In this document: piece by piece, positions 1 to 64,000 of the stretch
Layout of the letters: every line of letters begins with the position of its first letter
Numbering within the stretch: the first letter of the stretch is position 1
NCBI GenBank assembly: GCA_050014195.1
Contig: JBEKDT010000009.1
Span: 64,001-128,000 of the forward strand
Direction of reading: 5' to 3'
From: Desulfomonilia bacterium
GTDB taxonomy: Bacteria > Desulfobacterota > Desulfomonilia > UBA1062
Length of the DNA: 64,000 nucleotides
Program-made: the position numbers and the translations under genes
The notes under the pieces: generated by a model
Told to the model about the DNA's origin: nothing
The model's input: only the letters and a program-made list of their open reading frames with translations
Database searches by the model: none

Positions 1-783
1 ATCCGCTATGAGTCGCTTGGTGAAGGCATCCACCATGAGTTCTTCTGCTTGGTCGAGCAGAGTGTGCTCGGCCCCGGCCAGCTCAGGTTGCTGATATGCC
101 TTTTCGAGGGACCAGTATTGATGCCTTTCAATTGTAAGGTCCTGATGGACCTTGATCCAGTGGCCCGGTTCAAGCTTATGGGCATGCTTATAAATAGACC
201 GGGGGGCGGCTATGTACCCGTAATGGAAGAATTCCCCAAGGGCCTCCCGATCAATCTCTAGCTGTATGGCAGGCCCTGCATGCAGGGCCTTGAGCTCAGA
301 GGCAAAGGCAAAGGTGCCGGCATGGAGATAATAATAAAGCGGCTTGACCCCCATGCGGTCGCGGAAAAGATACATGCATTTTTCCCGGGCGTCCCATATG
401 GCATAGGCGAACATGCCGATGAACCGTTCCACGGAAGAAGGACCCCAGGCAATGAATGCATTGAGAATCACCTCGGTGTCCGATACGCCCGTGAAGCATA
501 ACCCTCGGGCCTCAAGTTGGGGTCTCAGTTCCCGATAATTATACACCTCGCCGTTGTAGCAGACGGTGAACCTGCCGTCAGGGCTTGTCATGGGCTGGTG
601 ACCGGTCTCGGTGAGATCGATGATGGAGAGCCTACGGTGGCCCAGGGCAAGCCCGGCAGCCTGATCCACATACAGCCCGGCATCATCCGGGCCTCCATGG
701 GTCATGGTGTCGCGCATGGCTATACACCTGCGGGACAGCACTTCCAGGTTATCTTCAGTCCAGATTCCGGCTATTCGGCACAT
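1..783 (-). CDS. asnB: Asparagine synthase-like glutamine amidotransferase, N-terminal part (runs off the window start; not in the ORF track)
   Basis: Manual translation from ATG at 783: MCRIAGIWTEDNL...THGGPDDAG...LGHRRLSIIDL...GHQPM...YNGEVYNY...SDTEVIL...GMFAYAIWD...FRDRMGVKPLYY. N-terminal Cys and the Ntn-amidotransferase motifs are present. Confidence 0.92.
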   Translation of the reverse strand, partial: MCRIAGIWTEDNLEVLSRRCIAMRDTMTHGGPDDAGLYVDQAAGLALGHRRLSIIDLTETGHQPMTSPDGRFTVCYNGEVYNYRELRPQLEARGLCFTGVSDTEVILNAFIAWGPSSVERFIGMFAYAIWDAREKCMYLFRDRMGVKPLYYYLHAGTFAFASELKALHAGPAIQLEIDREALGEFFHYGYIAAPRSIYKHAHKLEPGHWIKVHQDLTIERHQYWSLEKAYQQPELAGAEHTLLDQAEELMVDAFTKRLIAD

Positions 784-844
784 TTGTTGTGTAAGGTTTC
801 ATATCGACTTTTCACCAAGGCTGCCTGTAGTTGGCTGCATGTGC

Positions 845-2779
845 TCATTGCACTTCATGCCAGGCTTGGAACATGAGCACGTCCCAAAGCAGATACTGCC
901 AATTGCTCTGACCGGTAAGGTGCGCCGTCCACTTTGCCCGGATAGGACCTGGATTGAAGAAACCTTCCTGCTTAAGGCGGTTTTCATCCAACATACTCTC
1001 TGCCCACTCACGAAGCGGACCCCGTAACCATTGATCGATGGGTACTCCAAAGCCCATTTTGGGTCGTTCAACAGTTTTCTTCGGAACATAGCGGTATAGA
1101 ATTTGGCGTAAAGCCCATTTGCCCTGGTCTGCGCGTATTTTCATTGCTAGGGGCAGGCGCCAGGAGAATTCTACGACCCGGTGATCCAGAAATGGTACAC
1201 GCGTCTCCAGGGAAACAGCCATTGCAGCCCGATCCACCTTAACCAGGATATCGTCAGGCAGGTACGTTATGAGATCCAGATACATCATGCGGTATTCTTG
1301 GGTTTTACAGTCAAGCCACAGCTTAGGTTCATTGACCACCGTCTCCGGCTCCTTGCTGTTGAGAACTATTGAAGTAGGGTCATGCCAGTGAGACAGTAAA
1401 CTTAAATAGAGTGTTTCGAGTGTATCAGAGCCTATGGTCCCTGCCAGCTCGTGTAATTTGGTACCAGGCCTTGTGGCATTGCGCAGTCTTGATGGCAGCA
1501 CGGGGCGCAGAAGCACAAATAACCTGTCCCAGGCAGCCGGCGGTAGAAAGGTTACTGCCTTGATCAGTTTCCGATGAAGGGCATCCGAGAACCGGTTGAT
1601 ATGCCGATAGAGTTCCATGGCCCTGAAATACCGTGGGTAGCCACCGAAGAGTTCATCTCCGCCATCACCTGATAGGCTTACAGTCACATGTCGTCGTGTG
1701 AGTTCCGATACGAGAAAGGTTGGAATCTGGGAAGAATCGGCAAAGGGTTCGTCGTAAATTGCCGGTAGTTTTGGTATTACGGCCTGGCATTCTTTGGGTG
1801 TGACATAAAGCTCGGTGTGTTCGGTGCCCAGATGACGGGCAACGGCTTCTGCATGTACGGCCTCGTTATATTGCTCCTCATGAAAACCGATGGTGAATGT
1901 CTTTACTCTTTGAGTGGATTGTGCCTGCATGAGCGCCACGATCAAGGACGAGTCGAAACCGCCTGAGAGGAATGCACCGAGCGGGACATCGGAGATCATC
2001 TGTGCCCTGACCGCTGCCTTCAGGAGGTTTTCAAGCTCGTCAACCGCCTCATGTTCATCTCCGCAAAAGGGGTTTGCAAGTCCTGTCAGAGCCGTGTGCC
2101 GTGCCGACCAGTAGGTTGCCGGGCGGGCTTGATCATCGGGAGATGCCAGCGTTAAAAAACTACCCGGTATTATTTTGAATATGCCCTCGTAAATACTCCA
2201 CGGAGCAGGAATGTAGTTGTGCCGCATTAACAGTGCCAATGCATCCCGGTTTATCGAGGCATTGAAGCCTGGGAATGCGCGCAGTGCTTTCAGTTCGGAG
2301 GCGAATACCAGTGTCTTGCCTATTTTGCCGTAATACAACGGCTTTTCGCCTATCCTGTCGCGGGACAAGGTAAGTTTCCGCTCTTTCTGATCCCAGATAG
2401 CGAAAGCGAACATGCCCACGCTTTCCTCCAGCGTACGCTTGATGCCCCACACGTCGATCGCCTCCAGGAGAGTTTCAGTGTCGGAATGTCCGCGCCAGGG
2501 AAAAGAAGCAAGTTTCTTGCGTAACTCAAGGTGATTATAGATCTCGCCGTTAAAGACGATCACATATCTGCCGGAAGCTGATGCCATGGGTTGATGTCCT
2601 GCAGCGCTTAAATCAAGGATTGAAAGTCGCCGATGTGCCAGGGCAATCCCTGCCGAGTCATCCGTCCAAACTCCGCTGTCATCCGGACCCCGGTGGACTA
2701 GTGTGTCAGCCATGATGCGAACACTCTCGCTCAAGTCAGATGAGCCTGGATGTGTTAGGAAGCCGGCTATGCCACACAT
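845..2779 (-). CDS. asnB: Asparagine synthase (glutamine-hydrolyzing)-like amidotransferase, probably glycan amidation
   Basis: MCGIAG, HRGPD, NGEIYN, LSGGFDSS, SGDGGDELFGGY and ETRVPFLD motifs; located in a glycan locus. Confidence 0.95.
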   Translation of the reverse strand: MCGIAGFLTHPGSSDLSESVRIMADTLVHRGPDDSGVWTDDSAGIALAHRRLSILDLSAAGHQPMASASGRYVIVFNGEIYNHLELRKKLASFPWRGHSDTETLLEAIDVWGIKRTLEESVGMFAFAIWDQKERKLTLSRDRIGEKPLYYGKIGKTLVFASELKALRAFPGFNASINRDALALLMRHNYIPAPWSIYEGIFKIIPGSFLTLASPDDQARPATYWSARHTALTGLANPFCGDEHEAVDELENLLKAAVRAQMISDVPLGAFLSGGFDSSLIVALMQAQSTQRVKTFTIGFHEEQYNEAVHAEAVARHLGTEHTELYVTPKECQAVIPKLPAIYDEPFADSSQIPTFLVSELTRRHVTVSLSGDGGDELFGGYPRYFRAMELYRHINRFSDALHRKLIKAVTFLPPAAWDRLFVLLRPVLPSRLRNATRPGTKLHELAGTIGSDTLETLYLSLLSHWHDPTSIVLNSKEPETVVNEPKLWLDCKTQEYRMMYLDLITYLPDDILVKVDRAAMAVSLETRVPFLDHRVVEFSWRLPLAMKIRADQGKWALRQILYRYVPKKTVERPKMGFGVPIDQWLRGPLREWAESMLDENRLKQEGFFNPGPIRAKWTAHLTGQSNWQYLLWDVLMFQAWHEVQ

Positions 2780-3030
2780 AGTATGATCAAAAGGTTATTC
2801 ATACAGGGAGTCTATGATTATAGTGATGTTCTCATGCATCTCTCAAGAGTAATGCCAGAGTTGTTACATTTTACTGCAATTTGGTTGGCCAAGGTAATTC
2901 ACCTAGGGGTAAAACCGTCAAATCAAATCCTTCCTTCACCCCTTTATGTCCATATTTGTAGCTCATTCGATTATACGACCTCGCGTCGTGGCCAATGTGG
3001 AAGCTCCAGCCGTGCAATTTCGCGCATAAG

Positions 3031-3822
3031 CTAGAGTGAATTGTTGGCTTTACTCAACGCGTGAATTAGTGGCTCTGATGTTTCAATACCTTTTATAAGA
3101 AAGCCTCCTCCTCCAGACAGTGAAATCATTTTTTCTGGTTTGTTTTGTAAAAGCTGGTTAACCGCCTTTGTTGCCCCTGGACAACTAGTAAACCCATAGT
3201 CATCACAGACGATGACCCCGCCTTCATTCATTCGGGGATAGAAGAAATCGAGACTGTCCAAGGTTGGATGATATAAATCTACATCAATATGGACAAAACA
3301 AAACTTGTTATGCTCAATATCCGGAAATCGTTGAGGTATCCAACCTTTGTGAAAACTGATATTACTAAACATCGACAAGTTTTCTCTTACTGTTTCTATA
3401 GGGCAAGATAATGCTCCCTCTGTCCAATGTTTTCCATCGCACTCCGAAGGCTTTGATAAACCTTCAAAAGAATCAAAAAGATAGTGAGTTCGATTAAATA
3501 ATTCATTTTCTTGATTCATTTTGCATATTATGTACGATCCTGCGCCCGTATATACGCCACACTCTGCAGTATCTCCTGGGACCTTTCTAACTAACCGCAT
3601 CAACTGATATAACATCCAGCGGCGATCCGTGTTCATATTGTTTATTTCGCAGAATCTAACAAGATATTCGTTAAAGACAGGATCACTCCACCATTCAATT
3701 TGAGGCCACTTAAATCTGTAATCTGGCACAAGTATTTTCCCAATCTTGCGTAGTATTTCAAAGCGAGCAAGTGGGTCTTTATTGACTACCATCATATTAA
3801 TAAAAAAAATTAGAATTTTCAT
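3031..3822 (-). CDS. TylF/MycF/NovP-family O-methyltransferase
   Basis: AECGVYTG, FDSFEGL, KGW, FVHIDVDLY and DDYG motifs; start codon uncertain (3796-3873). Confidence 0.88.
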   Translation of the reverse strand: MKILIFFINMMVVNKDPLARFEILRKIGKILVPDYRFKWPQIEWWSDPVFNEYLVRFCEINNMNTDRRWMLYQLMRLVRKVPGDTAECGVYTGAGSYIICKMNQENELFNRTHYLFDSFEGLSKPSECDGKHWTEGALSCPIETVRENLSMFSNISFHKGWIPQRFPDIEHNKFCFVHIDVDLYHPTLDSLDFFYPRMNEGGVIVCDDYGFTSCPGATKAVNQLLQNKPEKMISLSGGGGFLIKGIETSEPLIHALSKANNSL

Positions 3823-4017
3823 CACTGCTATCCAAAATAAATCTGATTTCTGATTCGTGTCAAAGCAAATCAATGAGTTTTAGGTATGGAATGAGAGGTT
3901 TGTCCAAATCATGGGAAATGCCTCAAGTGAGAGGATAAAAGAGGAAAATTAGAGATCTGAAAAGTAACAAATTATAGTTTTTTTATGAAAAATTATCTCA
4001 AAACTGATGGTCCGGTG

Positions 4018-4344
4018 CTAAATTCGAAATATGCAAAGGTCTCTGTCTGAATGTCCGCACCAGGCGATTGCATCAAGTTGTGTGCGTAACTCAAGATGAT
4101 TATAGATCTCGCCATTGAAGACGATCACATATCTGCCGGAAGCGGATATCATAGGTTGATGTCAAGCAGCGCTTAAATCAAGGATTGAAAGTCGCCGATG
4201 TGCCAGCGCTATCCCTGCTGCTTCATCAGCCCAAACACCGCTGTCATCCGGGCCCCGGTGGATTAGTGTGTCAGCCATGATGCGAACACTCTCACTTAAG
4301 TTAGATGAGCCTGGATGTGTTAGGAAGCCGGTTATGCCACACAT
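4018..4344 (-). pseudogene. asnB: Truncated duplicate of the 5' end of asnB (845-2779) with a premature TGA
   Basis: 54 of the first 60 aa are identical to the intact copy. Gly61 GGA is replaced by TGA. Homology continues in frame (HQPMISASGRYVIVFNGEIYNHLELR...GHSD) and is then lost near 4045. Confidence 0.9.
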
Positions 4345-4441
4345 ATGATCCCCATGAAGTTGTCCATGTCAGAATGGTTTTATACAAATGATCTGCATTG
4401 TATACTGAGTAAACGTTTTAACTGGATACAACTCCGGGACA

Positions 4442-5260
4442 TTAAACTTTTCGGAAAACGAACTCGTTGTTTCCTATGCCCTGTCGTGTAATGAGTCGTT
4501 GTAAGGTGAAGCCGTGTCCACGACAGAAATTGAAAACGACATCAGGAGTTGCCACCTCATACGGCCATCCTCCCATCCAGTCCACCAAGTCATGCCAGGG
4601 GGACATGCCTCTTGACTTTATATAGGCCCGCCAGGAAGCCATGGGTCGCATGGCTAAGAATTCATTCAGGCAGGTTCTTCCCCAGAAGTGCAGAAAACCA
4701 TAGGTGAGCAGAATAGGTCTGATCCAGGGTCTTTTGTTATAATGATATTTAATCCTGGCCCAACGGGATGATTTATAGCCTTCGTCATTGTAGATTGCGA
4801 TAAAAAGTAGGCCCTTGTCATTGACCATAGCAACTACGTTTTCCATAGCCTTCCAGAGATCTCCTGTGTGGTGCAATACGCCCCAAGAATAGACGATATC
4901 CCATTTACCCAGCTTGGCTAGGTAAGCGGAGTCCAGGACAGAACCTTGTTCTATCACCCAGTCCGGGTCTCCCGGGAAGAAACGCCTCTTAAGCTCAAGC
5001 GCGCAGGAAACCGAATGGGTGTCAAAGTCAAATGAGTGTACTGTTGCGCCCAAACGGCGTGCAGCCAGGGAGAAGAGCCCGCTGCCGTTGCCTATATCAA
5101 GAAATGTTTTGCCGCTTAAGTCATTCAATTCCAGCATATCTTTAAGCGAATCCTCGGCCTGCTTGATTCGCTCTTCATTTAGAACACTTAAAAATCGCGA
5201 CCAGTTCTCGCCAAAGGCAAAACGCTCACCTTGCTTGATTTCCTTACTTGCATCGTTCAT
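4442..5260 (-). CDS. Class I SAM-dependent methyltransferase
   Basis: FLDIGNGSG motif I; DIVYSWGVLHHTG. Confidence 0.88.
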   Translation of the reverse strand: MNDASKEIKQGERFAFGENWSRFLSVLNEERIKQAEDSLKDMLELNDLSGKTFLDIGNGSGLFSLAARRLGATVHSFDFDTHSVSCALELKRRFFPGDPDWVIEQGSVLDSAYLAKLGKWDIVYSWGVLHHTGDLWKAMENVVAMVNDKGLLFIAIYNDEGYKSSRWARIKYHYNKRPWIRPILLTYGFLHFWGRTCLNEFLAMRPMASWRAYIKSRGMSPWHDLVDWMGGWPYEVATPDVVFNFCRGHGFTLQRLITRQGIGNNEFVFRKV

Positions 5261-6374
5261 CCGTTGTTTCTCCTTTTTTTGAAATGTTCTCGATCAGGGC
5301 ATCCCATTTGGCCATGATAGTTTCTTGGGAAAAGGTTGTCTTAACTTTCAAGGCCTGAACACCCAGGCGCTGACGAAGGCTTTCGTCATCTATTATTTTT
5401 TGCATGGCATTGCTCAGTGCTGTGACATCCTCTGCCGGCACGAGCAAACCGTTTATGTCATTATTAATGATTTCTGCAGGGGCACTGGGACAGTCGGTGG
5501 CAATAACCGCACAGCCGCATGCCATGGCTTCCAAGAGGGCATTGGGGAACCCTTCATATCGTGAAGTCAGGACAAACAAACTGGTTTTCTGCATCCATTC
5601 GGCAGGTTCCTTGACAATTCCTGGCAGATGAACCGAAGCGGTAAGGCCCAAGCCGGATATGAGCCTTTCAAGATTTAGTCTTTCGTTACCTTCTCCCAGG
5701 ATCGTCATATCCCAGCCTTTTTGAGCTCCTTCCGCAGCGGCAAAGGCGCGGATCAATAGATCGTGACCTTTTTCTATGCCGAGTCGGCCCACAGAGAGGA
5801 TCATGGATTTTTCCCGGTCGGATATCTTGCAGCTTGGCATAGTGCGGACGAAGTTGGGGATCACTGAGGTCTTGCAGGCAGGGACCACGCGTTGGGCCCA
5901 CCCAGCAACCGATTGGGTTTGTACCACCAGGGCTGCTGAAAAAGGATAGAATAAGCGGCGTGCCAAGGACCAGAACCGGCTGATCGGGTTATAGCGTGGA
6001 TCTGTCCTTTCTGAGATGATTACAGGTATTTTTGTACCGATAAGGGCAACCAGAGTTCGAACATTAGTAAGATCCATAAAACTGATTACGAGATCGGGCC
6101 TTGATTTGAGGATGGCTTTGCGAAGTTTGATAATGCGACGGATTCGTTTGTCGATTATCTGCCATGGGGTGCGGGCTCTTCCCCATAAATCCAGAGTGCT
6201 CCTTTCCACTTTTGGGTTTAACTGGTAATGGTCTTGATCGGTTCCCGAGAGGGTGAGTACAGTGACCCTTTGGTTATGAATAACCCACCAGTTTGCCATC
6301 TCTGAAATGATTCTTTCGGCACCGCCTGCTGAAAGAGAAGAAACAACCAGGAGTATATGGCGAGTTTTACACAT
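5244..6374 (-). CDS. Glycosyltransferase family 4 (AmsD/PglJ/PglH-like)
   Basis: SLSAGGAER N-terminus, GRL...KG, EGFPNALLEAMACG; ATG at 6374 preferred. Confidence 0.92.
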   Translation of the reverse strand: MCKTRHILLVVSSLSAGGAERIISEMANWWVIHNQRVTVLTLSGTDQDHYQLNPKVERSTLDLWGRARTPWQIIDKRIRRIIKLRKAILKSRPDLVISFMDLTNVRTLVALIGTKIPVIISERTDPRYNPISRFWSLARRLFYPFSAALVVQTQSVAGWAQRVVPACKTSVIPNFVRTMPSCKISDREKSMILSVGRLGIEKGHDLLIRAFAAAEGAQKGWDMTILGEGNERLNLERLISGLGLTASVHLPGIVKEPAEWMQKTSLFVLTSRYEGFPNALLEAMACGCAVIATDCPSAPAEIINNDINGLLVPAEDVTALSNAMQKIIDDESLRQRLGVQALKVKTTFSQETIMAKWDALIENISKKGETTDERCK

Positions 6375-6385
6375 GGATCTTGTTA

Positions 6386-7513
6386 TTAATCGATTACCTT
6401 TCTGATCAGGGCATCCCACTGTGCCATAATAGAACTTTGAGAGAAGGTTGTTTTTACCTGGATAGCCTGAGTCCCTAAACGTTTACGAAGGTCTTTGTCT
6501 TTCATCAAGCTGAGCATGGCGGCGCTCAGTGAGTTTACATCATCTTTGTGCACGAGGAGGCCGTTTTCATTGTTTCGGATAATCTCTGCCGGTCCGCTGG
6601 GGCAGTCCGTGGCAATGACTGCGAGGCTGGAGGCCATGGCTTCAAGAATTGCATTGGGAAAACCCTCGTAACGCGAGGGATGAACGAAAAAGCTGGCCTT
6701 GCGCAGCCAATCGGAGGGTTCGCTCACCACACCCGGCATTATGACGTCATCTCTAATGCCAAGACAGGTAGCAAGTTCCTCGAGGTTAGATCTTTCAGGG
6801 CCGTCACCCAGAATTACCAGTCTCCATTCAGCCTGACTTGTTTTAGCAGCGGCAAAGGCCTGAATCAGCAGATCATATCCCTTATGCTTATCAAGCCTGC
6901 CCATCGCGAGGATATAGGGTTGTCCATACTCTTTTTGTTCGCTCGAAAGTTGAACCTCAGGAAGCATCCGCACAAAGTTGGGGATCACCTTGATTTTTCT
7001 GGCCGGCATAATTGTTTTGGCCCACTCGGCAACCGATTCGGTTTGGACCACCAGGCCTGATGAGAATGGATAGGACAGAACCCTGGCAAAAGACCTGGAG
7101 CGGCTTATTGGATGCTGCCGGGGATCAGTACGTTCGCAGACTAGCAGCGGTATCTTTGTGCCTGCAAGGGCTATCACCATGATGATGTTGATCAGATCAA
7201 TAAAACTTATCACTGCATCAGGTTTGAATGTTTGTACGGTTTGGCGTATCCTGAACAGGAGTCGAATGCGGTTTAAAATATACTGCCACGGAGTCCTGGA
7301 TTGACGCCAGAAATCCAGTGCGACCCTTTGAACCTTCGGATCCAATTTGTAATGATCGTTTTCTTTTCCCCAAAACGTTAGCAGGGCAACCTCATGACCT
7401 TTGGCAGCCCACCAGTTTGCCATCTCAGATACAGCACGTTCTGCGCCACCTGCTGAAAGTGACAGTATGACCAATAAGATCCGGGGAGAGTGCTGTGAAC
7501 TCGGAGTATTCAT
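6386..7513 (-). CDS. Glycosyltransferase family 4 (paralogue of its neighbours)
   Basis: SLSAGGAER, EGFPNAILEAMAS; ATGA overlap with the upstream stop. Confidence 0.92.
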   Translation of the reverse strand: MNTPSSQHSPRILLVILSLSAGGAERAVSEMANWWAAKGHEVALLTFWGKENDHYKLDPKVQRVALDFWRQSRTPWQYILNRIRLLFRIRQTVQTFKPDAVISFIDLINIIMVIALAGTKIPLLVCERTDPRQHPISRSRSFARVLSYPFSSGLVVQTESVAEWAKTIMPARKIKVIPNFVRMLPEVQLSSEQKEYGQPYILAMGRLDKHKGYDLLIQAFAAAKTSQAEWRLVILGDGPERSNLEELATCLGIRDDVIMPGVVSEPSDWLRKASFFVHPSRYEGFPNAILEAMASSLAVIATDCPSGPAEIIRNNENGLLVHKDDVNSLSAAMLSLMKDKDLRKRLGTQAIQVKTTFSQSSIMAQWDALIRKVID

Positions 7514-8604
7514 TCCTGAGAAATACAAACGCCCTCAATCAAATTATCCCATTGCGAAATGATTGTCGCCTGGGAAAAACGAGAATGGACTTCAAGGGCT
7601 CGTTGCCCTAGGTTCTTTCTTAATTCTTCATCTTCCATCAATCTGCTCATCGCAGTGCTCAGTGCCTCAACATCTTCTTTGGGAACTAGCAGGCCGTTCT
7701 CATTGTGTCTTATAATCTCGGCCGGCCCGCTGGGGCAGTCTGCAGCAATGACAGCACAGCCGCAGGCCATAGCCTCAAGAAGGGCATTGGGAAAACCCTC
7801 GAAGCGTGAAGGTAGAATGAAGAATCTTGCTTTATGCAGCCACTCAGCAGGCTCTCTAACAATTCCAGGCATATCAACAACATCATATATGCCCATATTG
7901 GAAGCGAGCTTCTCAAGATTTGATCTTTCAGGACCTTCGCCGAGAATAACTAGGCGCCAGCCTTTTTGTTTAGCGTCTACACAAGCGAATGCCCGGATTA
8001 ATAAATCGTGACCTTTTTGTTTCTCAAGCCGGCCGATAGTTAGGATAAACGGATTAAGGCGACCTTCTTCTCTAATCATTTCTTCAGATTCAGGCATTGT
8101 GCGTACGAAATTCGGAATCACTCTGACCTTGTTACGTGGCACAACCCGGTTGGCCCAGGCAGTTACTGAATTGGTTTGTACCACCAGGGCGTCGGAAAAG
8201 GGATAGAGCAGCCTTCTGGCCAACGACCAGGAGATCCCGATATGATGATATCTCGGGTCAACACGTTCCGAAACGATGCATGGAATCCCTGTGCCGACTA
8301 GGGCAAACAGCATACGTATATTTGTTATATCGATGAAACTGATCATTACATCGGGCTTATATTTGAGCACTGCTTTGCGGAGCATGGTCTGGCGTTTGAC
8401 ATACTGCGCCGGGATGTGTAGACGGGTACGTGGCAATCCCCAGTCAATTGTGATCCTTTCCACACCAGGATGCAACCGATAATGATCAAATATAATACTC
8501 TCGAGGGTCAGAACTGCAACTTCTCTATCATGAACCGCCCACCAGTTGGCCATCTCGGAGATTACCCGCTCCGCGCCTCCTGCAGATAGCGATGATACAG
8601 CCAA
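7510..8604 (-). CDS. Glycosyltransferase family 4 (start uncertain)
   Basis: SLSAGGAER, EGFPNALLEAMACG; homology (RRILLAVSS) extends upstream of the TTG with no in-frame ATG. Confidence 0.88.
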   Translation of the reverse strand: MAVSSLSAGGAERVISEMANWWAVHDREVAVLTLESIIFDHYRLHPGVERITIDWGLPRTRLHIPAQYVKRQTMLRKAVLKYKPDVMISFIDITNIRMLFALVGTGIPCIVSERVDPRYHHIGISWSLARRLLYPFSDALVVQTNSVTAWANRVVPRNKVRVIPNFVRTMPESEEMIREEGRLNPFILTIGRLEKQKGHDLLIRAFACVDAKQKGWRLVILGEGPERSNLEKLASNMGIYDVVDMPGIVREPAEWLHKARFFILPSRFEGFPNALLEAMACGCAVIAADCPSGPAEIIRHNENGLLVPKEDVEALSTAMSRLMEDEELRKNLGQRALEVHSRFSQATIISQWDNLIEGVCISQE

Positions 8605-8657
8605 TAATATGCGTCTTGAACGATTAGTTCTATTAGAGATTTTTGTATATTCCTTGC

Positions 8658-9485
8658 TTATGGTTTATCTCCCAGCCAGATGAGGTGTTGGCCGCTGGTA
8701 CCTAGGAGGCGTTGAAAATGGCGGCCTCCCAATGGTGCCCCAGGAAAATGCAATTTGTCTGATATAGTATCCCTAAGAATTTGCAAGTTATCTAATAGAT
8801 AACGAAAACTCCAATTCACTGGTTCCAGAGGTTTGCGTTTTTGGAAACGACTAAAATCTGTAGTGATGCACATAATTGTTCGGAACCCATGTTTAGAAAG
8901 CAAGGCTTGTAAACTCTCTGGCGTGAACGATGAAATATGTTGATAACGATGTAAAACACATCCGCAATCTGCACAATATACTTGATTGCGGGATAAGTTC
9001 TCTGAGTTGGGAACAGTAATAAATAGCCTACTCACCCCAGGCTTGATGAGACTATGTAGCTCTGAGAATAGGTTATCCATCTGAAAAGGAAGCAGATGCT
9101 CCAGGGTCTCAATACAAAGAACTAAATCAGCGGTTTTATCCTTAAGTGGAAAATGATCACCGCTATTGATGTATGCACCTTCCCAGAGTGCGTGCCCTTT
9201 GAATATATTGTTTAATCTGTCAACGGATTCAGGCGAAGAATCTATACCTATACATCTAGCACCTTCCTTGAGCAGTCGTTCAAGTAGGTAACCGGTACCA
9301 CAGCCATAATCAACTATTATACCCTTGAGTGGAACGAGATATTTGAGAAAATTTATAATGCCTTCACCCATATGTTTACTGAAGTAATCTTCATGCCATG
9401 GTTCCCAGTCTGTTGCAAAATCCCAGAAGCGGGTGATTTTTTCCGGAGTCCATTCAATAGGATGCCATTCTGCTTTTTTACTCAA
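8658..9485 (-). CDS. Class I SAM-dependent methyltransferase
   Basis: VDYGCGTG, DLVLCIETLEHL, TVPN, CxxC; TTG start with GAGGT RBS. Confidence 0.85.
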   Translation of the reverse strand: MSKKAEWHPIEWTPEKITRFWDFATDWEPWHEDYFSKHMGEGIINFLKYLVPLKGIIVDYGCGTGYLLERLLKEGARCIGIDSSPESVDRLNNIFKGHALWEGAYINSGDHFPLKDKTADLVLCIETLEHLLPFQMDNLFSELHSLIKPGVSRLFITVPNSENLSRNQVYCADCGCVLHRYQHISSFTPESLQALLSKHGFRTIMCITTDFSRFQKRKPLEPVNWSFRYLLDNLQILRDTISDKLHFPGAPLGGRHFQRLLGTSGQHLIWLGDKP

Positions 9486-9600
9486 GACGACCTCACTTGT
9501 TCAAGTGGTTAAACTTATGAAGGGGCATTAGCAATCATTAAGTATACGCTTATTGAACTTCTAGCCTTTTAATCCACCATGATGAAATGAATCTGATAAT

Positions 9601-10869
9601 TCACTGACCAATCTTGTTTATTGGTTTCCAATCACATAAAATTTGAAGATCACCCCAACGACCACTTTGTAACACATTTGCCAACGACACATTTTCCTCA
9701 ATAACAAATGCAATTACATTGATAAGGGATTCATACGATTCCCCGCCAGGCGTGTAGAGTGCAACAGTCAGGCTGAATTCCTTTGGCATGAATATGGCTT
9801 CCGGAAATATAACGCGGGTTTGATAAACACCTTTTTGTTGTGGTAGATTTATTCCACAGTCAATAGGACTTGTTGAAAATATGGCAGAAAGTTCTCGATT
9901 ATGAACCACAAGGCCAAGTGATAGCTTGGGGCTTATGCCAGGAGTATAGAATTCAATTTCAACACCAAACTGGCTAGAAGAAGTGGGAGCAAGACATGGT
10001 GAACCATCTTTATTACATATTCTGATGTTCCGGATATGTGGTTTATCGGGGTATGGTGGAGTTCTATTCCATGAAAGTCCTGTTCTTTTATCAATTATCA
10101 TGTATTCATCAACTATCTTCTCTGTATTACCGTACCCATAAGTAGTTCCTTTATGAAGTAATAATACTTTTGAACATAGTCTGCTGATAGCAGCCATATT
10201 ATGACTGACGAATAATACTGTTCTTCCCCCCTCTGCGACGTCTCTCATTTTTCCTAAGCATTTTTGTTGAAAAGCAGCATCACCTACAGCAAGCACTTCA
10301 TCTATGATGATGATTTCCGGCTCCAGATGAGCAGCAACAGCAAAGGCCAGGCGAACATACATACCACTGGAGTAGCGTTTCACTGGTGTATCTATGTATT
10401 TCTCAACTTCTGAGAAGGCGACTATTTCATCGAACTTTTTTCTGATCTCCTCTTTGGTCATTCCGAGAATAGCACCATTAAGGAATATGTTTTCTCGGCC
10501 CGTGAGCTCAGGGTGGAAGCCGGTGCCTATTTCAAGTAGGCTGGCGATTCTCCCTTTGACCCGGCATTCGCCTGTTGTAGGGGCGGTGACTCGTGACAGA
10601 ATTTTAAGCAGCGTACTCTTGCCTGCGCCGTTACGACCGATGATGCCCAGCACTTCACCCTGTTTAACTTCAAAGGAAACATCCTTGAGCGCCCAAATGT
10701 AGTTGTCATTGGCCATTTTCTGCGCCTGATCCACGCGAAGTGTGGGGTCGGGCCTGCCCCTGAGCATGGCCCACCAGCGATTCAGATCATGGGAAAGGGT
10801 ACCCGTACCGATGACGCCCAGGTGGTAGAATTTCGATACGTTGTCGACTTGGATGACTATATCGCTCAT
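9601..10869 (-). CDS. wzt: Polysaccharide ABC transporter ATP-binding protein with C-terminal Wzt_C-like domain
   Basis: Walker A GRNGAGKST, YSSGM signature, DEVLAVGD, about 150 aa C-terminal extension. Confidence 0.95.
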   Translation of the reverse strand: MSDIVIQVDNVSKFYHLGVIGTGTLSHDLNRWWAMLRGRPDPTLRVDQAQKMANDNYIWALKDVSFEVKQGEVLGIIGRNGAGKSTLLKILSRVTAPTTGECRVKGRIASLLEIGTGFHPELTGRENIFLNGAILGMTKEEIRKKFDEIVAFSEVEKYIDTPVKRYSSGMYVRLAFAVAAHLEPEIIIIDEVLAVGDAAFQQKCLGKMRDVAEGGRTVLFVSHNMAAISRLCSKVLLLHKGTTYGYGNTEKIVDEYMIIDKRTGLSWNRTPPYPDKPHIRNIRICNKDGSPCLAPTSSSQFGVEIEFYTPGISPKLSLGLVVHNRELSAIFSTSPIDCGINLPQQKGVYQTRVIFPEAIFMPKEFSLTVALYTPGGESYESLINVIAFVIEENVSLANVLQSGRWGDLQILCDWKPINKIGQ

Positions 10870-10872
10870 AGG

Positions 10873-11742
10873 TCAGACAGTATCCATAAAAGTCTTTTCA
10901 ACATGATTGAAGAGGAGAATGCCGAGGAAAAGAAACACAAGGGTAGCTCCGGTGCTGTAAAGAAGATACATGACACTGAATGTGCCGTTGCCAAGGAATG
11001 CATAGCGAAAGGTTTCAATCACCGGTGTCATGGGGTTGATGATTAGCAGCCAGCGGTATTTGCCAGGTACTGTTGATAAAGGATAAACAATCGGTGTTGC
11101 ATACATGAGGAGCTGGACACCGAATCCGACAAGGACTTGAAGATCACGATATCTGGTTGTCAGAGAAGATACTATGATGCCGGCGCCCAGTCCTATAGCC
11201 GCCATGACAATGAGGAGATAGGGGGTGAGGAGTATGAGAAGATTTGGATGAATCTGTGATCCCCTCGCCCCGAAATAGATCATGAAGGAAACAAAGAGCA
11301 GGAACTGGATTGCGAACTTCACTAGATTGGAAATGACCACGGACACTGGAACAGTGAGCCTTGGGAAATATACCTTACCAAAGATAGCGGCATTGGTAAC
11401 GAAGGTGCCCGATGTGCGGTTGAAGCAATCTGCAAAATAATTCCATGCAGTCAGCCCGCACATGTAAAAGAGGAATGGCGGTAGCCCATCGGTTGGAATA
11501 TCCGCAATCCTGTTGAAAATAACAGTAAATATTAAGGTGGTTAAGAGCGGGGTTATAAGATGCCACAGAGGTCCCAATATAGTTTGTTTATAGGTGGATA
11601 CAAAATCCCGCCAGACAAAGAGCATGGTCAAGTCTCTATAGCGCCAAAAATCGCCCAGGTGCAGGTCGAACCACCTGGTTTTCGGGCGGATGACCAAGTC
11701 CCAATCTTTGTTGGATTTAATGTCGGTATCTGAGTGCATCAT
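10873..11742 (-). CDS. wzm: Polysaccharide ABC transporter permease
   Basis: YKQTILGPLW, KVYFPRL, RYRDL, NPMTPVIETFR; six hydrophobic segments. Confidence 0.95.
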   Translation of the reverse strand: MMHSDTDIKSNKDWDLVIRPKTRWFDLHLGDFWRYRDLTMLFVWRDFVSTYKQTILGPLWHLITPLLTTLIFTVIFNRIADIPTDGLPPFLFYMCGLTAWNYFADCFNRTSGTFVTNAAIFGKVYFPRLTVPVSVVISNLVKFAIQFLLFVSFMIYFGARGSQIHPNLLILLTPYLLIVMAAIGLGAGIIVSSLTTRYRDLQVLVGFGVQLLMYATPIVYPLSTVPGKYRWLLIINPMTPVIETFRYAFLGNGTFSVMYLLYSTGATLVFLFLGILLFNHVEKTFMDTV

Positions 11743-11948
11743 ACGTTGGACATAATGTCTTTACAAATCTCTTTATTGGCCATAGCAGACAGCGTTCAGT
11801 GGATTATGCCTGGTGTTATTCACAGAAGAAACCTTGTTCCACTGCTCCGCAAACCCGGGTGATACCCGGGGCACCGAATAATTATGAAGGCAATGTGAAA
11901 ACATTATGCAGTGTGTAATGCTTCTGTTGGATGAGATACATATCATCT

Positions 11949-13079
11949 TCATGTGTTATTTTCCATAACCAGCTGATTGTAACTGGTTATGAATTTTCTT
12001 CCTATGGAACCCCATGAGATGGAATCTTTCATTTTCCTGCTCTTTAAGTCTAGCGACCCCTTTGGGATTGAGCCGGATAGAGCCCGGATTATCTTTTCAG
12101 CAAGATCTTTAGGATCTTTTGGTGTAAATAAGAACCCGTCTTTTTCATTACTCACAAGGGATCTGTTTGCCTCGATATCTGTTACTACAGGAGCAAGCCC
12201 GGCAGCGATTGCCTCAAGGAGGGCAGGCGAGGTTCCATCGGCAATCGCTGTGGATACATAAACGGATGCCTTCTCCATCAAGGCAGGTATCTGATCCGAA
12301 GGAACATGACCGAGGAACGCAATGTGCTCAGAAACACCGATATCATGTGCCAGCGTTTTGAGGTATGTCTCCTGCGATCCCGTGCCAGCAATGACAAATC
12401 GGGCATCAGGTATTTCCTTCATAACGAGGGGAACACCTCGAATTAATGTCTCGACATCATAAACGGGTTCAAGACTTCGGGTATAGACAACGGTCTTTGA
12501 GCTTCGATCGGGCATAATGTTAAAAAACAGTTCATCAACACCCATGGGGATGATCTCTGAGTCCGTGAGTATCTTCCTGCTCCTCATGCTTGAGGAAACT
12601 ACTATTGTCTTGCCGGAGAGCTTAACTGCGAGATCAAAGAGTGCCCGCACAGGTTGTTTCTCGCTTATGCGAAGATCCAAGCCATGTACCGTATTAATGA
12701 CTGGTATATGTGTCAGTCGGCCTGCTATGGCAGCGATCAGGCCTGTGGGGACTATCCAATTGCCGTGGATCACATCGGGTTTATGTGTTGAAATGAGACG
12801 GAGTGCCTTAATCAGCCCGGACACCATATAGATGGCCATGGGGATCACGGGGATTGAATCCATCTGGTTCAGTTGTTTGTTGCTGCTTGGAAACCAGAAA
12901 CGATAGACCTTAATACCTCCGTCCTCCTCGAAATAGTCACTCTCCTTAAGAATTTTCGGGGTGAGAACCACAACTTCCAGTTCATTTTTTATAAGTTCAA
13001 GGCAGAGTTTTCTGATGAAATTCCCCCTCTGTGAACCCGGGAAATCGGGATAGGATGTTGTTACCAGAAGCACTTTCAT
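11949..13079 (-). CDS. Glycosyltransferase family 4
   Basis: MKVLLVTTSYP; DGTSPALLEAIAAG. Confidence 0.9.
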   Translation of the reverse strand: MKVLLVTTSYPDFPGSQRGNFIRKLCLELIKNELEVVVLTPKILKESDYFEEDGGIKVYRFWFPSSNKQLNQMDSIPVIPMAIYMVSGLIKALRLISTHKPDVIHGNWIVPTGLIAAIAGRLTHIPVINTVHGLDLRISEKQPVRALFDLAVKLSGKTIVVSSSMRSRKILTDSEIIPMGVDELFFNIMPDRSSKTVVYTRSLEPVYDVETLIRGVPLVMKEIPDARFVIAGTGSQETYLKTLAHDIGVSEHIAFLGHVPSDQIPALMEKASVYVSTAIADGTSPALLEAIAAGLAPVVTDIEANRSLVSNEKDGFLFTPKDPKDLAEKIIRALSGSIPKGSLDLKSRKMKDSISWGSIGRKFITSYNQLVMENNT

Positions 13080-13287
13080 TGGAGATGTCCTATACCAATT
13101 TGGGGTGTATGCACAAGGGGGCAGCTTCAAGCAATGTGTCATTGCAAATCAGAATTCAGGGGATGGCAAGTTTCATGGGAAAAGGGGATTATTCATGAAG
13201 CTCCTCGCAGCAAGCTTAAGCGGTATGTTGGGAATATTTTCTATTCCTCTCTCTTGGTAATGCTGTATGACAAACATACTAAACATG

Positions 13288-13317
13288 TTGACAATAGCTT
13301 GCATGGGGTGAGATAAT
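13288..13317 (+). promoter_or_regulatory. Putative sigma70 promoter for the CoA-transferase operon
   Basis: TTGACA (13288) followed by an 18-nt spacer and TGnGATAAT (extended -10). Confidence 0.5.
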
Positions 13318-13503
13318 ACCACAAGATATGTTGTGTTGTTTTCATAGGTAATACAGCGGCATGCATGGGATTGGTTTCCTAAGGATTTATCGGCCTTGTG
13401 CTTCTTTTGACAGTGATTCTCCATCACGAGATCAAGGCGCTGATTCGGAATTGGTTTTTATAAGGGCAGGTTCACTACGGTAAAGGCAGGTCTAAAGATT
13501 GGT

Positions 13504-14700
13504 ATGGAACCTTTATTGTCAGGCATCAAGATCCTCGATTTCACCTATCTCCTCCCAGGGCCTTTTGCCACCATGATCCTTTCCGACCTTGGGGCAGAAG
13601 TGCTCCGTGTGGAGTCGCACACAAGGATGGACATGGCCCGTCTCGCCCCGCCTTATGTGGATAAGGACGGTACGATCTCGTGTATGCACGCCTATCTCAA
13701 CCGGAACAAGAGGTCCATCGCGCTTGATCTCAAGTTTAAGGAGAGCATTGCACTCATCAAGCGTCTCATCGCAGAAAAGGGCTATGATATCGTAATCGAG
13801 CAGTTCCGGCCGGGTGCCATGGGGCGTCTCGGACTCTCTTATGAGATATTGTCCGGAATCAATCCCGGTTTGATTTACTGCTCCATTACCGGGTACGGTC
13901 AGACCGGACCGATGCGCGACAGGGCCGGACACGACATCAACTACCTCGCCCTGTCGGGCGTTATGAGCTATTCCGGGACAAAGGATGGCGGGCCCAGCCT
14001 CATGGGGATCCAGGTGGCGGATGTGGGCTCGGGATCAAATAATGCGGCGATAGGCCTATTGGCTGCCATTGTCCACCGGATGAAGACGGGCAAGGGCCAG
14101 TACATAGATGTATCCATGACCGACGGCGTGTTCCCGTATCATGTGGTAAGCGGTTTGGGAAGCCTTGTGGGTGCACCTGAACCGGGTTATGAGACCGAGA
14201 TCCTCAATGGTGGATCGCTCTATGGTTTTTACGAAACGTCAGACGGAAAGTATCTTTCCTTCGGTGGTCTCGAACCGCAGTTCCTCAGTGCATTCCTGAA
14301 TGCCTTGGGGCTCCCCGAGTATATACCCAGGCTCATGGAGCCTGACTTGACCGAAGAGCTGAGGCGGCGGGTATCTGATGTCATCCGTTCACAAGATCTC
14401 TCACACTGGGAAAGTGTGTTCAAGGACGTGGATGCCTGTGTTGAACCGGTGCTCACGGTCCTGGAGGCCGCATCGAGCGAGCATGCCAAGGCACGCGAGC
14501 TTGTTGTCGAGGTGCCCGGACCCGATGGAGTCCCCATCAGGCAGATCGCCTACCCCATAAGGTTTTCAAACTACAAACCCGAGTACCTGCGCGCAGGACC
14601 TGCCCTGGGGCAGGATACACGAGATGTCTTGAATGCACTCGGTCTGTCCGAGGCTGAAATAGCGGATTTAAAATCAAAGGGAATCATTAACGGTGCGTAG
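13504..14700 (+). CDS. Family III (CaiB/BaiF) CoA-transferase / acyl-CoA racemase family
   Basis: LPGPFATMILSDLGAEV, LNRNKRSIALDLK, EQFRPG, GYGQTGP, GHDINY. Confidence 0.93.
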   Translation: MEPLLSGIKILDFTYLLPGPFATMILSDLGAEVLRVESHTRMDMARLAPPYVDKDGTISCMHAYLNRNKRSIALDLKFKESIALIKRLIAEKGYDIVIEQFRPGAMGRLGLSYEILSGINPGLIYCSITGYGQTGPMRDRAGHDINYLALSGVMSYSGTKDGGPSLMGIQVADVGSGSNNAAIGLLAAIVHRMKTGKGQYIDVSMTDGVFPYHVVSGLGSLVGAPEPGYETEILNGGSLYGFYETSDGKYLSFGGLEPQFLSAFLNALGLPEYIPRLMEPDLTEELRRRVSDVIRSQDLSHWESVFKDVDACVEPVLTVLEAASSEHAKARELVVEVPGPDGVPIRQIAYPIRFSNYKPEYLRAGPALGQDTRDVLNALGLSEAEIADLKSKGIINGA

Positions 14701-14726
14701 AATACCGTGAAAGGGGGGAGTAAGGT

Positions 14727-16184
14727 ATGGTTGGTATCACAGCGTATGGAGGATACATACCTCGCTATCGCTTAAGCCGGATGCTTATCATTCAGAACAT
14801 GGCGTGGTATTTCCCGGTGATCATGGCCGTAGCGGGAGGGGAAAAGGCGATTGCCAACTGGGATGAGGATGCCCTCAGCATGGCCGTGGCTGCAGCCTAT
14901 GATTGTATGGCGGGTAAGGACCGGAAAAAGCTGGACGGCATCTACCTTGCATCAACGACCCTGCCGTTTGCCGACAGGCTCAACGCAGGCATTGTTGCTG
15001 CAGCGCTGAATGCACAGGAAAACGGGGTAGCGAATGCAGACTTCAGCTCATGCCTCAAGGCAGGAACTATTGCAGCCATGGCGGCCGTCAATGCGGTTCA
15101 GGCAGGTGACAAGAACAATATACTCGTGGTAGCCACCGACCAGCGTAGGACCAAGATGGCAACCATGCTGGAGATGTTCTATGGCGACGGTGCGGCTGCA
15201 CTGCTCTTCGGCAACAAGGACGTGATCGCGGAGTTCAAGGGCAGTTACTCCGTAAGCTGCGACTTTACCGACCACTATAAAGGCTATGGCAAGGAATTTG
15301 ATTATGGCTGGGAAGAACGCTGGGTCAGGGATGAGGGTTACGGCAAAATCATCCCTGAGGCCATCAAGGGGTTCTTCAAGAAAACGGGTATGTCCATGGC
15401 GGATATCGCCAAGGTTATATACCCATGCTACTTCACGGGAACGCATAAATCCATAGCCAAGGGTCTCGGCATAGATCCCTCGAAGCTCCAGGATAACCTC
15501 CATGGGATATGCGGAGATACGGGCACGGCACATTCGCTTATCATGTTCGCTGCTGCCCTGGAAGATGCCAAGCCCGGCGACAAACTTCTGCTCGCAAGCT
15601 TCGGTCAGGGCTGTGATGTGCTCTGTTTCGAGGCAACCGACAAAATCAAAAATTACAAGCCCGCCAAAGGCATCAAAGGACACCTTGCCGCCAAGGTCGA
15701 CTTTACCAATTACCTGAAATTCACCAAGTTCAGAGATCTCATAACCGCAGACCTCGGCATCAGGGGTGAGGCAAACCCCAACACCTCCCTGACAGCGCTG
15801 TGGCGGAAGAAGAAGATGATTTTGGGATTTACGGGACTCAAGTGCACCAAGTGCGGCACACCCCAGTTCCCGCCCATGCCTATGTGCGTGAACCCGGCCT
15901 GCCATACCGCGGGACAGTTCGTTGACTATGAATTTGCAAACAAACCGGGAAAGGTGGAGATGTTCACGGGTGACCTGCTCTCTCCTTCGGTTGATCCGCC
16001 TGCCGTCTATGGCATGGTCTCTTTCGAGGGTGGCGGTAGGGCCTTTGTGGATTTCACCGATTGTGACATGAACCAGGTCAAGGTGGGCATGCCTATAAAG
16101 ATGTCCTTCAGGCGTAGATCAAAGGACCAGATGAGGGGCTTTACCGGATATTTCTGGAAGGCCGTGCCCCAGGTGGCGGGTTAA
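14727..16184 (+). CDS. HMG-CoA-synthase-like domain fused to a Zn-ribbon/OB-fold (DUF35) domain
   Basis: GITAYGGYIPRYR, DEDALSMA, GDGAAA, GDTGTAH; C-terminal CTKCG...CVNPAC and OB-fold ending YFWKAVP. Confidence 0.88.
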   Translation: MVGITAYGGYIPRYRLSRMLIIQNMAWYFPVIMAVAGGEKAIANWDEDALSMAVAAAYDCMAGKDRKKLDGIYLASTTLPFADRLNAGIVAAALNAQENGVANADFSSCLKAGTIAAMAAVNAVQAGDKNNILVVATDQRRTKMATMLEMFYGDGAAALLFGNKDVIAEFKGSYSVSCDFTDHYKGYGKEFDYGWEERWVRDEGYGKIIPEAIKGFFKKTGMSMADIAKVIYPCYFTGTHKSIAKGLGIDPSKLQDNLHGICGDTGTAHSLIMFAAALEDAKPGDKLLLASFGQGCDVLCFEATDKIKNYKPAKGIKGHLAAKVDFTNYLKFTKFRDLITADLGIRGEANPNTSLTALWRKKKMILGFTGLKCTKCGTPQFPPMPMCVNPACHTAGQFVDYEFANKPGKVEMFTGDLLSPSVDPPAVYGMVSFEGGGRAFVDFTDCDMNQVKVGMPIKMSFRRRSKDQMRGFTGYFWKAVPQVAG

Positions 16185-16195
16185 GGAGGTGAGCC

Positions 16196-17404
16196 ATGGC
16201 AAGTGGAATAAGAGATAAAGTAGCCATCTTGGGTATGGGGTGCTCGAGGTTCGGTGAGCGGTGGAACGACAGCCCTGAAGACCTGATGGTAGAGGCATTC
16301 CAGGAATGCATCGCCGATGCCGGTATTGAAAAGAAGGAGATCCAGGCTGCGTGGATGGGGGTGTGTTTCGATGAGATAAATGTAGGAAAGAGCGCACTAT
16401 CTGCATCGCTCGCCCTGCGTTTGCCCAACATAGCGGTAACCCGTGTCGAGAACTTCTGTGCAAGCGGCACGGAATCCTTCAGAGGAGCGGTCTATGCAGT
16501 TGCCTCCGGAGCCTGCGATATCGCCCTGGCCCTTGGGGTGGAGAAGCTCAAGGATATCGGTTATGGCGGTCTGCCGGAGTTCAGCTCGGCACTCGGCATC
16601 GCCAACTCGCTCTGGTTCCCGAACCTGACGGCACCGGGCGGGTTTGCTCTGCTGGCCACTGGGTATGCGGCAAAATATGGCATTGATATTCAAGAGGTAA
16701 AGAAGGCAATGGCCCATGTCTCAGTCAAGAGCCACGCCAATGGCGCATTGAATCCCAAGGCCCATCTGCGAAGACCGGTCACCGAAGAGCAGGTCTTGCT
16801 CTCACCCATGATCGCGTTTCCTTTGGGGCTCTTTGACTGCTGCGGCGTGAGTGACGGAGCAGCCTGTGCCATTGTGACCACACCCGAGATCGCCAAATCC
16901 CTCGGCAAAAAGGACATCATCTCGGTCAAAGCGCTCCAATTGGCGCTCAGCAATGGAACCGAGTTGTGTTTCAACGACTGGGATGGTGCCCACTTCATTA
17001 CCACAACCAAGGCAAGCACGGCTGCTTACAATGAGGCAGGTATCAAGAACCCCAGGGAGGAGATCAACATGATGGAGGTGCACGACTGCTTCTCCATCAC
17101 CGAACTCGTTACCATGGAAGACCTCCACATCTCCGAACGGGGCAAGGCACCCAAGGATATCATGGACGGCTTCTTCGACCGTGACGGCAAGATCCCATGC
17201 CAGATCGACGGCGGCCTCAAGTGCTTCGGCCACCCAATCGGTGCATCGGGCTTAAGGATGCTCTACGAGATGTATCTCCAGCTTTTGGGCCGTGCGGAAC
17301 AGAGGCAGCTCAAGAACCCGAGATATGGCCTTACCCATAATCTTGGGGGGTTCCCCATGATGAATATCTGCAGCATTGCCATTGTTGGCAGATATGGAAA
17401 TTAG
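16196..17404 (+). CDS. Thiolase-family protein (SCP2-thiolase/Ltp-like)
   Basis: ENFCASG (nucleophile Cys), EVHDCF, GHPIGASG, HNLGG. Confidence 0.92.
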   Translation: MASGIRDKVAILGMGCSRFGERWNDSPEDLMVEAFQECIADAGIEKKEIQAAWMGVCFDEINVGKSALSASLALRLPNIAVTRVENFCASGTESFRGAVYAVASGACDIALALGVEKLKDIGYGGLPEFSSALGIANSLWFPNLTAPGGFALLATGYAAKYGIDIQEVKKAMAHVSVKSHANGALNPKAHLRRPVTEEQVLLSPMIAFPLGLFDCCGVSDGAACAIVTTPEIAKSLGKKDIISVKALQLALSNGTELCFNDWDGAHFITTTKASTAAYNEAGIKNPREEINMMEVHDCFSITELVTMEDLHISERGKAPKDIMDGFFDRDGKIPCQIDGGLKCFGHPIGASGLRMLYEMYLQLLGRAEQRQLKNPRYGLTHNLGGFPMMNICSIAIVGRYGN

Positions 17405-17415
17405 GAGGTTAAGCC

Positions 17416-17865
17416 ATGGCAGATCATTCCAAGGTCGGGAAAGAATATGCTGCGGTCCAGTGGGAAGTGGAGCGTGGCAAGATCCGGGAGCTTGCGAGGG
17501 CCATAGGTGACCCTGATCCCATCTACGTCAGCAAGGAAGCCGCTATAAAGGAGGGGTACAAGGATTCTCCGGCATCGGCCACATTCCTCACCGTGCCCAT
17601 GATGTGGTCATCATCCATGCCAGTGGTGATCACGGACCTGGCCATCAACTTTGCGATGTTGCTGCATGGAGAGGAAGAATATGAATACTACCAGGAGATC
17701 TATCCCGGCGATGTCATCACTGCATCGCCCAAGGTGGCGGCCATCGAAGAGAAGACCAGCAAGTCGGGAAAGAAGATGGACATGGTGACTATCGAGCTTC
17801 TCTATGTAAATCAGCGGGGCGAGAAGGTTGCAAAGGCCAAGTCGCTCCTCGTAGAGAGAAAGTAG
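17416..17865 (+). CDS. MaoC-like hot-dog dehydratase subunit (HadA-like)
   Basis: VERGKIRELARAIGD, LLHGEEEYEY. Confidence 0.85.
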   Translation: MADHSKVGKEYAAVQWEVERGKIRELARAIGDPDPIYVSKEAAIKEGYKDSPASATFLTVPMMWSSSMPVVITDLAINFAMLLHGEEEYEYYQEIYPGDVITASPKVAAIEEKTSKSGKKMDMVTIELLYVNQRGEKVAKAKSLLVERK

Positions 17866-17874
17866 GAGGACACT

Positions 17875-18309
17875 ATGGCGAAAGAGATTTACTTTGAAGA
17901 TGTCGCAATCGGTACAGAGATGCCCAAGCTCGTCAAGAGCCCCCTGCAGAAGCTCAATCATGTCATCTATGCCGGGGCCTCGGGTGACTTCAATCCGCTG
18001 CACACCGACGATGATTTTGCAAAGGCAGTGGGGATGAAGGATGGGATGATCACCCATGGCATGCTTGTCATGGGATTTGTCGGGCAGGCTGTCACGAACT
18101 GGATACCCAAGAAAAACCTCAAACGGTTCGGGGTGAGATTTGCCGGCATGACCAAGCCGGGTAACACCATCACCGTTATTGGAAAGGTTATAGACAAAAA
18201 GAGCCAAGGTGGTGTTAACCTTATCACCTGCGAGGTTACTGCTGTAGATGAAACAGGAGATGTGAAAGTAACGGGGAGTTTTGACGCGGCCCTTCCGACA
18301 AAGGGCTGA
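17875..18309 (+). CDS. MaoC-family (R)-specific enoyl-CoA hydratase (catalytic subunit)
   Basis: YAGASGDFNPLH hydratase-2 motif, THGML. Confidence 0.9.
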   Translation: MAKEIYFEDVAIGTEMPKLVKSPLQKLNHVIYAGASGDFNPLHTDDDFAKAVGMKDGMITHGMLVMGFVGQAVTNWIPKKNLKRFGVRFAGMTKPGNTITVIGKVIDKKSQGGVNLITCEVTAVDETGDVKVTGSFDAALPTKG

Positions 18310-18338
18310 TTTCAAGCATACTTCAGGAGGATAAAGAT

Positions 18339-19247
18339 ATGGCGAAGATCGATTTTTCAGGAAGGGTCGCAATAGTAACCGGTGCCGGTGCAGGCCTGGG
18401 GAGGCAGTATGCCCTTGAGCTTGCGAAACGGGGTGCCAAGATCGTGGTGAACGACCTCGGGGGCAGCCGTGACGGTGTGGGTCATAGCGATGCTGCGGCG
18501 AACAAGGTTGTGGATGAGATCAAGGCTTTTGGCGGCCAGGCTGTTCCGAACTATGACAACGTAGCCACTGCCCAGGGTGGTGAGAACATCACCAAGACCG
18601 CCGTGGAGGCCTTCGGCAAGGTGGACATTCTCATCAACAATGCAGGGATCTTGAGGGACAAGACCTTCAACAAGATGGAAGAGGAGAATTGGGATACGGT
18701 CATGGCCGTACATTTAAGGGGTGCATACTGCGTGTCCAAGCCGGCCTTCGTGAATATGAGGGAGAACGGTTATGGCAGGATCATCATGACCACATCGGGC
18801 GCAGGCCTGTTCGGCAACTTCGGGCAGAGTAACTACGCTTCCGCCAAGATGGGACTTGTCGGGCTCACCAACGTGCTCAAGCTTGAAGGTGCCAAGTACA
18901 ATATCAAGACCAATGTGATCGTCCCTGTGGCCGCTTCCCGCCTTACCGAGGATGTTCTGCCTCCGCAGCTCTTTGAAAAGATGAAGCCCGATTTCATTAC
19001 ACCGGCGGTGCTCTATATGTGTTCAGAACAGTGCCAGGACTCAGGCATGATCATCAATGCGACACTGGGCTACTACAGCCGCTCTGCAGTGGTGACCGGC
19101 CCCGGGACTTTCCTCTCCGACGGCCATAGGGTGCCGGAGCCCGAAGAAATCATGGAGGCCTGGAGCAAGATCAAGAGCCTTGAGAACCCGAAATATTTCG
19201 ATCAGCTCCCGGAGATGTTCGCCGTTCTGGGGCCGCTGCTTCAGTAG
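18339..19247 (+). CDS. SDR oxidoreductase, MFE-2-like 3-hydroxyacyl-CoA dehydrogenase
   Basis: TGAGAGLG, VVNDLG, NNAGILRD, GNFGQSNYASAK. Confidence 0.9.
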   Translation: MAKIDFSGRVAIVTGAGAGLGRQYALELAKRGAKIVVNDLGGSRDGVGHSDAAANKVVDEIKAFGGQAVPNYDNVATAQGGENITKTAVEAFGKVDILINNAGILRDKTFNKMEEENWDTVMAVHLRGAYCVSKPAFVNMRENGYGRIIMTTSGAGLFGNFGQSNYASAKMGLVGLTNVLKLEGAKYNIKTNVIVPVAASRLTEDVLPPQLFEKMKPDFITPAVLYMCSEQCQDSGMIINATLGYYSRSAVVTGPGTFLSDGHRVPEPEEIMEAWSKIKSLENPKYFDQLPEMFAVLGPLLQ

Positions 19248-19289
19248 ATACTATTTATATGGATTGAGGATTTTCTCTTAAAAAAGGGA

Positions 19290-19332
19290 CCCCTCACCCC
19301 AACCCTCTCCCCATAATAAATGGGGAGAGGGG
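19290..19332 (+). repeat. REP-like GC-rich palindromic element (CCCCTCACCCCAACCCTCTCCCC...GGGGAGAGGG)
   Basis: Hairpin CCCTCTCCCCAT-aataa-ATGGGGAGAGGG just downstream of the SDR gene; may act as a terminator. Confidence 0.75.
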
Positions 19333-19379
19333 ATGAAAGCACCAGGAAACAACCAGAAAGATGCCCCTTTCCACCTTCC

Positions 19380-19601
19380 GAGGCTGTTTCGTAATAATCC
19401 GAGTGCAGCATAATTCCATTTCTAAATCAAAGATGATATCGAGGAGGCAAGGAAGAGGCGACGCAGGCGTACTTTAATCGTACGTCGAGGAGACGATGAC
19501 GAAGCCGACAAAGATAGCGCTCTGATTGAGAATTGGAATAACAGGCTATATGCGCTGTTATCCGTAGATAAAACTTGTCACAAACTATGCGATTCAGGCT
19601 C
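19380..19601. mobile_element. Non-autonomous MITE-like element
   Basis: Imperfect TIRs GAGGCTGTTTCG / CGATTCAGGCTC; internal inverted repeat 19413-19432 / 19520-19539; flanking imperfect 15-bp direct repeats CCCTTTCCACCTTCC / CCCTCTCCACCTTCT. Confidence 0.65.
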
Positions 19602-19716
19602 CCCTCTCCACCTTCTAGGGGGAGTGACTCGGGACATCCATGTCCCTCGCCCTTCGGGCGTACGTGAAGTACTTCCATTTCTGCTGTCCTGCAGAAATGT
19701 GGGCCGGGGCGAGGGG
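19602..19716. repeat. Second (inverted) REP-like element interrupted by a multi-hairpin insert (19624-19700)
   Basis: CCCTCTCC..GGGGGAG[insert]GGGCCGGGGCGAGGGG; insert hairpins GGGACAT-cc-ATGTCCC, GCCC-TTCG-GGC, CATTTCTGC..GCAGAAATG. Confidence 0.6.
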
Positions 19717-19770
19717 ACACTATTTCTATTCAACTTCGTTTATGAGAAATTATTCCGTACGGATCGGGTA

Positions 19771-20415
19771 TTAAGAACGGCTCACACGGAGGAACCATAC
19801 TTCGTATTCCCTGGGCAGGAAAAGGGCGCATGACGCCTCCTCTACGGCTCCAACCGTAATGACATAACGAGAGTTCCTGGAAAGTTTCTTTTTCATCCCT
19901 GTCTCAGCAGGGAATTTTTCTCTATTCGTGCCGTTGATCTCGATGATCGAGGGGGTATGTGAATGACCGCGAAAGAGGATCTTATAGGGCAGGATCGCTT
20001 TTATGTCTATGAGGGGGTGGTTATCCGTGATGGGCCAGCTTGTCGCGGCGGGCCAGTTAAAAGGTGCGGAATGGGCAAAGCATATCTCACCCAGGGTGAT
20101 GGTGTAAGGCATGTCTGAAAGGAATGAGAGGATCTCGGGAGAGATGCTGTTTGCATGTGGGCCTATGTGATTGGTCAGGATGGCATATTCATTATTGCCT
20201 TTGACTGACCTTACCTTATGCTCTTTCAGGATCGCCACGGCATCTTCCAGGGCAAGTGGGGCCAGCGAATCGCAGATATCGCCAAGATGGATGATGCTCT
20301 CAGCCCCAAGATCCTTGAGCATAAGGATCGTATCATTGAGGAGGTCGTTCCTGCCGTGGCTGTCCGCAACAAGCCCAATGGGTCCGTCTATGTCGGGTTC
20401 CATTCGGTCAGGCAT
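19771..20415 (-). CDS. Metallophosphoesterase (calcineurin-like)
   Basis: ADSHG, HLGDICD, KGNNE, FAHS, GHSH motifs; start uncertain. Confidence 0.88.
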   Translation of the reverse strand: MPDRMEPDIDGPIGLVADSHGRNDLLNDTILMLKDLGAESIIHLGDICDSLAPLALEDAVAILKEHKVRSVKGNNEYAILTNHIGPHANSISPEILSFLSDMPYTITLGEICFAHSAPFNWPAATSWPITDNHPLIDIKAILPYKILFRGHSHTPSIIEINGTNREKFPAETGMKKKLSRNSRYVITVGAVEEASCALFLPREYEVWFLRVSRS

Positions 20416-20469
20416 AGTGCAAAGCCTTTGTGTTTGCAAGGGAGAATGCTGGACCACCCTATGAGTGCC

Positions 20470-20519
20470 TTGACAGGGCGACCCCCGCTCATGTATTAAA
20501 GGTTAAAGTGAAACTTTAA
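20470..20519 (+). promoter_or_regulatory. Putative promoter and operator-like palindrome upstream of the FAD oxidoreductase
   Basis: TTGACA at 20470, TATTAA at 20494; perfect inverted repeat TTAAAGT-gaa-ACTTTAA at 20503-20519. Confidence 0.5.
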
Positions 20520-20545
20520 TATATACCTTCCTAAGGGGGACACAT

Positions 20546-22039
20546 ATGCCCGATTATGATGCGGTTGTCATCGGGGCAGGCAACGGCGGTTTGACAGCGG
20601 CACTCACCCTTGCCAGGGCTGGTCGTAAGGTTCTTCTCCTTGAAAGGCACAATGTTCCAGGCGGATGCGCCACGAGCTTTGTTAGGGGTCGGTTCGAGTT
20701 CGAGGTAGCCCTCCACCAGCTCAGCGGCATGGGCTCTGCTGAAAAGCCCGGGCCCTTGAGATCGATCCTTGGGGAGATGGGTGTCCTGGAAAAGCTCGAA
20801 TTCGTGGAGATGGAAAACCTCTATAGGGTTGTCTTTCCGGGCACCTTTGACATCACCCTGAAGACCAATCGTGAAGAAATCATCAAAGAGCTCGCCAAGA
20901 GGTTTCCCAAGGAGAGCGATGCCATCAAGAGGTTCTTTGATTTTCTCTACGAATTCAGCATGCAGCTCATACAAGGGCTCTTTTTCCACGACCCGAATAT
21001 CTCGAAAGAGAAATACCCTCTCTATTTCAAGTATGCACTCAAGAACACCCAGGACGTCCTGGATGAATACCTTGAGAACCCCATGTTGAAGGCCGTCTTA
21101 AGCGTTTATTGGGGGTATGTCGGGGTCCCTCCCAGCAAATTGCCCTTTGGTGAATTCGCCATCATGCTGTTCGCCTATATCGAGTTCAAGCCCTACCATT
21201 TGAAGGGCGGCTCCCAGGCTCTCTCCAATGCCCTGCTCGATGGGTTCCTGCAGGCAGGGGGAGAGGTGCGCTTTAACTGCGGGGCAAAAAAGATCCTGGT
21301 CAAGAACGGCATGGTCACGGGAGTCATGACAGAGGATGGGGACATGGTAAATGCGAATTATGTGGTCTCCAATGCGAGCACGATAAGCACCTTTGCCGAG
21401 CTCATAGACCGGGAAGAAGTCCCAAACAGCCAGATGGAGATGATGAAGAGCTACACCATCGGACCCTCTGCATTCACGGTCTATGCTGGCCTCGATTGCG
21501 AGCCTGGTGAGCTCGGTATTCACGAGACGACGAACTTCATCACCACTACCTTGGATATGGACAGGGCCTTCGCCACATGGAATACCATGGAACAACAAGG
21601 GTGGGCTCTGCTCACCTGCTATGACGTGTCTGATCCCGACTTCTCACCCCCGGGCACCTGCCAGGCAGCCATTGTTGCACTCCAGTATGCTGAACCCTGG
21701 TACCGGGTTCAGCCTCACCAGTACGCAGATGCCAAGTACCGCTATGCCGAAGGCCTCCTCAAGTTGGCAGAGAGGGTATTCCCGGGGTTTGGCAGCCACA
21801 TCGAGGAGGCCGAGGCCGCTACGCCCTTGACCCATATGCGCTACCTCGGCCACCCCGGGGGGGCTATCTACGGTTTCGATCAGTTCGCCAAGGATTCCAC
21901 CCTCTTTATAACGAGCAAATCCCCCATCAAAGGGCTCTATCTCGCAGGCGCTTGGGTGGGGAGCGGGGGGTTCCAGCCGACCTTGACATCAGGCAGGTCT
22001 GCGGCACGGTCTATTCTCAAAGACATGAGAAAGCACTAA
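20546..22039 (+). CDS. FAD-dependent oxidoreductase, phytoene desaturase/retinol saturase superfamily
   Basis: VIGAGNGG dinucleotide fold, ERHNVPGG, GGSQALS, ATPLT...GAIYG, GLYLAG. Confidence 0.88.
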   Translation: MPDYDAVVIGAGNGGLTAALTLARAGRKVLLLERHNVPGGCATSFVRGRFEFEVALHQLSGMGSAEKPGPLRSILGEMGVLEKLEFVEMENLYRVVFPGTFDITLKTNREEIIKELAKRFPKESDAIKRFFDFLYEFSMQLIQGLFFHDPNISKEKYPLYFKYALKNTQDVLDEYLENPMLKAVLSVYWGYVGVPPSKLPFGEFAIMLFAYIEFKPYHLKGGSQALSNALLDGFLQAGGEVRFNCGAKKILVKNGMVTGVMTEDGDMVNANYVVSNASTISTFAELIDREEVPNSQMEMMKSYTIGPSAFTVYAGLDCEPGELGIHETTNFITTTLDMDRAFATWNTMEQQGWALLTCYDVSDPDFSPPGTCQAAIVALQYAEPWYRVQPHQYADAKYRYAEGLLKLAERVFPGFGSHIEEAEAATPLTHMRYLGHPGGAIYGFDQFAKDSTLFITSKSPIKGLYLAGAWVGSGGFQPTLTSGRSAARSILKDMRKH

Positions 22040-22052
22040 AGGGGAGGCTGTC

Positions 22053-23213
22053 ATGGCATTGAAGGATGTATTGAAAGACATCGAGGGATACCAGGAGATC
22101 CAACACGAGATAGAGATCCTCAAGAAATATGGGACGGATTATACTTCTCAGAAAGGTATAGTGGAACAGGTTATCGAGGGTCTTCATCCCAAAAAGATAC
22201 GGATAAGAGTCTCGGAGGTATGGCAGGAAACGAAATCCACCAAGACGTTGCGTTTTGTTGCAAAAGACGGCTTTCTTCCTCCCTTCCAGGCCGGCCAGTA
22301 CATCAACATCTTCGTGGATGCAGGAGATATTCGTACAAGCAGAGCCTACAGCATCTCTTCCTCGCCGACCCAGCTCGGATATTATGATATCACCATACGC
22401 AGTGTTGAAGACGGTTTCGTCTCGAGCTATTTCCTTGATGAAACTAGGGTGGGCGATGAATTCGAGAGCACATCGCCATCAGGATATTTCTGCTACAATC
22501 CTCTCTTCCACGGGGAAGACCTCGTGTTCCTGGCCGGGGGTAGCGGCATCACCCCCTTCATGAGCATGATCAGGGAGGTGGCAGAGCGAGGACTTTCACG
22601 GCGTATCAACCTGATTTATGGAAGCCGGGACCCTGAAGATGTGATCTTTCATGATAAGCTCAAGGAGATAACAGGAAGACACAAGAACATCACTCTCAAC
22701 TTGGTTATCTCGAACCCACCGAAAGGATATGTCGGGCGCCCGGGTTTCATCACCGCTGGGCTCATAAAGGATGTGATTGGGGATATCTCATCAAAGACAT
22801 TCTATATCTGCGGGCCTGAGGTTATGTATGACTTTTGTCTGAAGGAGCTGGCCAAGCTCGGCATCAAGAAAAGGAGTATCCGCACCGAGGTCTACGGACC
22901 ACCCAAGGATGTGACTATGCAGCCCGGCTGGCCGGAAGGAATCAAGCCGGATACACTCTTCACGATCAGGCTGAAGGGGGGCAAGACAATTCAGGCAAAG
23001 GCATCAGAGCCGCTTATGATCTCATTGGAAAGAAATGGGGTTACGATACCTGCGCTCTGCAGATCTGGCGAATGCAGCCTGTGCCGAACCAAGATGCTTG
23101 TCGGAAAGGTATTTCAGCCTGAGGGTGTCAAGCTGAGAAAATCCGATAGGACCTTCGGTTATATCCACCCGTGCATGGCGTATCCTCTGTCTGACCTGGA
23201 TATCCTTCTATGA
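22053..23213 (+). CDS. FNR-type flavin reductase with C-terminal [2Fe-2S] ferredoxin
   Basis: RAYSISS, GFVS, AGGSGITP, YICGP; CRSGECSLC...HPC. Confidence 0.9.
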   Translation: MALKDVLKDIEGYQEIQHEIEILKKYGTDYTSQKGIVEQVIEGLHPKKIRIRVSEVWQETKSTKTLRFVAKDGFLPPFQAGQYINIFVDAGDIRTSRAYSISSSPTQLGYYDITIRSVEDGFVSSYFLDETRVGDEFESTSPSGYFCYNPLFHGEDLVFLAGGSGITPFMSMIREVAERGLSRRINLIYGSRDPEDVIFHDKLKEITGRHKNITLNLVISNPPKGYVGRPGFITAGLIKDVIGDISSKTFYICGPEVMYDFCLKELAKLGIKKRSIRTEVYGPPKDVTMQPGWPEGIKPDTLFTIRLKGGKTIQAKASEPLMISLERNGVTIPALCRSGECSLCRTKMLVGKVFQPEGVKLRKSDRTFGYIHPCMAYPLSDLDILL

Positions 23214-23465
23214 TCTCTCTGTAATAATCAAAACACAGATGTTTCAGTATTGAGCGGCCTGAGTGATCCGGCCACTCTTCTGTATTCTGTCAGGCTCATA
23301 GCCTTCCATCATGTCTTCTCTGAACCAAGGTGGTCTTGATTTGTATGGGACTATGAGATAATGATGAAAGATCTGCGATGTGGTGGCCATTCTTCGATAA
23401 AATCATAACGGCTTATTCACCACTAATGGCGGAGCTTTGCTAAATTAACCGGAGGTTATTTTCTT

Positions 23466-24620
23466 ATGCAGTTCATCGACCTAAATGAGCAGCAGAAACG
23501 GATCCATGGGAAGATCATGGAGAACATATCAAGTGTGCTGAAACATGGCCAGTATATCATGGGGCCAGAGATAAAGGAGCTTGAAAAGAAGCTCGGAGGT
23601 TTTACGGGGACGAAGCATGCCGTTGCATGCGCATCCGGTACCGATGCCCTTCTCATGGCACTGATGGCTTATGGTGTCGGCCCTGGTGATGCCATATTCA
23701 CTACGCCGTTCACCTTTGTAGCCACTGCAGAGGTCATCTCATTGCTTGGTGCAACGCCCGTATTTGTGGACATAGAACCGGATACCTACAACATCGATCC
23801 TGATAAGCTTGATGATGCAATATCAGCCCTTGAATCACGTGATCCGAAGCGGCATCCCTTACCAAAAGGATTCGAGAAGCTCACACCCAAAGGGATTATA
23901 GCAGTTGACCTTTTCGGCCAGAGCGCAGATTACAAGCGCATCAATGCCATCGCGCACAACAAGGGGATGTTTGTCATTGAAGATGCGGCCCAGTCATTCG
24001 GGGCTGAATATCATGGGTCCAAGGCATGCTCTTTGGCCGATGTCGCTGCCACCTCATTCTTCCCTGCCAAACCTCTTGGTTGTTATGGAGACGGAGGGAT
24101 GATCTTTACCAATAACGATGATCTTGCTGCAAGGCTTGATTCCATTCGGGTCCACGGCAAGGGATCGGATAAGTATGACAATATCAGGATCGGGATCAAT
24201 GGGAGGTGTGACACCCTCCAGGCAGCGATCCTGCTTGCAAAGTTAGAAATCTTCCCCGAAGAGATCGAATTGCGGCAGGATGTAGCACTCAGGTATAACA
24301 GCATGTTCAGTGCTTCAGATAAGCTCACATACCCAAAGGTCAGGCCGGGGTATAAAAGCGTGTGGGCCCAGTATTCCGTTGTCTCCGAACAGAGAGAGAT
24401 AATCCTTGATGCCCTGAAGAAAGAGAAGATACCAAGCGCCATCTATTACCCGAAGCCCCTTCATGTGCAGACTGCCTATTCCTATCTCGGGTATGGACCT
24501 GGCTCATTCTCCGCCTCAGAGAAGGCGGCGGAGACAATATTCTCTCTGCCCATGCATCCGTACCTGAGCGAGCAGGACCAGCAACACATCGCTGAAGTCA
24601 TTATCAAGGCTGTAGAGTAG
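23466..24620 (+). CDS. wbpE: DegT/DnrJ/EryC1/StrS aminotransferase (UDP-3-oxo-GlcNAcA aminotransferase-like)
   Basis: SGTDAL, EDAAQSFGA, SFFPAKPLGCYGDGG; adjacent to wbpB/wbpD. Confidence 0.88.
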   Translation: MQFIDLNEQQKRIHGKIMENISSVLKHGQYIMGPEIKELEKKLGGFTGTKHAVACASGTDALLMALMAYGVGPGDAIFTTPFTFVATAEVISLLGATPVFVDIEPDTYNIDPDKLDDAISALESRDPKRHPLPKGFEKLTPKGIIAVDLFGQSADYKRINAIAHNKGMFVIEDAAQSFGAEYHGSKACSLADVAATSFFPAKPLGCYGDGGMIFTNNDDLAARLDSIRVHGKGSDKYDNIRIGINGRCDTLQAAILLAKLEIFPEEIELRQDVALRYNSMFSASDKLTYPKVRPGYKSVWAQYSVVSEQREIILDALKKEKIPSAIYYPKPLHVQTAYSYLGYGPGSFSASEKAAETIFSLPMHPYLSEQDQQHIAEVIIKAVE

Positions 24621-24945
24621 AAGTTTTAGGTTTTAAGGTTAAAGTTTATATATTTAAGATGCAATTGCAAAACTCACCAAGGTGTCGCCCCCGCGAAAGC
24701 GGGGGTCCAGAAGTTCTTGAAAAAACTGGATTCCCGCTTCCGCGGGAATGACAATCTCAGATTATTGCAATTGGTACATAATTTTAAATTTTTTTAACCA
24801 TGGCGTATCATTCTTTTGAAGATTTGGAGAGATGAACTGAAAAAAGAGATCATAGAAATATCTTCCATGTTGCAATCGCTCATAAGATCCTTAAAGAGCA
24901 CCACCATCGGGAGATCTAAGACTTCAAACTTAAAACCTAAAACTT
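24621..24945. repeat. Segment bounded by a perfect 17-bp inverted repeat built from heptamer units
   Basis: AAGTTTTAGGTTTTAAG (24621-24637) and CTTAAAACCTAAAACTT (24929-24945). Confidence 0.8.
24662..24773. repeat. REP/MITE-like palindromic element
   Basis: CAATTGCAA...TTGCAATTG ends enclosing GTCGCCCCCGCGAAAGCGGGGGTCCAG and CTGGATTCCCGCTTCCGCGGGAATGAC hairpins. Confidence 0.75.
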
Positions 24946-24947
24946 AA
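24800..24947 (+). pseudogene. Internally deleted four-helix-bundle protein (IVS-protein-like) gene relic
   Basis: N-terminus MAYHSFEDLE joined out of frame to C-terminal helix DELKKEIIEISSMLQSLIRSLK; both resemble the ends of this family. Confidence 0.65.
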
Positions 24948-24956
24948 AACTATATA

Positions 24957-26549
24957 ATGAACAAGGAGATTCCATTGAAGAGCACTGATGTAAAAACAGC
25001 AGTCGTCGGTTCCGGATACTGGGGCAAGAACCTGGTAAGAAACTATGCAGAGTTAGGTATGCTCTATGGAGTCTGCGACAGCAACGAGCAGTCGCTCAAT
25101 GGGTTTAAGCAGAAGTATCCGCAGATGAAATATACCACAAACTACTTGGACCTGCTCAACGATGATGCATTGAGGGGTATTGTTATAGCCACCCCGGCAG
25201 AGACACACTTCACCCTCGCGCGGGAGGCTCTGCTATCCGGCAAGGATGTCTTTGTAGAGAAGCCCTTGTCCCTCAATGTCGATGAGGCAGAAGAGCTAAA
25301 AAAGATTGCAGAGAAAAAATCTCTCATCCTTATGGTCGGCCATCTGCTCCAATACCACAGCGCATTCATCAAGTTGAAGGAGCTCATAAGGGACGGCCAA
25401 CTGGGAAGGATCTACTATATCTATTCCAACCGGCTCAGCTTCGGCAAAATCCGCAGGGAGGAGGATATCCTATGGAGCTTTGCCCCGCACGATATCTCTA
25501 TGATACTTACCCTTGCCCAGGAAGAACCGGAGAGCGTAATGGCCACCGGTGGCAATTACCTGCACAAGAAGATTGCTGATGTAACCACCACCCATCTGGA
25601 GTTTCCCAGCGGGCTTAAGGCCCATGTGTTCGTTTCATGGCTCCATCCCTTCAAGGAGCAGATGCTCGTGGTGGTTGGTGAGAAGAACATGGCCGTTTTC
25701 AGGGACACTGTCCCATGGGGTGAGAAGCTCCTTTTATATCCTCATAACATCCAATGGCACGATGGAATCCCTGTTCCTGACAAGAAAGACGAGATCAAAA
25801 TTGCTGTTGAAGAGAGCGAGCCACTCAAGGCCGAATGCCTCCATTTCATTGAATGCATCAGGGACAGGAAGACACCGGTGACCGACGCCAGAGAGGGCAT
25901 TGAGGTCCTTAAGATCCTCAAGGCCGGCCAGGATTCATTAAACAGCAATGGTAAAAAGATCTTTCTCAAAGATGCCTTCAAGCAGCGCCATGATTACAGC
26001 GTGCACGAATCAAGCTACGTAGATGAAGATGTCATCATCGGAACAGGTACAAAGATATGGCACTTCAGCCATATCCTGAAGGGTTCGCATATCGGTAAGG
26101 TATGCAGCATCGGCCAAAATGTAGTCATCGGCCCGGATGTAAGCATCGGGAACGGCTGCAAGATCCAGAACAATGTCTCCATCTACAAAGGTGTTACCCT
26201 CGAAGATAATGTTTTCTGCGGCCCTTCCATGGTCTTTACCAATGTGTTCAACCCCAGGGCCCATATCCCCAGGATGGATGAGCTGAGGCCCACCCTTGTG
26301 AAAAAGGGGGCCACCGTAGGCGCAAACGCCACTATTGTCTGTGGCTATACCATCGGTGAGTATGCATTCATCGGTGCAGGTGCCACAGTAACCCGGGGAG
26401 CCCCTGACCATGCGCTCATGGTGGGCAACCCGGCAAAACAGATCGGCTGGATGTGTGAGTGCGGCAACCGGCTTGATGACAACCTGAGATGCTCCCACTG
26501 TGGAAAGTCATATGAAGAAAAGGATCAGGGGTTGAGATTGCGATCTTGA
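24957..26549 (+). CDS. Fused Gfo/Idh/MocA oxidoreductase (WbpB-like) and hexapeptide N-acetyltransferase (WbpD-like)
   Basis: GSGYWG, VFVEKP, APHDIS; C-terminal [42 protein letters not shown]. Confidence 0.92.
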
Positions 26550-26622
26550 GAGATATTGCCGGGCCCCGGCTTCTGCTTTATGGTTCAATAAGATCTAATT
26601 TTGCAATAAAAAGGAATATTCC

Positions 26623-27783
26623 ATGCAGGATAAACAAAACGATGTAATCTATGGGGATGAGATTGATCTCAGAGAGATGTTAACAACTATCTGGAAAAGG
26701 AAATGGCTTATTGCTGGAATAATTTTTATATGTGTACTTTTTGCCGCTCTGTATTCTCTCTATCAACCAAAAATATATAAAATATTTATGGTGATCGAGC
26801 CAGGAATAATCGATGTCACAGCAGATGGGAAATATAATTACCTGGACACCCCTGAAAATATCAAGGGCAAGATAGAAAGCAATGCCTATCTTCCGCGCAT
26901 TCTCAAGGCCTTGCACCTGGCTCCTGAAGATATGGATTTTGATTTTACGGTAGGAATTCCAAAGAGTGCTAATGTCCTTGTTGTATCATCAGAATTCCAG
27001 AAAAATAAAACCGACTTTGGACTTCAAATATTGCGACAGCTCCTTGTAGAGATGCAATATGATTATGCCAGAGAAGTTGGGAGGAAAAAGGACGAATACC
27101 GAAAACAGATATCGATGAAAAAGAATCAGATCAATGAGATCGAGGTGCAGCGGAAAGACCTGGAGCAGCAAATCGGTATTAAACAAGGCTTGATCAAAGA
27201 GAGGAAGGAACAGATAAAATTGTTGGACTCGAGGCTTTCTATCGGTGAACAAAGAGAGTCAGACCTCATGAATGATTTGAAAGAGGTAAAGGGCAATACC
27301 CAGAGGATTACAAACCAGAGAGATCAGGTTTTAAAGCAGGGACCTGCCAGTAATGAAAGTGGGATTGCCGACCTATTGTATTCGACAACCATTCAGCAGA
27401 ATGTGTCGTTTTTCAATGAGCTGAAAAATCAGATCAATCAAACCAGAATAAACAAAGAGAACAATAAATCGAACATAAAGGAGTTGGAGAAGGAAATCAA
27501 TGAAACTGAGCTTGAGGTCGATCGTCTGAAGTTACAGCAGACTGAGGAATTGAAATCCAAGATCGACGCTTTTGAAATTGAGATTGAGGATTTACAAAAC
27601 AAGATCAGCCAGATTCAAAATATCAAGACTATTAGTGAACCTACAGTATCCCATCATCCTGTAAAACCAAGACCTGTCCGTAATGTGGGTGTGGCCCTCA
27701 TAGTGGGTTTAATGCTGGGGATATTTGTTGCATTCCTGTCAGAATATCTATCAGCTGAAAAACAAATGGGTCACAACACCTGA
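26623..27783 (+). CDS. wzz: Wzz-family chain-length determinant
   Basis: DEIDLRE N-terminus, two TM helices, long coiled coil, Pro-rich PVKP before TM2. Confidence 0.88.
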   Translation: MQDKQNDVIYGDEIDLREMLTTIWKRKWLIAGIIFICVLFAALYSLYQPKIYKIFMVIEPGIIDVTADGKYNYLDTPENIKGKIESNAYLPRILKALHLAPEDMDFDFTVGIPKSANVLVVSSEFQKNKTDFGLQILRQLLVEMQYDYAREVGRKKDEYRKQISMKKNQINEIEVQRKDLEQQIGIKQGLIKERKEQIKLLDSRLSIGEQRESDLMNDLKEVKGNTQRITNQRDQVLKQGPASNESGIADLLYSTTIQQNVSFFNELKNQINQTRINKENNKSNIKELEKEINETELEVDRLKLQQTEELKSKIDAFEIEIEDLQNKISQIQNIKTISEPTVSHHPVKPRPVRNVGVALIVGLMLGIFVAFLSEYLSAEKQMGHNT

Positions 27784-27905
27784 TATAGGGTAAAATAAAA
27801 AGAAATAATGAGCCATCCATCTATTGCTCATCACCCTGTAATCGGGTATCCAGGAATGTTGAAAAATGTAAGTATTCATGATTGATTCGTGAGGAGGCGT
27901 TTGAC

Positions 27906-29537
27906 GTGGAATATTCTATAAGTCCTGAAGGGAAGAAATATCAACTACCCGTTGCACAAGATTACAACATCGAGTTTGAGCGCCTCAAGAGACTTGTTGA
28001 TGAGCAACGCTCGATGGGCAGGGAGATTGTGGTTGTCATGGGCCTCGGCTTTGTCGGTGCTGTCATGGCAGCGGTTGTAGCAGACAGCACGGATAAGAAA
28101 ACAGGCAAGCCCAAAAAATTTGTCATCGGCATGCAGCGGCCAAGCCCCAGGAGCTTCTGGAAGATCCCCCTCCTGAACAGTGGTGTGTCTCCGGTTAAGG
28201 CCGAAGACCCGGAGGTGGATGCCCTTATCAGCCGTTGTGTCCTGGAAAGAAAGAATCTCATCGCCACCTATACATACGACGCATTGAGCCTGGCTGATAC
28301 TGTGGTTGTGGATGTTCAGTGCGACTTCATGAAACAGGAACTGGGTAATTGCACTTCCGGCAGGGCCGAGATAGCAGCCCTTGAAGAGTCAATAAAGATC
28401 ATTGCAGAGAAGATCCAGCCAAGATGTCTTGTTCTTATTGAGACGACAGTACCCCCTGGAACCACAGAATACATAGCATATCCAGCGATGAAGAAAGCGT
28501 TCACAGAGCGTGGCATAGACCAAGAGCCGCTCATAGCCCATAGCTATGAGCGGGTAATGCCGGGGAAAGACTATGTGAAGTCTATCCGCGATTTCTGGCG
28601 AGTATGTAGTGGTATCAATGATGAGAGCAGGAAGATGGTTGTAGGCTTCTTATCCGATGTGCTCAATGTGGACAAGTTCCCTTTGACCGTACTCGACAGG
28701 CCCATTGAGAGTGAGACTGCCAAGATCGTTGAGAACAGCTACAGGGCAACTATTCTCGCCTTCCTGGATGAATGGAGCAACTTCTGTGAGAAAAATGGGG
28801 TGGATCTCATTAAGGTCATCAATGCCATCAAGGTACGACCAACTCATAGCAACATGATCTTTCCAGGGCCGGGGATTGGCGGCTATTGCTTGCCTAAGGA
28901 CGGCGGTTTAGGGGTCTGGGCTTATAGGCACCTTATGGGTTTTGAAGATGAGAATTTCAAGATTACCCCTGAGGCCATAAACATAAATGACACAAGGGCC
29001 CTTCGTGCAGTCCATCTCGTGCGTGATGCACTGAGAAATATGGGCAAGATAGTAGCTGCCTCGACCATCACCGTGCTTGGTGCATCCTATCGGGAAGATG
29101 TCGGTGATACCCGTTACAGCGGGTCTGAGCTTATCGTGAGGAAGATTACAGAGATGGGCGGCAATATCAGGGTGCATGATCCCTATGTGGAGCACTGGTG
29201 GGAGTTTGAAGCCCAAGACACCTACCCTGCAGTTGGTGCAAGCTGGTCCCGCTTCTTCAGGAATCAGGAGGGCTTGAAAGACCTTAGGGTTAATAAGGGC
29301 TTGAAAACAACCCTCAAAGGCGCTGATGCAATCGTCTTGGCTGTCAGACATAAGGACTACCTGAACCTCGATCCTGATACTATAGTAAAAATGATCGGCT
29401 TCCCAGCAGCAATCATCGACTGTTTCGGAATCCTCGATGATAAAAATATCAGAAGATTCTTCGAGCTTGGCTGTGAGGTAAAAGGGCTGGGCAGAGGACA
29501 TATCAAAAGGATTAAAGATGAGGTGCGACAAGGGTAA
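27906..29537 (+). CDS. Nucleotide-sugar dehydrogenase (UDP-glucose/GDP-mannose DH family; WbpA/WecC-like)
   Basis: GLGFVG, ETTVPPGTT, ERVMPG, KIVENSYR, GGYCLPKD; GTG start after GAGGAGG. Confidence 0.9.
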   Translation: MEYSISPEGKKYQLPVAQDYNIEFERLKRLVDEQRSMGREIVVVMGLGFVGAVMAAVVADSTDKKTGKPKKFVIGMQRPSPRSFWKIPLLNSGVSPVKAEDPEVDALISRCVLERKNLIATYTYDALSLADTVVVDVQCDFMKQELGNCTSGRAEIAALEESIKIIAEKIQPRCLVLIETTVPPGTTEYIAYPAMKKAFTERGIDQEPLIAHSYERVMPGKDYVKSIRDFWRVCSGINDESRKMVVGFLSDVLNVDKFPLTVLDRPIESETAKIVENSYRATILAFLDEWSNFCEKNGVDLIKVINAIKVRPTHSNMIFPGPGIGGYCLPKDGGLGVWAYRHLMGFEDENFKITPEAININDTRALRAVHLVRDALRNMGKIVAASTITVLGASYREDVGDTRYSGSELIVRKITEMGGNIRVHDPYVEHWWEFEAQDTYPAVGASWSRFFRNQEGLKDLRVNKGLKTTLKGADAIVLAVRHKDYLNLDPDTIVKMIGFPAAIIDCFGILDDKNIRRFFELGCEVKGLGRGHIKRIKDEVRQG

Positions 29538-29618
29538 ATTAAACCAACCCCATTTTTCTTATTCTTAATATACCAAATATTCACTACCCTTTTCTGTAGT
29601 TTTTTGCATATCAATTAA

Positions 29619-29854
29619 GTTGATGAGCTCGTTTTTCTTGATATCAAGGCCACTATCGAAGGTAGGGAGCCGCCATGGTCTTCACCAACATCTATAACCC
29701 AAGGGCGGAAATTTCCAAGATGGACCAGGTCCGCCCGACCCCCGTCAAGAAAGCCGACACCCTGGGGGCCAACTGCACCATTGTCTGTGGTCACACCGTC
29801 GGATTGTGGTATTGCTTATCGGTAAAAATATGCCGGTTTAGTATAAATAAATGA
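29619..29854 (+). pseudogene. Chimeric relic: HisF-like fragment joined to a WbpD-like acetyltransferase fragment
   Basis: 29619-29675 reads [18 protein letters not shown]. From 29675: [43 protein letters not shown], matching [43 protein letters not shown] in the intact gene. Confidence 0.8.
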
Positions 29855-29921
29855 TCACAAATTGACAGGCCTAAATATGCAGGACAGATTATGCCGCGAA
29901 AGATAGAGGTTTATGGGATAG

Positions 29922-31241
29922 TTGAATATTAACAAACACTTTAAGAATTTTATATCAGTGTGCGCTGCCCAGGTAAACAGATCTACGTCCGAGAGCAGGT
30001 TCATTAAGGACGTAATAAAAATTACTTCAGGTACTGCATTGGGGCAAGCTGTTGTTGTATTGTTTTCGCCTGTCCTTACCCGTCTTTATTCACCAGGTGA
30101 TTTTGGTGTCTTTGCGGTATATGCTTCACTACTAGGTGTGATTACAGTTATTGGATCTATGCGCTATGAACTGGCAATTCCATTGCCAAGCGATGATCAA
30201 ACTGCTGCCAATGTCCTTGTCTTAGCGTTGCTTTTCACCATGGGGGTGTCGTGTTTGTCGGGGTTGGCAGTATGGGCTCTAGGCGACCGAATTGTAAGCT
30301 GGACCAAGACCCCTACCTTACGGCCATATCTTTGGCTTTTGCCGGTTGGAATATTGGGTGCAAGCTCATACATGGCTTTTAACTATTGGGCCATTCGGAA
30401 AAATGATTATGCTAAAATTGGTCATACAAAATTTGTGCAAGGCATTATGCTCACATTAACCCAAATTAGTCTCGGAATTGTTCATATCAAACCATTTGGC
30501 CTATTATTGGGTCTGGTAGTTGGTCATACTACGGGAATAGGAACATTGGCATCTTCTGCTTGGCGGAATAGTAAACATAGCTTTAATAATGTTTCGATTT
30601 CCGGTATACTTAAAGCGGCTGCCAGATATCGCCGTTTTCCCTTGGTTTCAAGTTATTCATCCTTGCTGGACAGTTTAGGAGCGCAAGCCCCTGCTTTTTT
30701 ACTTGCCGTTTTTTATGGACCAGTGGTTGCAGGGTGGTTTGCCCTTTCTCAAAGAGTTGTTGGTGTGCCATTAACCTTGCTTGGAAGATCAGTAGATCAG
30801 GTTTATTTGGGACAAGCAAGTCGTCTGATGGGTACTAATCAGAAAGGCCTACGTGGGCTGTACTTAGATACCGCAAAAAAACTACTATTAACGGGACTGG
30901 TTTTTATAATTCCCTTTGGTTTGTTAGCACCATGGTTATTTAAGATAATTTTTGGGTCGGGTTGGCTGGAATCCGGACGTTATACACAGATAATGGCTCC
31001 AATGATCCTAACGCAGGTCGTCATTGCGCCACTTTCCCAAACATTAAATTTTCTTGAGCGCCAAGATATTCAGCTTTTATGGGTTGTCATATGGGTAGTG
31101 TCTGTTATTGGAAGCCTGGGAATTGCATATTATTTTAACTTGTCTGCTGCCTTTGCAGTTATAATGTGCTCCACAGCAATGGCTTTTTCTTATGTGCTCC
31201 ATTTTTGTTTTTGCCTGTATGTGCTCAAGAAAAGGGATTAA
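29922..31241 (+). CDS. wzx: Oligosaccharide flippase
   Basis: PVLTRLYSPGDFG, RYELAIPLP, about 12 TM segments; start uncertain. Confidence 0.88.
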   Translation: MNINKHFKNFISVCAAQVNRSTSESRFIKDVIKITSGTALGQAVVVLFSPVLTRLYSPGDFGVFAVYASLLGVITVIGSMRYELAIPLPSDDQTAANVLVLALLFTMGVSCLSGLAVWALGDRIVSWTKTPTLRPYLWLLPVGILGASSYMAFNYWAIRKNDYAKIGHTKFVQGIMLTLTQISLGIVHIKPFGLLLGLVVGHTTGIGTLASSAWRNSKHSFNNVSISGILKAAARYRRFPLVSSYSSLLDSLGAQAPAFLLAVFYGPVVAGWFALSQRVVGVPLTLLGRSVDQVYLGQASRLMGTNQKGLRGLYLDTAKKLLLTGLVFIIPFGLLAPWLFKIIFGSGWLESGRYTQIMAPMILTQVVIAPLSQTLNFLERQDIQLLWVVIWVVSVIGSLGIAYYFNLSAAFAVIMCSTAMAFSYVLHFCFCLYVLKKRD

Positions 31242-31339
31242 TATCAACATGTCATCTATTATTTATAGCCTGGTAATTCTACAAATATTTTCATGTTTAC
31301 CTATTATCTAATACACTACTTATAAAAAGGTATTTCTGT

Positions 31340-33295
31340 ATGTGCGGTATTGCGGGAATTTTAAATCTTAATGGCAAACCGGTTGACTTAAAAATACTGG
31401 CCAATATGACTGCAATCATTAAACACCGGGGGCCTGACGGCAATGGGATTATGCTCTTTGATCCGAAGTTCAGCGAAGGCCAAAACGGGATCATAGAATA
31501 TAAAGACCAGATATTGAAACTTGAGGGCACGGAAGATAACCATTCTAATTATAATGTCGGACTCGCCCACGCCCGGTTGAGTATTATTGACCTATCTGAG
31601 CGAGGCCATCAGCCTATGTGCAACAGAGACGAGTCTTTGGGGATTGTGTACAATGGCGAGATATACAACTACCTAGAGATAAAGGCGGAACTGGTTTCAA
31701 AAGGTTATGAATTCAAATCGAAAACTGACACTGAAGTTATTCTATACGCATATCAGGAATGGGGGGTTGACTGCCTTACCAGGTTTAACGGGATGTGGGC
31801 ATTTGCAATCTGGAATCGGCGGGAAAAGAGGTTGTTTTGTGCAAGGGACAGGTTTGGGGTGAAGCCATTTTACTATTATTTGGATGAGCACACTTTCGTT
31901 TTTGCCTCCGAGATAAAGCAAATATTGGAATGTAAAGAATACGAGAGGAACCCGAACGAACCGTTAATTTATGATTATTTGGTAATGGGTTTTGAGGATC
32001 ATACGAGAGAGACTTTTTTTAAGAACATCTATCAACTTAAAGGTGGTGAATATGCAATTCTTGATTTAAATAAGAGGACATTCGAAAAGAAAAGATATTA
32101 TGATTTAAACGGTATTAATAAATTAGTTTGCAAAGAGTCGGACTATTATCTTCGTTTCAGGGAACTATTTACTGACTCTGTCAAACTAAGATTGAGAAGT
32201 GATGTTCCAGTTGGGAGCTGTCTTTCTGGCGGGCTGGATTCATCAGCCGTAGTTTCAATTATCGCAACACTATGGAAAGAGAAAGAGAGGGTTTTATTTA
32301 ATACATTTACTGCGTGCTGGGACGATAAAAAGATAGATGAGAGAAAATATTCAGAAGCAATTGTTGAATCCTCAGGCTTCAGCGGCAACTTTATTTATCC
32401 TTCCTCTGAAGATCTGACAGAGGACTTGGCCAGTCTTCTTTGGCATCAGGAAGAACCCTTTGGAAGCCTTTCAATTTTTGCTCAGTGGTCCGTCATGAAA
32501 GCAGCACAAAAGAAGGGTATAAAAGTTCTTTTAGACGGTCAAGGAGGAGATGAAGTTTTTTGCGGATATGAAAGATATTATGCATATTATCTATCAGCTC
32601 TATTGAAGCAGTTTATGCTTAGGGAATTCATTAATGAGTTTATAAAAGGTGTAGAAAATTCTAAACTAAAATTATCCGGAATGATCTTATATTATATTTA
32701 TTTTAATTGTGTACATGTTCGTGCCCTACGTCATCATATTAAATCATATAGAATATTAAATCCAAATTTTTTCATGAATTATGACATATTAGTTCGTCTT
32801 AAAAATGGCTTTAAAGAAGCTAATGATTTGTCTGAGCTTCAAAGAAACGAAATTCAAGGAGTTCAACTTTCACATCTTCTTAAATATGCTGATAGAAATT
32901 CTATGGCTTTTTCTATTGAAACACGGCTACCATTTCTTGATTATAGATTAGTTGAATTTGCATTATCAATTCCCATGGGATTATTAATCCATGATGGATG
33001 GACTAAAAATATAGTAAGAGAAGGTCTGAAAAGGATAATACCAGATGAAATTAGGAGAAGGAAAGATAAGATTGGGTTTGAAGTTCCACAAGATTTATTT
33101 ATAAAACATATCTTAGAAAATTATTTTAATGATATTAATGAAAATAGCTTGATTAGCACATATTTCAATAAAAAATGGTTATTAAAAGATATAAAAACTA
33201 TAAGTCGAAAAAACCCTATCATATGGAAAACATTATGTCTAGATTTATGGTTCAAAGTATTTTTTGAAAACGCCTATAATAATTTTAATCAATGA
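31340..33295 (+). CDS. asnB: Asparagine synthase-like amidotransferase (uronamide formation likely)
   Basis: MCGIAG, HRGPD, LSGGLDSS, GQGGDE, DRNSMAFSIETRLPFLD. Confidence 0.93.
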   Translation: MCGIAGILNLNGKPVDLKILANMTAIIKHRGPDGNGIMLFDPKFSEGQNGIIEYKDQILKLEGTEDNHSNYNVGLAHARLSIIDLSERGHQPMCNRDESLGIVYNGEIYNYLEIKAELVSKGYEFKSKTDTEVILYAYQEWGVDCLTRFNGMWAFAIWNRREKRLFCARDRFGVKPFYYYLDEHTFVFASEIKQILECKEYERNPNEPLIYDYLVMGFEDHTRETFFKNIYQLKGGEYAILDLNKRTFEKKRYYDLNGINKLVCKESDYYLRFRELFTDSVKLRLRSDVPVGSCLSGGLDSSAVVSIIATLWKEKERVLFNTFTACWDDKKIDERKYSEAIVESSGFSGNFIYPSSEDLTEDLASLLWHQEEPFGSLSIFAQWSVMKAAQKKGIKVLLDGQGGDEVFCGYERYYAYYLSALLKQFMLREFINEFIKGVENSKLKLSGMILYYIYFNCVHVRALRHHIKSYRILNPNFFMNYDILVRLKNGFKEANDLSELQRNEIQGVQLSHLLKYADRNSMAFSIETRLPFLDYRLVEFALSIPMGLLIHDGWTKNIVREGLKRIIPDEIRRRKDKIGFEVPQDLFIKHILENYFNDINENSLISTYFNKKWLLKDIKTISRKNPIIWKTLCLDLWFKVFFENAYNNFNQ

Positions 33296-34470
33296 GTAAT
33301 ATAGATATCAGACATAGAATTGCTTTTATTATACCTCTTTTTATTTATGCAGGTTATTTTAAGTCATCAACATTTGATTTTGCTAGGTGGTATTCAGATC
33401 TTACTTTTTGGTTATTAATTTTTATTATATTAGTTCAATTATCTAAGATAAATTCTAATAAGATTCACTTTCGCAAATTCAATCCGGTCTTTTTCATCTT
33501 CCTGCCAATATCGTTCATGATATTGATTTCTGTTCTATTCGGCGAACTAACATCTAATGGTTTAATAAAAATGAAAGGTTTTATAGTAATATTAATCCCT
33601 ACTGTTCTAGTCAGCTTCTGGGTCATAAAGAATGAAGCTGATCTTAAGTACTTAGGTAATGGAATCATTGCATTGGGGCTTTTTACCAGTGCATATATTT
33701 TATCTAATTCAATATATAAGTCATGGGGAAATGTACAGTATTTGTCCTGCGGCACTATGACATCATTGGGCGGGCTTGTTTCAATTCATAGATTTTTAGT
33801 TGAGATCAAGAAGAGATGGTTTTACTTTTTATCATGTTGTATCTGTTCTATAGGTGTTATAGTAAGCTATGCACGTGGCCAGCAACTTATCTATTCCTTA
33901 ATATTATGTTCCATGTTGACATATTATTTTTGCTTTATCCGAGAGAAAATAAAGAAGAAAGTTATAGTGATATTCTGTCTAATTATATTATCAATACTTA
34001 TACTAATTGTTTACAATACCAAGTTAAGCTTGGATGAGAATTTTCTATATAGATTTGGTGAGAATTATTTTGAAGAAGGATTAGATTTACGATTTATATT
34101 ATTTGAAAATGCTCTGACATTATTCAGACAAAACCCCTTCATCCCGGCTGGAATAGGACAATACTCAGTAGAATTTCAAGGAGAAATAATTAGATATCCA
34201 CATAATATACCCTTAGAATTTGCTGCAGAGTTTGGTTTTATTGGACTTCTTTATTACTGCTTATTAATCATGGGAGTTTTTTATGGTTATTTACGATTTA
34301 GAAAAAACAAAATTATTAGAGAACATCTAATTATATACGTTTTTCTTTTTTTAATATCCTTAAAACAAGGATATATTTATGAGGATAAGGATTTCTGGAC
34401 ATGGTCGGCTTTAGGCTTAGGATTTTTAGGTTGGCATAGAGTAGTTCTTGACAGGTATGGATCCAGATAA
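33292..34470 (+). CDS. wzy: O-antigen polymerase/ligase-family membrane protein
   Basis: Very AT-rich, many TM segments, SYARG, GIG, YPHNIPLE. Confidence 0.75.
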   Translation: MSNIDIRHRIAFIIPLFIYAGYFKSSTFDFARWYSDLTFWLLIFIILVQLSKINSNKIHFRKFNPVFFIFLPISFMILISVLFGELTSNGLIKMKGFIVILIPTVLVSFWVIKNEADLKYLGNGIIALGLFTSAYILSNSIYKSWGNVQYLSCGTMTSLGGLVSIHRFLVEIKKRWFYFLSCCICSIGVIVSYARGQQLIYSLILCSMLTYYFCFIREKIKKKVIVIFCLIILSILILIVYNTKLSLDENFLYRFGENYFEEGLDLRFILFENALTLFRQNPFIPAGIGQYSVEFQGEIIRYPHNIPLEFAAEFGFIGLLYYCLLIMGVFYGYLRFRKNKIIREHLIIYVFLFLISLKQGYIYEDKDFWTWSALGLGFLGWHRVVLDRYGSR

Positions 34471-34542
34471 AAGAAAAAGAAGAAGATCTAACTGTAATAG
34501 GCAGTGTGGTACATCAAGACTAATTTGGCAGATACATTTAAA

Positions 34543-35670
34543 ATGATAGCAACTGCAATCCTAACATCAGCCCACGACATATCTGACACCCGAATTTTTT
34601 ATAAAGAATGCAAAACTCTTGCAGGAGCTGGATACCAGGTCACCTACATTGTACCACATGAACAGGATCATTTTCTTAATGGAGTGTGTATTCATTCTGT
34701 CCCAAAGCCTAAAAACAGATTGGATCGCTTCATTTATACAATTTGGAATGTGTATAAGGCAGCAAAAATCGAAGATGTAGAATGTTATCATTTCCATGAT
34801 CCTGAACTAATACCCATTGGTTTGTTATTGAAGATTAAAGGTAAAAAGGTCATCTATGATGTACATGAAGATGTACCCAAACAGATTCTGAATAAAAATT
34901 GGATTCCTTCTATTCTCAGATCTGTAGTGTCTAAGGTTACAGGTTTTGTTGAACATCTAAGCGCGTTGTTCTTTGATGGGATAATTGCAGCTACACCAGA
35001 TATTGCTAGTAATTTTCCTGAAACAAAAACAATCATTGTTCAAAATTTTCCTATTCAGCACGAATTAACAACATCTCATCCTACGCCATATTGTAAAAGA
35101 TCCCCAATCATTGCATACGTAGGAGGGATATCAGAAATTCGTGGTATTAAGGAGATGATCCGTGCAATGAGCATACTAAAGCCACATTGCGGGGCGTGTA
35201 TACATATAGGTGGCACATTTTACCCATCCAATCTAGAAGAAGAAGTAAAAAATCTAACAGGTTGGGCTCATGTAAAATACATGGGTTGGCTATCCCGTGA
35301 GCAGATTTCACATCTGCTCAATAACGCAAGAATAGGTTTAGTTCTCCTTCATCCGAAAAAAAATTATCTACTAAGCTATCCAATAAAATTGTTTGAATAT
35401 ATGTCAGTGGGAATCCCTGTTATAGCATCTGATTTTCCGCTTTGGAGAGAAATTATTGAAGGCGCAGGTTGTGGTCTTCTGGTTAATCCCCTTGATCCAA
35501 AAGCCATTGCAGATTCAATACTATGGTTGCTCGAACATCCTGAAGAAGCCGAAATCATGGGGAAAAGAGGACAAGAGGCAGTTAGACATCGATATAATTG
35601 GCAGAATGAAGAAATTAAGTTATTAGATTTTTACAGCAAGATCCTAGGTAACATAAATAATTGTATCTGA
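34543..35670 (+). CDS. Glycosyltransferase family 4
   Basis: DTRIFYKE, HFHDPEL, YDVHED, PIKLFEYM. Confidence 0.92.
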   Translation: MIATAILTSAHDISDTRIFYKECKTLAGAGYQVTYIVPHEQDHFLNGVCIHSVPKPKNRLDRFIYTIWNVYKAAKIEDVECYHFHDPELIPIGLLLKIKGKKVIYDVHEDVPKQILNKNWIPSILRSVVSKVTGFVEHLSALFFDGIIAATPDIASNFPETKTIIVQNFPIQHELTTSHPTPYCKRSPIIAYVGGISEIRGIKEMIRAMSILKPHCGACIHIGGTFYPSNLEEEVKNLTGWAHVKYMGWLSREQISHLLNNARIGLVLLHPKKNYLLSYPIKLFEYMSVGIPVIASDFPLWREIIEGAGCGLLVNPLDPKAIADSILWLLEHPEEAEIMGKRGQEAVRHRYNWQNEEIKLLDFYSKILGNINNCI

Positions 35671-35671
35671 A

Positions 35672-36349
35672 ATGTTACTACTTGATTGCGCTGATAAAAG
35701 CATGAGGAGAAAAGATTTGTTTGAAAGGATTCTCATTTTAGCACCACACACGGATGATGGTGAATTTGGTTGTGGTGGAGCGATATCAAAGTTTATCGAT
35801 TTGGGGAAGGAAGTGTATTATGTTGCTTTTTCGGATTGTAAAAAATCCCTTCCTCCGGATATGGCGCCTGATACCCTAGTGAAAGAACTAATGAGCGCAA
35901 CCAAGATACTAGGTGTCCCTCCTTCGAATGTTATCGTAAAAGAATTTGAACTACGGTGCTATGAAAGAGATCGACAAGAGATACTTGAGGAGATTATTAT
36001 CATCGGGAAAGATATTAACCCTGATCTAGTGTTCTTGCCCTCACCAAATGATTTACACCAGGATCATGAGACGATAGCTATGGAAGGTCTCCGCGCCTTC
36101 AAGCTGTCAGCTACAATTCTCGGCTATGAAATGCCTTGGAATAATTTGACATTTAATACTACTTGTTTCATAGGCCTGACAGAACAAAATCTTCAAAAAA
36201 AGGTCGAGGCGCTTCGATGTTACAAGTCTCAAGCTGAAAGATTTTATGCGACAGAGGAATTGGTTCGATCTTTGGCAATCACAAGGGGAACTCAAGTAAA
36301 CACACACTATGCTGAAACCTTTGATGTGCTTAGATGGCTTATAAAATAA
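35672..36349 (+). CDS. PIG-L/LmbE-family de-N-acetylase
   Basis: APHTDDGE and HQDH metal-binding motifs, YKSQ. Confidence 0.9.
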   Translation: MLLLDCADKSMRRKDLFERILILAPHTDDGEFGCGGAISKFIDLGKEVYYVAFSDCKKSLPPDMAPDTLVKELMSATKILGVPPSNVIVKEFELRCYERDRQEILEEIIIIGKDINPDLVFLPSPNDLHQDHETIAMEGLRAFKLSATILGYEMPWNNLTFNTTCFIGLTEQNLQKKVEALRCYKSQAERFYATEELVRSLAITRGTQVNTHYAETFDVLRWLIK

Positions 36350-36389
36350 CAAGAAAAATTAATCCTACTATCCTCGTAGGAATATCCAC

Positions 36390-37718
36390 ATGAAGCACGA
36401 CATTGATGAATTGGAAACACTCACTTATGAGCAGAGCTATAATGGAATAGATAGGGCTCTTCTCATACAGCAGCTGAAGTATGTCGCAGAAAACAGTCTT
36501 TTTTATCTGGAGAAATACGAAGAACATCGTTTAGAAAAAAATGATATCATCGACGTGAATAACTTTGAATTAGTGCCCTTTACTTATAAAGAAGAACTAT
36601 TGAGAGAGCAGGAAAAATATCCACCATTTGGTCGCTTGGCAACAAAGGATAATCAACACCATCTTCGTCGTGTACACATGACTTCAGGTTCAACAGGCAG
36701 ACCTCTGTATGTTGTATTAACTGAGAATGATTTGTTTGCAACTGTTGAAGCAGGACGTCGGGCATTTCTCTGTGCTGGGCTTAATGATGAAGATACGGTT
36801 ATTCACTGTCTGAACTACTGCTTATGGGCTGGAGGGCTGACTGATCACCTCAGTCTTGAGGCTACAGGTGCTACGGTTATCCCCTATGGCGTTGGGAACA
36901 CCAAACAACTTCTTCGGACAATTATTAATCTGAGACCAACAGCCATTTCTTGCACACCATCTTATCTGACAAGGCTGGAGTATATTTTGCGTGAGGAGTT
37001 TCAGTTATCCCCTGCTGCCCTTGGTCTTGAAAAGGCGTTCTTGGGGGGTGAGGGAGGTCTACAGAACCCGTTGGTGCGATCACGTATTGAAGAAACATGG
37101 AAAATGAAAGCAATTGATGCCAACTATGGAATGGCCGATGTCTTGAGTATATTTGGAGCGGAATGTGAGGCTCGAACAGGGTTGCATTTTCATGGGCAGG
37201 GTATCTTATATCTCGAACTCATTGATCCTTCATCTAATAAGAATTTACCAGTTGTAGATGGAGTAGTTGCTGAAATGGTTTTAACGAATCTAAGAAGAGA
37301 AGCTCAGCCTCTTGTGAGATATCGTACCAGAGATCTCATTCAAATTGTGTCAACCAGCCAATGCACATGTGGACGAAAATCATTCCGATTCCTTGTAATG
37401 GGGCGCACAGATGACATGATCACAGTTCGTGGTATTAATGTCTACCCAAATGCAATTGCAAATATCCTAGTGAAGCATCCAGAATGGTTCAGTGGAGAAT
37501 ATGAACTTATTGTGGATACACCTCCCCCAATTGAAATGCCACTCTTGCGGGTTGAATTATCTGCAAGTATTGAGTCAATTAATAATGAATCGCTTAGTTA
37601 TTATTTGATTAAAAAGTGTCATGAAAATCTTAATTTCAGACCCCGTATAGAGTTCATGGCACATGGTCATTTTCCCCGGACTGAAGGTAAGACCAAAAGA
37701 CTTAGGAAGATATACTGA
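36390..37718 (+). CDS. Phenylacetate-CoA ligase-like adenylate-forming enzyme
   Basis: TSGSTGRP, YGMAD, YRTRD, GRTDDM...GINVYP, GKTKR. Confidence 0.9.
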   Translation: MKHDIDELETLTYEQSYNGIDRALLIQQLKYVAENSLFYLEKYEEHRLEKNDIIDVNNFELVPFTYKEELLREQEKYPPFGRLATKDNQHHLRRVHMTSGSTGRPLYVVLTENDLFATVEAGRRAFLCAGLNDEDTVIHCLNYCLWAGGLTDHLSLEATGATVIPYGVGNTKQLLRTIINLRPTAISCTPSYLTRLEYILREEFQLSPAALGLEKAFLGGEGGLQNPLVRSRIEETWKMKAIDANYGMADVLSIFGAECEARTGLHFHGQGILYLELIDPSSNKNLPVVDGVVAEMVLTNLRREAQPLVRYRTRDLIQIVSTSQCTCGRKSFRFLVMGRTDDMITVRGINVYPNAIANILVKHPEWFSGEYELIVDTPPPIEMPLLRVELSASIESINNESLSYYLIKKCHENLNFRPRIEFMAHGHFPRTEGKTKRLRKIY

Positions 37719-37884
37719 ATAAGATATCTTGCCACCTATAATTTAGGGATACTGATGAACAAGCGAACTCATCTATTAAGAGATTTAGTAGGATATCTTC
37801 ATCTGAAAAGATTACGAATTATCCTTCACACTATTTTACCTCAATTAATGTGTATTGATCAAAAGTCATTAGGGGGATATTAAT

Positions 37885-38766
37885 TTGAAAGTAATAACTA
37901 GTATGCACATTGCACAGTTCCTCGGGAAAACTTTACAAGGAGAACCAAACCCGATTTTTAAACCTGCAAACCTAAGCGATTGTGGACCGAATGATATTGT
38001 CTGGGTGAAAAGCTATACACAGGAACGACTTATTTTGCTTGAAAAAAGACAACCAGGATTAGCTATCTGTGATATGAAAACATCAGAAAAAACAACAGTT
38101 CCTACTATTCTATCAGAAAATCCACGGCTTGATTTCATTCGTGTGCTAAACCATTTTTATCTTGAGAAGAGAGAAGCTTGTATACACCCCACTGCAATCA
38201 TTGAGAAGAGCGCAACAGTTGGCAAAGATGTTACCATAGGTGCATATGCCTATATAGGTCATGATGTATTAATAGGTGACGGATGCAACATAGGAACTGG
38301 TGTAGTCATAGAAGGCAAAGTTTGCCTAGGAAATAGGTGCGTTATAAAGTCTAATGCTGCCCTTGGTGGACAGGGATTTGGTTTTGAATATGATGAATAC
38401 GGAAATCTAATTCATTTCCCGCATCTTGGAAGTATTATTACTGAAGATGATGTCTGGATTGGGTCCTGTTCTACAGTAGAAATTGGAACACTTGGAGCTA
38501 CTAGGATTTTTCGTGGTTCAAAAATTGATGATCTGGTTCAAGTGGGACATAATGTCACTGTCGGTCGAAACACGCTAATAATGGCAAACACAGTTCTTTG
38601 TGGTGGTTGCAGTATAGGTGAGAGGTGCTGGATAGCACCGAACAGTGTCATAAAAGAAAAGGTAAACATTGGGGACAATGTTACAGTTGGGCTAGGATCA
38701 GTGGTGCTAAGAGATGTAGAGGATGGAGTTGTAGTAGCAGGAGTTCCGGCAAAACCTCTCCAATAG
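37885..38766 (+). CDS. LpxD-like left-handed beta-helix N-acyltransferase
   Basis: NPRLDF, IHPTA, GFGF, KIDDLVQVGHNV, AGVPAK. Confidence 0.85.
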   Translation: MKVITSMHIAQFLGKTLQGEPNPIFKPANLSDCGPNDIVWVKSYTQERLILLEKRQPGLAICDMKTSEKTTVPTILSENPRLDFIRVLNHFYLEKREACIHPTAIIEKSATVGKDVTIGAYAYIGHDVLIGDGCNIGTGVVIEGKVCLGNRCVIKSNAALGGQGFGFEYDEYGNLIHFPHLGSIITEDDVWIGSCSTVEIGTLGATRIFRGSKIDDLVQVGHNVTVGRNTLIMANTVLCGGCSIGERCWIAPNSVIKEKVNIGDNVTVGLGSVVLRDVEDGVVVAGVPAKPLQ

Positions 38767-38808
38767 AACGTGAAATTAAAGAGTCTGTTTTAAGAGTGGA
38801 GGTTAATA

Positions 38809-39723
38809 ATGTATCGTATAAAAAAGTTCGAGATTAGGGCATCAGAGATAGCCGATTATCTCAATGAACAGCTTGTAGGAAATGATTTCATCATTACAAG
38901 TCCTCATTCCATTAGAACATACAAATCTTCTGAACACTCATCGATGGAAGTCAATAGAAGTCGAAGCCAGATATTGATCATTTCTGATCATCCTGTGCCA
39001 GTAGATTTATGTACAGGCTATATAATTTCACAGAACCCTGATCTTGACTTGGCATATATATTACGCGAATTTTTCTCTACAGCTCCAATTAACCAAATCC
39101 ATTCATCTGCGATGATTTCAGAAGAAGCCCGTATAGGGAGAAATGTAATGGTAGGTGCTCATACTATTATTGGTCCTGATGTTACAATTGGAGATAACAC
39201 AAAAATTTTTCATAATGTTGTAATAAATGGCCTTGTCCATATTGGCAAATTCTGTGTTATCAAAGATGGCGCAGTTATTGGTAGTGAGGGATGGGGTTTC
39301 ATTGACGATGAAGATGGTATTCCCTTTCATCCTCCTCAATTAGGTCTTATCAGTATTGAAGACAGGGTTTGGATAGGTTCGAACTCAACAATTGAACGTG
39401 GCATGATTGAAGAAACAGTGATTCATGCTGATGTAAAAATCGACGACCTTGTTCATGTCGGGGCAGGATCACACTTAGGACAAAAAAGTAAACTCACTGC
39501 AGGTGTTGTAGTAGCTTCTCATGTTACAATAGGGGAAAATGTTTATATTGCACCCAATGCAGTAATTCGGGAAGAGTTGAATATTGATGATGACGTAGTT
39601 ATTGGCATGGGTGCAGTTGTCATTAACAATCTTACTTCTGGCAATAGATATGTAGGCAATCCAGCCCGATTAATCAGAAAGAAGAAAAGGCAGACTGATG
39701 ATGAAAAAGATACAGTTTCCTGA
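38809..39723 (+). CDS. Second LpxD-like left-handed beta-helix protein
   Basis: IHSSA, GSEGWGF, GSNSTIERG, KIDDLVHVGAGS, VGNPAR. Confidence 0.85.
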   Translation: MYRIKKFEIRASEIADYLNEQLVGNDFIITSPHSIRTYKSSEHSSMEVNRSRSQILIISDHPVPVDLCTGYIISQNPDLDLAYILREFFSTAPINQIHSSAMISEEARIGRNVMVGAHTIIGPDVTIGDNTKIFHNVVINGLVHIGKFCVIKDGAVIGSEGWGFIDDEDGIPFHPPQLGLISIEDRVWIGSNSTIERGMIEETVIHADVKIDDLVHVGAGSHLGQKSKLTAGVVVASHVTIGENVYIAPNAVIREELNIDDDVVIGMGAVVINNLTSGNRYVGNPARLIRKKKRQTDDEKDTVS

Positions 39724-40786
39724 AAAGATTACTCCATTTCTTCGTGAAAAACTTGCCCTCTTGGAATCATCTTTTGGGTCAGATTCCAATGAATACAGAG
39801 GGCTTTCTCTTCAATATATTTTGAGCCCTTTAGAAGCAAAGGAAACTATCGAGCAAAATCTCAAGCATTATGATGCAGGTTTGTATCTTAATGAAGCTGA
39901 AGGAGACTTACCTGGAATAGAAAGACTATATAGGAATGTACTCGTTATTGAACCAACCTTGGTATGTCTTGCCCATTGTCGCTACTGCCTTCGGAGCAAC
40001 TACACAAAACATACATTAACAGAGAGGCAATTGATCGATGTAGCGAAGTATTGCGGCAATTCTAGCAATAGAGATATTTTGAACGAAGTTCTTATCACCG
40101 GCGGGGATCCCCTTATCATACCTCAACGTTTGGAAGTTCTTTTAAATGCTCTGATAGACTATGCACCAAATATTAAAACTATCAGGATAGGGACACGTCT
40201 TCCTGGTCAGGATCCAGCACGTATAGATGAAAATGTAATTAGTCTTTTTATTAATAAACCAACTTTAAGGTTTGAATTGGCGACTCAGATCAATCACCCG
40301 GTAGAGTTTTTCCCTGAGGTTGAAGAGGCTTTTCTCAAAATCTCAGATTTAGGAGTAAAGATATATGCGCAGAATGTCCTTCTTAAAGGAGTAAATGACC
40401 AAATTGATGCGTTGGTTGAGTTGTATAATAGGATGCGGGTTAATAATATCGAAGCTCATTATTTATTCCATTGCGTGCCTATGGTTGGAATTCATCATTT
40501 AAGAACTACCATTGCGAAGGCTCTTATACTGATAAAAGATCTTGTTTGTTCTGGAAAAATATCAGGCAGAGTTAAGCCCATGCTTGCAGCTATGACAGAT
40601 ATCGGAAAGATAACCTTCTATGAAGGTGTTATACGTGATCGGAGAGATAATAGGGTTTTGTTGCAAAGTAACTACCAATTTGCTGACCGTATTGCATGGA
40701 ATCCATCATGGCAGCTTCCTGAATCTGCAGGAATAGATGAGCACGGCCTACTACGTGTGTGGTATATTGATGGTGATGACTCCTAA
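39698..40786 (+). CDS. KamA-family radical SAM/PLP aminomutase-like protein
   Basis: CLAHCRYCLR (CxxxCxxC), ITGGDP, IRIGTR, NHP, QNVLLKGVND, HHLRT, SG...GK. Confidence 0.88.
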   Translation: MMKKIQFPEKITPFLREKLALLESSFGSDSNEYRGLSLQYILSPLEAKETIEQNLKHYDAGLYLNEAEGDLPGIERLYRNVLVIEPTLVCLAHCRYCLRSNYTKHTLTERQLIDVAKYCGNSSNRDILNEVLITGGDPLIIPQRLEVLLNALIDYAPNIKTIRIGTRLPGQDPARIDENVISLFINKPTLRFELATQINHPVEFFPEVEEAFLKISDLGVKIYAQNVLLKGVNDQIDALVELYNRMRVNNIEAHYLFHCVPMVGIHHLRTTIAKALILIKDLVCSGKISGRVKPMLAAMTDIGKITFYEGVIRDRRDNRVLLQSNYQFADRIAWNPSWQLPESAGIDEHGLLRVWYIDGDDS

Positions 40787-40805
40787 TATAGCTATGTGAA
40801 ATAAG

Positions 40806-41179
40806 ATGAGAACCTCGGCAAACAAAAAACAACACCATATCTGGATTTTCAACCATTATGCGATTACTCCTGATCTTCCTGGGGGAACCCGTCACTACCA
40901 CATTGCGTATGAACTCGGTCGGAATGGTTATGATGTAACAATATTTGCCATGAATTGGGAGCAGTCACTTATATTTCAGGCAAAGGTGGCGATAACTATC
41001 AAGATCATTTCAAATTTAAGATGGCTGGTATCAACCTGGAAGTAAAGACCTATAAGCCAATACCGTATGACCAGAAAACTGATTTGTTCATGCCAGGACT
41101 CAGCATAATGGATGCATTGTTTAATCTTGGTAAATCTACAATAAATCTAATGAACTATTCCGCAGCAAGCGGCGAATAA
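40806..41179 (+). pseudogene. Chimeric relic: GT4 N-terminus fused out of frame to a WbqC-family C-terminus
   Basis: IWIFNHYAITPDLPGGTRHY...VTIFA (GT4 start); second frame ICHELGAVTYISGKGG..YQD...FMPGLSIMDALFNLG (WbqC-like end). Confidence 0.75.
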
Positions 41180-41201
41180 TGAAACTCATAGAGATTGAAT
41201 T

Positions 41202-42503
41202 ATGAGAATTTGGTTAGTTTCTATAGGTGAACCAATACCAACAAGCGCTGACAGTAATTCTCGACTGCTTCGGACAGGATATTTTGCTAATTTACTGTCA
41301 CAATATGGCAATGATGTAATCTGGTGGACTTCTGCATTTGATCACTTTAGAAAAACACAGCTTTGTACTACGGATACTGATTTGGTTATTAATCAACATC
41401 TTACTATCAGGCTTTTGTGTGGCTCTGGATACAAAAGTCATGTGTCGCTAAGACGGGTCTGGGATCACTGGAAAATCTCTAGGAAGTTTTCTTCGGCCAT
41501 AAAGAAGCAGACTATGCTTCCGGATATAATTTTAGCTGCATTACCTACGATAGATCTCTGTTATGAGTCAGTTGTGTTCGGGAATCAGCAGGGAATACCC
41601 GTAGTTCTTGATATGCGAGACATGTGGCCAGATATTTTTGTAGATCTCGCTCCTGATTTCTTAAGACCATTAACACGACGCCTCTTAAGTTATCAGTTTC
41701 GAAGAGCTGGATATGCATGCGAAAAAGCTACAGCTATTATTGGGATAACAGATGAATTTGTTGCATGGGGTTTAAAACGGGGACAACGATGTAAGCAAGA
41801 ATTCGACAAATCATTCCCCTTTGGATATTCGATTCAGGCCATAACAAGAGAATCTGAAGAGAATGCAATTATTGAACTCAATCATCGAGGGATCCATTTT
41901 GATGACGATAACCTATATGCCCTTTATATTGGGTCGCTCAGTCGCAATGCGAACTTGGGTGATATCATATCTGCAAGCAGAATTCTTTATGAGCAAAACT
42001 CAAAATGGAAGTTTATTGTATGTGGCGATGGTGATTGTGTTGATCTAATATTAAATCATATTAGTAAATATCCAAATGTAAAATACGGGGGTTGGGTAGA
42101 TAGAACAATGATTCATAGTCTAATGCGACGATGTCATGTTGGTTTAAATCAACTTCCTGATCGATACGATTTTCTTGCCACCATTAATAACAAAGCCATT
42201 GAGTATATGAGCGCGGGTCTCCCTATCATTTCAAGTCCGGATCGGGGTGTTCTATGTGAGCTTCTCAAGATGCATGAGTGCGGGATAAGTTATCCTTCTG
42301 GTGATGCTGGGGCTCTGGCTTCGACGCTTACACGGTTTTATGATGACCAGGGTATGCTAAGGAAAATGTCGCAGAACGCCATGCAGCTGTTCCAAGAACG
42401 TTTTATTGCAGAAAAGATTTATACAGAGATGATGGAGCATTTGGTGATGATAGCGGAAAATCAAAATCAATCTGTTAGAACAGGTGGTCAGGATTGGGCA
42501 TGA
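41202..42503 (+). CDS. Glycosyltransferase family 4
   Basis: DMRDMWPD, NKAIEYMSAGLP. Confidence 0.9.
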   Translation: MRIWLVSIGEPIPTSADSNSRLLRTGYFANLLSQYGNDVIWWTSAFDHFRKTQLCTTDTDLVINQHLTIRLLCGSGYKSHVSLRRVWDHWKISRKFSSAIKKQTMLPDIILAALPTIDLCYESVVFGNQQGIPVVLDMRDMWPDIFVDLAPDFLRPLTRRLLSYQFRRAGYACEKATAIIGITDEFVAWGLKRGQRCKQEFDKSFPFGYSIQAITRESEENAIIELNHRGIHFDDDNLYALYIGSLSRNANLGDIISASRILYEQNSKWKFIVCGDGDCVDLILNHISKYPNVKYGGWVDRTMIHSLMRRCHVGLNQLPDRYDFLATINNKAIEYMSAGLPIISSPDRGVLCELLKMHECGISYPSGDAGALASTLTRFYDDQGMLRKMSQNAMQLFQERFIAEKIYTEMMEHLVMIAENQNQSVRTGGQDWA

Positions 42504-42525
42504 CATATTTTCGGGATAGATATCT

Positions 42526-43419
42526 ATGAACAGACTGGATGACATTATGATTGACGATAAAGTACAGCAGAAAATTGAGTATCGGCCATCTCTGGCCGGG
42601 TGCTTAGCACGGATTTTCATACCCCTGTTGCAAGCAGTACTCCCACCAAAAGCATACCGTGTGATCTATGATGGACTCTATGAGAGTTACAAGCAGATTC
42701 TCAGATCGAGCTATGTAGTTAGGGTTATCGCAGCAAGACTCTTTAGCGATCAGGAGCAGCAGTTAAAGACATCACTCACTCATCAGTTACTGCCCTACAC
42801 TATGGGGGGATGGAAGGCGCTCGAGAACGCATTCAAAGTGACTGCCCTTGTCGAACAAAAAAAGATTGAAGGTGCTTTGGTTGAGTGCGGCGTTGCAAAG
42901 GGTGGTACTGCTGCGATGATGGCCTTAACAAATCGAAAGCTTGGCACAATTATGCGGCCTAAGTGGTTTTTCGACTCCTACGAAGGCCTACCTGAACCGA
43001 CTGCTGAAGACTATGAAGGTGGGAAACAGGGCCACTTTATTCGTCCTCTTACAAAAGGGGCCTGTCTGGGGACCATTGAGCAAGTTAGTGATTTGATGTT
43101 CAATAAATTGCACTTGCCCAAGAATGAGGTTCATTTGGTGAAGGGCTGGTTCCAAGACACGGTGCCTGTTTATCGTGAGAGGATCGGGCCAATTGCCATG
43201 CTGCGTTTGGATGGTGACTGGTATGAGTCTACCAAGATACCGCTGGAAAATCTTTTTGATCAAATTAGTATTGGCGGGTTTGTAATCATTGATGATTACG
43301 CAACCTGTTTTGGTTCTCGTAAGGCGGTGGACGAGTTTCGGGCTGAGCGCAGTATCACCTCGTCGCTTCGGCCTGATGGGCGTGGAGGCGCCTGGTTCGA
43401 GAAGCATGAGGCGAAGTAA
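42526..43419 (+). CDS. TylF/MycF-family O-methyltransferase
   Basis: VECGVAKGG, FDSYEGLP, KGWFQDT, LRLDGDWYEST, IDDY. Confidence 0.9.
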   Translation: MNRLDDIMIDDKVQQKIEYRPSLAGCLARIFIPLLQAVLPPKAYRVIYDGLYESYKQILRSSYVVRVIAARLFSDQEQQLKTSLTHQLLPYTMGGWKALENAFKVTALVEQKKIEGALVECGVAKGGTAAMMALTNRKLGTIMRPKWFFDSYEGLPEPTAEDYEGGKQGHFIRPLTKGACLGTIEQVSDLMFNKLHLPKNEVHLVKGWFQDTVPVYRERIGPIAMLRLDGDWYESTKIPLENLFDQISIGGFVIIDDYATCFGSRKAVDEFRAERSITSSLRPDGRGGAWFEKHEAK

Positions 43420-44075
43420 TGAAAACATCGCCTGAAACACCGATCGCTTTTCCCGAAAGGTGGATCTATGTATTGTTGAAGCGAGTAATGGATGTAGTCG
43501 GTGCCATGGCGGGGATATTAGTCTTGGCGCCTTTGCTTATCTTGATTGCTGTCGTCTTAAAATTAACATCACAAGGACCGGTTTTTTACCGTGGTGTGCG
43601 CGCCGGATTGAACGGAAAGCCATTTCGTATCTTCAAATTCAGAACAATGTTAGAGAATGCCGAGTCTTTGGGCGGGCCCACTACAAGTACTAACGATCAA
43701 AGAGTAACGCGTATTGGAGCCTTGCTTCGTCGAACCAAGCTTGATGAGTTCCCACAGCTCCTGAATGTCTTGGCTGGTGATATGAGCCTCGTGGGGCCTC
43801 GGCCGGAAGTGTTGGAATATACCTCACAATACAAAGGTGAGGAGAAATATATTCTCAGCATGCGTCCCGGGATAACTGATTATGCATCAATTGAATTTGC
43901 CGATCTTGATGATCTGGTGGGAAGCACAGACCCTGACAAATACTTCCGTGAACATATCCTACCTCGTAAGAATGCATTGAGAGTCAAATATGTGAAAGAA
44001 TGGTCATTGGGTTCTGATTTTGGCATTCTTTGGGCTACTTTTCTCAGGGTGATGAAGAGAATTGCTGCGCAATGA
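43419..44075 (+). CDS. Monotopic phosphoglycosyltransferase (initiating sugar transferase)
   Basis: [35 protein letters not shown]. Confidence 0.92.
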
Positions 44076-45016
44076 GTATCTTGGAGAGAATGCATCTCGG
44101 TCGAACCGGGCTTTATATCAGTCGCCTCGGAATGGGCTGTTGGGCTATTGGGGGTCATGGTTGGGGCCAGGTGAGGGATGAGGATTCTATCCGAGCCGTC
44201 CAGGGCGCATTAGAGAATGGAGTCACATTCTTTGATACAGCAGATGCCTATGGGCTTGGAAAGTCTGAGACATTACTTGCTAAGGTATTAGGTTCGTCCA
44301 TTACTCAAGTTGTCATCGCAAGTAAAGGGGGCGTTCGATGGAATGAAAGTGGAAATATATGGTCCGATAGTTCACCTGCCTACCTGAGACTGGCTGTAGA
44401 AAATAGTTTAAGACGATTGAAGCTTGATTGTATTCCCCTTTACTATATCCATAAACCTGATGAGGTAACGCCTATACAGGAGAGTGTTGCTGCCCTTGAG
44501 CGCATGTGTGAAGAAGGTAAGATAGGCGCCATAGGCGTCGCAAATTTCTCTGCCGATCAATTGCTGCAGGCATTGCAGGTTGCTCTGGTAGCAGCGGTTC
44601 AGGTACGTTTAAATATTTTTGATAGAGATACGAGTAAAGAGTTATTGGGCATTTGCAGAGAGCATGGCATAACTCTTGTTGCTTGGGGCGCACTTGCGGA
44701 TGGATTGTTAACCGGTAAATTTTCAACCAATACAAAGTTCTCTGAAGATGACCACCGTAACAGAATGCCTGAGTTTACAGGGAATAATTTTTTAAAGTAC
44801 GACAAATGTCTAAAATTACTTAAGCAGTTGGCTGCCGATAGGGGACGGAAAGTTGGTCAACTTGCACTTCGGTGGGTGCTGGATTTTGAGCCTTTTACAT
44901 GTTCGCTGTTTGGTGCAAAAACAGATATTCAGGTAATGGATAATTTGGGAGCAGATGGGTGGAGCTTAACAAAAGAAGAGCTTGCAGCTATCGATTCCAT
45001 AGTGGCTGAACTTTGA
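44072..45016 (+). CDS. Aldo/keto reductase
   Basis: GMGCWAIGG, FDTADAYG, ASKGG, SLRRLK, YYIHKPD. Confidence 0.92.
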   Translation: MSILERMHLGRTGLYISRLGMGCWAIGGHGWGQVRDEDSIRAVQGALENGVTFFDTADAYGLGKSETLLAKVLGSSITQVVIASKGGVRWNESGNIWSDSSPAYLRLAVENSLRRLKLDCIPLYYIHKPDEVTPIQESVAALERMCEEGKIGAIGVANFSADQLLQALQVALVAAVQVRLNIFDRDTSKELLGICREHGITLVAWGALADGLLTGKFSTNTKFSEDDHRNRMPEFTGNNFLKYDKCLKLLKQLAADRGRKVGQLALRWVLDFEPFTCSLFGAKTDIQVMDNLGADGWSLTKEELAAIDSIVAEL

Positions 45017-45023
45017 AGATGAT

Positions 45024-46001
45024 ATGACTTACTCAATTGATATTTTGTGTGATTTGTATAAAACAATGTTTCGTATCCGCTCTTTCGAAGAGAGCCTGGT
45101 GGAACCCATCCTAAACAGCGAGATCCGTACACCCTGCCATCTTTACAGCGGTCAGGAGGCCGTTGCGGTCGGTCTCTGTACGGCCCTCTCCAAGGATGAT
45201 TACATCTTTGGTAATCATCGCTCACATGGCCATTTCCTGGCCAAGGGGGGCTCCCTGAAGGCTATGGCGGCTGAGATTTATTGCCGTGAGGCAGGTTGCT
45301 CCAGGGGCCGTGGGGGCTCTATGCACCTGATCGATCCGGATGTGGGTATGCTGGGATCGGCACCGATAGTGGCCGGGACTATCTCCCTGGCACTTGGGGC
45401 GGCGCTGGCCTCTTCCATTCGAAAAGACGGTCGTGTGACAGTGTGTTTTTTCGGAGACGGGGCCACAGGCGAAGGCGTCCTTTACGAATCCCTGAACTTT
45501 GCCGCCTTGAAAAAACTCCCTTTGATATTTGCCTGTGAAAATAATCTTTATGCTACGCATATGCCTATCCGGGAATGCCGGGTAAACCTGCCGATCAGCA
45601 GGATCGCAGAGCCCTTCGGCATAGAGATTCATACGGTGGATGGTAACGATGTGTTGCAGGTCCGTGATGAAGGTCAACATGCAGTGGAAACCTGCCGCAT
45701 TGGTAATGGACCCGTATTTATGGAGTTCATGACCTATCGATACCGAGGTCATGTAGGCCCGGATGACAACATACAGGGTAATCATACAGATATAAGGCCC
45801 AGGGAAGAAGTCGCCATATGGATGGAAAAGGATCCCATCAAGAAATTCGAACGATACCTGACAGATCAAGGAATGATGGATGAGAATGAGCTGCAGGATA
45901 TCAGGAACGAGGTTGCTGATGAGATACGGGATGCAAAGGATTTCGCAATAAATAGCCCACGCCCGTCGGGAGAGGATCTGACGAAATATGTCTTCGCATA
46001 G
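45024..46001 (+). CDS. TPP-dependent 2-oxoacid dehydrogenase E1 alpha-like subunit
   Basis: HLYSGQEA, HRSHGH, GSMH, GDGA...ENN, YRYRGH. Confidence 0.92.
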   Translation: MTYSIDILCDLYKTMFRIRSFEESLVEPILNSEIRTPCHLYSGQEAVAVGLCTALSKDDYIFGNHRSHGHFLAKGGSLKAMAAEIYCREAGCSRGRGGSMHLIDPDVGMLGSAPIVAGTISLALGAALASSIRKDGRVTVCFFGDGATGEGVLYESLNFAALKKLPLIFACENNLYATHMPIRECRVNLPISRIAEPFGIEIHTVDGNDVLQVRDEGQHAVETCRIGNGPVFMEFMTYRYRGHVGPDDNIQGNHTDIRPREEVAIWMEKDPIKKFERYLTDQGMMDENELQDIRNEVADEIRDAKDFAINSPRPSGEDLTKYVFA

Positions 46002-46971
46002 GACACTCCAGTACGGCCTGGCCATTAACGAGGCGCTCCACCAGATGATGGAGATGGACAGCTCCGTTTTTCTCATCGGGCAGGGGGTGGAAAGCCCCTG
46101 GTATGTGGGCAATACTGCACAGGGGCTTCTGGAGAGGTTCGGGAAAGGACGGGTCATTGACACACCAGTGTCCGAGAATGCCATTACAGGGGCAGCCGTA
46201 GGGGCAGCCATCGCAGGTATGAAACCAGTGGTGGTTCATCCCAGGGTGGATTTCATGATGTACGCCATGGACCCAATCATAAACGAGGCAGCTAACTGGT
46301 TTTATATGAACGGCGGCAGGGCTTGTGTACCGGTCGTTTTTTGGGGTATCATAAACAGAGGTGGAGAACAGGCAGCCCAACATTCACAGGCTATTCATGC
46401 GTTGTTTGCTCATTGTCCAGGTCTCAAGGTCGTAATGCCGTCAACCCCTTATGATGCAAAGGGATTACTCATATCAGCTGTAAGGGATATGAACCCAGTT
46501 GTTTATATTGATGATAGGTGGCTGTATAATCTGGAGGATGTTGTTCCGGAAGAAATGTATGAAGTCCCCATTGGTCAAGCTATAGTTAGAAAAAAAGGTA
46601 AGGATGTAACAATCGCTGCGGTCTCTTATATGGCGCATACTGCTCTGAAAGCATCTGAGAAACTCCTAGATCTTGGTATTGATTGTGAATTGATCGATCT
46701 GCGGAGTATAAAGCCATTGGATAAGAATACCCTATTACAATCAGTTCGAAAAACAGGCAGATTAGTAATTGCTGATGTAGGATGGAAATCATTCGGAATT
46801 AGCGCTGAGATAGCTGCTATTGTTTGTGAGGGGGCCTTCAAAGAATTAAAAAGTCCGGTTGTTCGAGTTGCCCTACCCGATACACCAGCCCCTGCGAGTA
46901 GATCGCTAGAGGGTCAATATTTTCCTAAAGAAGATGACATAATAAAGGCTGTTCAAGGTATTATTAATTGA
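45988..46971 (+). CDS. 2-oxoacid dehydrogenase E1 beta-like subunit
   Basis: DTPVSE, AQHSQ, PYDAKGLL, IDLRSIKPLD. Confidence 0.92.
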   Translation: MSSHRTLQYGLAINEALHQMMEMDSSVFLIGQGVESPWYVGNTAQGLLERFGKGRVIDTPVSENAITGAAVGAAIAGMKPVVVHPRVDFMMYAMDPIINEAANWFYMNGGRACVPVVFWGIINRGGEQAAQHSQAIHALFAHCPGLKVVMPSTPYDAKGLLISAVRDMNPVVYIDDRWLYNLEDVVPEEMYEVPIGQAIVRKKGKDVTIAAVSYMAHTALKASEKLLDLGIDCELIDLRSIKPLDKNTLLQSVRKTGRLVIADVGWKSFGISAEIAAIVCEGAFKELKSPVVRVALPDTPAPASRSLEGQYFPKEDDIIKAVQGIIN

Positions 46972-47164
46972 TAACATGTGTCTATAAATAATCATGATGT
47001 TCAATATATGTGTTATATCTTTTTTATTATTACAATATTTTGAATAAAGGGGTATATGTTTGCCTAACAAGACCCCTACCTAAGCTCCAAGATAAAGCAT
47101 CATTGAAGTGGTGATTTTGAGATATTGTGCGCTCAAATGTTTCATAACGAGGTAAAAATTTAAA

Positions 47165-49111
47165 ATGAAAATTCTCCGCAAGGGAAATTTTTGGATCATT
47201 TTTCTTTTTGACATAATCATTTTGATAACATGTTATTATGGGGCATATTGGCTTCGCTTTGAAGGTAACTTAGATGTACAACTCCAGGTTCAGTTTTTAT
47301 ACACGCTCCTACCATTATTGATAGCTCAGCAATCCTCATTTTTTATCTTTGATGTATATCGCGGTATGTGGAGATATGCTGGTATACGCGATCTGATAAA
47401 TATTGTTAAGGGCACTGTATGTGGGACCTTTATATTTATTATTTACCTAGTGTTACTCTATCACTTCATAGGCTTTTCAAGAGGGGTCATCTTGATAAAT
47501 ATGCTCATGACCATCATAGGTATCGGCGGTTCCCGCCTTATAATACGCCTCTACTACCAGAAAGATAGCGCGTTTGTGGATGAGTTAGTGTTCTGGCGAA
47601 GATCGATCCGGAACAGAAAGAATATCCTCATCCTGGGCACAAGTCCACAGGCAGAAAGGCTTATGAGAGAGATCCATGAGAACAATAAGATCAATTACAA
47701 GGTAATTGGATTCATTGATATGTGGAATGTTCATAAGGGAATGAAGATTCATGGGGTTCCTATTCTGGGCTCGGTAATGGATCTTCCCAGGTTGGTCATG
47801 TATTATAATATTGAGGACATCCTTATCGCTGATTCGAATCTCAAGGCACATGATATTAGTAGGGTCATAGAGATGTGTGGGGATTGCGGTATCCGGTTCA
47901 AGATAGTCCCGTCCCCATTTGAGAGAATGCTTCAAGGTGAATCAGACAACCTCAGGGATATAAAACTTGAAGATCTCATGGACCGGGAGCCTGTCCAGCT
48001 GGATATGGAGATAGTAAAATCAGAGATAGAGGGGCAGACGGTACTCATTACCGGTGCCGGTGGATCCATTGGTTCCGAGCTCTCAAGGCAGATCTTCAGA
48101 TACAATCCTGCAAAACTGATCTTGATCGATAATTCCGAAACACCGCTTTACCAGATCGACATGGAACTGAATACCTTAAGAGCTACTGATTGTGTAACGG
48201 AGATTGTACCTTGCATAGGAGACGTGCGGAGCCGGAGGAGTCTGGAGCGAATATTCCGCAAGTATAAACCCCGGTATGTTTATCACGCAGCCGCATATAA
48301 ACATGTGCCTATGATGGAGTTGTCCCCGGTAGATGCCATTAACAACAACATTATAGGCACATTTAAACTGGCCACTCTTTCGTGCAAGTATCATGTAAAG
48401 AAATTTGTCCTGATCTCCACAGACAAGGCTGTTCGGCCTACATCGGTCATGGGTGCCACTAAAAGGGTTGCAGAACTGGTCGTACAGGCCATTACCGGAA
48501 ACGGAACAAGATTTGTAGTCGTAAGATTCGGCAACGTACTGGGTAGCAATGGTAGTGTGGTACCCCTTTTCCAGAAACAGATTGCTTCAGGAGGGCCGGT
48601 AACGGTTACGCATCCTGAAGTCACCCGCTACTTTATGACCATACCCGAGGCTGTCATGCTGGTCCTCCAGGCAGGTGCCATAGGAAAAGGCGGGGAGTTG
48701 TTCTTGTTGGATATGGGCAAGCCAGTGAAGATTGATGGTCTGGCAAGGAACATGATACGTCTTTCAGGGCTTGTGCCGGATAAAGATATTAAGGTTGAAT
48801 ATATCGGCCTCAGGCCCGGAGAAAAGCTCTATGAGGAATTGCTCATAGACGGTGAGGACATCATTGATACACCCTATGAAAAGATTAAAGTCTGCAATAC
48901 ATATAGCAGGATAGATGAAAAAGAACTCTTTGAGGGTATCGAGCATTTCAGTCTCCTCTTGAAGAACTCCGAGGGCTTTGATGCCGCTCTTAAAATCCTT
49001 GAAAGACTTGTTCCCGATTTCAAGAGAGAAGTCACTTCTGTTTTACGAACAAATATAACGAATCCTTATTCTCCTGGTGATCCTACCAAGGCCCAACCCA
49101 AAGAATACTGA
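47165..49111 (+). CDS. Membrane-bound UDP-GlcNAc 4,6-dehydratase (WbpM/PglF/CapD family)
   Basis: Four N-terminal TMs, TGAGGSIGSE, HAAAYKHVP, STDKAV, MGATK, RFGNVLGS, RPGEKLYEE. Confidence 0.93.
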   Translation: MKILRKGNFWIIFLFDIIILITCYYGAYWLRFEGNLDVQLQVQFLYTLLPLLIAQQSSFFIFDVYRGMWRYAGIRDLINIVKGTVCGTFIFIIYLVLLYHFIGFSRGVILINMLMTIIGIGGSRLIIRLYYQKDSAFVDELVFWRRSIRNRKNILILGTSPQAERLMREIHENNKINYKVIGFIDMWNVHKGMKIHGVPILGSVMDLPRLVMYYNIEDILIADSNLKAHDISRVIEMCGDCGIRFKIVPSPFERMLQGESDNLRDIKLEDLMDREPVQLDMEIVKSEIEGQTVLITGAGGSIGSELSRQIFRYNPAKLILIDNSETPLYQIDMELNTLRATDCVTEIVPCIGDVRSRRSLERIFRKYKPRYVYHAAAYKHVPMMELSPVDAINNNIIGTFKLATLSCKYHVKKFVLISTDKAVRPTSVMGATKRVAELVVQAITGNGTRFVVVRFGNVLGSNGSVVPLFQKQIASGGPVTVTHPEVTRYFMTIPEAVMLVLQAGAIGKGGELFLLDMGKPVKIDGLARNMIRLSGLVPDKDIKVEYIGLRPGEKLYEELLIDGEDIIDTPYEKIKVCNTYSRIDEKELFEGIEHFSLLLKNSEGFDAALKILERLVPDFKREVTSVLRTNITNPYSPGDPTKAQPKEY

Positions 49112-49234
49112 TCCGGAATTAGAATCATACCCTTCATCAGATTACTTATTCGTGACGAAATGATTTACTCTATCGCCATAGAATATTATCGGGCAGCCTC
49201 CCAACTCTTGACGGCAACAGGTTCGGGGTGATAC

Positions 49235-49684
49235 ATGCTTGGTCTTGATGATTGCTCTTTGATGAATTTGGCATTGGAAGAGGCACAAAAGGCTGCCGGT
49301 ATCGGCGAAGTGCCCATAGGGGCAGTGCTTGTGGTTAATGAGTACCTGGTTAAGGGCCACAACAGGGTCATCTTGGATAACGACCCGACTGCACATGCTG
49401 AAATAGTGGTTATCCGTGAAGCAGCACGGCTGGTTAATAATTACAGACTCCCAGGATCAAGACTGTATGTTACTATTGAGCCGTGCATAATGTGTGTGGG
49501 AGCGATCATACAGGCACGCATTGAGTACCTCGCCTATGGTGCGAGAGATAAGCGATATGGCGCTGTGGAATCCATGATTGAGGGATTCCGGCTTGATGTT
49601 AACCACAAACCCAATATCAATGCCGGTTTGATGGAAGATCAGGCAAGCTCTTTGATGAAGACCTTTTTCCAAGCAAGAAGGTAA
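49235..49684 (+). CDS. tadA: tRNA adenosine(34) deaminase
   Basis: GEVPIGA, DPTAHAE, EPCIMC, FFQARR. Confidence 0.93.
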   Translation: MLGLDDCSLMNLALEEAQKAAGIGEVPIGAVLVVNEYLVKGHNRVILDNDPTAHAEIVVIREAARLVNNYRLPGSRLYVTIEPCIMCVGAIIQARIEYLAYGARDKRYGAVESMIEGFRLDVNHKPNINAGLMEDQASSLMKTFFQARR

Positions 49685-49775
49685 GGAGAGGTACCGAAGT
49701 GGTCATAACGGGGCCGACTCGAAATCGGCTGTCCTTTTTCAAGGACCGGGGGTTCGAATCCCTCCCTCTCCGCCA
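49685..49775 (+). tRNA. tRNA-Ser(CGA)
   Basis: GGAGAGG/CCTCTCC acceptor stem, anticodon loop CT-CGA-AA, long variable arm, GGTTCGAATCC, CCA. Confidence 0.95.
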
Positions 49776-49795
49776 CCATGAATACTGATGCGTCA

Positions 49796-49888
49796 GGAGA
49801 GATGCCCGAGAGGCCGAAGGGGCGCGATTGGAAATCGCGTGTACCGCTAATAACGGTACCGAGGGTTCGAATCCCTCTCTCTCCGCCA
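49796..49888 (+). tRNA. tRNA-Ser(GGA)
   Basis: GGAGAGA/TCTCTCC acceptor stem, loop TT-GGA-AA, long variable arm, CCA. Confidence 0.95.
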
Positions 49889-49895
49889 CATGAAC

Positions 49896-50019
49896 AAGGC
49901 CTTGCAAGAGGCCGGGTCTCATACAGTACAGCACTGTGAACTCCGTCAGGCCCGGAAGGGAGCAGCGGTAAGCAAGATGCTGTATGTGTATGGTAAGGCC
50001 CGGCCTCTTGTGAGGCCTT
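49896..50019 (+). ncRNA. ffs: Signal recognition particle RNA (4.5S, small type)
   Basis: Conserved TCAGGCCCGGAAGGGAGCAGC core in a long hairpin; lies upstream of dnaX; ends approximate. Confidence 0.92.
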
Positions 50020-50081
50020 AGTATTTTTAAGTTCAGAACAGATGTCTTGAATAATCTTGTTATCAATATTAGGATGGTTTT

Positions 50082-51629
50082 ATGTATCAGGTTATAGCCC
50101 GCAAGTTCAGACCACAGAGATTCGAAGATGTTGTTGGTCAGGAGCATGTGACCAGGGTCCTTTGTAATGCCATAGAGCTTGACAGGCTTCCCCACGCATT
50201 CATCTTTTCGGGCCCTCGAGGTGTGGGCAAGACATCTGTTGCACGAATACTGGCTAAAGCGATCAATTGCGAGAAAGGGTTATCCCGCAACCCATGCAAT
50301 ATATGCCCTATATGTGAAGATATTACTGCATCGCGGGCAGTCGATGTATTTGAGATTGATGCAGCCACCCACACCCAAGTTGAGAAGATACGGGACCTCA
50401 TTGATAATTCTCGCTACACTCCTGCTATTGCACGATATAAGACCTTTATTATTGATGAAGTACACATGCTCTCCCGGAGTGCGTTTAATGCCCTGTTGAA
50501 GACATTGGAGGAACCGCCTCCTCATGTAATATTCATCCTTGCTACAACTGAGCTGGCAAAAGTTCCTGTTACCGTACTCTCTCGCTGCCAGCGGTACGAC
50601 TTCAGGCGAATACCGGTGGATGACATCGTTAAGCGCCTCATATCGGTTGCAAAGCAGGAACAAATCCCCATTACCGATGATGCCCTGGTCACCATTGCAC
50701 TTCAGGCTGATGGCAGCATGAGGGATGCGCAGGGTATGCTTGAGCATATCTCGGCCACAGGAAAGGGTTCTATTGGTGTTGATGCTGTTGAGGAGGCACT
50801 TGGGCTGGTCGGCAGATCAACCATGCGTGATTTGGTATCGGCAATTATTAAGAAGGATGCCCCGAGCACCCTTGATGTGGTGGATAGGGTATATCGATAT
50901 GGACAGGACTTGAATCAGCTTTACCGATCGCTCCTCGAACAGTTTAGGAACATGATGGTGCTTAAGGCAGGGTATATGAATGTTACTCTTCCGGAAGAGG
51001 AGATGACTTTTCTGAAAGATCTCATGACGGATATATCTCTGGAAGAGATCCACAGGTACTTGAGTGTGCTTATTCGGTCTGAGGAAGACATGAAGTATTC
51101 GAGCATAACCAGAATCACCCTTGAAACAATCCTGCTCCGCATCATCTCGGCTCCTCGTTTAGTAGACCTGCAGAATCTCATCCATACGATTTCCACAAGG
51201 ACCGGCTCATTGCCATCAGGTCATGTACAACAGATTTCAACAGTAGATATATACAAGCGACCTCCTTCTTCGCTGCCGCTTTCCTGGGACGGGTTCCTCT
51301 TATACCTCAAGGATCATGATCAGCCGCTCTACGCAATAGTATCGAGTGCCGCAGTTGAGCAGGATAACGGCAATACAGTTGTGTTGAGCTGTCCGAATCA
51401 GTTTCTGGCTGACCAGCTCAAAAAAACCCTACCTGAACTATCCAAGAGGGCGAAGGCATTCCTTCAGAAGGATATTGTTCTGAATGTTGAAATAAAAGAA
51501 GCCGACACGATCGAAAATAAAAAACCAAAACCCTCTGAGATCAGATCCCAGGCATTGAGATCACCTCTCGTAAAAGAGATAATCACAGAGTTCAACGGTG
51601 TCGTGAAGAATGTCAAGCCGAAAGAATAG
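50082..51629 (+). CDS. dnaX: DNA polymerase III subunit gamma/tau
   Basis: ARKFRPQRF, GPRGVGKT, DEVHML, KTLEEPP, SRCQ. Confidence 0.97.
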   Translation: MYQVIARKFRPQRFEDVVGQEHVTRVLCNAIELDRLPHAFIFSGPRGVGKTSVARILAKAINCEKGLSRNPCNICPICEDITASRAVDVFEIDAATHTQVEKIRDLIDNSRYTPAIARYKTFIIDEVHMLSRSAFNALLKTLEEPPPHVIFILATTELAKVPVTVLSRCQRYDFRRIPVDDIVKRLISVAKQEQIPITDDALVTIALQADGSMRDAQGMLEHISATGKGSIGVDAVEEALGLVGRSTMRDLVSAIIKKDAPSTLDVVDRVYRYGQDLNQLYRSLLEQFRNMMVLKAGYMNVTLPEEEMTFLKDLMTDISLEEIHRYLSVLIRSEEDMKYSSITRITLETILLRIISAPRLVDLQNLIHTISTRTGSLPSGHVQQISTVDIYKRPPSSLPLSWDGFLLYLKDHDQPLYAIVSSAAVEQDNGNTVVLSCPNQFLADQLKKTLPELSKRAKAFLQKDIVLNVEIKEADTIENKKPKPSEIRSQALRSPLVKEIITEFNGVVKNVKPKE

Positions 51630-52581
51630 CACAATTACCGCTGTTGATGGGGTGCGGGTAGGGCATAGCTCTGATTTTCACGGAGGTACGGGGGTAACGG
51701 TAATCCTTTTTGATAAACCAGCCCGTGGTTCCGTAGATATCACGGGACTTGCAACTTCCACCAGGCAGATCGACTCTCTTGAAATGATTCACCCCGGAAT
51801 TGCTGTTCATGGCTTATGCCTTGCGGGTGGTTCTGCCTTCGGCTTAGATGCTGCATCAGGAGCCATAAGGTATCTTGCAGAGAAGGGCATAGGGCTCGAC
51901 CTTATAGTTGCCAAGGTCCCTGTCGTACCAACTGCTGTTATCTTTGATTTATCTTTTATGGATGCTGATGCAAGGCCGACACCTGGGATGGCATACGATG
52001 CATGCACGACAGCATCATCCTTGCCTGTTGAGCAGGGCTGTATCGGTGCAGGTACAGGTGCAACCTGCGGCAAGCTCAGGGGTGTCGTTCATGCGACAAA
52101 GTCCGGTCTCGGCTCAAGCCTGACTCCAGGTGCAGGCGGTGTGCTTATGGGGGCTCTCGTCGTTGCAAATCCTTTTGGAGACATTCGCGATGAACAGGGG
52201 AGGATTATTGCCGGGTTACGGGATGATCACGGCTTTATCAAAATGGCTGACGAAATAGCCAAAGGAGAGGTCAGGGAGCGTTTCGGGGCCCCCGATAATA
52301 CAACATTGTGTGTTCTCGTGACGGATGCCTATATGGATAAAATCATGGCGATGCAAGTTGCGCGAATGGCAGGCCAAGGTCTTTCCCGGCACATATCTCC
52401 GTTCAACACGCCATTAGATGGAGATATGGTCTTCTGTTTTTCCGTTGGTGGAAAAAAAGCACATCCTCTTCATTTAGGTGTTATAGCAGCACATGCAGCG
52501 AGTGAAGCCTTGCTGAATGCAATACGGTATGCCAGAGGAATGGGCGGGATTCCTGCTTCAAGAGATATCATCGGCCAATAA
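51610..52581 (+). CDS. Peptidase S58/P1 family (DmpA-like)
   Basis: GGSAFGLDAA, GAGTGA, NTTL, DGD. Confidence 0.88.
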   Translation: MSSRKNSTITAVDGVRVGHSSDFHGGTGVTVILFDKPARGSVDITGLATSTRQIDSLEMIHPGIAVHGLCLAGGSAFGLDAASGAIRYLAEKGIGLDLIVAKVPVVPTAVIFDLSFMDADARPTPGMAYDACTTASSLPVEQGCIGAGTGATCGKLRGVVHATKSGLGSSLTPGAGGVLMGALVVANPFGDIRDEQGRIIAGLRDDHGFIKMADEIAKGEVRERFGAPDNTTLCVLVTDAYMDKIMAMQVARMAGQGLSRHISPFNTPLDGDMVFCFSVGGKKAHPLHLGVIAAHAASEALLNAIRYARGMGGIPASRDIIGQ

Positions 52582-52720
52582 GACCGGGCAGTGTCAGTAA
52601 TTATACTTTACTGTTAAGACCTCTAGAAGAATTTGAAAGGTCATATATATACCTCGTGAAGCCCTTCTCTTTCATGTGTGGATACAGAATGGGTGCGGGT
52701 TTGAGGTAAGTCCAAAATCG

Positions 52721-52749
52721 TTGACAAAGCCTTATCACTTGGGTAGAAG
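52721..52749 (+). promoter_or_regulatory. Putative sigma70 promoter of tRNA-Met
   Basis: TTGACA-17 nt-TAGAAG about 10 nt before the tRNA. Confidence 0.5.
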
Positions 52750-52759
52750 AGATGTCCGT

Positions 52760-52836
52760 GGCGGAGTAGCTCAGGTGGTCAGAGCATGCGGCTCATATCC
52801 GCAGTGTCGGGGGTTCAAATCCCTCCTCCGCTACCA
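52760..52836 (+). tRNA. tRNA-Met(CAT), elongator-type
   Basis: GGCGGAG acceptor, loop CT-CAT-AT, GGTTCAAATCC, CCA; lacks the initiator C1 mismatch and GGG/CCC anticodon stem. Confidence 0.9.
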
Positions 52837-52864
52837 AATTAAAAAAAAGAAAACATAAAATATT

Positions 52865-52904
52865 TGAGAAGCAGGAAAGTATTAGATCCTGCTTCTCATT
52901 TTTT
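52865..52904 (+). terminator. Rho-independent terminator
   Basis: TGAGAAGCAGGA...TCCTGCTTCTCA followed by a T run. Confidence 0.8.
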
Positions 52905-53118
52905 ACTAAAAGTAAAAAACTTCCTCAACGTTGCAATGCTGACCATGCCGGAACCTAAAAACAATTATATAAGAAAGAAATACTCAAGTTTTACTTCCCC
53001 TCATACACCTGATTATTTATATTACTATAGTTGTGGAGGTTTTAAGTTGAGAGACATCCGAGTTCTGGTTTATTATCCGTCACAATTCCTGATAAAAACT
53101 ATGAAAGGGTGATGTGGC

Positions 53119-55170
53119 ATGTCTAAAAAAATCATGCTTGCTTTCTGTATTCACTCCCACCAGCCAGTAGGTAATTACCTGAGTGTCTTCGAACAGGGGG
53201 CCAGGGAATGCTATCTGCCTTTCCTGAGAATCTTGCAGGAGTATCCTGATATTCGGGTGACACTCCACTATACAGGGCCCTTGCTGGAATGGTTTGAGCA
53301 GAATTCACCGGAATTTTTCGATCTGCTTACAAATCTAGTAGAAAGATCCCAGGTGGAGCTCATGGGTGGGGGATTCTATGAGCCCATTATATCCGTTATC
53401 CCAGAGAGAGATGTCATACGACAGATCGAGTATACAAAGGCCTATATGAAAAACAGGTTCGGAGTAATCCCGAGAGGTATGTGGTGTACGGAGCGGATTT
53501 GGGACCCAAGTCTCCCGAAAAAGATTAATTCCGGTGGGAAAGTGGAGTACACGCTCCTTGATGACAGTCATTTCCTAGCTGCAGGTCTCTGCCCGGAAGA
53601 TGTTCACGGTTATTATATTACCGAGAGAGAGGGGTATGCCCTGAGGGTATTCCCCATAGACATGCATCTTCGTTATCTTATCCCTTTCAAGGAGCCCGAT
53701 GAAATCATCGAATACCTTCTCCATCTGAAAGCACGGGGTGTGAAGGTGATCACCTATGGTGACGATGGAGAGAAATTCGGTATGTGGCCGGGAACCTACA
53801 AATGGGTAATTGAACAGGGATGGCTTAGGCGGTTTTTTGATGCAATGTTGAAGGTCTCAGATGAAATAGAGATTGTACCCTTGTCTGAAGCACTTGACAG
53901 TTATCCGCCGAAGGGACTCGTCTACCTGCCGACGGCAACCTACCAGGAGATGATGGAGTGGAGTCTTCTTGCCCCCCAGGGCAGATTATATGAAGATCTT
54001 GTCAAGAAGGCAAAAACAGAACATGACTGGGACCGTAAACGCGCATTTTTTAGAGGGGGCATGTGGGACAATTTTCTCTCAAAGTATCGTGAATCAAATT
54101 TGATGCACAAGAAGATGTTACAGGTGAGCTCACTCGTGCAGACATTTAGACAGGATTCAGATGATGCCATGAAGCATCTCCTTATGGGTCAATGCAACTG
54201 CGCTTACTGGCATGGATTATTCGGCGGAATCTATATCGGGGCGCTTAGGCATGCAATCTATGAGAACCTTCTGAAGGCCGAGGAGATCATTGATGAAAAG
54301 CGCATGAAGGACAGCTCCTGGATAGTTGAGCAGGTAGACCACGATGTGGACGGTTATGAAGAAGTCCTCATTTCAGGGAGGAGACTCAATTGCTATATCT
54401 CTCCTCAGGATAATGCCTCTGTCTTCGGACTTGAATACAAACCTAAGCAGTATAGTCTCTCAAACATTCTGATGCGGAACCCGGAAATCTATCACAAGGA
54501 TGTGTTGAATCCCCAGTCACGCAAAAAGAAAAAATCATCTGAGGAGCCGCTTTCTATCCATGATATCCCCCATGTAACCCCCGAGGAGTTCAAAGGGCTT
54601 CTTGTATATGATACCTACCGCAAGAATTCCTTTATAACTCATTATCTAGATGCCCCTGCATCGGTTGAGAAGATCCTGAAGGAAAACAGGATCGATACCT
54701 CTCTCACGGCACATCTCCCATTCCGGTTTGTGTCGAAGTCAGATGGAGAAGATTGCATTACTCTAACATTTACCGGTACACAAGGCCCTTTGAATATAAG
54801 CAAGGCATATAGGTATTATCCTGAAGGATCTATTACTCTATCTCACGCTATTTCCCCCTTAAGCGATAATACGTGGATCGTCCTTGAGTGGAATATCTTC
54901 ACACTCTCCGGTGAGAGGCCATTTATAGATGATCAACCCATGGAGAATGACCGTGGTGTTTACAGGGCGCACCATGTTGAAATCAAGGATAGTTCTCGAG
55001 GGCTTACCGTTCGGATAGAGTCGGGATCTCACTGGGTTGTTTGCATCGTTCCTATTGAATGTGTATCCCAAAGTGAGGATGGCTTTGAGAAGACATTCCA
55101 GGGGTGGAGTGTCTATTTTATGCTCCAATGCCTGGTTAGTGTTCCTGACGTCACGTTGAGGGTCTTTTAA
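53119..55170 (+). CDS. GH57 alpha-amylase/4-alpha-glucanotransferase
   Basis: HSHQPVGN, GGFYEP, ERIW, GDDGEKFG, QCNCAYWHG. Confidence 0.92.
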   Translation: MSKKIMLAFCIHSHQPVGNYLSVFEQGARECYLPFLRILQEYPDIRVTLHYTGPLLEWFEQNSPEFFDLLTNLVERSQVELMGGGFYEPIISVIPERDVIRQIEYTKAYMKNRFGVIPRGMWCTERIWDPSLPKKINSGGKVEYTLLDDSHFLAAGLCPEDVHGYYITEREGYALRVFPIDMHLRYLIPFKEPDEIIEYLLHLKARGVKVITYGDDGEKFGMWPGTYKWVIEQGWLRRFFDAMLKVSDEIEIVPLSEALDSYPPKGLVYLPTATYQEMMEWSLLAPQGRLYEDLVKKAKTEHDWDRKRAFFRGGMWDNFLSKYRESNLMHKKMLQVSSLVQTFRQDSDDAMKHLLMGQCNCAYWHGLFGGIYIGALRHAIYENLLKAEEIIDEKRMKDSSWIVEQVDHDVDGYEEVLISGRRLNCYISPQDNASVFGLEYKPKQYSLSNILMRNPEIYHKDVLNPQSRKKKKSSEEPLSIHDIPHVTPEEFKGLLVYDTYRKNSFITHYLDAPASVEKILKENRIDTSLTAHLPFRFVSKSDGEDCITLTFTGTQGPLNISKAYRYYPEGSITLSHAISPLSDNTWIVLEWNIFTLSGERPFIDDQPMENDRGVYRAHHVEIKDSSRGLTVRIESGSHWVVCIVPIECVSQSEDGFEKTFQGWSVYFMLQCLVSVPDVTLRVF

Positions 55171-55314
55171 GCATGTCGGAGTTGAAGAAAGCCCCTGTTG
55201 TTGAACGATGGGTGATTATTTCAGAGCTCTATTTCAACTACATACCACCTTAAGGATGCAGCTATATTCTTCCATCCGCTTGTAGTTTCATGATAGAGGA
55301 CAGGAAAATGAGAT

Positions 55315-56007
55315 ATGCCTAGGTTCTTTGCCGAGATCACCCAATTCCCCGTTGCTGTAATCAAGGGAAGAGATATTGTTCATCATATTACAGGATCCTT
55401 GAGAAAGAGGAGGGGTGAGGAGATTGCCATCCGTGTGGGGACCAAAGGCTTCAGGGCAAGAATTACCTCCATCGGATCAGAAGAGATCCTTGTTTATATT
55501 ATGGATGAGGAGGGCCTTCAAGATCGAAGCAACGCCACAGTGCACCTGGCTATGTGTCTTTTTGACATGAAGGATTTTGAAGATGCTATCCGGTCTGCAA
55601 CAGAACTTGGGGTTTCCTATATCTACCCTGTTATATCCTCCAGATCAAACATAAGGTCTATAACGGAAGCCCGATATGCCAGATGGCAGACCATTATCCT
55701 TGAGGCTGTCAAACAGTGTGACCGAATGACAATCCCATCCATCCAACGGCCGGTGTCTCTTGATGTATTTATCCACGAGATATCAGATCGTTGGGATACT
55801 CGGCTTGTAGCCCACAAAGGTGCAGAGCATTCTATATCAAAATACCTGGGAAACAATGTCGGTATCCTCATAGGTCCTGAAGGAGGTTTTTCATCGGAAG
55901 AATTTCGGATGATAACAAACTCCGACTACATAGCTGTGAGCCTGGGGAATACGAACTTAAGGGCTACCACAGCAGCAATAACAGCAGTAGGCATACTTGG
56001 TATGTGA
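55315..56007 (+). CDS. rsmE: 16S rRNA m3U1498 methyltransferase
   Basis: ATELGV, EAVKQC, IGPEGGF, SLGNTNLRATTA. Confidence 0.92.
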   Translation: MPRFFAEITQFPVAVIKGRDIVHHITGSLRKRRGEEIAIRVGTKGFRARITSIGSEEILVYIMDEEGLQDRSNATVHLAMCLFDMKDFEDAIRSATELGVSYIYPVISSRSNIRSITEARYARWQTIILEAVKQCDRMTIPSIQRPVSLDVFIHEISDRWDTRLVAHKGAEHSISKYLGNNVGILIGPEGGFSSEEFRMITNSDYIAVSLGNTNLRATTAAITAVGILGM

Positions 56008-56072
56008 AGGAGCATGTTACCAAGTGATCTGGCCTGTTCTTGTGTGTCTTCGTTATCCTGCCTATATAGTCA

Positions 56073-56106
56073 AGGCACCACCTCCCTGGATTAAGGGATG
56101 ATGCCT
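56073..56106. terminator. Imperfect hairpin between convergent genes
   Basis: AGGCA..TCCCT-ggatta-AGGGA..TGCCT. Confidence 0.4.
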
Positions 56107-56125
56107 AGATAACTGCTGGAGAAGG

Positions 56126-58426
56126 CTACTTGATTTGTCCTGACTGGAGACGTTCAAGTTGTTTTTGAGCCTGTTGTTTCTCCGGGAATTGTTTCGTAGT
56201 GGCGAGCGATTTCTTTAGGTATGGTATCGCCTCAGCACCTCTTTTGAGGTCGATCAGCGCTGATGCCATATGATAAAGTATGGTAGGGTCGTCTCCCTGT
56301 TTCTCGGAAGCCATTTGGAACTGAGCCAGGGCATTATCGGCTAGCCCTTTTTTGAGATAAACATAACCAAGGGTGTCTGCTATTCTTGGATCTTCAGGGT
56401 ATAAATCCTTGGCTGTTTGTGCCAGCTTGAGGGCTTCATCCAGGTCGCTTTTCTTTCCTTTCTCTACAAGGACCCATGCCAGATTGTTTGCTGCAAGGGC
56501 ATTCTTGGGATTCTTGTCGAGGATGTACTTGTATACTTTTTGAGCTGCTTCCAAGTTTCCTGAGCCCTGCTGGAGTAAGGCGATCATCATGGCGGCAGTC
56601 ATGTCATTCGGGTTTTTGTTCAGGATTTTTTCATATTCATCCAATGCATTCTTTATCATGTTGTTCCGGGCATAGTATTGGGCCAGGGCATGGTAGAAGG
56701 CGTCTTTTTTCGGATCGAGCTCTATTGCCTTCTTTATCTCTGACAGGGCTTCGTCTTTCTTCCCTGAATCTTCAAGCAGGGCAGAGAGAACCATGTGGCA
56801 ACTTGCCGTATCTGAATTGGCACAGATGCCTTTTATCTTTTTAATAGCCTCTTGCCATCCAATAACCCCAGGTGAGGTGTATGCAAAGAGTGCCAAGGCC
56901 TCGTCATTGTGTGGGTAAAGGGTAGCTGCACGCTCAGCTATGGGGTAAGCACTCTTCTTATCATTTTGATCAAGATAGTAAAGGAGTTGGGCATGGAGTG
57001 TGATCCAGTCATTGGGAGCTGTGTCTTTAAGGGATCGGATATACGGCAGGGCCGCCTGTGGCCCCGATGATCTTAGGGCAGAGAGTGCACCGATATAGAG
57101 TATATCAGGGACGATAATCTTGTGTTTGACGAGAAGATCTGTTTCTTCAAGGGCCTCTTTGAATTCACCCTGGAGGAAGCGGATCCTTGCCATCATAGTA
57201 TGGAGCTGTATATTCTGAGCATTCTCCCGAAGAGAATAATCAACGAGCTCCTGCGCTTTTTTCACTTCGCCTTTCATAAGGTAGGCCTGAGCTGCCGTTG
57301 AAGCCACACCAGGGCTTGCAGGGGCGACCTTCAATGGCTCACTGAGTACTTCAATAGCCTTTTTGCTGTCCTTTTCCGCAATGTATATCTGCGCAAGAAT
57401 AATTCTTGACTGGATATCTTTGGTGTCTTTCTCAACTGTCTCAGTAAGCAGTTTTTTCGCCCCTGAACTATCTTTCTTGTCCAGGAGGATCTGCGCAATG
57501 AGGATACGGATCTGAGTTGTGTCCTTAAGATTACGAGCCATCTGGGCAGTCTTCAAGGCTCCGTCCAGGTCACGCTTTTGGTGGAGGATAGAGGACTCAA
57601 GGAGATATGGTTCAGGATTTTTTGGGGAGTTTTTCTTCATTGCTTCAAGTTGGTTCTGATAAAGATCAGCCATGTTATGGCGGGAGTAGAACAATGCCAG
57701 AGCAACCCCGGCAGAGATGTTGTTACCCGATGCATGATATGCATCTTCAGCCCACTTCCTGGCACTCATGAGATCATTTTTGAATGCATAAATGTCGCTG
57801 GCAATAAAACGCAATCTGGTTGATTTGGGGAACAGTGCAGATCCCTTGTTTACCAAGGCAAGGGCATCATCAATTCTACCCACAGGCATGTACATCTGAA
57901 TGGTATTTATATACATGTCTTCGGTAGGGCTTTTTATGCTCAGGAGTTCTTCCATGACCTTGATCCCCTGTTCCCTCTTACCGTTCATAAAAAGGGATTG
58001 AGCCAGGACTTCTTTTGCAAGGGTATTTGGGGGATCGGTTTGAAGGATAGTAGAAGCCTGTTTTTCAGCCGGATCATATTTTTTTGCGAGCAACAGCATG
58101 GAAGCGAGGTATTCTCTGGACTTCACATTCTTAGGGTCGGCTTGAGATGCCCTTGAGAAGGCTGTATATGCCTCCTGCGGATGGTTCAGCTTGAGCTGGG
58201 CTTCACCGAGGCTGATAAGTGTCTTGACATCATCAGGAGTAATCTTGAGAGCATTCTGGTACTGGATTGCCGCCTCAGCATATTTCCCCCGGTCAAGATA
58301 TTTCTGAGCGCTTGAGATGTAGTCTTTCCGTTTTTCTTCAGGGCTTTTGCTGCACCCTGTGAGAATAACTATTGATATGATAAAAAAAATCGAGAGTAGG
58401 GATACCCTCTTCATAAGCCCTCCCAT
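56126..58426 (-). CDS. TPR-repeat lipoprotein (PrsT-like, PEP-CTERM/EPS-associated)
   Basis: Lipobox ILTGC, many TPRs, AANNLAW and DTLGYVY C-terminal motifs. Confidence 0.8.
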   Translation of the reverse strand: MGGLMKRVSLLSIFFIISIVILTGCSKSPEEKRKDYISSAQKYLDRGKYAEAAIQYQNALKITPDDVKTLISLGEAQLKLNHPQEAYTAFSRASQADPKNVKSREYLASMLLLAKKYDPAEKQASTILQTDPPNTLAKEVLAQSLFMNGKREQGIKVMEELLSIKSPTEDMYINTIQMYMPVGRIDDALALVNKGSALFPKSTRLRFIASDIYAFKNDLMSARKWAEDAYHASGNNISAGVALALFYSRHNMADLYQNQLEAMKKNSPKNPEPYLLESSILHQKRDLDGALKTAQMARNLKDTTQIRILIAQILLDKKDSSGAKKLLTETVEKDTKDIQSRIILAQIYIAEKDSKKAIEVLSEPLKVAPASPGVASTAAQAYLMKGEVKKAQELVDYSLRENAQNIQLHTMMARIRFLQGEFKEALEETDLLVKHKIIVPDILYIGALSALRSSGPQAALPYIRSLKDTAPNDWITLHAQLLYYLDQNDKKSAYPIAERAATLYPHNDEALALFAYTSPGVIGWQEAIKKIKGICANSDTASCHMVLSALLEDSGKKDEALSEIKKAIELDPKKDAFYHALAQYYARNNMIKNALDEYEKILNKNPNDMTAAMMIALLQQGSGNLEAAQKVYKYILDKNPKNALAANNLAWVLVEKGKKSDLDEALKLAQTAKDLYPEDPRIADTLGYVYLKKGLADNALAQFQMASEKQGDDPTILYHMASALIDLKRGAEAIPYLKKSLATTKQFPEKQQAQKQLERLQSGQIK

Positions 58427-58548
58427 GGTTGATATACGCTCGATAACATAGTCAATAGCACAGGAAAAGCAATAACAAACATGGATATATTGACTTCCCC
58501 TCCTCCGGATACTATGAAAAGACTGAAATCTCTCAAGGGAGTAAAAGA

Positions 58549-59241
58549 ATGTTCTTAGATCCGCTCTATATCATGATGATTGTCCCTACGTTTTTGTTAA
58601 GCCTTTTTGCACAGATCAAGGTTAAATCATCATATAAACGATATTCACAAATACCAACATCCCGTGGAGTAACAGGTGCACAGGCTGCCCGCCTCATCCT
58701 CGATGCCCAGGGTATACGGGATGTATCTATTGAGCTTGGCAGTGGGTTTCTCTCTGATCATTACGATCCCCGCAGCAGGGTTTTACGGCTTTCTGAATCC
58801 GTTTATGCAGGAGATTCTCTGGCAAGCGTTGGTGTTGCAGCTCACGAGGCCGGCCATGCCATTCAACATGCACGGGGCTATATGCCGCTCCAGCTCAGAA
58901 GCGCCCTGGTGCCTCTTTCCTCCCTGGGTTCCAACCTTGCATGGCCGTTGCTTCTCATCGGGTTCATCTTCATGGCAAAATCCCTCATTATAGCAGGGAT
59001 CTTGTTCTTCAGCTTGGCGGTGCTCTTCCAGCTCATAACCCTGCCTGTGGAGTTCAATGCCTCCTCCAGGGCCTTGGATGCACTGCCTGCAACAGGCATC
59101 CTCACCGATATGGAGGTCAGCGGAGCCAGGAAGGTTTTAACAGCAGCTGCGCTCACCTATGTGGCAGCAGCCGCTACTTCTATTGTCCAACTTTTATACT
59201 TTCTCCTTCGTTCAGGCCTCTTGGGTGGCAGTGATGAATGA
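58549..59241 (+). CDS. Membrane zinc metallopeptidase (YugP-like)
   Basis: LSDHYDP, AHEAGH, LPVEFNAS, AAALTYVA. Confidence 0.9.
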   Translation: MFLDPLYIMMIVPTFLLSLFAQIKVKSSYKRYSQIPTSRGVTGAQAARLILDAQGIRDVSIELGSGFLSDHYDPRSRVLRLSESVYAGDSLASVGVAAHEAGHAIQHARGYMPLQLRSALVPLSSLGSNLAWPLLLIGFIFMAKSLIIAGILFFSLAVLFQLITLPVEFNASSRALDALPATGILTDMEVSGARKVLTAAALTYVAAAATSIVQLLYFLLRSGLLGGSDE

Positions 59242-59348
59242 TCCTTCTCATGTGCAATATACACAGCCACACGAACATTCTTTAACATATGGAATCGAGC
59301 AAGAGGGGCTATTTAAATAATAATATGTTTTTACCGATGTAGGGTATA

Positions 59349-60701
59349 ATGAGAAGGTTCTTTTCGACAGGCATTCTTTTTATATTTGATATTGCTGTTG
59401 CAGGCGGATCTGTATTCCTTGCTAAGTATATCCAAATGTTTCTTCCTGGAGTAAGCCTTCCGGATGAACTTTTATGGTTAAAGGCATGTGTTTATTCCAT
59501 TATCACAATAATCTGTTTTTATTTTCAAGACCTTTATGACTGGAAATACTGGAAGAAGCCATCAGAACTTATTTCTTCAATCCTCCTCGGTGAAGGTTTA
59601 ACGCTGATCATCCTTGCATTCAGCTACTATATTCTCCCCACCATTGGTCTTGAAAGAGATGTGCTCCTTATGGCTATTGCCATTATATCCGTCTCTTCAT
59701 TCATGTTTCGTATGCTCTATCTTAAACTAAGATTAACCCATTATACGGGTATGAGGGTTGTTGTCTTAGGAGATGGAGAGAATGCCAAGTTCCTGTTTCG
59801 AGAGATACGTTCCGGTGGCCACCCTGTCATCTTTGAAGGATACATCGGTCGGAATAATTGGGATTTGCCCCTGCGGTGCCTGGGGGATGCCTCTGAGCTT
59901 GCAGATATTCTAAATAAAATAGATCCGGATGTCCTTGTAGTAGCACCTGATGGATGGCGGGGAACATTGCCCATCGAGGATCTACTCCGGGTAAAGTTTA
60001 CCCTGTGCGATGTTATTGATAGCCCGACCTTCTATGAACAAGTCACCGGCAGGATCCTTGTTGAAGAAATACGGCCCAGTTCTATTATTTTTACAAGGGG
60101 GTTTCAGAGCTCACGATTCGAGGACCTCCTCAAGCGAATGTTCGACCTGGTGTTTGCCTTGGTTGGGCTTATCGTAACAATCCCTGTCATACTATTTACT
60201 GCGATGGCCATCCGGATCGAATCTCCTGGCCCCATCTTCTATCTCCAGCGCAGGGTTGGCATGGATGGGAAGGATTTCAAGGTGATTAAGTTCAGATCCA
60301 TGCGTCAGGATGCAGAGAAGGATGGCCCCAAATGGGCCAGTGAGAACGACCCGCGGATTACCCATGTGGGCAGGGTCATTAGGAAGCTGAGGATTGATGA
60401 GTTGCCCCAGTTTATCAATGTAATAAAAAACGACATGAGCTTTGTCGGACCACGTCCCGAGAGGCGTTATTTTGTCGACCAGCTCGAAAAGGCCATCCCC
60501 TTCTATGCCTTACGAATGCATGCCAAACCGGGGATTACAGGCTGGGCCCAGATTAATTACCCGTATGGCGATACCTTCGAAGACGCCAAGGAAAAGCTCA
60601 AGTTTGAGCTCTATTATATGAAGCACCGTTCTCTGTGGCTTGATCTTGTAATCATATTCCAGACTATCAAGGTAGCGATTAAGGGAAGGGGATCTCAGTA
60701 G
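59349..60701 (+). CDS. Polyprenyl glycosylphosphotransferase (EpsB/WcaJ-like, PEP-CTERM-system type)
   Basis: N-terminal TMs, FYEQVTGRI, KFRSM, DELPQ, GPRPER, KPGITGWAQ. Confidence 0.9.
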   Translation: MRRFFSTGILFIFDIAVAGGSVFLAKYIQMFLPGVSLPDELLWLKACVYSIITIICFYFQDLYDWKYWKKPSELISSILLGEGLTLIILAFSYYILPTIGLERDVLLMAIAIISVSSFMFRMLYLKLRLTHYTGMRVVVLGDGENAKFLFREIRSGGHPVIFEGYIGRNNWDLPLRCLGDASELADILNKIDPDVLVVAPDGWRGTLPIEDLLRVKFTLCDVIDSPTFYEQVTGRILVEEIRPSSIIFTRGFQSSRFEDLLKRMFDLVFALVGLIVTIPVILFTAMAIRIESPGPIFYLQRRVGMDGKDFKVIKFRSMRQDAEKDGPKWASENDPRITHVGRVIRKLRIDELPQFINVIKNDMSFVGPRPERRYFVDQLEKAIPFYALRMHAKPGITGWAQINYPYGDTFEDAKEKLKFELYYMKHRSLWLDLVIIFQTIKVAIKGRGSQ

Positions 60702-60767
60702 GCAGTGACGAGTGGAGGAGCGGTTTTAGCCGCACTTGCCTGACCGGACATCAAGATCCCTTTTGCC

Positions 60768-61514
60768 TTATAAACTACTCAGGATCAATGGCCCGTTTGC
60801 GGTAATTGCAATGCTGTGCTCGAAATGTGCGGATAGCGACCCATCGGCGGTTACGGCGGTCCAACCGTCTTTCAGGATGTTCACTTTCCAGGTTCCTTCG
60901 TTCACCATGGGCTCTATGGCGAACGTCATCCCTTCCTGCAGGACCGGGCCGGTACCCCTTTTACCGAAATTGGGGATCTGGGGGTCTTCGTGGAGGCTTC
61001 TCCCGATACCGTGGCCGACGAATTCTCTCACCACATAAAATCCTGCAGATTCAACTACCTTCTGGATCGCTACAGAGATATCGTGCAAACGATTCCCGAC
61101 AACCGCCTGTTTTATGCCTTCGTAGAGGGCCTTTTCGGTAACCTCCATCAAACGCAATGCCTTCCTCGATACATCACCGACCGGATAGGTTTTGGAGGAG
61201 TCAGAGTAGAAACCATCACGTAATGTCCCAACATCAATGCTGATGATATCACCGGTCATTAGTTTGCGGGGGCCTGGAATGCCGTGGATAACCTCCTCAT
61301 TGATGGAGGTGCATAACGTAGCAGGGTATCCCCGGTAACCTTTGAATGCTGGAACAGCATTATGTGAGAGAATAAAGATCTCTGCTTCATTGTCGAGCTC
61401 GGCAGTGGTGATGCCGGGTTTGATCATAGGCCCCAAGTGTTCGAACAGGAGTGCCAGAATCCTGTTCCCCTCCCGCATAACAGCGATTTCCTGGGGGGTC
61501 TTGAGGATGATCAT
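60768..61514 (-). CDS. map: Methionine aminopeptidase type I
   Basis: SINEEVIHGIP, GHGIG, HEDP, IEPM, AHFEH. Confidence 0.96.
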   Translation of the reverse strand: MIILKTPQEIAVMREGNRILALLFEHLGPMIKPGITTAELDNEAEIFILSHNAVPAFKGYRGYPATLCTSINEEVIHGIPGPRKLMTGDIISIDVGTLRDGFYSDSSKTYPVGDVSRKALRLMEVTEKALYEGIKQAVVGNRLHDISVAIQKVVESAGFYVVREFVGHGIGRSLHEDPQIPNFGKRGTGPVLQEGMTFAIEPMVNEGTWKVNILKDGWTAVTADGSLSAHFEHSIAITANGPLILSSL

Positions 61515-62389
61515 CCATCCAGGACCTTTTTCAATGGATATTCGATGATACCACGGGCACCCGCCTTCAGGAGCTCCGGCATCAATGAGCGTGATTGTGA
61601 TTCGTTGATGATGATCTCCAGCGAATACCAGTTCGGGTCATGAAGCGGCGAGACCGTGGGCGAAGTAATGGCAGGCAGCATCTTGATGACGGCCTCCAGT
61701 TTATCTTTCGGTGCATTCATCTTCAACCCTACCATGCCTGTGGCCTGCAGAGCTGCCTTTAGCATGAGCGAGATCTGTTCGATTTTGGTACGTTTCTTGG
61801 GGTCCTTCCAGGTCTCTTTGTTGGCAATGAGCTTGGTATTTGTTATGAGGAGGATATCTACAATCCTCAGATTGTGTGCCTTGATTGTTGATCCAGTCTC
61901 GGTTACTTCCACGATGGCATCCGCCAGGCCTTCCACAACCTTTGCCTCGGTGGCACCCCAGGAGAATTCCACCTCGACATTTATGTTCTTTTCTCTGAAG
62001 AACTTCTTGGTGAAATTCACTAATTCTGTGGCGATCTTCTTGCCTTCGAGGTCTTCAAGCTTCTGGATGCGTGATTTCTCATCAACGGCCAGTACCCACT
62101 TGGCAGGCTTGTAGGTGGCCTTTGAATAGATGAGGTCAGCTACCTCCACGACATCGGATTCGTTTTCGAGGATCCAGTCCTTGCCGGTGAGTGCAAGATC
62201 AAACAGGCCTGATTCCACATAACGCGAGACCTCTTGGGCCCTCACAAGGGCACATTCAATGTCGGAATCATCAATGGATGGGAAATAGCTGCGTGATGAG
62301 GTGCCGATGATCCAACCCGCATCCTTAAACAGCTCGATAGTGGAAGTCTGCAAGCTTCCCTTGGGGATGGCAAGACGTATCAAGCTCAT
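61511..62389 (-). CDS. hisG: ATP phosphoribosyltransferase (long form)
   Basis: AIPKGSL, GATE, ETGST, C-terminal regulatory domain. Confidence 0.95.
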
Positions 62390-62766
62390 CTCTTATATAC
62401 CTCTTTGGGGTCAAAGACCCTGACACCGTCTTCTATCAGGGTCCCGTTCTCTATCTTCCGGAAGAAGCATGATCGATTACCGGTGTGGCAGGCTGCTCCC
62501 CCGATCTGATTCACCTTGAGCAATATAGTGTCCCGGTCGCAGTCAATCCGGACCTCAACGATATCCTGTACGTTGCCGGATTCTTCTCCCTTTCTCCAGA
62601 GCTTGTTTCGTGATCGGCTGAAGTAGCATGCCCTGCCGGTGCGGAGTGTCTCTTCGAAGGACTCCTGGTTCATGTAGGCAAGCATAAGGACCTCGCCGGT
62701 GGCGGCATCTTGTGCTATAGCAGGGACAAGCCCGCCTGACTTAGCGAAATCGACCGGTATCTCCAT
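62386..62766 (-). CDS. hisI: Phosphoribosyl-AMP cyclohydrolase
   Basis: [26 protein letters not shown]. Confidence 0.96.
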
Positions 62767-62853
62767 GAAATGCCTCCTTAAGAGCTGAGCCTTAACAGGT
62801 TTTCGTAAAATGTGTCAAGAGTGCATGTCCCTGCATCACGAGGCTTAGATCCA

Positions 62854-63999
62854 TTATGGCTTGTGGATACTCAAGCCGGATACATCTTCTGCCGCTTCCT
62901 TGAGCAGCTCTGCCATAGTGGGGTGAGGATAGTGCGGCATGAGGAATTCCTCGATATACAATCCCTGTTCAATGGCGAGTGCTGCCAAGGAGATGAGCTC
63001 AGTAGCATGGGGGGCCATAATGGTAATCCGTTCTATTTTTCCTTCACCGCTGCAATAAACCGTTGCAAATCCATCCGATGCCTCCATGGTCCGCGCCCTG
63101 CCCAGGGCGGATACCGGGAATGTCCCTCTTTTCCCATGAGCGGTATCCATTTGATCCATCTGCTTGCCCACTGAGGCGATCTCGGGATTTGTAAAGATCA
63201 CCGATGGGATTGCGGAGTAGTTCATGATTTTCGTGCCGCCGGTGATGGTATCTACGGCAACGGCAGCCTCCTTTGCCGCTACATAGGCATACATCTGAGA
63301 ACCGGTCACATCACCAACTGCATATATTCCAGGTATGTTTGTGCGCATGGAGCGGTCAACTTTGATACCATTTGATGCGGTGAGGGCAAGGTGTAAAGGC
63401 TGGATACCATTGGGGATGACCGGCTCTCTTCCGATGCAGAGCAGGATGCCATCTCCTGTAACGGTTTCCATACCGCCTGATTTCTCTATAGTAAGATTGA
63501 AGCCGGAGGGCTTTTTAATGGTTGTTATCCGGCCTGAGGTGATGAAGCGCACCTTCTTATACTGTGAGACCAGCTGTTTTGATATCTCTTCATCCTCTGT
63601 GGCCAGGATCCTATCCAGTGCCTCGATGACAGTCACTTCAGCGCCCAGGTTTGAAAACACATGGGTCATCTCGAGGCCGATCACTCCGCCTCCTATAATT
63701 ATGAGAGAGGAAGGAAGCTGTTTGAGATCGAAGATATCATCACTTGTCAGGATACCTTCGAGTTCAAACAGGGCTGGCTTCTTCGGCCGTGAACCGGTGG
63801 CAATGATGATTGAGGAGGAAATGATGTGTTCCTCTCCAACATGAATGGAATTCTCAGATTCGAAATCGGCGTATCCCTTGAAGATGTCAACCCCGGCTTG
63901 GCTGAGCAGAAACTCTATCCCCTTGACAAGCCGCGTCACGATCCTTACTTTGCGTTTATGCAGGTTTTCAAGTGCTATTGTGGCAGTCCCTGCATCGAT
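62854..63999 (-). CDS. lpdA: Dihydrolipoyl dehydrogenase-family flavoprotein (N-terminus beyond the window end)
   Basis: IATGSRP, GGGVIGLE, YAVGD, FTNPE, HPTMAE; frame open to the window end. Confidence 0.85.
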   Translation of the reverse strand: MDAGTATIALENLHKRKVRIVTRLVKGIEFLLSQAGVDIFKGYADFESENSIHVGEEHIISSSIIIATGSRPKKPALFELEGILTSDDIFDLKQLPSSLIIIGGGVIGLEMTHVFSNLGAEVTVIEALDRILATEDEEISKQLVSQYKKVRFITSGRITTIKKPSGFNLTIEKSGGMETVTGDGILLCIGREPVIPNGIQPLHLALTASNGIKVDRSMRTNIPGIYAVGDVTGSQMYAYVAAKEAAVAVDTITGGTKIMNYSAIPSVIFTNPEIASVGKQMDQMDTAHGKRGTFPVSALGRARTMEASDGFATVYCSGEGKIERITIMAPHATELISLAALAIEQGLYIEEFLMPHYPHPTMAELLKEAAEDVSGLSIHKP

Positions 64000-64000
64000 C

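Follow-up and report, generated by a model that had tools for sequence, protein, structure and literature searches.

The window analysed here is a 64 000-nucleotide stretch of DNA from a Desulfomonilia bacterium. Five ORFs, all on the + strand, span positions 35672-40786 (Table 1), and are enclosed by a Wzx/Wzy locus that Pfam matches place at 23466-49111. This five-gene cassette had been observed in a first-pass annotation as consecutive, co-oriented genes with the second acyltransferase overlapping the start of the aminomutase; both observations are confirmed, the ORFs beginning and ending at exactly these positions and the overlap measuring 26 nt. Upstream lie genes for DegT, a GFO/hexapeptide fusion, Wzz, a nucleotide-sugar dehydrogenase, Wzx, an AsnB-like protein, Wzy and GT4, and downstream those for GT4, a TylF methyltransferase, Bac_transf, AKR, E1alpha/beta and a PglF-like dehydratase (Pfam). 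The cassette was compared with 34 loci, all of other species and each encoding a KamA-like protein, referred to below by L numbers.

Table 1. Cassette genes and flanking features, in window coordinates
Feature	Coordinates	Strand	Length	Basis and remarks
GT4 glycosyltransferase	34504..35670	+		Glycos_transf_1 + Glyco_transf_4 (Pfam); 1-bp gap to PIG-L gene
PIG-L/LmbE-family de-N-acetylase	35672..36349	+	225 aa	Pfam PF02585
PaaK-like adenylate-forming ligase	36390..37718	+	442 aa	Pfam, NCBIfam
LpxD-like hexapeptide N-acyltransferase 1	37885..38766	+	293 aa	Hexapep (Pfam), LpxD (NCBIfam)
LpxD-like hexapeptide protein 2	38809..39723	+	304 aa	Hexapep (Pfam), LpxD (NCBIfam)
KamA-like radical-SAM/PLP aminomutase	39698..40786	+	362 aa	Radical_SAM (Pfam), TIGR00238 (NCBIfam)
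Gene remnants, cassette 3′ edge	40806..41179	+		Two short ORFs

Pfam and NCBIfam agree with the gene identities first assigned, except that the aminomutase falls outside canonical KamA. Its best NCBIfam match is TIGR00238 (KamA family), at 131 bits against a cut-off of 199, and Pfam gives no LAM_C match at its C-terminus. Residues C90/C94/C97 (CxxxCxxC), R99 and K304 are invariant in 20 homologues and align with C125/C129/C132, R134 and K337 of lysine 2,3-aminomutase (LAM); K304 is at the PLP lysine position, and R134 binds the α-carboxylate in LAM. LAM binds lysine through two Asp residues; V260 occupies the position of D293, and D330 is lost to a 2-residue deletion. The source genome also encodes a canonical KamA paralogue, which retains 'YQCDP' and 'VVDAPGGGGK', and in the tree the branch between the two is very long (5.9 changes per column). 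The predicted structure of the KamA-like protein (pLDDT 88.4, pTM 0.87) has LAM 2A5H as its top fold match (E 4e-21, TM 0.70), the next match being at E 9e-7. By its sequence, the protein belongs to a distinct subfamily rather than to canonical KamA, and, since both lysine-binding Asp are missing, its product is probably not β-lysine.

The PaaK-like ligase has AMP-binding and AMP-binding_C_2 domains (Pfam). Its best NCBIfam match is PaaK-type ligase, at 222 and 211 bits, far below both equivalog cut-offs (700 and 646). Its closest relatives of solved structure are 4R1L (E 3e-56), 6HDW (E 4e-46) and PaaK 2Y27; with 6HDW, a 2-hydroxyisobutyryl-CoA synthetase, its relatives include a small aliphatic acyl-CoA synthetase. 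Among the NCBIfam matches are also PaaK-family members that do not form CoA thioesters (F390 synthetase, BagE/FevW). The PIG-L protein scores 57.4 bits on PF02585 (cut-off 28.2), its closest solved structures are diacetylchitobiose deacetylases (8BGN, E 9e-11), and it contains 'PHTDD' and 'HQDH', which we take to be the metal-site motifs of the family.

LpxD is the best NCBIfam match for both hexapeptide proteins, as expected from the two LpxD-like acyltransferases of the first-pass annotation, but the lineage of the second lacks the catalytic His. On NF002060, LpxD-like 1 reaches 277 bits and exceeds the subfamily cut-off (207), whereas its TIGR01853 score of 211.6 bits is under the cut-off of 242.5; LpxD-like 2 scores 175 bits on both models, under both cut-offs. 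The two are 38% identical over their full length. In the alignment column of the canonical catalytic His, LpxD-like 1 has H222 and LpxD-like 2 has Ala, 'VGHN' having become 'VGAG'. The cassette LpxD-like proteins form their own clade in the tree (25 rows, support 100/100), separate from true LpxD. LpxD-like 1 belongs to a 5-row clade confined to loci that also have PIG-L. LpxD-like 2 belongs to a 15-row clade (support 100/98), the usual partner in the cassette core, which provides the single LpxD-like gene of one-copy loci with the exception of Planctomycetota, where the single copy keeps the His. All 15 members of this LpxD2 clade lack it. Hence the two transferases cannot be treated as equivalents, nor can 'LpxD-type' chemistry be taken for granted in the LpxD2 lineage, which may work by a different mechanism or may have no transferase function.

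Neighbourhood co-occurrence had been put forward as a check on the cassette, and the 34 loci bear it out. In 23 of them the PaaK-like and KamA-like genes are neighbours; 21 have an LpxD-like gene, which in 18 lies between or next to the ligase and aminomutase genes. All five genes occur in identical order in four loci (L003, L004, L006 and L034), with protein identities of 45-74%. The same order in 4/34 and the adjacency in 23/34 indicate that the arrangement exceeds chance. According to record titles and taxon labels, the carriers belong to Thermodesulfobacteriota, Myxococcota, Bdellovibrionota, Planctomycetota, Bacteroidota, Calditrichota, Omnitrophota, Patescibacteria and Bacillota. In glycan loci of different phyla, the LpxD-like transferase is linked to the ligase and the aminomutase, often along with a deacetylase. 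This three-gene core occurs, in many phyla, in O-antigen/capsule loci and in nonulosonic-acid (NulO) and flagellin-glycosylation loci, and the context of the cassette is a glycan one in every case. L012 contains Wzt, and L014 Wzx and GT2. L008 encodes NeuB, a NeuC-type epimerase, a CMP-transferase, a CBS-nucleotidyltransferase and Fe-ADH, and for each gene of this NulO set clustering found homologues in one or more of L007, L009 and L026; a Maf-like flagellin glycosyltransferase is also encoded in L009. In 11/34 loci (seven actinomycete loci, L011, L023, L025 and L029), neither a PaaK-like nor an LpxD-like gene neighbours the KamA-like gene, and in L031 it is accompanied by KAS III, a reductase, a 1927-aa ORF and an AMP-ligase of a different kind.

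Deacetylases recur next to the cassette. PIG-L was found in 7/34 loci, with orthologues adjoining the cassette in L003, L004, L006, L034, L020 and L021, and in L025 a PIG-L fusion lies immediately next to the KamA-like gene, together with an ATP-grasp ligase. L013 has a CE4/DUF3473 deacetylase near the cassette, with clustered homologues in L014 and L018. Altogether, the five genes look like a portable glycan-tailoring cassette spread across many bacterial phyla.

The absence of a nearby ACP gene, noted in the first pass, holds for the window and for its entire contig (C9), where a profile search with PF00550 found no carrier-protein gene. The whole source genome has two matches to this profile, on contigs C19 and C2. 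By coordinates, no PP-binding gene lies inside L003, L034, L009 or L014.

On balance we lean towards a reading in which the cassette would make a β-amino acid, convert it to a thioester and use it to N-acylate a de-acetylated sugar amine, much as the first-pass annotation had it; that interpretation as a whole is partly supported. We infer every chemical step here, and likewise which amino acid is used, that CoA is the carrier, and which sugar is acylated at which position. The KamA-like radical-SAM/PLP enzyme would shift the amino group of a free L-α-amino acid from C2 to C3, the substrate being one other than lysine and probably with an uncharged side chain. The PaaK-like ligase, our proposed activator of the β-amino acid, would adenylate it and then form a thioester, most likely with CoA, given that a carrier protein is absent. 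A HexNAc-type sugar, linked to a nucleotide or a lipid, would lose an N-acetyl group through PIG-L, in parallel to LpxC, and the LpxD-like left-handed β-helix proteins would move the β-aminoacyl group to free sugar amines. The amine freed by PIG-L would be the target of LpxD-like 1, while LpxD-like 2 might serve a second amine by a base-independent mechanism, for example one introduced by DegT or the β-amine of the first substituent. The flanking GT4s, Wzx and Wzy would incorporate the modified sugar into the polymer. A diaminouronic acid had been suggested as acceptor; WbpB/WbpE/WbpD-like genes do flank the cassette here, and likewise in L017, but legionaminic-type nonulosonic-acid genes accompany it in other loci, so the cassette is not tied to diaminouronic acid. 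Counting against this reading are the KamA-like score under the TIGR00238 cut-off, the missing His of the LpxD2 clade, the loci whose KamA-like gene lacks both partners, L008 with no LpxD-like gene, and the PaaK-family members that form no CoA thioester. We know of no bacterial glycan with a β-aminoacyl substituent, which could mean either novelty or a wrong inference. No glycan pathway that has a dedicated aminomutase turned up in literature searches, in keeping with the earlier statement that no characterised O-antigen pathway has one. If the reading is true, this is a β-amino acid decoration of a surface sugar that, as far as those searches show, was previously undescribed.

The ligase might run the other way around, adenylating the carboxylate of a sugar (here that of a uronic acid, in other loci that at C1 of a nonulosonic acid), which the amine of the β-amino acid attacks to give a sugar-acid amide, with PIG-L and the LpxD-like proteins doing a separate N-acyl exchange from an ordinary acyl donor. 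A sugar carboxylate would always be on hand, given the nucleotide-sugar 6-dehydrogenase in the window and the NulO genes in L007, L008, L009 and L026; O-antigens are known to contain uronic acids amidated with amino acids, and L008 pairs ligase and aminomutase without an LpxD-like gene. We consider this unlikely, because a generic donor is hard to square with a dedicated LpxD-like clade beside the ligase and aminomutase in so many loci, the closest solved relatives of the ligase are small-acid CoA ligases, and the AsnB-like amidotransferase of the locus could already amidate the uronic acid. It is also rather improbable that the KamA-like enzyme catalyses some other radical-SAM/PLP reaction, on an amino sugar or an attached aminoacyl group for example, while the acid that the ligase activates and the LpxD-like proteins transfer is an unrelated one (hydroxy, aryl or short-chain). 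Its score under the family cut-off, the long branch and the loss of both side-chain-binding Asp would fit, as would the phenylacetate or 2-hydroxyisobutyrate used by PaaK relatives of known function. Against it, the α-carboxylate Arg (R99) and PLP Lys are invariant, and all characterised KamA-family enzymes known to us are amino-acid 2,3-aminomutases. The subfamily also adjoins other carboxylate-activating enzymes (the ATP-grasp ligase of L025, the AMP-ligase of L031), which fits a free-acid product needing activation.

That both LpxD-like proteins take hydroxyacyl-ACP as true LpxD does, the ligase and aminomutase serving another product, seems very improbable, even with LpxD-like 1 over the NF002060 cut-off and its catalytic His kept. 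The C-terminal helical region of LpxD is for ACP docking, and most of it is missing from the cassette proteins, which end early: LpxD-like 1 covers TIGR01853 positions 2-311, and in both proteins the match ends at 311-312 of 325, against 324 in the housekeeping LpxD. LpxD-like 1 aligns to Chlamydia LpxD 2IU8 up to residue 338 of the 374-residue chain, stopping 36 residues short of a chain end that includes an expression tag. The source genome has its true LpxD elsewhere, on contig C1 next to an lpxA-like match (365 bits, over the cut-off); an ACP gene is absent nearby, and the linkage to ligase and aminomutase is tight across phyla.

The preferred β-aminoacylation pathway resembles several known systems in part. 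In lipid A synthesis, LpxC de-N-acetylates UDP-3-O-acyl-GlcNAc and LpxD then N-acylates it; the cassette would follow the same logic, with an LpxD-fold N-acyltransferase acting on a UDP-sugar amine after a metal-dependent deacetylase, and LpxD-like 1 matches the LpxD model with its N-terminal domain included. However, the cassette deacetylase is PIG-L, not LpxC, no ACP is seen in the locus, and both transferases are under the equivalog cut-off, in a separate clade, truncated at the C-terminus and, in LpxD-like 2, without the His. The cassette aminomutase shares its fold, cluster motif, PLP Lys and carboxylate Arg with KamA/AblA (2A5H), but not the two Asp that bind the lysine ε-amine or the LAM_C match. 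EpmB and EpmA β-lysylate EF-P, and AblA is partnered by AblB. As in EpmB/EpmA, an aminomutase would be paired with an enzyme coupling a β-amino acid to an amine, but here it is partnered by a PaaK-like ligase and a hexapeptide transferase, and a glycan would be the target.

Amino sugars also receive unusual N-acyl groups from hexapeptide transferases that have their own acyl-donor genes: anthrose synthesis uses AntD with 3-hydroxy-3-methylbutyryl-CoA, and the Vibrio cholerae O1 tetronate genes include an AMP-ligase and an ACP. Both resemble the cassette in having a left-handed β-helix N-acyltransferase in a glycan locus with genes for synthesis and activation of a non-acetyl acyl group. They differ in that the acyl group of the cassette would be a β-amino acid from a radical-SAM aminomutase, its ligase is PaaK-type without ACP, and its transferase has LpxD-like architecture rather than the small PglD/WlbB type. 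Among antibiotics, streptothricin carries β-lysine on its gulosamine and blasticidin S contains β-arginine; there, as proposed for the cassette, a KamA-family aminomutase supplies a β-amino acid that is amide-linked to a sugar amine. Those are small molecules with basic amino acids coupled by NRPS-type or ATP-grasp enzymes, whereas the cassette, with its probably non-lysine enzyme, belongs to Wzx/Wzy polysaccharide, flagellin or NulO glycosylation.

The edges of the cassette also deserve comment. Homologues of the upstream GT4 (34-50% identity) lie immediately 5′ of PIG-L in L003, L004 and L034, and this enzyme is possibly specific for the modified sugar. At the 3′ edge, the 74-aa ORF 40955-41179 matches only the last 63 positions of WbqC PF08889 (154-216 of 218, E 2e-15), and the 79-aa ORF 40806-41045, with no Pfam match, looks like a GT4 N-terminus. 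These remnants are a recombination scar; in L003 the next GT4 immediately adjoins the KamA-like gene.

The open reading frames of the window include five consecutive + strand genes with exactly the coordinates read by eye in the first-pass annotation, and Pfam and NCBIfam gave them the same identities: a PIG-L deacetylase, a PaaK-like ligase, two LpxD-like proteins and a KamA-type protein (see table). The first four are spaced by 40, 166 and 42 bp, and the second LpxD-like gene overlaps the KamA-like gene by 26 nt. None of the five proteins exceeds the NCBIfam equivalog cut-off of a characterised enzyme. Within 33000-43000, promoter-like sites (36, vs 35.1 in shuffled sequence) and terminator-like sites (5 vs 5.6) are not enriched.

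Features of the window and of one further contig of the same genome
Feature	Position	Strand	Details
PIG-L/LmbE deacetylase	35672-36349	+	225 aa; Pfam and NCBIfam
PaaK-like adenylate-forming ligase	36390-37718	+	442 aa; Pfam and NCBIfam
LpxD-like hexapeptide protein 1	37885-38766	+	293 aa; Pfam and NCBIfam
LpxD-like hexapeptide protein 2	38809-39723	+	304 aa; Pfam and NCBIfam
KamA-type radical-SAM protein	39698-40786	+	362 aa; best families all KamA-type
Gene remnants	40806-41179		74-aa and 79-aa ORFs between KamA-like gene and next GT4
Aldo-keto reductase and pyruvate-dehydrogenase-type E1alpha/E1beta pair	44030-46971		beside phosphoglycosyl transferase and PglF-like 4,6-dehydratase
Second, ABC transporter-dependent polysaccharide locus	845-13142	-	ABC2_membrane, ABC_tran, several GT4s, methyltransferase, AsnB-like amidotransferase
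Acyl-CoA metabolism block	13504-19247		family III CoA-transferase, thiolase-like protein, two MaoC-type hydratases, SDR
Canonical KamA-type aminomutase	contig C21 (locus L002), 446-2781	-	476 bits on AblA, below 525 cut-off

The cassette is enclosed by a Wzx/Wzy locus (23466-49111). Before it lie, in order, DegT, a GFO/MocA-hexapeptide fusion (top match UDP-GlcNAc 3-dehydrogenase), Wzz, a nucleotide-sugar dehydrogenase, Wzx, an AsnB-like amidotransferase, Wzy and a GT4; after it come a GT4, a TylF-type methyltransferase, a small Bac_transf phosphoglycosyl transferase, an aldo-keto reductase, E1alpha/E1beta and a PglF-like 4,6-dehydratase, with housekeeping genes (deaminase, DnaX) beyond. G+C is 0.31-0.40 over 32-42 kb, vs 0.42-0.55 in the remaining window. 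The nucleotide-sugar dehydrogenase (27882-29537) has 551 aa, and its C-terminal Pfam match spans residues 398-519, longer than the 103-position profile, so that it carries insertions or extensions relative to the family models.

A search of a large protein collection with the KamA-like protein returned 706 relatives at E <= 0.001, the best 120 of them all with at least 55% identity. When one genome for each prokaryotic species was scanned by pattern, 34 loci of other species were found to encode such a protein (numbered L003, L004 and so on), against which the proteins of the window locus were compared by tblastn (E <= 1e-8, at least half of the query covered). The co-occurrence expected of a pathway was found to differing degrees: 23 of the 34 loci have a PaaK-like gene within about 3 kb of the KamA-like gene, 21 have an LpxD-like gene and seven a PIG-L gene, the contigs of some loci (L010, L011 and L022) being short or stopping beside the KamA-like gene. 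The complete five-gene set in the order of the window occurs in four (L003, L004, L006 and L034; 45-74% identity). Neither a PaaK-like nor an LpxD-like partner was found in 11 loci, namely seven from actinomycetes together with L011, L023, L025 and L029. The genomic evidence that the cassette is a functional unit is strong; its chemistry is predicted.

Carriers are labelled Thermodesulfobacteriota, Myxococcota, Bdellovibrionota, Planctomycetota, Bacteroidota, Calditrichota, Omnitrophota, Patescibacteria and Bacillota, and at least three, going by name or record title, are apparently isolates: Geomonas oryzisoli, with a homologue of 72% identity, the Calditrichales strain of L017, and actinomycetes. 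Among 40 relatives of the window's genome (completeness 71-100%), a KamA-like gene (E <= 1e-40) was detected in a single one: 1/14 of the same genus, 0/10 of other genera of the family and 0/16 of the class; this sole same-genus contig may be the same record as L004. Directly after the KamA-like gene are two gene remnants, a 74-aa ORF whose match to WbqC (E 2e-15) is confined to the C-terminal 63 positions of that family, and a 79-aa ORF with no Pfam match. The gap bearing them is missing in L003, and they are probably a recombination scar. Patchy distribution, low G+C and a WbqC remnant at the 3′ edge together fit a horizontally exchanged module of the serotype kind. DNA near-identical to the cassette (35672-40786; 92-100% of sampled words present) was also indicated in at least 24 sequencing runs labelled peat or wetland metagenome; the assembly may derive from 19 of the 24 runs listed, and the remaining five likewise come from peat or wetland. 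There was no RNA run among those listed.

In an alignment of 20 homologues of the KamA-like protein, the CxxxCxxC cysteines C90, C94 and C97 are invariant (20/20), as are R99 and K304; they align with C125/C129/C132, R134 and K337 of lysine 2,3-aminomutase (LAM). The profile built from these homologues had a single match in the PDB, LAM itself (2A5H, E 1e-35). This was also the top structural match (E 4e-21, TMq 0.70) of an AlphaFold model (pLDDT 88.4, pTM 0.87), the next being viperin and lipoyl synthase at about E 1e-6 (best of them E 9e-7). We take K337 to be the PLP-binding lysine of LAM, R134 the arginine that binds the alpha-carboxylate, and D293 and D330 the Asp pair that binds the epsilon-amine of lysine. 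These roles of R134, D293, D330 and K337 are reportedly set out in the LAM structure paper and by Ruzicka and Frey in 2007. The window's protein has V260 at the position of D293 ('FHCVP' vs canonical 'YQCDP') and a two-residue deletion at that of D330 ('A--AMTDIGK' vs 'VVDAPGGGGK'). A canonical paralogue in the same genome, serving as internal control, keeps both Asp residues. Since cofactor residues and fold are kept and the Asp pair is lost, we predict 2,3-aminomutase machinery in a separate radical-SAM/PLP subfamily whose substrate is not lysine.

Lysine is an improbable substrate given the loss of the D293/D330 equivalents, and the NCBIfam equivalogs of Lys, Arg and Glu 2,3-aminomutases, all at 112-113 bits vs cut-offs of 525-650, gave no assignment of the amino acid. 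All 20 homologues have a hydrophobic residue (V, I, C or L) at the D293 position, which suggests that the side chain of the substrate would be uncharged. A search of the ESM Atlas for the substrate returned only generic 'radical SAM' clusters, and neighbouring genes (GNAT, Fe-ADH, sulfotransferase, B12-radical-SAM) gave no consistent clue; those beside the KamA-like gene of L023 are an asparaginase and a Rieske oxygenase. In the KamA-like tree the actinomycete clade is nested within glycan-associated ones, and the branch leading to the canonical KamA of the window's genome has a length of 5.9 changes per column. The canonical KamA-type gene on contig C21 (L002) is followed by a D-Ala-D-Ala-ligase-like ATP-grasp gene, and this locus may be a separate beta-lysine ligation system.

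The first-pass annotation had called both hexapeptide proteins LpxD-like acyltransferases. Neither reaches the LpxD equivalog cut-off (TIGR01853, 242.5): LpxD-like 1 scores 211.6 bits and LpxD-like 2 175.2. On the looser NF002060 subfamily (cut-off 207) LpxD-like 1 is above (277 bits) and LpxD-like 2 below (175). The true LpxD of this genome, on contig C1, scores 365.2 bits, above the equivalog cut-off; its match spans model positions 2-324, and lpxA-like matches lie just downstream of it. The window copies lie instead in the Wzx/Wzy locus. A 29-sequence tree placed the cassette-associated LpxD-like proteins in one 25-row clade (100/100), apart from housekeeping LpxD. It comprises a clade around LpxD-like 2 (LpxD2; 15 rows, 100/98), which, the Planctomycetota group aside, includes the LpxD-like gene of each locus that has just one; a clade around LpxD-like 1 (LpxD1; five rows, 100/97), restricted to five-gene loci; a four-row Planctomycetota clade; and the first copy of L017, alone.

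The His of 'GHN', which we assume to be the LpxD catalytic His (E. coli H239), is present in 14/29 rows (housekeeping, L012, L015, L016, the first copy of L017, the Planctomycetota clade and the LpxD1 clade) and missing from all 15 LpxD2-clade proteins. LpxD-like 1 keeps it (H222); LpxD-like 2 has Ala there, and the pairwise alignment of the two copies (38% identity) agrees on the loss, so that the first-pass call is qualified for this protein and its clade. QdtC, WlbB and AntD are sugar N-acyltransferases of this fold that act with no catalytic base, so His loss is compatible with a CoA-dependent transferase, although LpxD2 may have another role. Since ligase and aminomutase have as their sole LpxD-like partner the His-containing Planctomycetota type in some loci and the His-less type in others, we think that both are transferases, predicted to use the same donor.

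The PIG-L protein scores 57.4 bits on PF02585 (gathering score 28.2); it reaches neither the BshB1 nor the BshB2 equivalog cut-off in NCBIfam and is thus not a bacillithiol enzyme. Its closest solved relatives are diacetylchitobiose deacetylases. All five LpxD1-clade members lie beside a PIG-L gene, which is suggestive only of a specific pairing with LpxD-like 1. Exclusive pairing was rejected, as L013, L014 and L018, with LpxD2 alone, carry a CE4/DUF3473 polysaccharide deacetylase instead (in L013, with clustered homologues in the other two, in L018 directly after the KamA-like gene), and L009, also with LpxD2 only, has a distant PIG-L.

Our best reading of the cassette, to which we give somewhat better than an even chance, is a five-step beta-aminoacyl tailoring of a sugar amine, with the chemistry predicted. 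The aminomutase would produce a beta-amino acid, which the PaaK-like ligase would activate, probably to a CoA thioester; beta-aminoacyl-CoAs are stable metabolites, unlike alpha-aminoacyl thioesters. PIG-L would free the sugar amine, the LpxD-like proteins would transfer the beta-aminoacyl group to it, and the flanking GT4s, Wzx and Wzy would use the modified sugar. That the window has two transferases suggests two acylation events: a diamino sugar may be acylated on each of its amines, or the beta-amine may be acylated after the sugar amine.

Rival readings part from this scheme at the ligase, the KamA-like protein and the acyl carrier. In the first, the arrangement would be reversed, giving an amide on a sugar carboxylate. 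The ligase is far under both PaaK equivalog cut-offs (222.5 bits vs 700 for NF041878; 211 vs 646.3 for TIGR02155). Its AMP-binding and AMP-binding_C_2 domains are each above the Pfam cut-off, and its sequence has 'TSGSTGRP' and, C-terminally, 'GKTKR', which we take as the adenylate-forming signature. The closest solved structures are the Bacteroides PaaK-like 4R1L (E 3e-56), 2-hydroxyisobutyryl-CoA synthetase 6HDW (E 4e-46) and PaaK 2Y27; given the scores and the 4R1L match it is PaaK-like in fold only, a fold that, from these relatives, accepts small aliphatic acids and makes CoA thioesters. We regard amide formation on a carboxylate as unlikely. A shade less so is a radical-SAM reaction other than aminomutation, paired with an unrelated acyl donor: the KamA-like protein scores 131.1 bits on TIGR00238, under the 199.2 family cut-off that the canonical paralogue passes with 353.5 bits, and at the same time retains the LAM cofactor residues.

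ACP-dependent lipidation by the LpxD-like proteins is highly improbable in our view. The ACP reported absent from the neighbourhood in the first-pass annotation did not turn up: PF00550 has two matches in the 4.2-Mb genome, none on the window's contig, and ORFs of at least 30 aa in the gaps include no carrier protein. In the same search that scored the true LpxD, the window copies (203 and 170 bits) end at model positions 311-312, and LpxD-like 1 aligns with Chlamydia LpxD only to residue 338 of its 374-residue chain. By this early stop, most of the C-terminal helical region, presumably the ACP-docking part of LpxD, is missing.

As acceptor in the preferred beta-aminoacyl scheme, a diaminouronic acid had been thought plausible. 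This fits the window and L017, whose WbpB/E/D-like genes point to a 2,3-diamino uronic acid: immediately upstream of the L017 cassette (Calditrichota) are DegT, a small hexapeptide transferase, a sugar dehydrogenase and a GFO/MocA oxidoreductase, by predicted function the same kind of set as in the window. It would not be a general rule, for the loci of nonulosonic acids (NulO) indicate that the cassette would serve other amino sugars too. The L008 cassette lies amid NeuB, a NeuC-type 2-epimerase, a CMP-sugar cytidylyltransferase, a CBS-domain nucleotidyltransferase and an Fe-alcohol dehydrogenase; blastp clustering placed homologues of these in L007, L009 and L026. In addition, L009 encodes a Maf-type flagellin glycosyltransferase, with which a protein of L026 clusters. 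From their gene content these four look like legionaminic-type NulO or flagellin glycosylation islands. The glycan machinery differs in other loci: L012 encodes a Wzt ABC transporter together with a GNAT (clustered homologues in L016), and L014 has Wzx and a GT2. Flanking the cassettes of L007 (6609-9055, 12434-13642) and L008 (7363-8541, 11065-13541) are three families of 370-454-aa proteins with no Pfam match and one faint NCBIfam match (LIC12162 family transferase, E 3e-4).

Two loci depart from this pattern. In L025 (Lachnospiraceae MAG, 3371-7378) the KamA-like gene lies between a 591-aa PIG-L/DUF7402 fusion and an ATP-grasp ligase, the tblastn comparison of the 34 loci having found no PaaK-like or LpxD-like gene there; this may be another route coupling the same beta-amino acid to a de-acetylated amine. 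L031 (Micromonospora), with KAS III, a 526-aa AMP-ligase, a thioester-reductase-type protein and a 1927-aa ORF beside the KamA-like gene, has the look of a cluster for a secondary metabolite.

That amino sugars undergo N-acyl tailoring is well known, and the cassette has the same overall logic as LpxC/LpxD, joined to an EpmB/EpmA-like supply of a beta-amino acid. Amino-sugar antibiotics bear beta-lysine or beta-arginine decorations, which the proposed decoration resembles. The novelty lies in a mobile module, spread across phyla, that combines a dedicated non-lysine aminomutase with a PaaK-like ligase and a member of a His-less LpxD-like clade. In searches of the full-text literature, with most subscription journals outside it, no aminomutase was found linked to an O-antigen, capsule or flagellin-glycan locus, in agreement with the first-pass view that no characterised O-antigen pathway has a dedicated one, and no paper was found there that names three of KamA, LpxD, PaaK, PIG-L and LmbE together. 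The single 'aminomutase' match, in a Legionella O-antigen paper, is glutamate-1-semialdehyde aminomutase.

Tentatively, and at a little short of an even chance, we propose that the three-gene core (non-lysine KamA, PaaK-like CoA ligase, His-less LpxD-like protein) is a module not described before, which moves horizontally, occurs in nine or more phyla and adds beta-aminoacyl groups to amino sugars of O-antigen or capsule and to legionaminic-type flagellin NulOs. If so, a free or cappable amine would be added along with the acyl group, and this would be a new class of glycan N-substituent; we know of no beta-aminoacyl glycan substituent in structural surveys. Serotype, surface charge and recognition by phages and antibodies depend on the N-acyl groups of amino sugars and NulOs; a beta-aminoacyl group would give the glycan a positive, protease-resistant amine, and zwitterionic polysaccharides are immunomodulatory. 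Radical-SAM 2,3-aminomutase specificities form a short list (Lys, Arg, Glu), which a natural specificity for a neutral side chain would lengthen, with possible use as a biocatalyst for beta-amino acids. IdnL4 is described as a putative glutamate 2,3-aminomutase with no activity seen in vitro (PMC11284099). As the module is compact and occurs in many lineages, isolates included, the prediction is directly testable.

The window has further tailoring and metabolic genes. The aldo-keto reductase/E1 block lies between the initiating phosphoglycosyl transferase and the PglF-like 4,6-dehydratase, near the TylF-type methyltransferase (associated regions 42526-43419 and 47165-49111), and is kept in L003 at 71-88% identity. 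We assume that a thiamine-dependent E1 in a glycan locus marks a two-carbon branch on a 4-keto sugar, as in yersiniose-type sugars; by this analogy the block suggests a yersiniose-like branch, and the locus would then have two unusual tailoring routes. The acyl-CoA metabolism block stands between the two polysaccharide loci; it also encodes a KAS III-C/ChsH2-type OB and zinc-ribbon protein, and is presumably comparable to steroid or branched side-chain beta-oxidation sets.

Follow-up and report, generated by a model that had tools for sequence, protein, structure and literature searches.

Introduction

To our knowledge, the substrates established for KamA-type aminomutases are lysine, glutamate and arginine only, and we know of no gene for a natural 2,3-aminomutase acting on aliphatic or uncharged amino acids; an engineered alanine aminomutase exists. 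In the lysine 2,3-aminomutase (LAM) of Clostridium subterminale, Arg134 binds the carboxylate of the substrate, Asp293 and Asp330 its epsilon-amine, and Lys337 the PLP. In the EpmB/EpmA and AblA/AblB systems, the product of a KamA-type mutase, a beta-amino acid, is attached or modified by a dedicated partner. PglD and AntD are left-handed beta-helix sugar N-acyltransferases which use unusual acyl donors.

The present work concerns a KamA-like gene from a Desulfomonilia bacterium, located in a window of 64,000 nucleotides, i.e., the whole stretch of DNA that was analysed. A preliminary description of this window, made by eye, had pointed out the apparent loss of both lysine-binding aspartates and had proposed a new aminomutase substrate. 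This gene is a genuine and conserved one, encoding a divergent radical-SAM protein of the KamA family, and its surroundings (Table 1) suggest a role in the decoration of surface sugars.

Results

A divergent member of the KamA family

The open reading frame and the motifs CRYCLR, YLFHCV and TDIGK proved exact, as first described, on direct translation. The product comprises 362 amino acids, and its database copy (P0001) 361. Radical_SAM was its sole Pfam domain (37 bits), LAM_C (PF12544) being absent in the Pfam scan, and its best NCBIfam match was TIGR00238 (KamA family radical SAM proteins), with 131.1 bits, below the curated cut-off of 199.2. The only solved structure reached by sequence matching was PDB 2A5H, with an E-value of 1.1e-26 for the single sequence (HMMER) and of 3e-35 for the family profile. 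Comparison of an AF2 model with LAM, as proposed in the preliminary description, was in line with this: the model (mean pLDDT 90.8) retrieved 2a5h_B and 2a5h_A as best Foldseek matches (E 3.6e-22, TMq 0.69), about 15 orders of magnitude ahead of the runner-up radical-SAM fold (E 4.5e-07), which indicates a LAM-type fold, at an identity of ~22% over the structural alignment. Of the traits of TIGR00238, the protein shows the CxxxCxxC motif with its x-Arg extension, the PLP lysine and the fold, with a profile score under the cut-off.

The protein also remained below the cut-offs of all four aminomutase equivalogs in NCBIfam, namely TIGR03820 (lysine 2,3-aminomutase, EC 5.4.3.2; 112.8 bits versus 525.4), TIGR04368 (glutamate 2,3-aminomutase; 112.4 versus 650), TIGR04468 (arginine 2,3-aminomutase; 112.1 versus 600) and TIGR03821 (EF-P beta-lysylation protein EpmB; 121.3 versus 369.3). 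An Atlas search returned generic cluster names only ("radical SAM", "putative lysine 2,3-aminomutase").

Table 1. Features of the locus, with positions in the window and the evidence on which each call rests.
Feature	Position	Strand	Evidence
Surface-polysaccharide cluster around the KamA-like gene	23466..49111	+	Pfam
PIG-L/LmbE-type de-N-acetylase	35672..36349	+	PF02585, 57 bits
PaaK-like adenylate-forming ligase	36390..37718	+	AMP-binding, AMP-binding_C_2 (Pfam)
LpxD-like N-acyltransferase 1 (paralogue)	37885..38766	+	Hexapep, 96 bits; weak LpxD N-terminal domain match
LpxD-like N-acyltransferase 2	38809..39723	+	Hexapep, 95 bits; TIGR01853, 175.2 bits versus cut-off 242.5
KamA-like radical SAM/PLP enzyme gene	39698..40786	+	ORF, Pfam, NCBIfam, 2A5H match, AF2, Foldseek
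CLAHCRYCLR: [4Fe-4S] cluster cysteines C90, C94, C97, and Arg99	39965..39994	+	Translation, alignment to LAM, conservation
Val260 (within YLFHCVPM, 40460-40483), aligned to LAM Asp293	40475..40477	+	Translation, four alignments
MTDIGK hairpin: Met299, turn residue Asp301, Lys304	40592..40609	+	Translation, alignments, AF2 strands, conservation
Gene remnants directly 3' of the KamA-like gene	40806..41179	+	ORF listing, Pfam

Active-site positions compared with lysine 2,3-aminomutase

The single-sequence alignment (HMMER) to 2A5H placed C90, C94 and C97 on LAM C125, C129 and C132, R99 on R134, and V260 on D293; GGDP and Q225 were kept as well, beside the cluster motif, the arginine that follows it and the PLP lysine. 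In the alignment of the family profile, K304 stood opposite K337 and D301 opposite G334, V329 and D330 of LAM being an insertion with no family counterpart. The gap was placed identically by hhalign, run between the family (A1) and 20 canonical KamA proteins (A2), while MAFFT L-INS-i set M299 opposite D330. The pairing of V260 with D293 was found by all four alignments, D330 faced either a gap or M299 depending on the method, and no acidic residue was placed at either aspartate position by any method used. The replacement of both lysine-binding aspartates, initially seen by eye, was thus confirmed.

In the MAFFT alignment, the residues at the Asp293 and Asp330 positions are D/D in canonical KamA, D/E in Escherichia coli EpmB, K/N in glutamate 2,3-aminomutase and D/T in arginine 2,3-aminomutase, so that, as far as the sequences go, these two specificity positions track substrate charge across the reference enzymes. 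As both are hydrophobic or deleted here, a non-lysine substrate is the most economical reading: Val260 and Met299 would line the pocket where LAM has its two aspartates, so that a substrate other than lysine is most likely, probably one with an uncharged side chain. A non-lysine substrate, as put forward in the early proposal, is supported; alanine, 2-aminobutyrate or leucine, which it named as examples, are a guess. Elsewhere in the sequence, Leu77 and Val81 stand opposite the two arginines of the HRYPDR motif, which the four reference types all conserve, although Arg76 and Arg79 are next to them. With these arginines out of register, cofactor or substrate binding may differ.

Several database copies of the family bear the automatic name "lysine 2,3-aminomutase" (JGI labels), as expected if the enzyme were an ordinary LAM in which the absence of the aspartates was an alignment artefact. 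By contrast, the four independent alignments concur on their loss, the TIGR03820 score is far too low and LAM_C is lacking, a canonical KamA with both aspartates is encoded on another contig of the same genome, and the family lies across a well-supported branch of the tree (see below). An ordinary LAM misaligned by eye was therefore rejected on the basis of the alignments, family scores and tree; we consider an ordinary LAM activity highly improbable, and the automatic labels on these family genes are probably wrong.

Family conservation and phylogeny

A total of 693 homologues were found at E <= 1e-5, including P0028 from a cultured Geomonas strain, at 72% identity. Conservation was counted in 134 homology-retrieved rows, query included, and separately in 34 loci obtained by an alignment-based contig scan with the patterns AAMTDIGK and Y[AS]QNVLL[KR]G, for which motif counts are partly circular since these patterns served for retrieval; a contig scan with the single protein as query gave zero loci. 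C90, C94, C97, R99 and K304 were kept in 168/168 family rows, R99 and K304 in all of the 134 homology-retrieved ones, in agreement with the early claim of a KamA homologue retaining its cluster motif, carboxylate arginine and PLP lysine. Position 260 was V, I, L or C in 168/168 rows (V73/I58/L2/C1 in the homology-retrieved set) and position 299 was M132/L2 in the latter, i.e., hydrophobic residues are conserved at both specificity positions in 134/134 rows.

Position 301 deserves attention. In the AF2 model, the hairpin carrying the PLP lysine consists of strands 295-300 and 303-306, and Asp301 lies in its two-residue turn, three residues before Lys304, a position from which binding of a cationic side chain is conceivable. 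In that case, the enzyme might still be an aminomutase for lysine, ornithine, 2,4-diaminobutyrate or arginine, all of them basic amino acids, with Asp301 in the short hairpin replacing Asp330 of LAM in the binding of the distal ammonium or guanidinium group. The residue is nearly invariant, acidic in 133/134 homology-retrieved rows (D128/E5/Q1) and D31/A2/E1 in the pattern-retrieved loci; arginine 2,3-aminomutase is itself a short-loop enzyme handling a cationic substrate, and in one locus (L021) a LysE-type exporter adjoins the KamA-like gene. A cationic substrate is thus possible. However, the alignments pair Asp301 with the loop glycine G334 and not with D330, and it is replaced by Ala in two actinomycete members and by Gln in one relative, which all retain V260 and M299. 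The position three residues before the lysine is moreover Arg or Lys in arginine 2,3-aminomutase, which argues against its lining the distal pocket, and the D293 site, acidic in LAM, EpmB and arginine aminomutase, is V, I, L or C in all members. On balance, we regard a basic substrate as rather unlikely.

The hairpin loop had been described as shorter, and it is indeed two residues shorter than in LAM; this is not a unique feature, since the same length occurs in arginine 2,3-aminomutases (here, sequences above the TIGR04468 cut-off) and in many uncharacterised KamA-like groups. None of ten representatives of these short-loop groups reached an equivalog cut-off in NCBIfam. These neighbour groups form a large set, wholly uncharacterised.

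Phylogeny with the characterised types, also proposed at the outset, placed the family across a well-supported (starred) branch from all four of them, at variance with the view of a close LAM variant. The first tree contained 127 rows, after removal of representatives that had fewer than 300 aa or did not match CxxxCxxC, and the second 63 hand-picked rows, from which the long-branched P0167 and P0135 were excluded. Given this position apart from every characterised aminomutase, the reaction might be something other than a 2,3-amino shift. No characterised member of the family came up in the open-access literature.

A conserved cassette with a ligase and an N-acyltransferase

The KamA-like gene is preceded by a PIG-L-type gene, a PaaK-like ligase gene and two LpxD-like genes, the second of which overlaps its start by 26 nt. 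PaaK models matched the ligase at 211-222 bits, far below their cut-offs of 646-700. LpxD-like 1 scored 277 bits with PRK00892 and 211.6 bits with TIGR01853, below the cut-off given for its paralogue in Table 1. Neither was retained as the lipid A LpxD of this genome, on account of these sub-cut-off scores and of a gene on a separate contig (C1) reaching 365 bits.

Among the 34 loci, the ligase gene adjoins the KamA-like gene in 23, an LpxD-like gene accompanies it in 21, all of which also have the ligase, and a PIG-L-type gene lies nearby in 8. When the neighbours of 19 ligase-containing loci were clustered (181 ORFs, blastp), only the ligase (17/19) and the LpxD-like gene (13/19) emerged as widely shared families. 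Hosts of the cassette belong to Desulfobacterota, Planctomycetota, Bacteroidota, Bacillota, Patescibacteria and other groups.

LpxD-like 2 is a predicted binding partner of the KamA-like enzyme. The modelled complex had an ipSAE of 0.61, versus 0.00 for the best of three controls; the mark used is reached by 58/80 solved complexes and 2/110 mismatched pairs, counts that are rough here because of custom alignments. Three runs shared at least 84% of contacts, with a partner pLDDT of at least 86. In the predicted interface, the LpxD-like N-terminal domain packs against the cluster loop and the GGDPL region, on residues 87-91, 140-154 and 177-188 of the KamA-like protein. A natural fusion of the two proteins exists (P0121, LpxD-like::KamA-like), as do two ATP-grasp::KamA-like fusions (P0126 and P0127).

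This association, both predicted and fused, raises the alternative that the enzyme takes something other than a free amino acid: in complex with the LpxD-like protein, it could rearrange an aminoacyl or other amine group that a UDP-sugar already carries, or could catalyse another PLP/radical reaction (epimerisation, deamination or C-C chemistry). The predicted interface, on the barrel face around the cluster loop, would also fit a sugar-linked substrate, and the separate branching of the family and the out-of-register HRYPDR arginines point the same way. On the other hand, the V260/M299/K304 signature also occurs with ATP-grasp ligases, whose genes neighbour the KamA-like gene in 4/34 loci, among them a ligase of the L-amino-acid-ligase type that is accompanied by an MFS exporter but by no LpxD-like gene; in another locus (L029), a KAS III-like and an AMP-binding enzyme are found beside it. 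The common denominator of these contexts is the activation of a free carboxylate, and Arg99, at the carboxylate-binding position, is invariant. A sugar-linked substrate or a different reaction is therefore unlikely in our opinion.

The surrounding surface-polysaccharide cluster

The cassette lies within a larger cluster encoding a DegT aminotransferase, a GFO-hexapeptide fusion, Wzz, a UDP-sugar dehydrogenase, a flippase (Wzx), an AsnB-like amidotransferase, a Wzy-type polymerase, two GT4, a TylF-like methyltransferase, a small Bac_transf priming transferase, an AKR, E1 alpha/beta and a PglF-like dehydratase. G+C content is 0.31-0.40 at 32-42 kb, versus 0.45-0.55 in the flanks. The remnants directly downstream of the KamA-like gene consist of a 79-aa ORF that looks like a GT4 N-terminus on visual inspection, with no Pfam match, and of a WbqC C-terminal fragment (PF08889, profile positions 154-216 of 218, E 2.1e-15). 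No carrier protein was found in the intergenic gaps: the small ORFs at 40700-41250 are gene remnants only, and the other gaps are too short.

Sugar-modifying genes also occur near the cassette elsewhere. It is followed in L007 by a PglD-like gene and by NeuB; in L024, a PglD-like gene follows and the next ORF clusters with the NeuB of L007 (blastp only); and in L005, a PseB/PglF-type dehydratase lies ~4.5 kb away. Beyond close relatives, a census of 16 loci (120 ORFs within ~5 kb, after removal of two ORFs >1100 aa) showed glycan genes to be only moderately frequent, with Glycos_transf_1 in 5/120 and Polysacc_synt in 3/120 neighbour ORFs, a point against the glycan reading.

Both the O-antigen/EPS cluster and the conserved cassette had been missed in the preliminary description.

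Discussion

Taken together, the O-antigen/EPS cluster and the conserved cassette point to beta-aminoacyl decoration of sugars, rather than to the metabolism of free beta-amino acids. Our main reading, to which we assign a probability of about one half, is that the KamA-like enzyme represents a new specificity class among 2,3-aminomutases, and that its beta-amino acid product, once activated, is attached by an N-linkage to an amino sugar of the O-antigen/EPS. The location of its gene in a sugar cluster, beside an acid-activating ligase and an N-acyltransferase, indeed suggests that its probable product is an unusual beta-amino acid with which the cell surface is decorated.

From what was observed or computed, namely motifs, fold, conservation, cassette, fusion and predicted complex, we infer a reaction, an order of steps, an acyl donor, an acceptor and a class of substrate. 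The enzyme would bind a free alpha-amino acid via Arg99, the aldimine forming after release from Lys304, and would convert it to a beta-amino acid. The adjoining PaaK-like ligase would activate the carboxylate of the latter as an acyl-AMP or acyl-CoA, and the LpxD-like left-handed beta-helix N-acyltransferase would then transfer the beta-aminoacyl group to the free amine of a UDP-amino sugar, an amine either made by the aminotransferase of the cluster or exposed by the PIG-L deacetylase. The O-antigen/EPS repeat unit would thereby come to bear a beta-aminoacyl N-acyl group.

A more specific version is tentative: the enzyme may be a natural 2,3-aminomutase whose substrate is aliphatic and uncharged, of the alanine, 2-aminobutyrate, valine, leucine or methionine type, and may act in a complex with its own N-acyltransferase, installing an as yet unseen beta-aminoacyl N-acyl group on amino sugars of surface glycans (bacillosamine-type or nonulosonic-acid precursors), with relatives in actinomycetes feeding peptides made by ATP-grasp enzymes. 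In the open-access literature, we found neither a glycan with a beta-aminoacyl substituent nor a natural alanine or aliphatic 2,3-aminomutase.

With both specificity positions hydrophobic across hundreds of sequences, the family offers a testable candidate for a fourth aminomutase class, possibly for neutral amino acids, which, if true, would be of interest to beta-amino-acid biocatalysis. From the conserved cassette, a novel type of N-acyl decoration can be predicted for the surface sugars of bacteria, and the ligase, LpxD-like and KamA-like genes provide a three-gene marker for locating it.

Comparison with known systems

The closest described enzyme, KamA of C. subterminale (2A5H), has in common with the KamA-like protein the fold, CxxxCxxC and the Arg after it, as well as GGDP, Q225 and the lysine that binds PLP. 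The latter differs by Val in place of Asp293, by the deletion of Asp330 or its replacement by Met, by a hairpin loop two residues shorter, by the lack of the LAM_C/Zn-site region, and by its N- and C-terminal parts. Arginine 2,3-aminomutase (BlsG type, TIGR04468) has an equally short hairpin, reading VLTT(R/K)IGK versus AAMTDIGK in the family, but it keeps the Asp293 equivalent (YLYHCD), which the family lacks, and groups with LAM and glutamate aminomutase across the starred branch. Glutamate 2,3-aminomutase provides a precedent for a change in accepted amino acid accompanying a change at the two Asp positions (K, N), with a long loop and residues other than the V and M/gap of our protein.

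As for the partner enzyme, it resembles transferases of the LpxD/PglD/AntD type in its hexapeptide repeats and in an N-terminal domain weakly matching that of LpxD, and would N-acylate a UDP-amino sugar, while scoring under the equivalog cut-off of LpxD; for the proposed beta-aminoacyl donor, we found no precedent. The two-step logic proposed for the cassette is that of EpmB/EpmA and AblA/AblB. These systems, however, act on lysine, with a LysRS paralogue or a GNAT as partner instead of a PaaK-like ligase and an LpxD-like transferase, and their target is EF-P or a free osmolyte, whereas that proposed for the KamA-like cassette is a sugar.

Identity and superfamily placement of the KamA-like protein

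An ORF call placed the KamA-like gene at the coordinates given in the preliminary description (see table); it encodes 362 aa, and its first 26 nt are shared with the end of the preceding gene. The protein collection contains the same protein with its start shifted downstream by one codon (P0001, 361 aa); a search there gave 693 homologues at E <= 1e-5 (best, 78% identity), and a search of 1.84 billion representatives gave 1317 at E <= 1e-10, of which 47 reached E <= 1e-30. This ORF is a genuine, conserved gene. Pfam detected the generic Radical_SAM domain alone (37 bits), and six NCBIfam KamA-type models all matched, with scores far under their cut-offs: TIGR00238 (131 bits vs. 199), AblA_like_2 (130 vs. 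396), EpmB (121 vs. 369), and lysine (113 vs. 525), glutamate (112 vs. 650) and arginine (112 vs. 600) 2,3-aminomutases. The only solved structure with a sequence match was lysine 2,3-aminomutase (LAM) of Clostridium subterminale (PDB 2A5H; E 1.1e-26, or 3e-35 using the family profile). It was also the top Foldseek match (E 3.6e-22, TMq 0.69) of an AlphaFold2 model built from a 27-sequence family alignment (mean pLDDT 90.8), the next folds being viperin and MoaA, from E 4.5e-07.

Two unrooted trees were computed, with FastTree (127 core sequences) and by a quick IQ-TREE run (63 rows). In the former, a branch with support 100 set the family (17 rows) apart, and together with 20-21 other rows it was split by starred branches (95-96) from all four reference types, namely canonical KamA, EpmB, and glutamate and arginine aminomutases. 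IQ-TREE concurred (family, 100; family with 15 other short-loop rows and one more, 97; six references opposite, 97). In the neighbouring groups, too, the hairpin is short, xxTx(I/V/L)GK, and Asp is missing from the 293 position; none of ten representatives of these groups reached an NCBIfam equivalog cut-off. The gene thus falls in a large part of the KamA superfamily that is uncharacterised, and LAM is not among its close relatives. Five longer, uncharacterised proteins (P0175, P0177, P0184, P0202 and P0212; 658-829 aa) formed a tight clade (support 100, FastTree) with the short-loop KamA-like core mid-protein, spanning roughly residues 200-480 of the 800-aa forms; a Pfam scan of P0175 found no domain besides this core.

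Residues at the specificity positions

Direct translation of the gene gave the stretches CLAHCRYCLR, YLFHCVPM and MTDIGK. In LAM, Arg134 binds the substrate carboxylate, Asp293 and Asp330 the epsilon-amine of lysine, and Lys337 PLP. HMMER set C125/C129/C132/R134 of 2A5H opposite C90/C94/C97/R99, and D293 opposite V260; a profile alignment set K337 opposite K304 and G334 opposite D301, leaving V329 and D330 of LAM as inserted residues, and the same placement resulted when hhalign aligned the family to 20 canonical KamA proteins. MAFFT L-INS-i differed, with D330 opposite M299. Whichever alignment was used, no acidic residue stood at the D293 or D330 position, which bears out the earlier claim that both LAM aspartates are missing; the claimed retention of CxxxCxxC, the following Arg and the Lys was likewise confirmed, as C90/C94/C97, R99 and K304 pair with their LAM counterparts. 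In the model, the hairpin comprises strands 295-300 and 303-306 with D301-I302 as the turn. In a hairpin of this kind, M299 and K304 would face each other across the strands on the same side, which would make M299 the natural spatial counterpart of D330.

The signature was well conserved in the homology-search set of 134 rows (the query, P0001-P0120 and 13 more distant representatives): V73/I58/L2/C1 at position 260, M132/L2 at 299 and D128/E5/Q1 at 301, with R99 and K304 invariant. The corresponding counts in 34 genomic loci were V25/I7/L1/C1, M34 and D31/A2/E1, the loop counts there not being independent evidence because these loci were retrieved with the AAMTDIGK pattern.

Reference exemplars were the canonical KamA of the same genome (TIGR00238, 354 bits), E. 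coli EpmB, two glutamate 2,3-aminomutases (696 and 684 bits, over the TIGR04368 cut-off) and two arginine 2,3-aminomutases (652 and 650 bits, over the TIGR04468 cut-off). The two positions read D/D in KamA, D/E in EpmB, K/N in glutamate and D/T in arginine aminomutases, and thus track substrate side-chain charge. Together with V(I)/M in the KamA-like family, this is the chief reason to expect a substrate other than lysine, which is probably uncharged; that the enzyme is simply a LAM, whose fold it shares, is very improbable. An uncharged aliphatic amino acid is our tentative suggestion. A basic substrate could instead be read by Asp301, which is near-invariant and sits at the tip of the hairpin carrying the PLP lysine; however, arginine aminomutase, with an equally short loop, has Arg or Lys at this position, suggesting that the side chain is not part of the distal pocket lining, and in three relatives the position is occupied by Ala or Gln. 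We regard a basic substrate as unlikely. A further caveat to the argument is that both HRYPDR arginines, common to all references, lie opposite L77 and V81, with R76 and R79 adjacent.

The surface-polysaccharide cluster

The KamA-like gene lies inside a surface-polysaccharide cluster, in a part of low G+C (0.31-0.40 between 32 and 42 kb); the wider low-G+C block is typical of an exchanged serotype-specific block. According to Pfam, the cluster encodes a DegT aminotransferase, a GFO/IDH/MocA-hexapeptide fusion, a UDP-sugar dehydrogenase and a PglF-like dehydratase; Wzz, a flippase, a small Bac_transf priming transferase, a Wzy-type protein and two GT4 glycosyltransferases; and an AsnB-like amidotransferase, a TylF-like methyltransferase, an aldo-keto reductase and an E1 alpha/beta pair. 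With its DegT and UDP-sugar dehydrogenase neighbours, the fusion resembles the 2,3-diacetamido uronic acid route. No E2 or E3 was found near the E1 pair, which with the aldo-keto reductase may build a branched or acylated sugar.

Directly 5' of the KamA-like gene, in one orientation, stand genes for a PIG-L deacetylase, a PaaK-like adenylating ligase and two LpxD-like hexapeptide N-acyltransferases, the true LpxD of the genome being encoded elsewhere, outside the cluster. A 416-nt gap separates the KamA-like gene from the next glycosyltransferase; at locus L001, the two genes abut. Identity to L001 is 62-73% upstream of the gap and 87% downstream, a jump that looks like a recombination joint at the cassette edge.

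Coordinates of features in the window and in other loci
Sequence	Feature	Position	Strand	Remarks
Window	GFO/IDH/MocA oxidoreductase::hexapeptide acetyltransferase	24957-26549		Single ORF
Window	Low-G+C block	30001-42000		G+C 0.31-0.42 vs. 0.45-0.55 in flanks
Window	LpxD-like 2	38809-39723	+	
Window	KamA-like gene	39698-40786	+	
Window	Remnants in gap	40806-41179		79-aa ORF resembling GT4 N-terminus (by eye, without Pfam match); WbqC C-terminal fragment (PF08889 positions 154-216 of 218)
Window	Aldo-keto reductase, ThDP-dependent E1 alpha/beta	44030-46971		PF00676; Transket_pyr + Transketolase_C; between priming transferase and PglF-like dehydratase
L035 (own genome, contig C21)	Canonical KamA, ATP-grasp gene	374-2709		Both aspartates, VVDAPGGGGK loop; KamA overlaps D-Ala-D-Ala-ligase-type ATP-grasp gene (PF07478)
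L007 (Desulfobacteraceae MAG)	PglD-like acetyltransferase, then NeuB-family synthase	9034-10750		Directly after cassette
L024 (Bacillota MAG)	PglD-like gene, next ORF	9068-10721		After cassette; next ORF groups with L007 NeuB by clustering
L021 (Cupriavidus MAG)	Family member, Rieske ring-hydroxylating oxygenase, LysE-type amino-acid exporter, asparaginase	6796-11158		

The cassette in other genomes

Among 34 loci from species-representative genomes, with neighbours counted within the flanks examined, the PaaK-like ligase occurred in 23, LpxD-like genes in 21 (all with the ligase) and PIG-L in 8. Usually the ligase gene comes first, followed by the LpxD-like and then the KamA-like gene, these latter two being 13-45 nt apart. 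Record titles assign these loci to delta-proteobacterial/Desulfobacterota, Planctomycetota, Omnitrophica, Bacteroidota, Calditrichales, Patescibacteria and Bacillota MAGs. When 181 neighbour ORFs of 19 loci were clustered, only the ligase (17 loci) and LpxD-like protein (13 loci) were widely common; a Pfam census of 120 neighbour ORFs of 16 loci gave Hexapep 15, AMP-binding_C_2 15, GNAT 6, Glycos_transf_1 5 and Polysacc_deac_1 4, with other glycan enzymes in smaller numbers. The PglD-like and NeuB neighbours at L007, the PglD-like gene and putative NeuB at L024, and a PseB/PglF-type dehydratase about 4.5 kb from the cassette at L005, point to diamino-sugar or nonulosonic-acid pathways, and suggest a nonulosonic-acid pathway as acceptor source in L007 and L024.

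Where the PaaK-like ligase is missing, other carboxylate-activating enzymes take its place: ATP-grasp and L-amino-acid-ligase with an MFS exporter in Streptomyces, PIG-L with ATP-grasp in a Lachnospiraceae glycan locus, and a KAS III-like protein with an AMP-binding enzyme in Micromonospora. No carboxylate-activating neighbour was seen in 6 of the 34 loci (L009, L021, L027, L028, L030 and L033). At L021 the family member lies between the Rieske oxygenase, the exporter and the asparaginase, with neither ligase nor acyltransferase; its context is thus a different one and may be catabolic or export-related.

Predicted partner proteins and proposed function

Among the proteins returned by the representative search were a natural LpxD-like::KamA-like fusion (P0121; 651 aa, with 58% identity) and, as P0126 and P0127, two fusions of the ATP-grasp::KamA-like type. 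When the KamA-like protein and LpxD-like 2 of the window were modelled together, the predicted complex passed (ipSAE 0.55, 0.68 and 0.61; best of three controls 0.00; at least 84% of contacts shared between runs; partner pLDDT at least 86). Of 80 solved complexes, 58 reach this mark, as do 2 of the 110 mismatched pairs; these counts apply only roughly because our own alignments were the input. The predicted interface involves residues 5-19, 83-96, 111-112 and 129-130 of the LpxD-like N-terminal domain and residues 87-91, 104-109, 140-154 and 177-188 of the KamA-like protein, around the cluster loop and GGDPL motif. As a prediction, this supports binding between the two proteins. The canonical KamA of the same genome and its ATP-grasp neighbour appear to make up another, independent "mutase plus ligase" system; KamA and a D-Ala-D-Ala-ligase-type ATP-grasp are fused in P0172 and P0183.

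What the analysis shows is a radical-SAM protein of LAM fold that has the motifs for the cluster, the Arg and the PLP lysine and hydrophobic residues at both specificity positions, encoded alongside a carboxylate-activating gene and, in most loci, a UDP-sugar-type N-acyltransferase, sometimes fused to it. The KamA-like enzyme would turn a free alpha-amino acid into its beta isomer, which the ligase would activate and the LpxD-like enzyme would use to N-acylate an amino sugar; we give this whole scheme about even odds (0.5). The new beta-amine would perhaps be capped by the second LpxD-like paralogue in the window, or by GNATs elsewhere. The enzyme might instead act on a substrate that is linked to a sugar or not free in some other way, or catalyse another kind of radical or PLP chemistry, but this appears rather improbable. 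No characterised family member or paper was found in the literature searched, nor was an NCBIfam model for the family found. The enzyme is of a known type; what is new is its specificity signature, the depth at which the family branches and its glycan cassette.
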